Assembly (NCBI RefSeq): GCF_031769215.1
Contig: NW_026782569.1
Coordinates: 1 to 64,000, forward strand
Origin: Ylistrum balloti
Lineage: Eukaryota
Direction: 5' to 3'
DNA length: 64,000 nt
Under the pieces are notes generated by a model. It did no database searches, was not told the origin of the DNA, and saw only the letters and a list, made by a program, of their open reading frames with translations. A program made the position numbers and the translations under genes. Positions within the stretch are counted from its first letter, which is position 1. Every line of letters starts with the position of its first letter. Of the stretch, positions 1 through 64,000 are shown one piece after another.

Positions 1-12800: not shown

Positions 12801-15800
12801 NNNNNNNNNNNNNNNNNNNNNNNNNNNNNNNNNNNNNNNNNNNNNNNNNNNNNNNNNNNNNNNNNNNNNNNNNNNNNNNNNNNNNNNNNNNNNNNNNNNN
12901 NNNNNNNNNNNNNNNNNNNNNNNNNNNGCATTATTTCATTTAATTGATCAAGATCCGCATGGCGGACGTCGTTGATACATTAGAAGACGCTTACCTTATA
13001 CAGGACGCTGTGTAAACGTCTCTCCTTATATTGCTCTCGTATAATCCATATTAGTTAATGTATAGTTCATGTTTTTCAAGAATTCTTAAATAACATCACA
13101 GACAGAGCCGGTGCTCCTTCAGCCAGAGTTATGTTTGAGTTCAGGCAGTAACTGGACGTAGCGAGAAACAGTACGTTGAACGGTTAAGAATAGCGATATT
13201 CCTTAATCAGAGGGGTTATTTTAGGAAGTTTTATGTACAAACATTGTTTATAAATGATAACTGTCATCGACTCTAACTGGAAAAATGTAGATCTCCAAGG
13301 TAACATGAATCAACGGACGCCTGACAAGTTATCTTTTCTAAATTTCTTAATTCCAGAACAACAAGAATATACCACTTGTCAACAAAATCATCATCTAAAT
13401 CCAAAGTCAATAAAACGAGGACAAACTGATCACTCCTGAAAAAGCAACTATGAGAATAAGACCATTTATTCCGGATGAGTTTTTTCAACAACACGCGCCA
13501 TGTAAATCTGTTTTAATCCAAGTTACGTCACATTCCCAAATGATATCACTGTAAACAACAACAGGAACCATTTGGCAAATGTAAACTAACGAGTATCAAA
13601 CACGTCCGACTTCATATTGCACGTGGAAATCGAATATATTTCCTAGTGGGATTACAATAGCGACCGTAAAACGTCCCCATTATTTTTATCTACCTGCATT
13701 TCTCCGAAGCATGTGTGTTGTTAGTTTGTCTGCTAGTTGCCGACATCTTGCATGAAAAAATGTGAAATTGAGATTAGCCCCTGAATAATGAATCAAAAAG
13801 ACCCACCGTTAAACTCAAGGAAAATATTGGAGAACGCTTCTATGAGGTGAACTGAGAAAGGAGTCAACTCCATCGATGTTTGTGAAGGGTGAATGAGTCT
13901 TTTCTTTTATCGACGACACTCGCCAATAAATATGATCCTTTACATAAAAGTGTCAATGTTTATGCTAGTAGATGCATTTTCTTTCGTTAGGTTATATGTC
14001 GAAATATTTAGTTTAAGTCTTTAAGTTTAACTTATAAAAAACGTGGATATATAAAAATATCATGATTTAGTTTCCATTTTTCATATGAAGTTTTCATTTT
14101 AACCTCGATTCTGTAAAGGTGAAGTGAGAAATGAGAGTTTTATAAATACAAATGTAGCAAATGAAATGGAAACTCGTGAAATATTATGTTAAACTGATAA
14201 CTTCGATGTTTTCGTACGATTGATATAAAATACAAGGAAATAACATCATGTCAACATAATCAAAATCCAATCTTACATTCAATACATCTAGGTGAAATAT
14301 GAACAAAAGGAAGATTTACACGGAGAATTCTTAAAACTTACAAGGAGAATAAGACCAGGTGTTCCGGAAGAGTAAGTGTCGTCTACTTAATCGACGACAC
14401 TGCCACACCAATCCAAGTCACTCCAAGTAGGTAATGGCACAAGGTTTACCACAACAATCTTAATGACCATAAAACGTCCCCATAATTGTTGACGAAGATA
14501 TTTTACTCAATATCTCTTCATTTGATAACTCACTTTGTACGCATCTATGAAATTATGGCGTCACAATTGAAACAATTGTTATAACCTGTATGACAATAAT
14601 CACGGGTGCTACACACTGATAAAACAAATATGTAACAGAAGAGACAAAACTGGCTATATTTTTTGGTAATCAGATTAGCATTGAATCTGAAAACAACATC
14701 ATCATAAATAGTATTTATATAAAAAGTACTGAACTATTTAAATATATACACTTTGTCATAAATTAGGGACTAACAATCTCTTAGACTGGGCCTAATTTTG
14801 TTCGCTATATTTAAGGAAGATATTCAATGGGAACAGCAACAAAACTTTACAAAGTCTATAGGGAAAGAGATCTACAGAACCGAAAGTGAAAGTAGGAGTG
14901 TCTTTATCACTTTTTGTAGATGTAGTTTGTAGTCTGACCATTCGAAGTTCCACTAAGGACATGCAAACGAAGTTTATATTTTGGAGGAAAACTTTCCCAA
15001 ACAGTTACACCGCCACCACCATCATTGTGCCTATGCTATACCGATGGATGTGCCGTATTTCTTGGTATCCAAACAAAAGTGCTGTCATTCGGACGTAGTA
15101 AAAGGTACTTTTTCATTCGAGAAGTGGCCTCTTCGCCAATTCATTATCTGCCATATCCGGTGGTCACGTACCCGTTGCAGTGTTGTTTGTTTGTGCTTTC
15201 AAGTTAACAGACGATGTTTTACTGGTCTTTTGTTCCCATGCGAACATTGACATTCCCTGTCCTCTGAACCTATTTGCAGTGGTGAATGTGGCTCGCCTTG
15301 CCTGTCTCCACGAAAGTCAATTTTCTCTATGTATAGTCTGCAATGTCCTGTTTATTGTTCATTAACAGAGAAATGACAGAATGGTTGACATTAACAAGGC
15401 ATTCGCTTTCCTGTATGCCATACCATTTCAGGGGCTTGCAATGTTTCAGCATTTGTTAAGTTTTGACGTTCAGTTATAAAATACCATCTCACTACATGCA
15501 TGATGTACTAGTTATATCTGTACAAACTTTGCTTAAAGTGTCAAAACAAACCTTTTACGTTGTTAGAGTGCGGGATACCTGAATTTAATCCTCCTTAAGT
15601 TTAGTGTATCGCCTGGTGACATACGTCTCCAAACATGATAAGGAGACATTGCAAGGAGCAAGACAAGGTTTATTTTCACAAAAGGAAAATTAAACTTTTT
15701 CTTAAAACATTTATACTCCAACTGATGGTCCCTAACTTATGTATAAGTGTATGTATTCAAAATACTCAGCAACTCATCAATATAACACAATCGTTATGTA

Positions 15801-18800
15801 GATATTTCCCTCGCTTTTTCCCGCCTTGTACGTTCTGAGATAGACATGATAATTCATCATAATACTGAATGGATTTATGGTTTGCTTTTGTAAGTGTAGA
15901 CATTAAGTAATTTCGATATACACATTCCTTCAAGTGTTTACCTGTTGTAGAGGACGATATCGGGCAGCCAAAGTTTCGTACATGGAATTCTCAATACTTC
16001 TAGTCCGTTATAATCCGCTGGGTCCCAGGACAGCTTCTCGTCATGCCATTCCTGTTATACAAATAATGATAGGTTAATTAGGAATTTACATCACAAAGGA
16101 ATCGACACTGCAGCTAAAACGTACTGATTTGTGAATTATTAAGAGAATTCAAATAATTGTAATACTAATATAATGCATCTATCTCTTCTGAGCCATGATT
16201 TTGACTTTTGGTTTTACACTTGATTCAAATTAACCGTAACGCCATCAAAATACTATCTACACATTCCTAAAATAATATGACACACATACAGAATAAACAG
16301 CTTACAACAAACATGCATTCCTGCATTGGAAAAGATCCCATTTCCGTGTACGATATGGTGCTAAATGTTTACAGTGCTCCTTAGAGTATTTAATAGATTT
16401 AATGTTATTAACAAGGTTCCTATTTTGAGTACATGAGACGGATTTGATAAGACTTAAATAACATGGCAGGTGTTGTAAATAGACCAAGAGAGGATTCTTT
16501 TTGTCAGACAATATTTTTTGACTTATCTGTCCTTGTGCTATTTCGATGGCTTCGCGTAAATCTTTATTTTGATCATATTAACCCATCGTTTCAAGTTTTT
16601 TTTTTTAGCGATGTCGCTGTTGTCTATTTTATTTTGTATTTCGTACACTTTCATTAAAATGTCAGAAAATCCAACAGATCTAAGTTTGACAAAAATAAAC
16701 ATATGTTAAAAACTAATTGATAATACATAAAGTACGTATTACACAATTTTAATAGACGAAAATTATATTATTGTTCTTTAATTGTAACATAGATCCCGAA
16801 GGTGTGCAAAATACTAGGCAGATAGTAAGTTTAGTCTTACCTGGTCAAGCCAGACGTTGATGGTTAACACTTGATTCCGTTCATCCTGTAACAATATATT
16901 AGCAATAATCAACGTAGGTATCCAGACACTTTAAAACTCCAGAACATGCACTCGCGTTTATGATTAATTGAAAAACACGTTCAATACTAACATGTACTAT
17001 GAATAGATAATTTTGTTTTTCGTGCAAGAATGAATGCAATTTTAAAAGTTTCAAAACTACAGATGAAACAGGATTATGACAGCTGAATTGATTTCCAAGA
17101 AACTAGATACAAAGCAACAAATAATCTGAAGACTGTATAACAAACCTGTCATCCATTTGGTCTTTAAAAAACTCCAAAACAGACAAATATTCTACAGTAT
17201 GAATGTCTGACAAAGGTAAATGTATATGCTCCAGGCTGGACGTAGAAGGAATGTACATGGTCCCTATTATTCAAAGGCTGAGTAGAGACAGATAGTAATT
17301 AGTGATTATTTTCCCCCAAATATGAAACAAACCAAACTGAGGCCATTCTGAATCATTTCAAGGCTGTGTATTCTTAAGACAGGTCAGATTGCTATTTTTT
17401 TGTTTTGATACTGAGTGTTAGTTTTGCTTTGAACGCTCTATTTAGTTTTATTTTTTATTCTTATTTAGCGACCACTGGTAAATTAAGACCGATTTGTCTT
17501 TTTTTCAGATCATTTATCAAGAGACTATTTAAAATATCAATCACGGACGGTTAGCAAATGTAAAGCATTATGAAATACCCTACAGACAAAAAGAACAGTC
17601 ATCGTATTTAGCTCTATTCAATGTAAAGCTTTTAAACCTATCGAATGACAACTAGCAGGTGTTGTATTGAAATATATTACTACTGCATCATGCAATATTA
17701 TGCAACGCCAAACGGGGAAGAGATATCGTTAGTTATTGATGCAAACAATAAGGCATTATATTACAATCAATTTTCTGCGTGACATAAGCATTATGTACAG
17801 TTGGCCAACCAGAAACGAAAATCAAAACCAACCTTAACAACCCCCTCTCTCCAATTCAAAAAACGATATAAATACATACTGAAATGGTTGCCAAAGTAAA
17901 GATGATTATTGATATATAGAGGATATTAACACTTGATTGCAATATTTTGTTTTGAAAGTGAATAATGTTTGGTCATATCTCTAATTAAACTAACAGTAAA
18001 TCTCTACTTGAAAATTAAGGGTATTTTGTATTTACACTTTTCTTCTGTAAAAGAGTCAAATTGCAGAACGTGAAAATTAAATATATATATATTTTTTATT
18101 TCTCACAGTCGCCTTCTGATATTTAAATCCCTGGCGTCATTGACAAGTCCTATAAAGAGGAAACAGCTGTATTGTGAAGTTTAATTAATCCATTTTGTGG
18201 CTATGTTGTTTAATTTGTGTGTTTGTGTGTGTGTGTGTTGCATCATGCTATTCACAGGCAAGCCTTTCATACAAATCACGGATTACATTTCCAAGGCTGC
18301 AATATTAAAATATCATCATCAATGCGTTGTGAAAACATCATATGATGTTAAGATACATGTTAGAACATAAGTGAAGATCAATGTCAATTAGTTAAGATAA
18401 ATGTGAGAGAGAAATGTTTCTATAATATTTCGATAAATTCTAGAAAATGAATTGATGAATGTACAGAAATATCGGTATTATATAATGCTTGGTAAACGAT
18501 TAATGAATGTGAAAGTTAATGGTGACGAAATTCAATAAATGCTTAATGATCTTCAAATTAATTCTGGCAAAAAATGAGAATTTTTGGCACAGAGTTAAGA
18601 TTAATTATGATACAAATTAGGGATGGAGTTAAAAAATGGGACAGAGTTACAATAAATTATGAGATAAAATTTAGGATGAATTCTTAAATCAATTAAAGAT
18701 ACATGGTAAAATCAGTGTAGGAATTACTTCTAAATGTTTTTGAAAATGCTAATGATTGCATTTCAGTCGAAAATATTTGTTTATTTGTGTTAATAACGAG

Positions 18801-21800
18801 CATTCCACTATTTGAGAGAAAGAGAATAGCATTACCTATTTATCATCCTCCGCAGACAGGAAGCAAATTGCATTGTATAAAGAAATAGCGCCTGATGAAT
18901 TCTACACTCTTTGATGCATGTCTTGGAACTATGCCAAGTAACCAGTCTGTCGTGTGAAGCAAGTATTATGACTCCTACTAACACGGTAAGTAATGAACCA
19001 CAATAATATTTTCTCCCAAAATAGATAAATAATGATAAAACATCATGATCATGACAAACAAGTTCTCATTTATATAACCTCACTTACTGTTTATATTGTT
19101 AAGATGCACATCTTTTATCAATCAATCGATAAAAAACAAATATTACTGAACTTGTGTCAGTATTGAACCCCACACGTTGCGTGAGCTGCATTGGAAACAT
19201 AGATTAACTTTAAGTGCTATATCGGAAAAAAAGGATGTGCTCTGTTTGTAGACTGCGTTTATAAACTTAAACATAGAAGACAAACCAGACTCTGATTGGA
19301 ACTGAAATATGTCATTTACTTAATTAACAAATGTTGACCGAAAAAAATTAAAATTACAATTTTCTGTTAAGTACCTGTACAGTTATCAACTGTACTCATC
19401 GTTTCCCAATCAGAGATATTTTAAGAGTATACTCAGGGCTACAAGGATGGGGATCAAATTACGCCGCCATGTAGCCATATATACAATTGGAAATGTCTGG
19501 CTACATCTCCCATTCACATTTACATTATTGTAGCATATGATCTGTTTTGCTGCTATAGTGACTTGACACAATCGTCCTTAAATTTAAAAAGCTACATGTA
19601 CACTTGAGTAATTATTGTCAGGCTTTCATAGATTATAGTTATAACATGTTTGTACGTCTGACTGTAGAACCTCGAGGAAAAAATCTTGTGTCGGAATCAA
19701 TATGTACAAATCGTGTGAGTTCCTTTTTCCTGTACCGGACATTGTCATCAAAGATAATGTTATATAAAGCGAATCGGTTATAAAGAGCATTTATGAGATT
19801 TAAATAATGTCATACCAAATGTGATATAAAAGGTATGACTCAATTGTGCTTTTAAAAATGTCTTTATTGTGTTGGTCTTTCCTTGTACTTTTCCATGACC
19901 ATCCGTGAAAACCATTCTTTAATTTATATATAGTGTCCGTGTAATTGAAAGATTATTTGTTATAAACAAAAGATGTGATATTAAATGGGTGCAGTAGAGA
20001 GTTCGATATTAAGCGTTGCCATGGTACATACTTCAACAACTATCTAAGCAATGAATGTTTGCAATGATGTTGGTATATACACATAACTCCAGTTGTTAAA
20101 ACTGACAAACGTAAAATCTTCATCCTTGTTATTAAAATCCATTTGAATACACCATCTTAGATCAATAATATTTGTTCAAACGAAAAATCCGTCTAGATAT
20201 CATATTGAAAGCAATGAATGTTTTTATGGGAATAACTGTAAAACTATTTGGTGAACTATTTCTTATTAATATCGATATTTCAAGAAACTTATTTTGCTTA
20301 ACTTTACTATTTCACTCTTTTGAATAATTAAATTTAGTTGTATTACAATTACATAAATGACGTTATCAAAAACTCACAACATTATCTACACGTCTTACTG
20401 GAAGAGTTGTTTATGTTTAACGTCGCACCAAGAGCCGCAGTAACTAAATGATGGTCTTCCCATGTATGCAAAGTAAACTCATTTGTTGAGCGTGTGTGTG
20501 AGTCTTCCTGAAACTGAAGTCGATAAATAGAGCATCTAAACTGAATTGCAATGTGTGCGTATGTCACAAAATATGTGTTAGGAAATATACAATGTGTATG
20601 TATAGGCTGAATCGGATATTATGATTTTGTGATATAAACCGACTATGTTATAATAAGCGAACGTGAGGTACACGTGGATAAATATATCGAAATTGTGTCT
20701 ATCAAATAATGCCTTTTCATTATTGTTGATAGGTTTATTTCCTACTTCTACAGATATTGACATTCTAGCATCAAACATGTATAACTTAAGTGGAGAATGG
20801 CGGAGTTATCTCATTCTTGTAATTACTTGCACCGGTTTCGTAATAGCAAAATTGCTCTACAAATTTTAGAGTGAATTCACTTAACCGTAATTCTAACGAC
20901 TTCATAGCACTCATCTTAAGTGTAAAATAAATTAAGGAATGATCTTAAGATGATACGCACGTGCTATGTAACCATAAATTTCAGATTAAAAGAACTATTA
21001 TTTAGATTTATGAGTAACTTTGAATAGTTTATACTGTGATGAACTACATTGCCTTTGTACCTTAAGAATCAGCGTTTGATTCTGACTTTAATATCTAGGT
21101 TCACGTTTTTTAATGTTTCAATATCACGCAATTCATGTGATACAAGGTCGACAACAACATGATTTTTATACATGTAAGTGGTTCCTCCCCAAATGGACTA
21201 TATATTGCAAAAGCCTCTATGAAAATGCACAATATGAACTAACAGCGGGTCATTTATGTGTAAGAGTGTTTATTTTAAAGAAAATAAATATTCTTATCAC
21301 ACTACATCTAAACAATAGAATAATTGAGAAAACATCTATCAAATGTTTAAAGTAAATAAAAAAAAGATGTGTTGAAATGTACAAGCTTCTTAAAAAGTGA
21401 AAAAAAAGTCATCTATATGTCCATATCTTATAACGTGAATATTATTGAACTGGGAAGAAAAAAAGTCTGGCATTATGATTGGACCATTTGTTGGAAGACT
21501 ACATATCTCACAGAATCTTTGACTACGTCATAGAGAGTAAAATTAGTAACTAGTTGTTGATGTTTGGGAATTCAAAACATATTTCTGACAGCAAAGGTGG
21601 TAGTGAAATACAAAAGTGCACGAAGGTTTGGTTTCAGATTGCTAAAGTAGATCACACAAATAAACTGTGACTACCATAAACACAAGAAATTGGCCCACAG
21701 TATGTATTATATCTCGCCGTATGTTACAGAGAAAGCGAGAATGAAGTTTCCCACAGCATGGATGGGTATCCACTGTAATTTGATTTAGACGAGAAGGTCT

Positions 21801-24800
21801 TCCAAGGGAGAACGCGTCAGTGATGATTTAGACCAAGATGTAAAAACCGCAATATATATCGTTTCATCTTATTTATGTATAGTTAATGTAATAACGTTTT
21901 CTTTTATTTCGTCGTAAAAAGTACATTATTAATATGTAACAACAGACTATTATACCCACAGGCGGCAAGTATTAGAAGAGTATGTCGGCTGATTTTAAAC
22001 CAGTCTCATGGGCCCTTCATGAAGAATGAACTAAAGATAGGATAACCCACAAAGAAATGATCAAACAAGTCAAATGCTTTAATAATGGAGGCTAATTTGT
22101 GGAAAATGTTATAATCCATACGGTTAGTGGGTTCTTTTTACGATGAATTCGCAATTTAGTGTTCATTAAATATATGAGGCAAAATTCACAAATAACATTT
22201 GTTGCTTTTTGCGTGTTGTAGATATTGGTTTCAACATGATATCAGAGTTTCATACTGATATGATACTATTGAACAATTAGATTTCATCGATTAAATTCTC
22301 AAACTGAAAAAAAATGAAATAATACAGTTTGTTGAATGCCTTGCAATATGATTATCTAATTTAAGAAAAGGTGCTTTCTTACAGGACCGAGTACTGATGA
22401 ACGACGATTATCGATCGGAAGGGATTCGGGAGTTTTCGTCATAGTTTTTCAGCCTCTTTCACAGTTCCGCTTCCTCCCGATCACTTCGTCATTCAAGAGT
22501 CTGGTCAAACACAGAGCGGCGTTTTTGTAATTCCGGTTTCAGTTACTATGTTAATACCATGATAGCAATGCGTGTTCGATCATTTCAAATCCGTGTTTCA
22601 AAGCAGTGATAGCTATATCTACAACAATTAGTATATATTAAAATAACCTAGAACAGAAGATGATGAAATTATCCTAACGGATACGGGAAAGGAACGTATG
22701 ATTTCGTCGCAGCCATATTTATAAGATCGTGTGTGTTGTTGACCAATGGAGTTGTCTACCAGATCATGGTATAACGCGTTTAGACATAACAAAATCACAT
22801 CATAAACTTTGTCCAGAAAACGAGACTACATAATTTTGAAGTCACTCCTTCTTCTGATTTGTTCTCGTTTATGTAATTATCATAACTCTGCTATCGTATT
22901 GGAAGAATTTTTTTACGTGCAACTCAAATCTGTACATTAAACAATGTTGAATACTATTAGATTTAAAGTATTTTAGAGTTTGAATAACTCCAATATCTCT
23001 TTTTATTATTTCGATTTAGATTACAATATAACCTCGTTTTAGCGAACTCTATTTCTCGAAGACACTGTTTATTTCGAAGCATCTTATGGTTTCACACTGA
23101 ATATTCAAGCTCAAATGAATCGAATGCTTGGATAACTCGAAGTTTTCCCATTGTCTCGCTGACTTCGAGATAATGAGGTTCGACTGCATATATTTTTTCT
23201 ATTTCACAATAAAACTGAATATGAAATATCTTATGCCAGCAGCCCTTATTTGACCGCTGAAGGATCGTCAAATTGTGTCTATTGTTAATATGAATACAAG
23301 TTAGGTGACAGATAAACAGAATGACCTCATATCAGAGGATGAACATATACTCCTGTGAATACAGTCCAAATCATCACTGAGTAAATGGGATGTCAAAAAG
23401 CAAAATGAAAATAGAAAACTTACGACATCAAATATCTGTGTGATGGTAAGTCCGATCTTGACGTTAACCGGATGTGACGCATTATAGACGGGTCGTGTTT
23501 TGTTATTATAAGACCTCATCAGGATCATTAGAAGTCTTTGTTCATCGGTCAGTCGGGGGTTTGTTTCCTTCAGGCAAGATTCCATAGTCTCGTTCTTCGT
23601 GTGAGCTGAAAAATAAATGTATGGACAGAATCCGATATTTATTTACACAAAACACGAGTTTGTCTGGACGCCTCTGGTCCGTTTGTTAACGTTCGCCATT
23701 TGTTCCTGAAAGGCAATTAGGCGGCAACCTAATGGACATGGCGTATTATCGTAAATCAAATTAGGAATAAACGCAATAGATTTTTATTACTCAAAGAACT
23801 GTATTGTACGATAATTTTCTTAATGTAAAATAATTAAATAATAATTTTACGGATTTAATGACTCCATGAAGGATACTTTTTTCATAAATGAAATAAGATA
23901 ATGAAAACACTGATGAGAAATAGACAAGCGCACAACAGTGCATGGTGATGATTAATGCTAGATTCTAAAAGTACAACTTCAAAATGCAAGGATTCTATGT
24001 CTTATCTTCGTACCGTAATATGTGACATTTATTTGATGTACAGGCTCCTTAACATCTAGTAAAATGGTGCTTATTCAGAATTTATGTTCCCATGTTCTAT
24101 TTCTGAAGAGTCGATCAAAAACTTGATTTATAGGAATATGTTTGATTTTTCCACATGTTCGGTATTTCTTTTCCACAGAACATACATATATCTAACGCCC
24201 AGATGTGTAAGAGCATGATCGTGTGGGAGCGGAGAGATTTGTTATTAAGCTGAAACAGACGCTTTACTCAATATCGTCCCGCAAACTACAGGTCTATAAA
24301 ATTCAGAAAATACAACAGACAAGCGTTTTGAAAGACACAACTGTTAATACATATATCTATTTTCTGTTTGTTTGTTTTTTCTTTATTTTTCAATAAAGCT
24401 AATTATAAAAGCAAAGATATGGATATGAATTCGTCTTATTCGAATTTGTGTGTATGCATAAGCCAATTTGTATATTTCCGTGTTGTAAGGTCTCACTGTC
24501 TCGTACCAACGCATATTTTAAATGAATAAACCATGTAAATGGTACATGTATTTGATGGGAAAACGGTGACATTTCATCTGTTTTTATTGAGAGTACAGAT
24601 CTTAAGCAGACAAATAACTAATGCCATAATATGTTATTTACTATTTAAATGGGCGTGCATTTTCAAGTGATTATTGTACGACATTATCAAAAATGTTTTC
24701 TAACGAAACTATGACAAAGTTATTTCCAGTCATACTCGTTTTACAAAGGACGATGATGGCTGTCCAGACATTTCTTGCTATGTGGTACAATAGAGTACTG

Positions 24801-27368
24801 GCGCTAAGTCTTCAACTTGAAGGAACTTTGGTAATGTTTTAATCAAGAAATATATAACCATTCATAAAAAGGCCTCAACCAAATTGTTGAACAATAAACA
24901 ACTCCTTTCGTAGATATAATAGTACGGTTTCCACCTAGAGAATTCCTATTTCCGTAACTTTTGGGATATTGTTAAGAAACAAAAATCAAAGAGACGAGGC
25001 GTTTTATAATCCAGAACTGATAAAATTTTCGAACATAGAATCAGAGGAGCACGTGCTGTTATAAAGCCATCTCCTTTTAAGTCAACACATCAATGCACAG
25101 ATTTTTGCACAAATTCGTAGTTCAAACGCCGATGAAGATTGCAAGGTATATATTTTCAAACAAAAACATCAGATTTATGAATTAAGTATAACGGCATTTT
25201 AATAAAGAAAGGGTTTAACGACAGCTAATACTTTTTGGCATCGACTTGCTCTGGGACAGTGTTTGCAATCCTTTTATGCATATAACGTAAACAAGTGTGT
25301 GGTTCTTGTGGCATATCAGCGAGTACATTGTACTAATTATCACCCGACATAAGTAAATATAACGATTTGTGAGAAATTCTGCTAAATCGTAAAATGTCCG
25401 ATTGTCTGGAAATAGGAAAAAAAAAACACTTTTTGACTTTAAATATGTTCACAAACAAAATGAGAGCGTCAGATACCGACAACTTCCTGGTAAATCTGAC
25501 CGAGTCACACAGGCACCGCCGTCACTAATGTCTACTTTAGTACAATTTCAGTTTGACTCCGCGTCATTTTATTGGCAATATCCTGCCGCAAAAGGTTTTA
25601 GAAAAAAATTCTGACGTCATACTGTGTAGGCTAAACATAAATATTACAAATACCTTTGAATTGAAATAGCAAATTACAAATTTGGATTATATTCTTTTTT
25701 TGTTGTGGTTAAAACAACTTCATTTTGTTTACTTGTTGACAAATATGTATTGGCGGAAAGTCTTGAAATAATATTACGTTCTTTTTCATAGGACTACTGA
25801 CACGAAACAACCGTATTCTACTTAACCTGCGTGAGTACTCCAACAATGTAAATGTACTATCTGTAAAAAAAGGTTGAAGTATTTTTATGGTGCTAGATAA
25901 AGTTTTATTTATTTCATTGAAAGCATACCATTTAAAAAAATTGTTTAGCCTTATCGTCTAATAGAGCCCATAAATTGAAAAGGAACATTAATTTTATCTT
26001 TATTAAACTACTCTCCCCTGTCTGATTTCAAGCTCGGCGCACTTAGCGACAACAGAATTAAAAAAAAAGTATTTTAAAAAAGTTGCAGGTAGCACAAGAT
26101 ACTGAGTCTTATCCTGAAGCCGAAGCAACAGTATTTCAGTACAAAATGCATTCCGAATCGTATTAGAAGCGCTGAACGCTCAATTGAATTACAGGAAATA
26201 GCATGAACCACATTAGTTTAATGCTGATATCTATATTTCTCTATGTGTTACCTATTTGGTAAAAGCAAAATAATTATGATAGAAACTTGAAGTTTGAATG
26301 CAATTATCTGGAATAACTCTAAGGAATTATAGATATCATTACTGCATTTTGAAATTGTGGGATGTTGGGTTTGAGGGATTACTAGTGTAAAACATTACCG
26401 GTGTCACTGTAGCATCATCTTCTCACTTATTTGCAAACTCAACCTTCATAAATCGGCGTGTTGCAGGAAAATCGCAGATATCCGTATGGACTTAAAAAGA
26501 CTTATTTGTACCACATCGTAAATAATTTCAAAATATCTCCAAGTTAGTTTCTGTAGGTCACCAAAACAGTATTATCTGAACATAGATTAAGTTTCCGCAA
26601 CACGGAAAGAGGACGCGAATATAACATATAACATTATGAACACCTAATGCTTTCTGTAAATCATGCATTATATCTAAAATTTGATGGTATATTAGCTAGA
26701 TTTATTGTAATGTATCTGTCTCTTGCTACGATTACGCATTAACGTTGGTGTTACTGTATCCAGGACCACGCGGTCAGTGCAGTCATATGACACAACATTG
26801 TCAAGAAGTCTAATATAGTGTTGCTTTCGATGTCTGCGGTACGGTGTGCCACGTGTAGAGTCATGTGCACGGTAGTACAGAATACGGACACTCATTGACA
26901 TTACAGAATGGTCCGTGAAGTTGAAATTTTGATGTAAATATTAATTCTTTTCACTGCTTATGACGATGCATACATTGCCTGTCATTTTGTTTCACAAACA
27001 TAAATTAAAGCACACAAAATCACATTCAATACCATAAACAACAATGGTAGTTTAACAAGTTGATTCATGTGATAATTTTAATGTAAGTAAATGGAGTCAG
27101 TACTTATCAATAACTTCTCGTACCAACGAGAGTCAAATGTGACTTAAGTTTTGTTCACATTAATTTCACGTTTGATTCGTGTGCGTTTGATAGTATGATA
27201 AAAAGAACGGAAGTTACTTGGTTTTCACAGGAACACTTCAGTGCAAATGTAGATATAATGATTTACCGGCTTAGACGTCCCATTAGCCTGACCAAACTTA
27301 CCTGACTTTGCGGCCAACAAACACACTGCGACAAGTACCGCCACCTGTCGTGTTGTGTGTTTCGCCAT
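6161..27368 (-). CDS. Nicotinic acetylcholine receptor alpha subunit (Cys-loop cation channel, alpha7/alpha9-10-like lophotrochozoan type), whole CDS span, 6 exons, 527 aa
   Basis: Exons 27368-27302 (67 nt), 23605-23424 (182), 16885-16841 (45), 16051-15942 (110), 11290-10755 (536) and 6804-6161 (644). All introns are GT-AG and the phases chain 1/0/0/2/1. The sum is 1584 nt = 528 codons including TAA. Confidence 0.97.
7620..8240 (+). mobile_element. Non-autonomous Helentron/DINE-1-like element in nAChR intron 5
   Basis: Terminal hairpin TAGGTCA(7621)...TGACCTA(7654), then a gtccggcgtcgcgcgtcgt microsatellite-like tract, then internal repeats (tgacctcagctgaccc...ggcggggtcaaaa at about 7848 and tgaccttgactgaccc...ggcggggccaaaa at about 8151). 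This layout is typical of bivalve HINE elements. Confidence 0.7.
8270..8845 (-). mobile_element. Second Helentron-like element in inverted orientation, with about 3.5 internal repeats of about 160 bp
   Basis: GGAC/GACG microsatellite acggacggacgacggaccacggacg at about 8774-8798. Repeated tgagaaagatctat (about 8318 and 8479) and aaaat..gatg(g/a)ccg (about 8376, 8536, 8622). Confidence 0.7.
10755..11290 (-). CDS. nAChR coding exon 5: Cys-loop, loops B and C, M1, M2
   Basis: Acceptor ttacAG|T, donor CTG G|GTAAGT. Contains [17 protein letters not shown] (Cys-loop), GSWAYDG (loop B), [11 protein letters not shown] (vicinal Cys, hence alpha) and [23 protein letters not shown] (M2). Confidence 0.98.
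12955..13010 (+). mobile_element. Short 3'-end remnant of the Penelope-like RT family
   Basis: ggcggacgtcgttgatacattagaagacgcttacc aligns by eye to gtgtcgtcgattaagtagacgacacttactc (reverse complement of about 14370-14400). Confidence 0.4.
13420..14500 (-). mobile_element. Cluster of two or three 3'-end remnants of the Penelope-like (Naiad-like) RT family
   Basis: 13560-13760 matches 59820-59990 and 62890-63050 (aaacacgtc.gact.cata, acct.catct, tttgtc...gccgacatcttgcatgaaaa). gagaataagaccaggtgttccggaagagtaag at about 14345-14375 matches about 59722-59750. Confidence 0.75.
15942..16051 (-). CDS. nAChR coding exon 4 (110 nt), absent from the ORF track
   Basis: ataacAG|GAATGG...TACAACAG|GTAAAC. 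Translates [36 protein letters not shown](S), including loop [10 protein letters not shown]. Confidence 0.96.
16841..16885 (-). CDS. nAChR coding exon 3 (45 nt), absent from the ORF track
   Basis: ttacAG|GATGAA...GACCAG|GTAAGA. Translates [15 protein letters not shown], including the loop D Trp. Confidence 0.96.
20395..20570 (-). mobile_element. Possible SINE 3' tail remnant (a similar tail lies on the plus strand at about 4545-4575)
   Basis: Minus strand ends ggtgcgacgttaaacataaacaac, and the plus-strand 4550s read tatgacgttaaactctcataaac. The gacgttaaac plus A-rich tail resembles mollusc SINE ends. No head is recognisable. Confidence 0.3.
23024..23186. mobile_element. Tc1/mariner-type MITE, copy 1 (nAChR intron 2)
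   Basis: Imperfect TIRs caatataacctcgttttagcgaac / ttcgagataatgaggttcgactg, left flank TA. Homologous over its length to 55328-55503. Confidence 0.75.
23424..23605 (-). CDS. nAChR coding exon 2 (N-terminal helix and beta1)
   Basis: tttttcAG|CT, donor GATGTC|GTAAGT. Translates (A)[60 protein letters not shown]. Confidence 0.95.
27302..27368 (-). CDS. nAChR coding exon 1 (signal peptide), absent from the ORF track
   Basis: ATG GCG AAA ... TCA G|GTAAGT gives [22 protein letters not shown] (basic n-region plus hydrophobic core). Its phase 1 end matches exon 2, and an in-frame TGA lies 7 codons upstream. Confidence 0.88.
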
Positions 27369-27511
27369 GTCCGCACCGACCTTCTTGCTACGTCACTTCC
27401 GCATCATATTCAGTGGGCACTGATGCCGTTCTGTTTATCTTCTCATCTCTTCCAGTCATTCAGTTGCACGAAATAGGCAAACATTTGCTGCATGTTGTTC
27501 GCATCATAGTC
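27369..27511 (-). promoter_or_regulatory. Probable 5'UTR part of the first coding exon, preceded by a splice acceptor (implies a further upstream non-coding exon)
   Basis: Minus strand tttgtgtgcttttttaaAG| at 27513-27512. Contains 8 upstream ATGs. Confidence 0.55.
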
Positions 27512-30500
27512 CTTTAAAAAAGCACACAAAAACAATCCTGTTTACACAAACAATACTTTAAGCAGTAACAACAATAATATGTGTTGACAACCACAGCGTA
27601 GTGTTGAACAATCCAATACAGGTAATGAAGCTAGATCACGTGTTAAACAGTGTTGTTACAAGTCACGTTGATAAGAGACTGATCAATGCTGCAGTTTTAG
27701 CTACACAAAGCATACAGGAGGCAATCTGTTTTCATATTGCTTGCTTCTCTCAGTTTAAACTTGTAGTACCTGCTCGTTACTTGTCAAAGTACTGTTTATA
27801 TGTTGATACATTTAACAATCACTTAGCTCTGTTTTGTATGACTTATACTCAGGTATAAGCCGAATACAAGACATTAAATCATCAGATGTAGTGTTTCGAT
27901 TAATTTCATGATTTAATCCGTATTGCGATTTGTACATGCACGTTATTATTTCTGATTAAATAGGAAAGTTATTTTAAACAAAGAAAGCAAACCATCCTTC
28001 TAAAAAAGCTTCCTTTATCATACAGTGTGGACATGTTACCGCCAACGCTTATACTAACATCTCATCTCCCAGTGAATTCACCTCTTGTTTGGCACGGTGT
28101 GCTAATGAATGCGATCAGAGAACACTATGCTAAACGCAGGCTTTGCTGTTTTCACCAGCTCTAATTGATAACACCATTTTCATATGATGTAATTTTGAAA
28201 AAAAAATAGTGATACACGCCTTAACATGCAGTTCTCCTCCTCCTGGATCATTAGGTAAATGTGTTTTTTCTATTTGGTAAACAACAACGGAACGTATATT
28301 ACAAAGTGCCCTGTGTTCTGGTGCTAAATCCTGTTAATTGAATTAACGTATTGACAGTGTAAACAAGCAAAAAGGTGTCCAAATGTTCAACACAAATTCT
28401 AAACACTCTATGAAATAAATCCATGAAACATTTGACCGACAATGCCTAAAACATTCACAAACACCGAATTAAGCATTTCTGTGAAGTAGATTGAAAAGAA
28501 ACATCCCATAAAGCTGTACACTACTGCTGAAAATAGACCGAAATAAGCGTCGTCTTTCTCAATAAACGTCATGCCGTATTACTGAGCCTGTATATAATCA
28601 CTGGCCAGCACCATAGTAATATTTGTTCGATGGCCACAGCACGCGCCTCAAGTCATGCTCTCGTGCAGATGAACGAGATACTGTTCAATTTGCTACAGTG
28701 CTAGGGCCTTGTTACTCCGACAAGGTCGAAAAATCAGAAATGATTAACTGACATTGAATGAAGGTCAGCGTGGAGTGCAGGGAAGCGTAACGATGTAATA
28801 CAGTTACCGGGGAGAGTCTACTCTGCTAAGCATGCTCTTTTGTTCATCGTTGTTTTTGCCTCTATTTCTTTTAGTTTTTTTTTAGATATATTCCATAAAC
28901 GGAATATTGATGACGTTCATTTTAAAAATATTTGTATTTTTCAAACGTTATTTTCCGTCGTTTTAAGTTTTCTCAGCGTTGGTTTTGCATTTACCATTTA
29001 CGTTTCTTTCTTCTGTTTTTAGGGGTCGGATAAAAGATTCTTACCTGAGATATTATTTTAGTTGCATGTTTGTGACCGATCCCGAAATTTACAATAAAAG
29101 GTAATGACAATTGCCAAAAGCGAAACAGTGCTGCACAAGACCTATACCACTGAAGTAATTAAAGAAAATCCCATACAATACTTATCGATCAAATTTTGTT
29201 CTGTATAGACTCCAATTTTACAGCGTTTTGTTAATTGCATTAAAAGATAAGTTACTCGATACGCTATTCGAGATTCTATAATTACCTTTCAAAGTCGTGT
29301 TGCTGCGGCAAGGTGGCATGGAAATTGTTTGACACGAGGAAGTGTAGACTGATGTACCGTGTGCATCTTTATTGTTTACCAAATCAAATGTGTCAAGTTG
29401 ATTATATATAAATCATTCCAAATAGATTCCATTTCTTAATGATACAGTCCAACGTAATTGGTAGTTGTTAAACAGACAGTTTGAGTAGGAACCACAAAAT
29501 TAACATATCTGTATATTACATACCATAATGTCCAAAGTTTTAACTTGCCTAACACTTAAGAATATTTCATCTTTGTTCATTTATCCACTAACCCACAAGG
29601 CATTCTCTTCATTCGAGTAATGGCACGATTCAGAAAATACACGTATACGTGACTTTTTTCTGAAATTTTCATATACATGAATGCATGCATTTGAAATGAG
29701 GGCTAGTGCATCAGCCCATCTAGATTTTACAATCCAAAATTTCTTTCGCTCACTTTGGATTTTTCTCAGTCATCTCCTAGATTAAAAAAATGAGACATTC
29801 ATCATCGTTCATGAGTCCTAGGAGGACGAAAAAAGCTTCATGATGAAGTTTTATGTTATGGCTCTACCGTATCTAATTCTAAATTTGTACTTGTGTCCGT
29901 TTTTCTCCTCTTAACATTATTGCTTAGATTTGTTGCAATATGATTTCGTTTTATAAATTGTCTACAATTTCATAAAATCAGGGATTGCACATTCGAACGG
30001 ATATAACTGTAGTCATACTCGCTATGTCTTATGTAATTCTGCTATGCAGTACATACAAAGTTTTCAGACAAAATAAAAACATATGAAACATCAGTTCCAA
30101 TTATCAACCTAAGCTGAATTTTCTGCGTATTCTTTTGTTTCCAGTCTGTCGAAATGATAACAGTTAACATCAGAATACAAAGATGTAGGTGATAAATGTC
30201 CTAGAGATGTTCGTTATGTCATGCAATATTTCATATATCTGTTGTGCCTAAAGAAATGGGACGTGCAGTCGGTATATTCCCCACAATAAATGTTCATAGT
30301 GTTATTATATAGTCTCTTATCAGCAAAAATTCTCCCTAATAAAATAATGATGATAATAGTAAATAATTTTATTATACTGTACTGAATGACGTCGAAGACA
30401 AACTAGATGGTTGGTAGGTCATCGGAGACAGCAGCAATAATGATAGCTTTACTGTAATAATGCTAAATCGAGAAATCTAGGGGATTAGCAAAAACAGTCC

Positions 30501-32599
30501 ACACCAGCGACAGGCCGACTAGGACTATGTGTCTCGAGATGCCCGACGATCGATATTTCGGAACCATTCTGACTTACAAATGGCTGCGAACATCCTTTAT
30601 CTAACCCCAAAAGGACAATTTTTCGTGACGCGTTATCGCCTGACAAAATATGTTAGGTAGGTTGAAACGACTTTAGCACCCCAAAACAACGAATTATCAT
30701 GACCATGTGCGCGTGACTTAATACTTGCGGGGAACGCTAATGTGTATTTTACCCTTTTCCGTTTCATTTAATGTATTGAGTGAAAATTACACTGTAAGCA
30801 TATATCGCCGTCTTGTAGGTGTCTAAAATCTTCCCGCCAATTTTATTTTATTTTGATTGGATTTTCTTTCGTATTTGCGTCTCTATATGCATAACAGACA
30901 CAAATTAACAACTTTCACATGCGTTTATATTCTACCTACGCACCAATTATCGCTTGGTTTCGGAAATAATAAAATACCACTTCGAAAAGAAATCGTTTTG
31001 CAGAACCGTGTCACATTTGCGTGGTGTTATAATAGATTTTAATTCCAGAGCTGTATACACCTACAAGCGTTACAAGTTTCAATGTCATATCATACCCTAA
31101 TCATCTTTGCGGTCTTAAAAACACGTTTGCCCTCAGTTTGAAACAAGACAAGTAGAAATAAAGGGGGAGAGTATGCATGAATATTTCTCCGAATAGGGGC
31201 CTTAACGAGGGTGATTACTAAGAGATAGGCACAAAATTCTATCCAATCAAAATACTTTTGAATATATGATAAGTTATAATAGTTGAAATGATTATGCAAT
31301 TTCGCTTGTTTTTATAATTATTTGCCAATAACAGTAACATATTCCGCATTTAAAGAAATCAACAATCGTTACGTTAGATATCGTGAAAAAGGAATCGCAT
31401 AAAATATGTCCTGGTCTCAAATCGGTTCGTTTGAAATTCTGTGTCATGAAGCTATCCGTGAGCAATTTCATTTCATCATTTTGTGGATTAAATAACAAGC
31501 AAGATGGATGTTAATTCTATTCTTGTTTTTATCTTTATAACAGATCGTCTTTAGATCTTAATTCTAAATTCAATACATGATATGAGGTTTAATCACTCTA
31601 CTTCTTCTAAAAATTAAAAATATTTTGCTCACGAAAGAAGGTTGCTCCCATTCATATATGCGCTTTCATCGAACTCATCAAAGACATTGTCAATAGATAT
31701 CTAGCTTTTTTCACGCAGTATACATATTTGTAAACATTCGTGAATCAGCTTAACATAGTTCACATAACATATCGGCACACTGTATCCATTACTTTAGAAG
31801 AAAACCCATATATCTGTTTTCAGTGTGATGTTCTTACAAAATAGCGTTTAAACTGTAAATAGATGATTTTTCAAATTAGGGACATATTGGTCATGACCGA
31901 TGCCCAAATTTAAAAAAAAAATAAATATTTTGTGCTTATAACAATGCTCCACATATTTACGTTCGGTCCGTCAAAAAAAACTGCAATTGAGACAAGCGTG
32001 TGGAATGGCTTTAAGACTAGTATATTAAAACAATAAATAATGTTAAAACGCATACAACCGATAGAAAAATATTAAACCATGATGTCTCAAGGTCAGGTAC
32101 TGCAGATCAAGATTTCATTGAAAGTATGTAGCAGACTCCATGGGGATATTGTAAGCGCTTTCTATATACAATCAAGCTTGTGACTACAGCTGCAAGGTAA
32201 TGTATGCATGCCACGGGAACGTCATCAAACGTCAATAAAGCTGGGAAACATTTCCACGTTGTGTTAAACACAAATAGAATGCCTGGTTTATCTATCGCTT
32301 CAGGGATAAATAAAGTTTAGTGATTACAAAAAGAGCGGCATTATTCCAGACTTCGGATGAAAATAAACTTGTGTTAATTTTTTTTGAAAAGTTCAATGCA
32401 ATTCCATCTGGACGAGATGGCCGTGACTTTCATTCGAATAGTGGCACAGTTAGGAATAAACACTTATACTCGAAGCTGATCTGAAATCAGATATGTGTGG
32501 CAATAGATAAATTATTGGGGCCAGTCCACATCCCTATCTAGATTTTGAATTTTCCTTCCATCACTATGGATCTTCCCAGGTCGCCTCGCAGTATTACAA

Positions 32600-32950
32600 C
32601 TTAGAGCCTTAGGCATCACGGATAAGGCTTAGAAAGAGGAAATAGCTGTATGATGCAGTTTAACTCATAATTTGTCTCTGATGTATTAAATCAATTGTGC
32701 TGAAATGTGCTATTCACTCCTGTGTCTGTGGTTTAACTTTTAAATTTTAACGGTATCATATAGAAGTATAGAAAGAGTTATTACTTTATTTCATTTCATA
32801 TTGAGTCCTAGAAGAATATAACAACTGTATGATGCAGTTTATGTCATTGTTTGGCTCTAATGTTTTACTTCTATTGTAATGAAAGGTGCTTTTTACTCTG
32901 GCGTCCTTGGTTTAATCCTTTAACTTTAATGTTACCATATAGAAGCAAGT
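32600..32950 (+). repeat. Two diverged direct repeats of about 179 bp, each carrying a hammerhead remnant (retrozyme or pseudo-LTR-like)
   Basis: ctgtatgatgcagttta occurs at 32646 and 32825, with colinear downstream similarity (tgaaa.gtgct.tt.actc, ggtttaa..ttt, catatagaag). The second copy keeps GAGTCCTAGAA of stem II. Confidence 0.8.
32613..32656 (+). ncRNA. Degenerate minimal type I hammerhead ribozyme motif (first of a tandem pair)
   Basis: GCATCA-CGGATAA-GGCTTAGAAAGAG-GAAA-TAGCTG-TA-TGATGC. Stem I (GCATCA/TGATGC) is perfect and GAAA and the GUA cleavage triplet are kept. The CUGAUGA core and stem II are mutated. Confidence 0.7.
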
Positions 32951-33109
32951 TTCATCGTATGTGTTATACAATTGTATTTTGCGTTATTGTATGGTAATCT
33001 ATTGGTTAAGTTATTAAGTTTTAGCGATAACCAGATAGAATAAAGGTCTTCAAAATAAATTAATGGTGGATGTGATATTCTAAGCCCGGTTCACAACATC
33101 ACAGTACAT

Positions 33110-33330
33110 AATATCGACAGCTGATCACAAAGAGGTTAAAGAGATGCAGGTCAACGAAAGCGAGCTTTATGGTCGTCATCTCGTTGGAGAGTGTAATGTT
33201 TCTTGTGCTACTATACATCTATACGATAATGTATGTGCGACTGGTGAGTTGATTTATATAACCTAGATTGATGTGACATATGAGGTAGATGAGACTGACC
33301 TTTTTCCAGAACATACGACTTGATTTGACT
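33110..33330 (+). mobile_element. 3'-end remnant of the Penelope-like RT family, plus orientation
   Basis: aaagagatgcaggtc...ctttatggtcgtcat (LYGRH, cf. KFY thumb motif) followed by gtagatgagactgacctttttccagaaca, matching the family's 3' motif gtagacgacacttactcttccggaaca. Confidence 0.6.
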
Positions 33331-34453
33331 TTGCTCATAATGTATTTATCGATTATGTGTATAAGTCTTTGATGGGTCAATATTCAGACTGTTTAACAAT
33401 TTTTGAGTTTTTGACTTCCTTTCTAGAGTTATCAAATGTTGATATTCATGTATAGAGTATATAAACACACAAAAAAATGTGGTTGTTTATTTTTCGCAGA
33501 AACCTTATGTGGATCTCCCTCTCTCTCTTTCTGTCATATTTCGAATTGTTTTTGTTTTTGCTTGCGTTCGTTGCGTAATTTTGTATTATACGTAATACAA
33601 CTGTAATTACATCAAGATATCAAATAGTGGAATGCTACATGAATTATGTTGTCAAGTATTGATCATCCTGAATCTGAGACACAAACATGTTTAAATTTCA
33701 ACACTGTCCTTCAAGAGCATATCAAATAATGTGTTGGGAATATCAACAATTTCCCTGACACTAGCTGAAAGAACGTGGACAAGTTGAAAATGCATTTTAC
33801 ATCTAGCTGTGATACAAGCATTAAAACCGTTAACATGAACGTAAAAGCTGACATATAGAGGATGCAATGTACTGTGTTACACTTTGTCTAGCGGTTTCAT
33901 GTTTGAACGTTCACAACATATACATTTTATGGGTTTTTAACCCTTTTGTCAATTATGCATATACACTGCACTAAAACCACAAAATTCCATACAATTCGCC
34001 GGCGATCGATACACTGTATTATGTATTAATATCATTATTCATATATTTACATTGTTGAAATAATAAAACAACAAAGAATATACAGACATGTCAACAGAAT
34101 ATTCATTCAAAATCAAATTTGATGAAACTCGATCAAAATATGAACAATTTATTTTTATTTTTTTTTTTTACTTTTAAATGAAGAATGAGATCTGGCGGTC
34201 CTAAAGAGTAGGCGATGACAACCGAAACACAAATTTTGGTTATTGGTTTTTCGAAGGAAGTAATATTAGCACGTGCTTACAAGAATATTGCACAAGGAAA
34301 TAGAATATTCGGTGATAAGATAACTATGACGACAGTAGAGCTTCTCAATAATCTTTATCAACCAGAATCTTTAAAGAGCCTGTGCTGTTGGTTTTCGATA
34401 TCTTGTCACATGACAGGTGTTTTTACCCCAGATTTGAACAATTTAGGACCTTA

Positions 34454-34498
34454 GCATATCACTGATGAGTCGCAGAACACGAAACAACTATGTGATGC
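34454..34498 (+). ncRNA. Degenerate type I hammerhead ribozyme motif
   Basis: GCATATCA-CTGATGA-GTC-GCAGAA-CAC-GAAA-CAACTA-TG-TGATGC. The CUGAUGA and GAAA cores are intact while the stems are eroded. Upstream ttaggaccttagcat matches the 43.7 kb copy (ttaggcccttagcat). Confidence 0.7.
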
Positions 34499-35059
34499 TT
34501 TCTACTGAAAAACGCTTTTTCTTGTGTGTCTTTGAAACAGGTAAAATTTCAGAAAGTATAACGAAACATTACTCGGATGCAAAAGTGAATTGTCATGAAA
34601 TTCACAGCTCGATTTCAATTTAAGCGTTGCTTTAAGCTTGGCATTGAATGAAACATTAACATGTTTAATGTTAAGCAAGTTTAGGCTATTCACGTGGTTG
34701 ATTAGGGCTTTCACACATACAGTTCAATTTAGTTGATTTTATGATCCATACTAAGGAAGTTTCAAATAAAAACATAGACAGAGACAGGCCTGCTTGCTGT
34801 TAAAACCTCATCACTATCACTGCACAAGACATCTTAATTGTTAGTAACACGACAACGATTTTTGTTACAAACATAGGCAAAAAGAGATCCAGAAGATGTT
34901 AATGAATATTTTGCCAACATCTAAGGTCAACACTGAATAACAATTCTTACAATTTCAATTATTTTTCATATTACACAAAATATACAAAAATTTCAAACGT
35001 CGATAAATAAAACAGCCAACAGACTTTTCTTTCAAAAATTGAATTCAATGAAGTTAGGG

Positions 35060-35395
35060 AAAAATATAAACAAAAGAAAGATTTACACGACTGGAAAAAA
35101 TCAGAATAAGACCAGGCCCCACTTGTATAAAACATCTTAACTTGAGATTTCCTCAAGTCGAGATTTTCCTCAGCTGATATCTCCTCAAAAACGGCTTGTA
35201 TAAAATGTTCTCAAGGAACAGGAGGAAGTCATCGGCTAGGATGTCCTGAAATTCCTTGAGGAATTTTCAAACAAGATATTTTCAAGGAGATATTAGCTGA
35301 GGAAAATCTGGGCTTGAGGAAATCTGAAATTGAGATATGTTATACAAGTGGGGCAAGGTGTTTTGGAGGTAAGCACCTAATGCTTCATCGATTCC
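35060..35395 (-). mobile_element. 3'-end remnant of the Penelope-like RT family, split by a MITE
   Basis: aaacaaaagaaagatttacac...agaataagaccag|MITE|aaggtgttttggaggtaagc restores the family motif gagaataagaccaggtgttccggaagagtaag. Confidence 0.7.
35116..35354. mobile_element. 239-bp near-palindromic MITE, PIF/Harbinger-like (3-bp CAG/AAG target duplication)
   Basis: Ends GCCCCACTTGTATAA / TTATACAAGTGGGGC are perfect for 15 bp, with inverted arms continuing for about 100 bp. Flanked by CAG (35113-35115) and AAG (35355-35357). Confidence 0.85.
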
Positions 35396-37859
35396 ACTTG
35401 CCATTTAAACAACGGTCAACTAAAATTACAAAATTTGACAATTCTCATTCATAAATATGTAATAAACGCTGTCATTTTATTTCGGTGTTAGTATAATACT
35501 ACGAAAAATAACGTTTATTTTATGGTTTTCTGTTTTCTCCTTCCTAAATCTGTGAGGGATATGTCTTGTTTCAAGTTACATAAGCCAAATTGTAAATCAT
35601 TATCATTCTACGTTTCTACCATATTTTGCATTCAATGTTCTTTTGCAGTATGTTTAATGTGGAAAAGTATTTATATGATGATCGGACGATTTAAGGGCAG
35701 TACCAATTGATATCATAATAATACAGGTTTTTATTTTATCGACGAAAAGAATAAGTATATTCGAAACATTTTACAGATAACTGACAAAAATAAAGTTCTC
35801 CAGAAAAGGTTTGTATTTCAGATATATTTACGATGGTCGAGTGAAGCATCTGACCTCGTTAGCATTACTGATAATTTGTAGGAGTGTTTCCAGATTTTTT
35901 ATCAGGGAATTCCGGCTTTAGTCCACCACATAAACCTAACTGTGGCAAACTTCAATTGTCCCCGAGTGTCAACAGGACGTGAAGCAACAAAAGACTAGAC
36001 TGAATGTGAACATGTGAAAGTTTCATAAAGAAGTAGAAGAAACGAGAACATGCTGATAACAAAATTTGCATTGGGAGTACACATGTAAGATATGTTCTCC
36101 GAATTTTGTGTTTGCTTTCCTCCGTTGAAAAAAAGGCACCCATAGGGGCAGATCACAATAAAAGGCAATGCTTGTATACACGGTGAATCGCTTAGTGATG
36201 AAATAAAGCTGATCATTTACTGAGCTCTGTGTGAACATACCGTCGAGAGAATAGTGTACCTAGTATTCCTTTTTCTAAAATGTCAACTGCTATTTGTTGT
36301 AAGATGATAAAATGAAGAGAAAAAGAAAGCCTAGTATACAGTACACATAAAGGTACATTGTGCTCAGAGCAACCTAGCTAATGAGCCAACAGATCGAAAA
36401 ACAAGATTATAAATATCGACACCATCATTGACAGGCGATACCATTCGGCGAGATTACTTACATTGTAAAACCTGATTTATTTTACAAGGTGCACAATATG
36501 CAAGTGCAAGCCAATGACAGTAAAATAAAGTATCCGTTTCGGTATCTGGCACCGTTGCATTAAGATTTGTTAAGTCATATTTGAAATATTTAAGTATCTT
36601 AGATAACTAAAATCACCGCTCAGAAAATGTCAAGGTATACTTGTTGTTCTCAAGAAAATATAAGAATAGTTAAGAAAATAGAATTCTTTATTACTTATTT
36701 TGAAACCTGTAGCAGTGCACAGATATCAACTTTACTACAAGAAACTCTCTTTAGAGTGTTTTTGCCCGTAATTTGCGCGGTTTTTAGTATTCGCAGGATA
36801 TCTGGATCATTAGCAATGGCTGGGCAAGTCATTAACAAAGAGGCTTTTATGACGTCCTTTATCTTGGTGTTGTGCAATTCTAAGTTCGTTAAGGATAGGA
36901 CCAGACAAAAGACATCTTTAACTGAGATATTTGAGTAAGATTTTGCGTTTTATTAACTACATCTCCGTCATGTAGCAGGTACATTGGAATGGTTTTTTTT
37001 CATTCTCTGAAGAATAGCTATTGAACAATTAAATATTCACGACTCAATCCTATCGATTTTTTTTATAGTAGTTTTATTCAGCAATCCAAGATGGCTGACT
37101 CGCATAGAACGTAAATGTGGTATCAATTTCGCTATAAAACTCCAAACTGTATACACTAGACAAATGTTATATCACATCGTAATTCTTATATGAAACACTG
37201 CATGTATTACCATAAGGCTTTAAAAATAAAACGGCATACTAAATTACATAATAAACTGGAAATGGCTGATAATATATAAAACATACACTGAAAAAAAATA
37301 ATGCGTTCTGTTGTGAGGATTTCTTTCCAGCGACACACGCGAATCAGATATAATTCGAGAGATTTCGATTATCATACTAGTTGAATGCAAAGGCCTTCAT
37401 TCCTTTGAAGAACAGTTAAATGTATTTATAAACCAGTTTATATGGGTAGCAAAATCAAAAGCTTAAACACGTACTGTAGTGAAAGAGAGCTCTACCTATT
37501 ACCTAAAATTTACCCTAACTTAACTGTTTTGCAATTTACGTCTGAGAAGTTTTGCAAATACATATAACAATCCTTCAATGCAACGATCTCATTAAAGATC
37601 GATTACTCAAAGCGGAAATGATGTGTTTTATGACGGTACATCGGAATAGAAAGCAGAAAAAACCTTCATAGAGGCCAATCTGCCAGCATTTCCGAATCAT
37701 TCTTATTCTTCCATCGGATGCAATATTCTAATTTTAGTGTCTCTTTAAAATTCTAGGGAATTGTTTGTTATTCAATAAATATAACCCTATGCAAATAGAA
37801 ACTGTTTGTTTCAAACACGAAAAAGAGGTAGGGATAGTAATCTAATGTCAAGGTCAACT

Positions 37860-39530
37860 CTCATGTTTAACACGTGTAAACACGTACCAATCACATCACG
37901 TGTAAACCTATATTAACATACCCTCACATGTTAACCCACATTGTATGTTATATCATCCGCTTTGTCAATTAGAATCATTTCACGTGTAAAAGCAAGCTAA
38001 CATTGTCTCACTTCATGTGTAAATTCACACTAACTTCACATCACGTGTAAAAGAACGTGACATGTAATCGTTTTTCATGTACGATCTCGTTAACATCACC
38101 TAATATTTAAAACTGCGATAAGAGCATCACTCATTTTAAGCCATGTTGAAATCACGTCACGTGCATAACACGTCACATGTACAATTAACATGATGTTACG
38201 TGTATCAACACGTTAATATCCACTTACACTCAAATTCACGTTATACCTAACATTACGTGTAAAACCAAGGCAACATCGTCTTATGTGTAAAACAATGTTA
38301 TTTATATGTTAAACCCGCATAATCATTTAGTACAATTTCACGAGAAAAATCATATTAACATTGTCTCACATGCGAAACCATTTTCACTTTAGGTTTAAAA
38401 TCACATTTGACATCAAGGAAATACCAACATGACAACATAATATTAATTCAAACTCAAATTCTATAAAATCAGGGGGGGGGGGGGATGAACAAAAGAATGA
38501 TTTACACATAGATAACGTATGACTACGTTAATATCACCTCTCATGTAAACCATGGTACCTGTTAGATCATCTAAAATGTATGATCACGTTAACATCACCT
38601 CTCATGTAAACAACGGTACCTGTTAGATCATCTAAAATGTATGATCACGTTAACATCACCTCACGTGTAAACCACGGTACCTGTTAGATCATCTAAAATG
38701 TATGATCACGTTAACATCACCTCACGTGTAAACCACGGTACCTGTTAGATCATCTAAAATGTATGACCAGGATAATATCACCTCACCTGTTAACCACGGT
38801 ACATGTTGGATCATCAAATGTGTGTAACCACGTTAATATCACCTCAAGAATAAACCACGGTAGCTGTTAGATCACCTTAAGTGTATGACATCACCTCACG
38901 TGTAAACCACGGTACATGCTGGATCACCTCAAGTGAATCACCACGTAAACATCACCTCACGTGTAAACCACGACACCTATTAGATCATTTCAAAGGCATG
39001 ATTATTTCAACATCACCTCACGTGTAAACCACGACACCTGTTAGATCTACTCAAAGGCATGATCATTTCAACATCACCTGACGTAACGTATAAAATCACC
39101 TAAACATCACTCCACATGAAAACCACGTCAATATCGCTTTACACGTAAACCAAGTTACAGACAAGATCAGCTTATGTGTATAATGACATTAAGATTTCAT
39201 GAAGAACAATTATAAAATCACTGTACGTGCATAACCATGTTAACCACACTGCACATGTTATACAACGTTAACACTACCTCACACAACCTTCTATTCACGT
39301 GTTATAGCTACATTATCTTCACGTCACGTTTTTAACCAAGTTATATTCACGTCACATGTACAACCACGTTAACTTCACTTCACGTGCAAAACCACGTTTA
39401 TGTCATCTTACGTTATTAATAATATTAACATAACTGCACATGAATACTACTCACGTTTATCGTCACACTAACCTTATCTGACTTAAACATTAACGTCAAG
39501 TCACGTGTTCCACCACGTTGATAATAATCT
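37860..39530. repeat. Degenerate CACGT/GTTAAC-rich satellite region with a homogeneous 61-bp core array (about 38520-39090, about 9 copies)
   Basis: Core unit tgatcacgttaacatcacctcacgtgtaaaccacggtacctgttagatcatctaaaatgta shifts by 1 nt per 60-nt line. The flanks carry shorter tcacgtgtaaa and ttaac subunits. Confidence 0.9.
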
Positions 39531-40415
39531 ACGCTGTTCTTTGTTAGGAAGCATCTTTCACAATTATTTTGTCAATAAATTTAACCTTTTACGTAATTGT
39601 TTACGGATAATTACCATTTGCAATTAAAGAACACTGCAGCAGCTTATTAAACACCGGAAGACGATAATTAAGAGCTCCTTGCTTGAAGCGATAATAATAT
39701 ATATTACGATGTGACAACTATGCCCTTAGGAATGCTGAAAATTTCATTTGATTTCAAGCCAAACTAAATAATCGCCATCTTTTTATTCTTTATATTGAGT
39801 GACATCAACATTATATGATATTAGAATATAAATATCTATTGTACAAGGAGTGAAATAATTAAAATGGTGATTACAGGAATGAAGATTGATACAATACACT
39901 GAAACGTTATAAGCTTTCCCCATTATTCATATCATTTGTGTAACCCTGATCTATCGATGACTTTTTCAGATCAACAGTACACGCTCGTACAAACATCTAA
40001 CGATCGACAGAAAAGCTGCAGAACTGTTGTGTTCGACCGAAGGAACATATTGTCAAAATCAGACAACATTCTACCAAATATATCATACGTCTTACCTTGA
40101 TAGCATAGTTTTCTTCCTAGAATACATAAACCATCATGATCCGTTATGAAATCATGTTCTTGTTCTGCCTTGGTACTTGGTAGTTACAGTAAGATTCCAG
40201 TGTTGAGAACGTGTAGAGTAGTAAATAATGTGCGGTCTCCTGTGACATCGCGTCAACAGTAATCCCAACCATTAGACGCTATCACTGAGGGGAATACACA
40301 CACAATCGATTTGTTTAGACGAGGATTACTCATTTTGTTCGTCTTTATTGTAAAAGGAAAGTTGGACAAAATGTATCAACTAAGTTTCTATAACTACAAA
40401 TAAACGATAAAAAAG

Positions 40416-41965
40416 TACATTGTATATAATTTTTGACAGACAGTTACAATGATCAGACAATACATTGTATATAATTTTTGACAGACAGTTACAATGATCA
40501 GACAATACATTGTATATAATTTTTGACAGACAGTTACAATGATCAGACAATACATTGTATATAATCATGGACAGACAGTTACAATGATCAGACAATACAT
40601 TGTATATAATCATGGACAGACAGTTACAATGATCAGACAATACATTGTATATAATTATTGACAGACAGTTACAATGATCAGACAATACATACAATGATCA
40701 GACAATACATTGTATATAATCATGGACAGACAGTTACAATGATCAGACAATACATTGTATATAATCATGTATATAATCATGGACAGACAGTTACAATGAT
40801 CAGACAATACATTGTATATAATCATGGGCAGACAGTTAAAATGATCAGACAATACATTGTATATAATCATGGACAGACAGATACAATGATCAGACAATAC
40901 ATTGTATATAATCATGGACAGACAGTTACAATGATCAGACAATACATTGTATATAATCATGGACAGACAGTTACAATGATCAGACAATACATTGTATATA
41001 ATCATGGACAGACAGTTACAATGATCAGACAATACATTGTATATAATCATGGGCAGACAGTTACAATGATCGGACAATACATTGTATATAATCATGGGCA
41101 GACAGTTACAGTGATCAGACAATACATTGTATATAATCATGGACAGACAGTTACAATGATCAGACAATACATTGTATATAATCATGGACAGACAGTTACA
41201 ATGATCAGACAATACATTGTATATAATCATGGGCAGACAGTTACAATGATCGGACAATACATTGTATATAATCATGGGCAGATAGTTACAGTAATCAGAC
41301 AATACATTGTATATAATCATGGATCGACAGTTACAGTGATCAGACAATACACTGTATATAATCAAGGATAGATAGTTACATTGATCAGACAATACATTGT
41401 ATATAATCAAGGACAGACGGTTACAATGATCAGACAATACATTGTATATAATCAAGGACAGACAGTTACAATGATCAGACAATACATTGTATATAATCAA
41501 GGACAGACAGTTACAATGATCAGACAATACATTGTATATAATCATGGACAGACAGTTACAATGATCGGACAATACATTGTATATAATCATGGACAGACAG
41601 TTACAATGATCAGACAATACATTGTATATAATCATGGACAGACAGTTACAATGATCAGACAATACATTGTATATAATCATGGACAGACAGTTACAATGAT
41701 CAGACAATACATTGTATATAATCATGGACAGACAGTTACAATGATCAGACAATACATTGTATATAATCATGGACAGACAGTTACAATGATCAGACAATAC
41801 ATTGTATATAATCATGGGCAGACAGTTACAATGATCAGACAATACATTGTATATAATCATAGAACGACAGTTACAATGATCAGACAATACATTGTATAGA
41901 ATCATGCACAGACAGTTACAATGATTAGACAATACATTGTAAAAAATCGTGGATAGACTGTTAAC
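40416..41965. repeat. 45-bp tandem minisatellite, about 34 copies
   Basis: Unit gacagacagttacaatgatcagacaatacattgtatataatcatg. It explains the repetitive 425-aa, 237-aa, 172-aa and 104-aa ORFs in the track. Confidence 0.98.
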
Positions 41966-42179
41966 TAAATCAAATATTGTACTTGAAGCTATCTACCCCA
42001 CGACTTTCACCTCACTTAAACGCAAATAGGGCAAACTACGCACAAAATACGTATGGGGATAAAGATGAAAAAGTACAAAGACAACAAAACCGCGGAAAAC
42101 GACATTTGCTATATCCAAAACACCTGAAATACATATTTTGAATCAATCCAAGAAACTAATGCCAAGTTTCTAAACACGG

Positions 42180-42310
42180 TTATCATCAACGGAACTACAA
42201 GGCATGCTGACTGGCATCAAACACGTCAAACTTAATATCGTACAGCGAAATGAAATATCATCCCATGTGACGACATTGGAACTTCTCCATAATCTTATCA
42301 ACTTAAAACG
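42180..42310 (-). mobile_element. 3'-end remnant of the Penelope-like RT family
   Basis: caacggaactacaagg...catcaaacacgtcaaacttaatatcg matches caacggaaccaacagg...attaaacacgtcaaactgcatatcg at about 59822-59875. Confidence 0.6.
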
Positions 42311-43658
42311 TCGTGCACTCTCAAGTGTACCTTTTCATTTGTCAAATTCAATAAATCTTTGAAAGTAAATCCAAAATAAACAGTAATACTCTAAAGCAAG
42401 GGGACAAAGATATTTTGCAATGATCGAAGACATGTATGCCTACCACATACTTTGTTTTGAATTCCCTCTCGCTAAATAATTTTAGTTTATGTTTCGTGTT
42501 TTTGTTTATATTGCAAAACGACATGACAAGAAATTCTTTAGGGGATGCTCGTGCGAATTATATATGATTTAAAACATGTTTGTTGCATTCTTATTTATCT
42601 ATTTTCTTTTTAGATTTATATTCCTAGTTTGAAATTAGATTTTTACTTTTTTAGAATTATCAACCTTGAAAGTCAGAACATACACTATACATCAAACTTG
42701 CTACATCGTCTGTATATCCATCTTCACTAGAAGGATTAATCCATTGTAAATTTATTTGATAAAAGACACGCATGTGAAATCGTAAGTAGAAAACATAGTA
42801 CGGGTTAAATGACACACACAATCAATGTTTTAAGGCAGAAACAACATTTAAGAAAGTAGCAAAGGTAATAAGTTTCGATTGCATTCCGTTTCACCACCTG
42901 TAGCAAAACGTAACCTTTTGTTTTCAATGCAAATGATAAGAATGTTATTGTTGTACATTTTGGAGCTTTTATGAGTAATATTGTGGGGAACATCGACGAA
43001 TTCACATGCTTTCAGGCATGGTGTCACAACAAATACTGATCTCACTGATTACTAACGGACATTTACCGAAATGATGGCTTGACCGATCTTTCCCATCTTT
43101 AGATAATGAAGATGAAGACATAATGGCAGGCGAGATCGCGTAAATATGAGAAGATGTATTTCTTGCACGATGTGACTCGTTCGCCAGTATGAAGGTTAAT
43201 TATCCAATATTAGCATGACGGGTGTTCTCCATAGTTTAAATCTAGATTCAGTGGACATAATGCTTTCGGAAAAATTCAACAGGGAAAAGTCTCTACATCA
43301 CATATATTTAGTTATGATACCTGCACGGTAACACATCATTCCTATATAAAAATATACAAAATTATAAAGATAATTTATGAATTCGGTTTAGTTTCACTTG
43401 TTTATGGTATACACTTAAACATCTCATCTCCTTTTCAAATCATGAATCACAATTGCTTGAGATATTAGATTATTATTTAATATAATTTAAAGTATGATTA
43501 AAGAGGAACTTTTAATTTGTGTTTACGTCATGCATATATACACATGTATTTATATGCACCAAGCGTAACAATTAAGATTGTTCAAAAGGCACACAAGTGA
43601 ATAGCGTCTTCTAATAATTCAGAGTTAGATCTAGTAGAGCGAAACAATAAATTAAACT

Positions 43659-43702
43659 GCATCATACAGCTGGTTCGTCCTTTTAGGACTCGTCAGCAAT
43701 GC
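43659..43702 (-). ncRNA. Near-intact minimal type I hammerhead ribozyme
   Basis: Minus strand GCAUUG-CUGACGA-GUCC-UAAAA-GGAC-GAA-C-CAGCUG-UA-UGAUGC. It has the CUGANGA core, a perfect 4-bp stem II, a palindromic CAGCUG stem III, a GUA cleavage triplet and a 6-bp stem I (2 G-U). The only core deviation is A15.1 to C. Confidence 0.85.
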
Positions 43703-45889
43703 TAAGGGCCTAACCTGGTATATTCTGAACAGGGCCACTATTTAAATGTATTATCACATGGTATGCAGGTTACTATTAACCTCCGGGACCTTAAGTCTAC
43801 AACAGTTTCTTCCACCTTGCTTGTTGCAAACAAAATAAAGTCATTTGTATCAGTAGTAAACGACGTCTGAAAGAAAGGACAAGTACACATGAACCTTTTT
43901 GCTTTCTGTCAATCAGTATTCTGCATCTGACACCTTTCCTAATTAGCAAAAAATACATTGACATCACACTGTGAAACGAAAAGAACCCCGTCAGCTGGAT
44001 GCGACAGCGGTTGACAACATATGGTTCCGTTGACCTTCAACTTATAACACCAGAAAGAGGTGCATGCTATAAATCGATTGCAAATAGACAAAACAAATGT
44101 CATTAGCTGAAGAGAAAGAAACACATTGAAATATAAAATAACAAAGCTAAAATAAACCATAGAGGTATTCATAACTTTATACCTTGTCGGATTTTAATTC
44201 ACGGTAGGTAGGTGGATTTATCGCCAATCGATTGATTAAATACATGGCGATGCTAATTCCTCACGCGGGAGACATCGATATGAAAGTGTCTTAAATATCT
44301 AATGGTATTGTTATTGCTAACAGCTAGGTTTCAACAAAAGGTATCTGTTTAGAAAACATAAACAACCAAGAGAAGATATTGCTCTGGAATTTGAGACTCT
44401 GTTGGACGTATTGAGATGATTAAAAATATTTGTAACTTTAAAAGAAAAAGAACCAAAGATAAACGTTACTCTCGATAAAGGCTAGTTTTGTTATCATGCA
44501 CTTGTATGCACTTTATATTTACTTGAATTTCATACCTGATGATAGATAATGAAATATTATTTCTTCGTAAAACAAATAGAAAATGTGTTGTTTTTTTCGT
44601 TTTTTTTTTTAAAATAAAGATTCAATATATATTTTCTTGTGAAATACAAGAATATATTATTTCGATTACATTATTATTAGTAATGATAAACATGAAACCC
44701 ATCCATTGGTAATATATATTTTCCGGTGTTGACCAATAAGAGCTATGCTTTCATGTCACTGCATTGGAATTCGCCAATTTCTCTTTTCAGATGTAAATGA
44801 AACGTAGGTTGGCTAACTTTGTTTTCCAGGTATTCCAGTTGTTGTCTAATTTGGTATATAAAACAGATTTGTAATCGTTTCTTACCAGAGAACTGCATCA
44901 CTCGTAGAATAATACAGCCCGTTTAAAATGACATTGTTCAGCGTAACACCAAACTATTTGACGTCAATGAATTAGGTACTATTTTCGGAACCCTTTTTAA
45001 ATATCGGTTTCTATTATGTCTGGATCGGTTTTTATTTATTTATTTTTTTTTAGAAATGAATCAAAGTTTGATAGTTTCCACTTTATTTTTCATTTGTGCG
45101 ACGCACTAATGAAAAATATAGATATTCCGTCATACTCGTGAAATTAATTTGTACATATGATAATAAACTGGCAAATTTTAATATTTTTATTGATTTTATC
45201 AAGAAATTAGCAAACAAAATTTGGTTTCTTAGACTTTCTACGCATATAGTTAACTGCTTCGACAATTATTCAAATTGTTGCTACTTGTAGATTCTTAATG
45301 AACCATGATAAAAACAACAGGAAAATGCCAACATGGCACCATTATCAAAATCCAAACTTAAATTCAGTGAAAATATGGAAAAAAATAAACAAAAGAAAGA
45401 TTTACAAGGATAGTATGATAAAGTGAAGAGAGGCATGCATTTTTTCTGTACACGAGTTGCATTTTAAGTCATATAAGCCAACAATCGCATAAATACTTGC
45501 GCTCAGAAAACAGAATGTTTATGCCATCTCGAGAAAATCTTAATTATGAAACTATAGGTATGTAGAACAAACTTTGAACAGAAGGAGAAAGAAAATTCGA
45601 GACAAAAAGCGAATAAAAGTCCATTGTTTCATCGATGGCAACCACCACATAAATGTTTGTCAATCCAAATAAGTAAAATGACATTACACTAGTGTTTTCG
45701 GAAAAAAGAATTAAAGAGAAAATATGTTGAGTAGATAATAGCAACTTGTTAATGAAAACCGTATCTATATTTTCAAGATAGTCGCAATAATGTTCGTTTT
45801 GGATCCAAAGTAGGAAAAACAAGAGACACTCATAATTTATGTAAATGTCATATTCTTTTTTTTTCGTGTGAATGTAAAATTTGGTAGTG

Positions 45890-46200
45890 TTGTGACCATT
45901 GTTGTCTTACCCTAGCCAAAATTTAGAGTGTTGTATTGAAGTGAATAGTATTGTCTTACCTTAGCTAAAATTAAGATTGCGGTATTGAAGTGAACATTGT
46001 TGTATTAACTTTGCTAAAATAAAGAGTTTGGCATTGAAATGAACATATTGTTGTCTTGCCTTAGCTAAAATAAAGATTGCGGTATTGAAGTGAACATTGT
46101 TGTATTAACTTTGCTAAAATGAAGAGTTTGGCATTGAAATGAACATATTGTTGTCTTGCCTTAGCTAAAGTTTAATGTTATGAAGTGAAGTGAACTTTAT
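45890..46200. repeat. Tandem repeat of alternating 49/51-bp monomers (100-bp dimer), about 6 monomers
   Basis: gc(t/c)aaa anchors at 45915, 45964, 46013, 46064, 46113 and 46164. Alternate monomers are near identical. Confidence 0.9.
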
Positions 46201-49200
46201 TGTTATGACATACGTAAATGTTCTATAGTTTGGTGGTGACTCTTAGTTTATTGTAGGGAAATATCACGGAATGATCAGTGGTAAACAATACCGTTGAATT
46301 AAATGATTAAAAAGCATGTCATTTCATTCGATTTTATAGTAACGTTAACGTTAACCATAACAAAAAACATCTCTATTGATTTTTTCATTCATTGCATAGA
46401 TCACCATTTCATGAATGTATTTAGTTATAATTAATTATTAAGTAACAATTTAAAAATGTATTAAATATGTAAGACACATACACCACCAATCGCTATATCA
46501 CACAGATCACACATGTTCTGTAACTTTGATCGATTAGGCTACACAGAATCAACGTTCCATGTACGGGTTGCATCCCTTAACACACTCTCTGTTCATGAAA
46601 ACAAAGAAATTGTATCCAATACCTATGTGGGTTGGTGAGGAGAATTTCTACAAATGAATTCATGTTCATTAGATCGTTATTGAGTGTAACATGTGTTGGT
46701 TGCTTTGTCAAAAGACCAAATGAAGCTGTATTATAGGCGACACGTGTGGTTATAATAACCGTCCATGCCACACCCTCTAGGGAACACGCCAATATCATTT
46801 GATTAATCTTTTAATGTTAATCGAACTTGTCGTGTTTGCATATAGGTGATTATGATTCATAACATACAGAGTTTTGTCAATCAATCGAGGCTTTATTTTC
46901 ATTTCTATTTGTATAATGTAACACATGTCCATCAGTTTTGCACTATTCATGATGTAGATCTGTAACATATTGTTGGTTTTTATATCGACAAATTATGTCA
47001 GTCAAGTGTTTTCTTCTCAGCCAACTTGACACTTCAGCTCTCATTTGAGAGCATTTCGTTACTTTGACTGTGATGAATCTCCATGTGAATATTTAATTCA
47101 TTAATAAAATAATCGATATGAAATTCTGTGTCCGATTCTGACAAATTTAAAATCTGGCAGAGAAAATCGTAATTATCAAACGAAATATGCAACCAGTCTT
47201 AAAATATAAAAATATTTGGTGGCAGGCATACCATTTGATACATTCTAGGTTAAACAAATCCAGAAATATAACATGTGAACACAAATAAATATCAAATTAA
47301 ATATAGGTTAAAGGAGTTCAAGCTATGTACAAGGTATACATTTTTTATGCTAGTCATCTAAAGTTTGTGTTTAAACTGTCACCTTAGCTCCCTCTTTATA
47401 TTTTAAGCATTTTTCTCATCGATAAAACCATATGCTGTGGCAACGTATGTTTCAGCTTGCCGTTTGAATGCTTTACATATTTGTGTTACTTCAGAGATGT
47501 CGCTTATTGAACATATGCAATAATAATAATCTTATTTACTCCACAGGCATAGCATATATGTAATTTACCTCTGGCGGTGCATCCAATGTTTACATACGAT
47601 TTCTGTCTTTATGTGAAATGGTCACGGCTATTTTCTGACTGGCTCCTCGTCAAATAAAACCCTCTGTTCATTTGCAAAGAGCAAATTAATTAATATCACA
47701 TCACTGAAATTAATTTCTGGAAGCATCTATTTTCCCTGCAGTGATAAGTGTGTGTATTGCTTCTAAGTTATTTATTTTAAGCTTGAAAAATTCCAGTTGT
47801 AATCAAAACTACAATTAGTATACATATATAAGCAATCATGTACAATGTAAGTTGATCCATTTTTTATTATATATGATAAAGTTTATTGATAGAGAACAAA
47901 TTTAGAATCTAAACAAGTATAGCGATTAATGGGTTACCGGAAGTAATCAACCTACATTTGACCACTACAGAANNNNNNNNNNNNNNNNNNNNNNNNNNNN
48001 NNNNNNNNNNNNNNNNNNNNNNNNNNNNNNNNNNNNNNNNNNNNNNNNNNNNNNNNNNNNNNNNNNNNNNNNNNNNNNNNNNNNNNNNNNNNNNNNNNNN
48101 NNNNNNNNNNNNNNNNNNNNNNNNNNNNNNNNNNNNNNNNNNNNNNNNNNNNNNNNNNNNNNNNNNNNNNNNNNNNNNNNNNNNNNNNNNNNNNNNNNNN
48201 NNNNNNNNNNNNNNNNNNNNNNNNNNNNNNNNNNNNNNNNNNNNNNNNNNNNNNNNNNNNNNNNNNNNNNNNNNNNNNNNNNNNNNNNNNNNNNNNNNNN
48301 NNNNNNNNNNNNNNNNNNNNNNNNNNNNNNNNNNNNNNNNTATCTTTTATTTCGTATTGTTTTCAATTTGATTTTGTTTCGTTAATCCGTTATACCATGA
48401 AAAAATTGGCCCCCCTGTATCATTCTGCGAGGCGCTAAATGATCTGAATAACGGGGTTAACCTCTTACAATATAACCTGTCTCTGCTAATGAAATATCTA
48501 ACATCCTACACAATTAACAGTTTAAAATTTACATGAAATATTATAAGATTATATTGATCGTTGGTCAGAATACTGCTGAGAAGTTTAAAAATAGAATGAT
48601 ATAATACTGTATTGATTTTCGTCAGTTTGAGATACCAGCTAGCCCTACGTTTTCATATTATCAATTTCGTACTTTCTCATCACATAATAGTGTTTAAAAG
48701 GAACACCCTTTTCTGTTTTTCTTCCGTTCTATATGACGTAATGCTGGTTGAAAGAACTAACCTAACAAAAAATAAAGATTAAATTTAAATTTTCAGAAAT
48801 GTAGATACAACAGTGGGAACTGCGGTCACACTGAAACTATTGGAACAACAAGAAAAACATGTGAAAAATAACAGATCATGATGAGGTATTACACGGAGCA
48901 TCACTAATTGATAATTATCCAAAACAAGATGGTAGGCAATACAGAAACTCTAAACAAAAGGAAGGACATAATGAAGAATGGAATAGAAGTCTGTCATGAT
49001 GTCGGTCTGTGACATATGATGCCATTTCGTCTTCGAAATCAAATAGTCCCTGTATAATTCTAAAAATCCGTGACCATTAAGATACAGGGTGTCAGACAAC
49101 GTCAGAGCTGTTTGTATACTTACAATGAAAATAATCATCTAATGCGTGTTAATATGACATATGACAACAAATTCCTGTGATTTTAGTACCTCGAGGATAT

Positions 49201-51589
49201 GGAGGATTACTGCGTAGCAAAACGCAATTGCCCTGTCGACTGTACCGCCTCTGATGACGATAAGACGACGGAGAAAACACAATTCAGAAAGCCGAAATCG
49301 ATTGTCAGGTCACTGTGGGAAATGAAATTAATCAAAACCTCAGAACAAATTCGAAATCCTGTTCTGAACATTATAAATTACAAACTCGCAAATGAAATAA
49401 ACTTACAAACCCCTCGGAATCACAATTAGCGTACATGAAACACTGTATTAGCGGCTGTAATGATGATGATGATGCATGGTATCTCATGTCATGGTGGTTT
49501 TCGCACTGACGCAGAAGAACGCTGAAGAAGGTAATCTACTTGTAATTTTAGCGATAATGATGTATTTCAAATCAAATATATGAATAGATTAATGAGTTAT
49601 TAATAATACAAAAACACCATGAAAAAAGTCAACTAGATGTATATATTACATTAATATACAAATTCAAGCAATTTTCTGAAAAGTTATGCGTATCGTGTGA
49701 TTTGAAATACAGCCTTTGATTAATAAACATTGTACTATATACCACCGGAAATAATACGTGAAACATATTTTGTTTATACAAAATCTACTTCTTTTTAGTT
49801 TTCGTATTAATATATACAACTGTAGTGTTGCAAGCCCCTGTGGTCATCGGTGTGTCTGGATAAAAAAAGAATCTAACAAATACAAAAATAATTGCGTCAT
49901 TTAGATTATGATATAAAATCAAACCAAAATTTCTTGTCTAAAATTCTTTAACTAGGAAATTATTTTTTTTTTGTATTGGACAGGCTAATAATCGATTGAC
50001 AAATTAAAGTTTCTGTCCAGTGTTAATGGAAAAGACAGGTTTTACTGAAGATAATTCACGGTTTCCAAGAAAAACAAATATAAAGTCGTTAGATTCGAAA
50101 CGACCTTTCATTGTTTGCGGATTCGAAATCTTGGTTGCAGACCTTGACCAATAATTGATTAATGTAATCTGTACAGTGCTGAAAGCCGTCGGGCTTCCTT
50201 ATGTCCCACAAATTGAATAAAAACAAATTACTCGACACAATGAAGTTATATCTAGTCAGTAATTTTGTGTTTATCACCAGAGAAAGATCAATGCTGAGCA
50301 AGTCAAATGCATCTTTCATTACAAACCGGAAATCATTTCGTCGAGGTAGTGACGAGGGGAAAGGTCTGAGGGGTTGAAGGTCAAGGACAATTTGATGAAA
50401 ATTGCAATGCTATATCCTGATAAGATGTCTGTTGAAAGCTCGTTAGACATCAGTCCCTAAATCATCCTTTTAGCTACAGTACTAAACCTCAAACTAAACA
50501 AAAATTGTAATTGCAATATTGTACAAGTATTTTGATGTCCATCTATTTTCATATTTATCATCAATATCCCTTTATCGAATTCTCACTTATCCAGATATTC
50601 CTTTATCCTCATTCTATTACTTCAGATCCCCATCTGTTAAATTCTCACTAATCCGGGTGCTTTTCTGTCCCCTCTATCCTGCTCTTACTTATCCAGTTGC
50701 CCAACAATTTGGTGCTCACTGATCCGAATGTTCCTCCCCAAGTCCCTCTAATTAGGAAATTCCTGTACAATGATTAATTTGATTGATCCATTATCAATGT
50801 TTTCATAATCCGTATTTTCCTCCGGTAAGTTACGGTAACAATCTCTATTGATTTTCGAAATTACATGTCTATATGTTTCATTTGTTAATTGTGAATTATC
50901 CAGATTATCTGACCATATATGTGAATGCTTACATTAAGACCTACAATGCACCTGAAAGATATCGATAACAGTACGCCTTGTAACCGTCTGTAATAAAAAA
51001 AGTGCACCATGTGACCTGTCTCTTGTGAGTAACTTCAATGCGCATGTCATAATACACTTAGTACAGTTTGGCCACGACTGACAAGTAATAGACATGGGAG
51101 TGAATTGATTGAGGTACGTGGTCGTTGATCAGAGGTCTAATTTATCATGAGAGACTCCGTTCTGTCAGTTCTAACCAGGTTATGAACTTTAGTCGGGTTC
51201 GCTATATTTCACTTACTCGGATATAAACAAAATGTCCACAGTGTTTCTGATTCAACTCTTTTGTAAATCAGTGATGAAGTTCAACTGTTGTTTACACTTA
51301 GCAACACACTGGCTTGATCATTATATCAAACACAGTTTACTGTCAATTATAACAAGCTTTGTTCAGTTCGGAAACTATCACTGATGTCAAAACCTGAAAC
51401 AGAAAGCCGTTTGGATGCTTTGCGCAATAAGAATTTACCTTTAACGTTGCACAAAAATGAATTAAGGCTTTACCACAAAACATTCCTTTAAGTCATTACT
51501 GTTTCTGTGACTATACATGTATATTGATATATAGGTTCCGAATGATACTGATTTGAATTACCTGATGTAATTGTATCCGGTTTTGTATC

Positions 51590-51676
51590 TATAATAAGAC
51601 TCGAACTCACTGTCTACCACACCAAATCTCCTAGCCAGGAAATTCGACAACTGCCCAACCGACTACACCACCACAA
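51590..51676 (-). mobile_element. tRNA-derived SINE head (Pol III A and B boxes), abutting a poly-C run
   Basis: Minus strand TGGTGTAGTCGG (A box, 51670-51659) and GTTCGAGTC (B box, 51606-51598). No acceptor stem or cloverleaf is evident. Confidence 0.55.
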
Positions 51677-54600
51677 CCCCCCCCCCCCCCCCCCTCCATC
51701 CAAAAAGGATGTTTGGAAATTGGGCTAATAGACAGCTGGAAATTCTTGACGTGGTCATATTGGGAAATTGTCTTTCATGTGCTATCTAATATTGACAATG
51801 GATCATTATCGATATAAACTACTTTTTATCAAGTTGTACTTGCTAATAAGTGTTATTATTATAAATGAATGTTTAGTCATGACACCATATCCGGTTTGAT
51901 ACGACATATCGCCTTCACGTATGCTTCAGGAGTGAAAGCTAGCTGACACAGAGCACTAACGAGCAACATCGTGTCTTTGATCCTGTATCATAAGATTATA
52001 TATACGTGTGTAGATTGATTTTATCTGTGAAACCTATCTGGGTCATAACTGACAGATTAAAGAAGCACGTTATGTCCATCACCCATCAGCTATAGACAGT
52101 AATGTTTATCTAGTGCTTCGTAATTCACTGAATCATGAACCATTTTTATTAAACGATCTCTGAAAAGAACGATAATCTACATACTCTAAATTGAATTGTG
52201 TCCTTACATTTCATTGAAATCTTATCAGATAAATATATTTTGGCAAAGAGGAAAAGAGTACTAGAATAAATCTACGGAATGATATTGCCATCAAACATGA
52301 CGGCTTAGGGGGTTATGTCGTTCTGTGTCAATTATGAAACATTATTCTCGTTTGCAACATATGGAAATTCTTTTAATAAGTACTCAGAAACATGTAGCTG
52401 TCTTAAATTGGAGTTTTATTTCATTTGCATTTTATTACCATAGCCCATTCAGAAAATAAGATTTTTTTCCGCAAAATACTTTTGTCTTTGGAAGCAATCG
52501 TTCTGTGCATTTTAGTTTTGGGACAGAAATGGCGTTATTGGTTCCAAGTGAGAATTGTCCTTGTAACAGTTATGACTTCCCGAAACCAAGAGCTTCTTTG
52601 GCTACGGAAGAGTTTATACAATCAAAAGGAACGGATATTGCAATGCTGATAAATACGCTTAAAGCAGATTACTTTTACTAGTTGATTAATGGTGTTTGGT
52701 ATGTGCGAGATAATCTAAATATCCTTCAGACGTGTCACATTAAAAAGAATGTTTTCAAATGTTTCGCCGCTGACTTCGAACGACCAATATATAGCCTCCT
52801 TTCAAGTGAACACTTATACACATGCAGTAGAATCTAGTTTCACTGAACGTTTGTTGTTTTGCAGTTGTGGTCTAATATGTGTCATGAAAATATGTTCCAT
52901 TAGTCAACTCATATTTTTAAATTATATATCAAACATTACTTTTTCCGGTGTAAAATATTGATAATACAGGGTACATACAAATTTTATACACCAGATAATG
53001 CAAAACTGTCGAATCATCAAACCTCTCACAGAGTTTTCATTTTGAGAATATGACATGGATGAAACTTTACTTGCTCTTTTATATCTCCCCGTATCTTATT
53101 GTACATTATTCCCAAACACACTATCATTGAAGGATACTACTTCGCTAACTTTTTGGCATTGTTTGAGTCATCGCCCTTCAATGCGACCTCTCATCTTAAA
53201 GTTAGAAAAAAACGCCAAAGTTCAAGATGGCAGAGTCGACCTGTGATGTTGTGACACGCATGTTAATAGAAAAGTTGAATATCCGACATGTAGATGTAAC
53301 TAAGGCACTGGCGTAAAAGAAGACATTGGAATCATTTACAAAGTCATTTTTTTGTTGTCAAACGCCAATCTTAGATTTAGAAAAATGGAGCTTACTACCG
53401 AAATTGAGCTGGTGCATATAGTATCAGGGGCAATGATTTCCTAGAAAAACTAAAACGATACAAAACGTCAATACCAGGCAACTTCTGGAAGCCTAACGGA
53501 GACAGAGGTAGATACCAGATGCAATTTATCAAAAGTGTGCAAATTAAATTGTCTGACCTGATACAGTTTCATGATCGAACGAGCGCCAAATACAGTAATG
53601 ATCAGAGAAACGACAGATGTGAAGAAATCCTTTTGCATGTATAAATAAATGTTGGTTTCATGCACGATTGATTTTATTGTTGGGTTGATTTATCTCAAGG
53701 TTAACCAAGATAGACAGTGACATTTCCAGATGTCTAAAACAAGGACAACACAACCTGCAGGGGGATGTAGTATTCATTCGAAAAACAGTATTTAATAGTC
53801 TTTAAACAAGGATATGAACCTACATCACTTTTATTTTTGAAATATAAATAAGAATCGGCAGTAGTGGATTATAATGTTATTGATATTACTGGTGTATTTA
53901 TAAAGATATATATAGTAGTACCAACACTGAATAATCGATGGTATTTTACAATCATGATCTGACACATGATATTCAATACAGTCATTATCTTTGAGAAAAT
54001 TACATTTCTCAATGGATTCATAGTATCGTGAGGGAATCATTGAAATTAACTCATATGAAATTCCATTTGTTCTTCCTTGATTTTAATTCTAAATTAAATC
54101 CTGCTAGGTTTGTTTTATGATGTCTAAGTACAAGTCATTAACGTTCGGACACATTGCCTCCGATCTTTCAAAATTACATGGGTATATTTACTTAACATTT
54201 TTTTCACCAACGTCAAATGAATTCTTACCTCATGTGGGATGTATGTTGCATTTGTCATCAGCCGGTTCCATAATTCAGATTAAGATATATCATCACCAGG
54301 AAAAAGTATCGATAACAATTATCGAACTTCATGTAAGTCAATGACACTACTCAGAAGAATTCTCTTCATAATCCGATAGCAGTAACGTTTCTAGGGAAGG
54401 CAAACTTGTTTATTAGGCCGTGTCTGACGAAATCTACACCATCTTTGTATATTGCAATTACGTTTTATTAAAGAAAACATGGCAGTTATGTGTGTATTTA
54501 TGAATTGCTTTAGGCAGATAATTGCTTTTCAGTAATGTATATATTTATAAAACTATATCTGGCCCTTTAAGTTTACGTATACAAAAGAAGCCTGTTATCA

Positions 54601-55327
54601 ATGGTAGTTATATGTACACATTGTAATATTATCTATAATTATGCCTTCTTCTGACGGTGGAAGCTCTCTTTGGGGGCCAATTATCTAGCGCCGAACTGAT
54701 GTCACAGAGTGTTCTAATAATTGTTTGGTGAGAGGGTAGGTAGTGTACCACGAACCTGCATTATACTTTTAGTACAATAAATATATAGATATCGCTTTAT
54801 GTTTCTAAACATGCACTAAACGGACAACACATATTGAAAAGAAGACAAAGCAAGCTATGCCTTGTAAATATCGTTTTGTTAATTAAAAATACGAAGTTAG
54901 CAAATGGCTTGGCATGAAAACGTGTTGAATATATATTTCATTAATTTATGACGACTACTGGGATTGATTATGAATGTTGAATTCTTGACAGCTGTATAAA
55001 TGAAGTTATTTGAAATCGCCCCACCCTTCTATCCCCTCCCCTTTTTTTACTTTTAATCATCTGTCGATTTAACTGAGTCATCTAGAGTTCCCTGGGAATG
55101 TGTTTTAAAAGTCCTGTTACTGTATATTTGTAATTTGAGATCTCATACGTTGGTATCGAACATGTTTTCTCTTTGTAATTGAAATATGCTTGAAAGTTAT
55201 AGAATTTCTGTTTGAATGTAAGGGATCGAGGTTTTGCAAAACACAATTCACGCGAAAATCCTACATTTTCAATACAACTTTGCTGATTAATAAGTTAAAC
55301 TCTTGACAGATGTTGATATCAATTTTA

Positions 55328-55503
55328 CAGTCGAATCTCATTATTTCGAAATCGGCGGAACCGTGGGAAAGCCTCGAGTTATCCGAGTGTTCGATTTAAA
55401 TGAATTCCAAAGTTAAGTGTGACATTTGGCCGGGACGGATGGAATACTTCGAAATATACAGGGTCTTCAAGTTAAACGAGTTCGAGATAACGAAGTTCGA
55501 CTT
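55328..55503. mobile_element. Tc1/mariner-type MITE, copy 2
   Basis: TA|CAGTCGAATCTCATTATTTCGAA ... TTCGAGATAACGAAGTTCGACTT|TA. Homologous to 23024-23186. Confidence 0.8.
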
Positions 55504-58500
55504 TACACAAAGATATAAGCTTATGATATCAAGAACGGGTAAAGGTAAAGAACCTCATATCATACATGCTACCTAGTAGTTAGGTAGTAACACGAAACTG
55601 GAAATGACCGATTGCTCAACGTACGCCTATTTTACCTTCTACGAACACAAAAAGTCGGGATCCTGTCCCTGATCTCTCATTAGAAATGGTGTTGAATCAT
55701 TAGTCTGACTACGTGGGCTCTATGGTTACCTTTCCGACATCATCACCGTCTGCTGATTGCAAGCCAAAATGGTTAATATGATATCAAGCCACAATGTGGA
55801 TTTCAATAAAAGAAAAAAAATAAGAAGAAAGTATCAACCTGTCAACATGATCATGATCCGAATTCAAATTCAGTAAAAACATGACAATGTATATAAATAA
55901 TAAGACTATGTGTAAAGGAAGAGTTAGTTTTATGTTTTATTTTAGAAATCAGGGCAGGTCAAAGGTTAATCCTGAATGCATGAATATCGTTCTTTGTTCG
56001 ACTATGTTGCATTACCCTCATTCGAAGGTTCATAGTCTACAAACATGTTAAAGTATCTAATTTTGTCTCCGTTGCTTCAATGAAAAAGGTCTGATATGGA
56101 TATTCCATATTATAGGAACGTCGCCTTTGCTGAAGATTTGGCATCAATTCATTTCCTTCTTGTATCGTTATTTTTTAGGAAGGAAGATCGTTGTTGACAT
56201 TTGTTTGTTATTTAGTGTGTCGTCAGTTCATGTGGTAATCATTATTCATTATCGAGTGTCTCTCTATCTCTACAGCTCTGGTTACTCTCCAAGTTCTTGT
56301 TTTGATGTCTAAGTTCATCTGTTCTGTCCTCCATATTTTTCTTTGATGTCAGCTAAGTCCATCTGTACTGTTCTTTCGTTACAATTGTACACTAGTTGAA
56401 GGATGTTATTAATAATTTCTATTGTAGTTTGTAAAGAACTGTGTTGAACGAAATATGCGTTCCCTGGATAATTCGCCGTTCAACCGTTCAGAAAATATTA
56501 GAAAAAACAATCTCATACAACAAGTTACGGCTAATCAGAACTGCAATCATGATAAAGTACTCATCCACATAGCGAGCCTCGCCATATCCAATTTTATACA
56601 TTTTTTTTCTTTGTAGTATATAGCAATGTCTGTACAACGCCTCCAAGCATGATCCAGAATCTCGTAATTAATCATAAAGATAGATATGTTACTTATAACA
56701 ACATAGTGTATGATCATGTCTATGACGAACTTCTTAAGCTGCACTCTGTCTATGCTAAACCTATAATTTATGCATTTTTATATGTAAATTGTTTAATTTT
56801 CCTGAGCGACATAAATTCTTTAAAAAGAAACGGCGATGTGATTGATAGTAATGTATGTTTCAAATGTATCTTTGTAAGTTCGTAAAGCTAACATGGCATG
56901 GTGTATATCAAAATCTGACTCCGAAACTGCCCAAGGACCTCTTAAAGTAGTAATGAGGGTCATGACCAGACCCAGCTGTACATGTATTGGAACTGAAAAT
57001 GAGTCTTCAGGGGAAGAGATCCTGCCGGATTCATATGTTATACTCATACATGCAAAACTTACTTAGGCTTAGTGCAAAGATAGTCTTTGTTTCTTCAAAT
57101 GGCAAGAACTATTAATTCTCATCGACCTGCATTTCAAATTCGCCATGTGTGTAATATTTCCAACGAAAAAAAATCAAAATATAGACAAAACAAAAAGACA
57201 TTAGACTATAATCATTGGAATGGGTGTATGATTAATAATATTACTAAATAAAGCTTCTCTTCATAATTTTGTTGTTCCTGTTGAAAAAGCCCCGTTATCC
57301 AGAGTTAGACATGGCAAATTATGATCTTTGTCTTTAAGATAACCAAAAAGTCTATCTGTAGCAAAAAAGCATGAAAAATCCTGTCTACTGTCAACACGTA
57401 TTCCAAACCATTATTAGAATTCAAAGCACTGAATCACACATTTATTACACACACACATTTATATCTAGAATCTTGTAAATAATATCGGCGGTGTGGTCCA
57501 ATACTGGTACTGGATCACATATACACTCAGTATCTAAAGTGAAAAAAAATTGATGTAAAATATTTTGGATATCTAATTACCATTTTACATACAACTTGGG
57601 ATGTTTTTCTGTCTTCTATCACGGACCTTCGGCGTCCACCGGCCGAAGGGATTATCGAGACACCTAAATTTACACAACCGCATTCGATTTAGATTTGTAA
57701 CTTTGTATTTGTTTTATGTTTTATGTATGTGACGTAATTTATGTAATATTTGTGTCTTGATAGAGGGGCGGGTTGCCTCAGAAATATGACAGTTCGCTTG
57801 TCCTTACTGTTGCTATTACTGTACATGATTCTAAGGTTTGAAATGGCTTCTATAAGCAGAATGGAATTGAAGAGATCAATTCAGTTCTACTCACTCGATG
57901 CTTAATTGAGGAAAATGTCAAATACTTAATCACGGAAGTGCTAGGTCCTTGGGCAGCCTTATTAAGGATTAGTGACAATTTGAAGAGCTGTTCAAAAACC
58001 CGTAACCTCGGGTAGAGTGTACTTCAGTAGAGTGACGTAGGTTTATTATACAGGCAGAAAAACAAAAGAGGTTTGTTTGTGATTTCGCTTTTTAAGGACT
58101 TATTTGCAGCGCTGTTAAACATATAAACTACTACTGCAATAAGTAAAAACAGTACATAATACTTTAATAATGTATGCATTATCTTATTTTTGTTTTTTGC
58201 AAGCAATTTCTTCTAGTTATCAGCCCTCATTTGCCAAGCTTATAGTGTTGCCCAGTTTTCGTAGTTACACAAAACGTACTTCCTCGATCCTGATTTGGTT
58301 TTCTGGTATACTGTACATAAGATATAAGTGAATCCCATTTTGATATCAGAAATCTTTATAAATACACAGGTTGCTAAAAAGTACCATGGATGCTATCTAA
58401 GTCTTCTAGACAGGATTAGACGTTGATAATACAAGTGTATTCACTGGTTATAAGCGTTGATCTTAATATAGCTTCCTTGCAATGCATATTTGAATTCAAA

Positions 58501-59116
58501 GATTATAAAGAAAAATGAAATTTTGTGTTTGTGAAATTAGTATCTTATTGAAACAACTTTGAATATCACGCTACTCAAATATATTGCTGAGATCTAGGCT
58601 ATTGTATAATATCTTAGATTTGAGGATCGAAATACCGTTGTGAAGTAATTAATTCTATGTATCAAATAACATTCTGTGACTAGAATTGTGGCTTTCATAC
58701 GAATAGGATATTGGTTTATGATATGAATGTAAATGTATTTCACGGCGGGGTACTCCCATTGTTAACTAATTTATCACAATGTTGTTTTATAGTAACTGTG
58801 ATGAATAAGATTAGGTAACGTAATGACTGTAACTTTTCTATGTAGAATTTTCACAGTTGTGATAAGCGTCAGTTGTTAGATCAATTTCTGGGTATTTTAT
58901 TACAGGTGAAAACCTCTATATTGATTTCTCAGGTAGTTAGCTGATATCTTTTTCTGCACAACATTTCATCAAGTATGTGCAAAATGGAGATTTTAATACG
59001 AGCCGTAAAACCGCCCTTGATATTCTTGCAGAAGACGAGCTATATGGTATTAATGATAAAATAGCTATTACAGGTTTTGATTTGATTTGATTTTTTAGAA
59101 ATTTAAAAGTGTTTAT

Positions 59117-59161
59117 ATCGTCACTGATAAGGCCTATAGGGACGAAACATCTTTACGATGC
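59117..59161 (+). ncRNA. Degenerate type I hammerhead ribozyme motif
   Basis: ATCGTCA-CTGATAA-GGCC-TATA-GGGAC-GAAA-CATCTT-TA-CGATGC, followed by agttgaa...ctcta...gctattcatttgtgtg, the same downstream flank as the 32.6 kb and 43.7 kb copies. Confidence 0.7.
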
Positions 59162-59659
59162 AGTTGAATTCATTATAAGGCTCTACAGTATCTATTGAAA
59201 GAGTTGCTATTCATTTGTGTGTCCTATGCCATCATCATTGACGCTTAGGTCGCTTGTGTATAAACCTCCCTCGTTAAAAAGGAACGAAAGTAAATACAAA
59301 TACCTATATTGCGTTGTGCCCAAGCTTCTGAATTCATTTTAGAATTAGTTTCTTTACTTATATGCAAAATAATGCAATTTAAAATGACGGTGAAGTAGGC
59401 TTCATGATTCCGATTTCTTCACGAATTTCAAACAATAGATTGGATACGTGCTAATGGATTGATTTTACAAAGCTGAATTAGCATTCAGAGAGCTAATTTA
59501 TTCTATTAATGGGTTTCTCCTAAATGCATTTTATACGTGATGAAAGCTTTGCTGCAAAATATCAATTTTAAGAAGATTGAAACTTAATGTGTTTATCTTA
59601 TGTGTTTAACTCATCTAAAACATACAAAAATACCAACATGGCAACGTAATCATAACAAA

Positions 59660-60000
59660 ATCTCAAATTTATGAAACTAGGTCAAAACATGAACAAAAGA
59701 AAGATTCACGTGGAAGTTCAAGGAGAATAAGACCAGGTGTTCCGAAAGAGAAAACTTTTTTACATCCGCCATATAATTAATTAATAAATGTCAGAATCCC
59801 AAATGAAAACGAGATATACAGCAACGGAACCAACAGGATAGCTACTGAGTATTAAACACGTCAAACTGCATATCGCACAACATAGAATATGTGTCAATGA
59901 CCAAAAAACCGCAACAAATGTTCACCAACCTACATCTTTTGAAACCACGTGTTGTGAGTTTGTCAGTCGCCGACATCTTGCATGAAAATCGTGTTATTGG
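59660..60000 (-). mobile_element. 3'-end remnant of the Penelope-like RT family (thumb C-terminus plus 3' motif)
   Basis: Track ORF 59842-60075 MSATDKLTTRGFKRCRL matches VSASDKLTTNRFKRCRL of 62814-63128. ggagaataagaccaggtgttccg at about 59723. Confidence 0.8.
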
Positions 60001-62749
60001 GATCAGGCCTTTGATTATCGAACCAACTGTGACATGTTCATGCAAACGCCATGCTATTGTAAATTGGCGATGCATGATTGATGACTATATATATATTCAC
60101 AGCTTACATAGGTCGAGAATCGATTTGAAATCAATTGTAAAGTTTCGTCAGATTTAACGTCAAAAGAGTCACTGTCGTTTTGAGCCCATATCAGATATAT
60201 AAGTTTTAGATTTTTTTTATCCAAATGATATTCCAGTTCCAAATTATATAAATAAATAATATAGATGATAGTACTATCATTTCCTGTATCAGCAAGCACA
60301 AATTACATACACCTCATCATTATCACAAAAAAAGTTATTTGTATATATTTCTTGCTCGTTCAGTCTACAGAGGTATATTCTGTGATGTTTGATTATAACA
60401 TAAATCTTTTTTTCATTGAAACGATTATATGTATAATCAAAACATCATTATAACACAAGACTCTTCTATTGTCTATTGCAAAATATTTGGCATAGCTGAT
60501 GCTATTTATTTTAACTTGTTTTATTTCAATTCATCACTGAGTATCTGAAACAGCTAACACTTTGGCGAGTTATGTTAACGTATGCTTTTAATCTTTTAAA
60601 AACCCAGTATGGTCGAGTTATCTTAATCAGACAAAGATCCTCACAATGGATTAACAAAATAAACATTTTACTATTCTGTACCGTTGATATGAAACTTGTC
60701 AACGTTAGAAAATGGAGAATGTCATGGCATTTGCCGAAAGCGTGGGCATAAACGATAGAAATACGAGATGCTTAAATAAATTGCAATAAAGTTCCGACAG
60801 GTGTCGACTGAAATTGTTTCTTGGGGAATGTTTTCACGAGTGTTGCTGACGATAAAGCATGTTGGTATCTGACTGCTCACCGCTGCTGACTGCACGTGGT
60901 GCGTCTAAATTGTTCCCCAACGATATTTCAAGGCCCTGTACAGGCATTTCAGCACGTGGGAGAAAATAAAGAGACTAAACACGTTTCTCTTTTGGCTCTA
61001 CCAGTATAAAAGCGTATGAGATGTTTCTTATGTTTTCAATAGCAGGAAGCGACCCGTCGTTCTGATCCTATTGACCTGTAGTCCTTTTAGCGTTTNNNNN
61101 NNNNNNNNNNNNNNNNNNNNNNNNNNNNNNNNNNNNNNNNNNNNNNNNNNNNNNNNNNNNNNNNNNNNNNNNNNNNNNNNNNNNNNNNNNNNNNNNNNNN
61201 NNNNNNNNNNNNNNNNNNNNNNNNNNNNNNNNNNNNNNNNNNNNNNNNNNNNNNNNAATTCAGTATTTTATCAGCTTATGAACGTTTATATGCCGACCAA
61301 AACCCGTTTTGGTTTCGATGATTTTGTGTAATGTACCAGACATGTGATAATCATGTATCATGTGTTAGTAACTTTTGTGACTACCATTAGCTAGGATCAC
61401 AACATTACAATGCCAGTGCAAATGGCCTGTATATAGGCGAACGGTGTGAGCTGGGGTGGAATATGTTATCCCTAACAAACAATAGCATTTGATATCTCAT
61501 TGCACTAGCATGTATAAAAAGGAACTGACTTTAGATATTATTTCTTATGGGATTTCATGAAACCAGTATTAAGTAGTAAAAGAAGCCTTGATGAGTAATG
61601 CTTGAAACGCTGAGACGAGTTTCATTATATGCCATACAAAATGAAAACACATGTAATTACAAAACTCTGAAAAAAGTGGCAATTGACAGGTTTTAACGTA
61701 ACAATGTAAATGACGGAGTTTCAAACGGAGGTAGCCAGTGAGAAGCGTTAACGGTGACATACATGTATACTTAATGTCTATCAGATGGAACAAGATTTGC
61801 AAACTTCAAGGATATAGCGTTTCACGCCGCAAAATTATATAGATGTAGACAAAGGAACATATTTCAGATTTCAGCTCCTGCCAAGTCATCACAAAATTTT
61901 TCAGCGTCAGTTATTTTCTGTCTGACAACACGATCGTAGTCTAATGATTTATAACTAAATCATTACGTATGACATGAAGATTACAAATGTACGTCTGATA
62001 CAGGTGAAGGACACATAGATGACTTCCGCGAGTTGGCAATTACAAATTATTACAGTCAAAATAGTTTATATTGATAGATGTGTACAATTGTAACTTGTTT
62101 TTCATGTCACTGGACTGTATCCAAGACATATGGTCTTGTCAGTTCATTTACTATAATGAATTATCAAGAAAGACAACCCTGACATAAATGCCTGCTGTGT
62201 GTTATCTGTAAAGTAAACACTGAAAAGTAATTAAACGTATTTAGATATTCCGATAATGTAACGGTAGAGGTAATAACTTAGATAACATATCAAAGCAATT
62301 TGGCAGACAATTTAAAATTAAATGTTTTTTTCAAGATAAACACAGGTAAGAATTTAGAAAATGTGTTTTTAATGTAGAATAGTGTTTCGGTGGTATGTGA
62401 CTAATCACTTTCTGTGGCCAGAAAATATTATGCGCGTATTTGTTGGTTATTTCTCATTAATTTGTTGTTGTTTGTGTTGATGAATATAATTATTTCTTAT
62501 CAATTAATGATATCAAAGAATTTAAAACATAATAGATATTGACAAACAAAGTTGACTGATTAATGGCGTGTGTTCTACAATGGACCATACCAGTTAAAAC
62601 GAGTTTTTTCATCAATGTTTTGTGACTGATTTGTTGCTTATCTGTTGTGTACAAGATGTGGGATACAGTTTTATTGTTAGAAAATTAAACAGATAATAAC
62701 AGAAATAACAAAGAAAACACCAACAAGTCAACAGAATCATAATAAGTAA

Positions 62750-63960
62750 AACCAGAACAAGTGGGAATAAAAGAAGATTTACACCGAGACTCCTTAAAAA
62801 GTACACAAGTGTATCAAAAGAGTAAGCGTCTTCTGTTTATAGAAATAAAAGTAAGCTGTGTAACGATCGTTTTTAAAGTGGACACGATTAGCAAAGAAAT
62901 AACGGTTGATCCAACACGTCCGACTGCATAATTCTCGATGAAATCGCAATAAAGATCGTAAAACTTTCCTATCATTTCCATCAACCTGCATCTTTTGAAA
63001 CGGTTTGTCGTGAGTTTGTCAGATGCCGACACCTTGCACAAAATTCGTGACACCTTCGAATCGTTTGCGACATGTGAACACCATGTATTTGGAATGCAGA
63101 AATGGATAAAATAGAATGGAAATTGCAATCATCACATTTGTTATAGTATATGGTAAAAAACCTGTCCCTGTGGATTTCCATCCTCAATATGATCACTTTC
63201 GCTCTCTGCACCTCTGAAAAACATGTCAAGGCAAAATTGAAGGTTCCGTGTGCGACACCTTATGGAACGGGCGAGACGAAAAGACTAGTGTGATTCCTTA
63301 ATGTATATCAAACGAATCTCGGGGCCGTATAACGGTTTATCGTAATGGTTCTGTATCCTCAAAAGGAGCGCATTAGCAGGTGATTGGTCATCATACTTCT
63401 CCTGAAGTCAAACACATCGCTTCGCTTGTGCTTTCAAGTTTGCCACGACATGTTCCATGGGTGCAGAGAGCGAAAGTGACCGTAACCCCAAGAGAATCAA
63501 AGATGCTGGATTCCATTCCAAGATATAAATGGTTGTCGAAGAATAGTTTTGTGTCCTTGATTTCCAGTTTAGGTGGGTTTATACGATTGGCATTGCCAAT
63601 ACATTTCTCGTTATCTAAAGCCACTACATCAATATATTTGAAAGTGATGTTGATGGACGTTGCAAGGTCTTTATGACCAGTTTTGATAAGATATTCGATA
63701 AAGTCATTGCGATATGAACAAAATAGTCAACCAAGAGACTGACACAATTAGTTCTCAAAAGTATTCTGAAAATCGAACAAGTTCCTCTTCCGTTATCTGA
63801 TGAAGTTTTATTACAAATGAAATTATAAGGTTTATGATTCATCAGTACGGTCCCAATTTTCGTTGAAGATTTTGTTCCGCAACAATGTGAGAATACTAAG
63901 TTTATCAAGACAAACACATGTTTCTTGTTATCAGATAATTTTTCCTTGAGTCAAACACAT
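62750..63960 (-). mobile_element. Decayed Penelope-like reverse transcriptase (RT core to thumb, no C-terminal GIY-YIG; Naiad-like)
   Basis: Frameshifted motifs in order: RTNCVSLLVDYF (cf. GTNCAPLLADLF), LATSINITFKYIDVV (cf. FRYIDDV), INPPKLEIKDT, YYNKCDDCNF (cf. LYDKRDDFNF), HGVHMSQTIR (cf. YGVYISQLIR), DKLTTNRFKRCRL..KFY. The comparison motifs are recalled, not aligned. Confidence 0.85.
63190..63482. mobile_element. 293-bp Tc1/mariner-type MITE nested in the RT fossil
   Basis: Inverted ends tgatcactttcgctctctgcacc / ggtgcagagagcgaaagtgaccg (20 bp perfect, about 50 bp imperfect), with TA at 63188-63189 and 63483-63484. Confidence 0.85.
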
Positions 63961-64000
63961 TTTTCTTAATTTGTTCGATTTAGCACCAGGATTATATAGA

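What the first reader, a model, noticed from the sequence alone, without database searches (positions are those of the whole stretch)
43659..43702. Near-intact hammerhead ribozyme defining a dispersed self-cleaving RNA family (at least 5 copies in 64 kb)
Seen: the minus strand reads GCAUUG CUGACGA GUCC UAAAA GGAC GAAC CAGCUG UA UGAUGC, one base (A15.1 to C) from a textbook minimal type I hammerhead. Four more copies (32613, about 32796, 34454, 59117) are mutated at different positions. Their consensus restores a complete ribozyme: GCAUCA CUGAUGA GUCC uanaa GGAC GAAA CAGCUG UA UGAUGC. Three copies also share about 60-90 nt of downstream flank (gcagtt.aa...ctct...gctattca.ttgtgtg). Known: minimal type I hammerheads with a palindromic stem III occur in Penelope-like pseudo-LTRs and in short non-autonomous retrozymes, and typically cleave as dimers. 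Inference: this is a high-copy ribozyme retroelement family in this genome, possibly undescribed for the species, with active copies elsewhere.
Basis: partly seen in the sequence, partly recalled or inferred. Interest (0 to 1): 0.85.

Follow-up and report, generated by a model that had tools for sequence, protein, structure and literature searches.

The report
Dead copies of hammerhead-ribozyme retroelement
The window holds seven decayed copies of a roughly 400-base mobile DNA element, present in thousands of copies in this mollusc genome, that carries a self-cutting hammerhead RNA motif; it is a new member of a known class, and no window copy looks active.

Summary
Window 43702-43659 (minus strand) is a type I hammerhead with an intact core except C in place of A15.1. 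The four other copies exist, and I found two more (18121-18245, 29608-29889). None of the seven is intact.

Genome-wide, 3,564 exact intact motifs occur, against 0 for the reversed control. Natural copies reach Rfam's Hammerhead_1 threshold at 34.1-41.6 bits; the window copy scores 22.2.

The element is about 396 nt: a head of about 275 nt, then 1 to 29 tandem 45-nt hammerhead units, then an 85-nt tail. It has a fixed 3' end without poly(A) and variable 5' truncation. It forms partial tandems, and full-length copies begin with 6-31 nt of their own tail. It has no ORF and no tRNA-like head.

It therefore fits the metazoan non-LTR retrozyme class, described in mussels, coral and amphibians. Such elements are thought to be mobilised by Penelope-like elements, which this genome also has. 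I did not find the partner element.

Stems show no covariation within the family. They covary strongly across related hammerheads from metagenomes.

Expression and cleavage remain untested because no RNA run was available. This scan had already noted the same family and its 45-nt arrays on other pieces of this genome.

The parts
43659..43702 (-). Hammerhead motif of copy W43. The core is intact except C at 15.1. Helix I is kept through two G-U pairs.
43574..43658 (-). 85-nt tail of W43, running from the predicted cut site (after GUA) to the family's fixed 3' end (...TTTTGAACAATCTT).
43703..43822 (-). Head of W43. It is complete at the 5' end but lacks about 150 nt internally compared with full-length copies.
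43823..43840 (-). Possible remnant of the tail's end in front of the head, as in other full-length copies. The similarity is weak.
   Evidence: inference
32429..32744 (+). Copy W32a, nearly full length and heavily decayed. Its hammerhead remnant is at 32613-32656, with a broken core (CGGAUAA) and broken helix II.
32803..32897 (+). Copy W32b. It starts inside the hammerhead. Together with W32a it forms a 179-nt local duplication that also includes about 27 nt beyond the canonical 3' end.
34440..34540 (+). Copy W34, 5'-truncated, with most of the tail deleted. CUGAUGA and GAAA are kept, but helix II and helix III are broken.
59118..59230 (+). Copy W59, 5'-truncated. Its core is mutated (CUGAUAA) and its helix III palindrome is lost.
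18121..18245 (+). It is 5'-truncated and its core is mutated.
29608..29889 (+). About 100 nt are missing at the 5' end and the hammerhead is decayed.

Best explanation
SHOWN. The site is one of seven dead copies in the window of a non-coding retroelement of about 396 nt that occurs in thousands of copies in this 648-Mb mollusc genome. The element has a head of about 275 nt, then one canonical type I hammerhead (in some copies expanded to as many as 29 tandem 45-nt units), then an 85-nt tail that ends at a fixed position without poly(A). Copies are truncated at variable points from the 5' end. Some sit as partial tandems. Full-length copies begin with the last 6-31 nt of their own tail.

INFERRED. 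It belongs to the metazoan non-LTR retrozyme class. Transcripts spanning more than one unit, or two RNAs together, pair their palindromic ACAGCUGU segments into a double hammerhead and cut after GUA. The processed RNA, possibly circularised by a host ligase, is copied into DNA by target-primed reverse transcription that starts at a fixed internal site. The reverse transcriptase is borrowed, most likely from a Penelope-like element.

The window copy at 43.7 kb has C at 15.1, which should cripple cleavage. It also has an internal deletion, so it is a fossil.
For: - The motif is present and is not a chance match.
- The genome holds 3,564 exact intact motifs against 0 for the reversed control.
- Rfam RF00163 gives 27 matches over the gathering score, best 41.6 bits. 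The natural full-length copies L041 and L039 score 34.1 bits, end to end.
- Anatomy from 35 loci: the 3' end is fixed within a few bases (28 of 29 loci found with the window copy end at +120 to +129), while the 5' ends are spread from -1 to -280.
- A truncated copy abuts a full copy on C167.
- All seven full-length copies start 6-31 nt inside the tail.
- There is no RT ORF beside W43 and no tRNA-like head. Unit GC is 36-40%.
- Two adjacent units fold into a double hammerhead with an 8-bp intermolecular-type helix III. A single unit misfolds, with CUG paired to CAG.
- Helices I and II covary across 24 related hammerheads. 84% of cells are paired against 64% in shuffles, 53 cells change on both sides against 17, and 0 of 500 shuffles reach these values.
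- Canonical RT plus C-terminal GIY-YIG Penelope-like elements exist in the genome. Three such families have their own hammerhead 60-220 nt before their 3' end, which is the same layout.
- Literature: mussel retrozymes of 350-390 bp with a type I hammerhead, about 5,000 copies (PMC7229834); retrozymes related to Penelope pLTRs (bioRxiv 10.64898/2026.07.22.740005); the Penelope 'tail' and internal initiation of reverse transcription (PMC11167929, PMC8557442).
Against: - There is no RNA evidence. The only run that holds the sequence looks like DNA.
- The partner was not identified. Head and tail show no similarity to 30 GIY-YIG loci covering at least five Penelope-like families, and those families carry a different hammerhead type.
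- Most copies are solo and truncated, not the unit-length tandem arrays that define retrozymes in the literature.
- No full-length copy starts at the predicted cut site.
- A unit-length RNA from a natural tandem copy is no more structured than shuffles, z -0.78.
- The stems do not covary within the family.
- No target-site duplications were found.
Confidence: 0.75

Rival explanations
1. A SINE-like element mobilised by a LINE with a specific, non-poly(A) 3' tail (for example the CR1, L2 or RTE type). On this reading the hammerhead is a passenger or a processing signal, and Penelope-like elements play no part.
For: The copies have a fixed 3' end without poly(A), graded 5' truncation and no clear target-site duplications. 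No sequence link to any Penelope-like element was found.
Against: There is no tRNA, 5S or 7SL-like head. Partial tandems, and the tail fragment in front of full-length copies, are hallmarks reported for Penelope-like elements (PMC8557442, PMC11167929). In the literature, type I hammerhead repeats co-occur with and resemble Penelope termini (bioRxiv 10.64898/2026.07.22.740005). No LINE sharing the tail was seen, though I made no targeted search for one.
Confidence: 0.12
2. The repeat spreads only at the DNA level, through satellite expansion and segmental duplication. The hammerhead is then a fossil with no role in its propagation.
For: The 45-nt arrays show higher-order 180-nt periodicity, which is typical of unequal crossing-over. 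The 179-nt pair in the window includes DNA beyond the element's end. Individual copies decay evenly across core and non-core positions.
Against: Thousands of dispersed copies on hundreds of contigs share one exact 3' end, have graded 5' truncation and sit in unrelated flanks. That pattern is a signature of reverse transcription, not of DNA duplication.
Confidence: 0.04
3. The motif is a chance resemblance to a hammerhead and the RNA never cleaves.
For: The window copy is below Rfam's threshold. No cleavage or RNA data exist.
Against: Natural copies score over Rfam's gathering score. The reversed control finds 0 against 3,564. The same architecture, with the same helix III, covaries in helices I and II across independent lineages.
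Confidence: 0.02

Closest known systems
Non-LTR retrozymes of the mussel Mytilus galloprovincialis, and of corals and amphibians (Cervera and de la Pena 2020, PMC7229834)
   Same: A type I hammerhead sits inside a non-coding, low-GC repeat of a few hundred bases: 350-390 bp in the mussel, about 396 nt here. There are thousands of copies and no LTR, PBS or ORF. Penelope-like elements with their own hammerhead variants coexist in the genome.
   Different: Here most copies are solo and 5'-truncated, with one fixed 3' end, rather than unit-length tandem arrays. The hammerhead unit alone has expanded into 45-nt arrays inside the element. Circular RNA is shown for the mussel and untested here.
Newt satellite 2 and Schistosoma Sm-alpha hammerheads, the classical members of Rfam RF00163
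   Same: The motif has the same architecture: a 6-bp open helix I, helix II GUCC/GGAC, and a very short helix III capped by a palindrome that needs two copies to form a stable helix (double hammerhead). Rfam aligns the scallop motif end to end.
   Different: The palindrome differs (ACAGCUGU) and loop 2 is a 5-nt UAGAA. The host element is unrelated in sequence. That those classical repeats are the seed members of RF00163 is from my own knowledge, not checked here.
Minimal hammerheads in the pseudo-LTRs of Penelope-like elements (Cervera and de la Pena 2014, PMC4209133)
   Same: The hammerhead lies a short distance before the element's 3' end. Helix III is palindromic, implying action as a dimer. 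Copies show partial tandems and 5' truncation.
   Different: The Penelope-type motifs found in this genome have a 5-bp helix I and a 6-7-bp helix II, and Rfam misses them. The element studied here has no RT/EN ORF and no sequence similarity to those elements.
Xenopus retrozyme families related to Penelope pLTRs (Li, Clavereau and Pollet 2026, bioRxiv 10.64898/2026.07.22.740005)
   Same: The concept is the same: a non-autonomous hammerhead repeat that depends on a Penelope-like element. That study reports families with a high share of monomers and unit lengths from 51 to 972 bp.
   Different: In Xenopus the sequence link to pLTRs was shown. Here it was sought among the loci I held and not found.

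Membership tests
Hammerhead ribozyme, type I (Rfam RF00163) | Conserved core CUGANGA ... GAA | tested here: met
   W43 has CUGACGA and GAA. Natural copies have the same.
Hammerhead ribozyme, type I (Rfam RF00163) | A15.1-U16.1 pair followed by H17 at the cut site | tested here: not met
   W43 has C at 15.1. The feature is met in natural copies such as L041:1586-1629 and in 3,564 exact genomic motifs. That this pair is needed for activity is established knowledge, not tested here.
Hammerhead ribozyme, type I (Rfam RF00163) | Three helices around the core, with helix I open, supported by covariation | tested here: met
   Folds. Across 24 related sequences, 9 of 10 pairs change on both sides, and 84% of cells are paired against 24-41% when the partners are slid. 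There is no covariation within the family itself.
Hammerhead ribozyme, type I (Rfam RF00163) | Score at or above Rfam's gathering score (34 bits) | tested here: not met
   W43 scores 22.2 bits. No window copy passes. Family members elsewhere score 34.1-41.6 bits.
Hammerhead ribozyme, type I (Rfam RF00163) | Self-cleavage | not testable with these tools
   This needs in vitro transcription of natural copies.
Metazoan non-LTR retrozyme | Type I hammerhead in a non-coding, low-GC unit of about 170-400 nt without LTR, PBS or PPT | tested here: met
   The unit is about 396 nt with GC 36-40%. There is no ORF of 70 aa or more within the W43 element, 43574-43822. The criteria come from PMC7229834.
Metazoan non-LTR retrozyme | Head-to-tail tandem repeats of the whole unit | tested here: inconclusive
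   Partial tandems exist (C167, L025, L028, L057). Of the 29 loci found with the window copy, most are solo and 5'-truncated. No array of three or more whole units was seen.
Metazoan non-LTR retrozyme | Expressed as linear and circular RNA of unit length | not testable with these tools
   No RNA run holds the sequence. The one holder behaves like DNA.
Penelope-like element (autonomous) | ORF with reverse transcriptase and GIY-YIG endonuclease | tested here: not met
   There is no such ORF in or next to the copies. Elements of that kind exist elsewhere in the genome.
Penelope-like element, non-autonomous derivative | Partial tandems (pseudo-LTR), a short 'tail' extension and 5' truncation | tested here: met
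   The features are as described in PMC8557442 and PMC11167929.
Penelope-like element, non-autonomous derivative | Sequence similarity of its ends to an autonomous Penelope-like element of the same genome | tested here: not met
   There is no similarity to 30 GIY-YIG loci beyond chance insertions of the family itself.
SINE (pol III head) | A tRNA-, 5S- or 7SL-derived 5' head | tested here: not met
   ARAGORN finds nothing in five loci. Rfam at E up to 1 finds only the hammerhead.

The most novel reading that the evidence does not exclude
The genomic copies may record how animal retrozymes are copied. Reverse transcription would start at one fixed internal site, 85 nt past the ribozyme cut site, on a circular or multimeric RNA. 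It would then run one full round and overshoot by only 6-31 nt, leaving a short terminal redundancy. If so, this would be a sequence-level footprint of circle-templated, Penelope-type retrotransposition in a mollusc. The 45-nt ribozyme-only arrays would be a by-product that may yield very small self-cut RNAs.
Probability: 0.3. Interest if true: 0.6.

Novelty: new member of a known kind. Interest (0 to 1): 0.4.

Why it matters
Ribozyme-bearing repeats are among the most abundant self-cleaving RNAs in animals, and how they move is still debated.

This family offers thousands of copies with a clean anatomy: one fixed 3' end, graded 5' truncation, and a short terminal redundancy in every full-length copy. 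That anatomy makes the proposed link between retrozymes and Penelope-type reverse transcription directly testable in a farmed bivalve.

For genome annotation, it explains a common repeat, and the many hammerhead hits, in this assembly. The window copies themselves are fossils with no expected activity.

Tried and rejected
- Rfam at gathering thresholds finds nothing in the window. Permissive scans of 1-30500 and 30000-62000 find only the sub-threshold W43 match.
- The 45-nt satellite at 40416-41963 has the same period as the hammerhead arrays but is unrelated.
- Within-family covariation is absent. Changes on both sides and broken pairs occur at the rate expected from independent columns. Variability is about even across core, stems and loops. 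This fits neutral decay of copies and says nothing about the fold.
- A unit-length RNA cut out of a natural tandem is not unusually stable, z -0.78, so a rod-like circle gets no support from that decayed copy.
- Target-site duplications are absent. One of 34 copies shows 7 nt or more, against 2 in controls.
- Partner search: BLAST of a full copy against 30 GIY-YIG loci gave only three or four decayed family insertions, a rate compatible with the family's density. Rfam sees no hammerhead in 14 of those loci. The Penelope-type hammerheads I found by eye and pattern have different stems and tails.
- RNA evidence: one run holds the sequence. It is kept as contigs and behaves like genomic DNA, with flanks at about 8x. 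The 'goes back 38-45' joints there are the 45-nt arrays, not circle junctions.
- There is no tRNA-like head.
- The 179-nt pair W32a/W32b is not a unit-length dimer. The repeat starts inside the hammerhead and includes about 27 nt beyond the canonical 3' end.
- I built no full-length consensus of the element and singled out no copy for revival.

Full report
OBSERVATION

Helix I is GCAUUG paired with UGAUGC, six pairs, two of them G-U. The core is CUGACGA. Helix II is GUCC/GGAC with loop UAAAA. Then come GAA, a C where A15.1 should be, the palindrome CAGCUG, and U16.1 with A17 before the predicted cut.

A degenerate pattern for the core and helix II finds 2 sites in the window with up to 3 mismatches. 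The 100 shuffles gave none. Rfam's Hammerhead_1 model aligns end to end but scores only 22.2 bits, against a gathering score of 34. Nothing in the window passes a curated threshold.

BLAST with natural full-length copies shows two more, at 18121-18245 and 29608-29889. That gives seven copies in 64 kb, none intact.

THE FAMILY IN THE GENOME

The window lies in a 648.5-Mb assembly of 1,372 contigs. Earlier notes of this scan call it a scallop; I did not verify the species.

- Rfam RF00163 run on the whole genome gives 39 scored matches. Of these, 27 are over the gathering score and the best scores 41.6 bits.
- An exact pattern covering the core, helix II, GAAA, the palindrome and the cut-site triplet occurs 3,564 times. 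The same pattern read backwards occurs 0 times.
- In my sample, 17-30% of recognisable units match that exact pattern. The assembly therefore holds very roughly 12,000-21,000 units.
- Natural full-length copies L041 and L039 carry a motif that aligns to all 45 model positions at 34.1 bits.

ANATOMY

I compared 35 loci with each other. The shared sequence ends within a few bases at one point (28 of the 29 loci found with the window copy end at +120 to +129), about 125 nt after the start of CUGA. The last letters are ...TTTTGTACAATCTT, with no poly(A). The 5' ends are spread from -1 to -280.

About a fifth of the copies found with the window sequence are full length. This is the pattern left by target-primed reverse transcription.

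The unit is about 396 nt: a head of about 275 nt, the hammerhead, and an 85-nt tail.

Among loci picked by Rfam score, the single hammerhead is often replaced by 2 to 29 head-to-tail 45-nt units that lie between the same head and tail. One array shows a 180-nt higher-order period. Among 29 loci picked by similarity to the window copy, 28 have one unit and one has eleven.

On contig C167 a 5'-truncated copy directly abuts a full copy. All seven full-length copies I hold begin with the last 6-31 nt of the tail, and the DNA upstream of that is unrelated. None begins at the predicted cut site. I found no target-site duplications, no tRNA-like head and no ORF within the W43 element. Unit GC is 36-40%.

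THE WINDOW COPIES

- W43 (43574-43822, minus strand) is complete at the 5' end but lacks about 150 nt of the head. It is 82-86% identical to other copies over the hammerhead and tail.
- W32a is nearly full length and badly decayed.
- W32b starts inside the hammerhead. W32a and W32b share about 27 nt beyond the canonical 3' end. The 179-nt spacing therefore reflects a local duplication or an odd variant, not a unit-length dimer.
- W34, W59, W18 and W29 are truncated and mutated.

DOES THE MOTIF FOLD AS A HAMMERHEAD?

A single 44-nt unit folds with helices I and II, but its CUG pairs with the CAG of the palindrome, which is an inactive form. Two adjacent units fold into the classical double hammerhead. 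There the two ACAGCUGU segments form an 8-bp helix III (z -3.9).

Within the family the stems do not covary. Across 259 distinct units, changes on both sides and broken pairs occur at the frequency expected from independent columns. Core, stems and loops vary about equally. About 46% of units keep the core and about 30% keep the core plus stems. This is what neutral decay of retroposed copies predicts, so it neither supports nor undermines the fold.

To get independent lineages I scanned public metagenome contigs for the core plus the same helix III, leaving the inner pairs of helix II and all of helix I free. That gave 22 distinct sequences. Some lie in 565-nt tandem repeats.

I aligned them with two scallop copies (A3) and counted pairs.
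- 84.4% of cells form pairs, against 63.8% in shuffles (0 of 500 reach the observed value) and 24-41% when partners are slid.
- 53 cells change on both sides, against 16.9 in shuffles.
- 9 of 10 pairs show compensatory change.
- The outer pair of helix II was fixed by my search pattern and does not count.

The architecture that the scallop motif shares is therefore under structural constraint across lineages.

WHAT MOVES IT

The element has no coding capacity, so it must borrow a reverse transcriptase. The genome has canonical Penelope-like elements. One example is a family with RVT_1 followed by a C-terminal GIY-YIG domain, in 100% identical copies, some in 5.36-kb tandem.

Three other families carry their own hammerhead 60-220 nt before their 3' boundary. 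That is the same layout as the element studied here. Their motifs, however, are the Penelope type (5-bp helix I, 6-7-bp helix II). Neither their tails nor any other part resembles the element.

The few family hits near GIY-YIG ORFs are decayed insertions, at a rate compatible with the family's density.

The literature supports the class-level link.
- Mussel retrozymes are 350-390-bp repeats with a type I hammerhead, about 5,000 copies, and are expressed as circular RNA (PMC7229834).
- Penelope-like elements carry minimal hammerheads in their pseudo-LTRs (PMC4209133).
- These elements form partial tandems and have an optional 30-40-bp tail (PMC8557442).
- A Penelope reverse transcriptase initiates internally on its RNA (PMC11167929).
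- A 2026 preprint finds Xenopus retrozymes related to Penelope pLTRs. It reports unit lengths from 51 to 972 bp, with variable shares of monomers.
- No paper in the searchable library mentions hammerheads in scallops.

MECHANISM

Shown: the motif, its abundance, the retroposon anatomy, the partial tandems, the terminal redundancy, and the double-hammerhead fold of adjacent units.

Inferred: RNA spanning two motifs, or two RNAs together, cuts after GUA. A template longer than one unit (a multimeric transcript, or a circle made by a host ligase) is reverse-transcribed from one fixed site 85 nt past the cut. Most cDNAs stop early. Complete ones overshoot one round by 6-31 nt.

An overshoot that short is easier to explain on a circle, where the enzyme meets its own product, than on a linear multimer. 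I put this at no more than 0.3-0.5.

A linear monomer cut at both ends cannot be the main template. It would give copies that start at the cut site, and none of the full-length copies does so.

The C at 15.1 should cripple W43. That the A15.1-U16.1 pair is required is established knowledge of hammerhead mutagenesis, not tested here.

RNA EVIDENCE

Only one public run holds the sequence. It is kept as contigs and behaves like genomic DNA, with flanks at about 8x. Summed word depth is about 1.9 million over the hammerhead, 17-73 thousand over the tail, and 0.5-5 thousand over the 5' head.

This fits 5' truncation and large hammerhead arrays that the assembly under-represents. The tool warns that such depths are not copy numbers. 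Expression, RNA ends and circles remain untested.

VERDICT

This is a new member of a known kind, a bivalve non-LTR retrozyme-type element with a canonical type I hammerhead.

This scan had already noted the family and its 45-nt arrays on other pieces of the genome. The added value here is the element's full anatomy and the terminal redundancy of full-length copies.

I built no full-length consensus and singled out no copy for revival. The majority letters of the 44-nt motif coincide with thousands of natural copies.

Noticed in passing
L069 about 1995-2065 (also L070, L075-L078, L092): A Penelope-like family with RT plus C-terminal GIY-YIG, in 100% identical copies and in 5.36-kb tandem on contig C422. 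It ends in degenerate CCCTAA (reverse-telomere) repeats, a feature usually tied to endonuclease-lacking, telomere-attached relatives.
   Followed up: partly
L071 (reverse strand of the locus) about 2552-2600; L074 about 2543-2590; L082 (reverse strand) about 2527-2580: Penelope-type minimal hammerheads: helix I UUGUC, a 6-7-bp helix II, and palindromic ACAUGU or ACUAGU in place of helix III. They lie 60-220 nt before the 3' boundary of three Penelope-like families. Rfam RF00163 does not detect them.
   Followed up: partly
L116 1-1839 and L113 1-1132 (lake metagenome contigs): Tandem repeats of 565-569 nt with one type I hammerhead per unit. They have the same helix II (GUCC/GGAC) and the same helix III palindrome as the scallop motif, but a different helix I. 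They look like retrozymes of an unknown freshwater animal.
   Followed up: partly
window 40416-41963: A 45-nt satellite of 34.7 copies, 91% matches. It has the same period as the hammerhead arrays elsewhere in the genome but an unrelated sequence.
   Followed up: yes
window 38517-39084: A 61-nt satellite of 9.5 copies with 113- and 235-nt higher-order periods. Related 28-nt repeats follow at 39313-39398.
   Followed up: no
window 35108-35362: A 111-nt inverted repeat, 81% complementary, with 33 nt between the arms.
   Followed up: no
L007, L016 (contig C348) and L017 (contig C580): Hammerhead arrays at three separate loci share the same loop-2 variant (UAACA). This suggests that array-bearing versions of the element were themselves copied to new sites.
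   Followed up: no
L041:1576-1641 in run X1: Summed read-word depth over the hammerhead is 25-100 times that over the tail. The 45-nt arrays therefore appear far more abundant in reads than in the assembly.
   Followed up: partly
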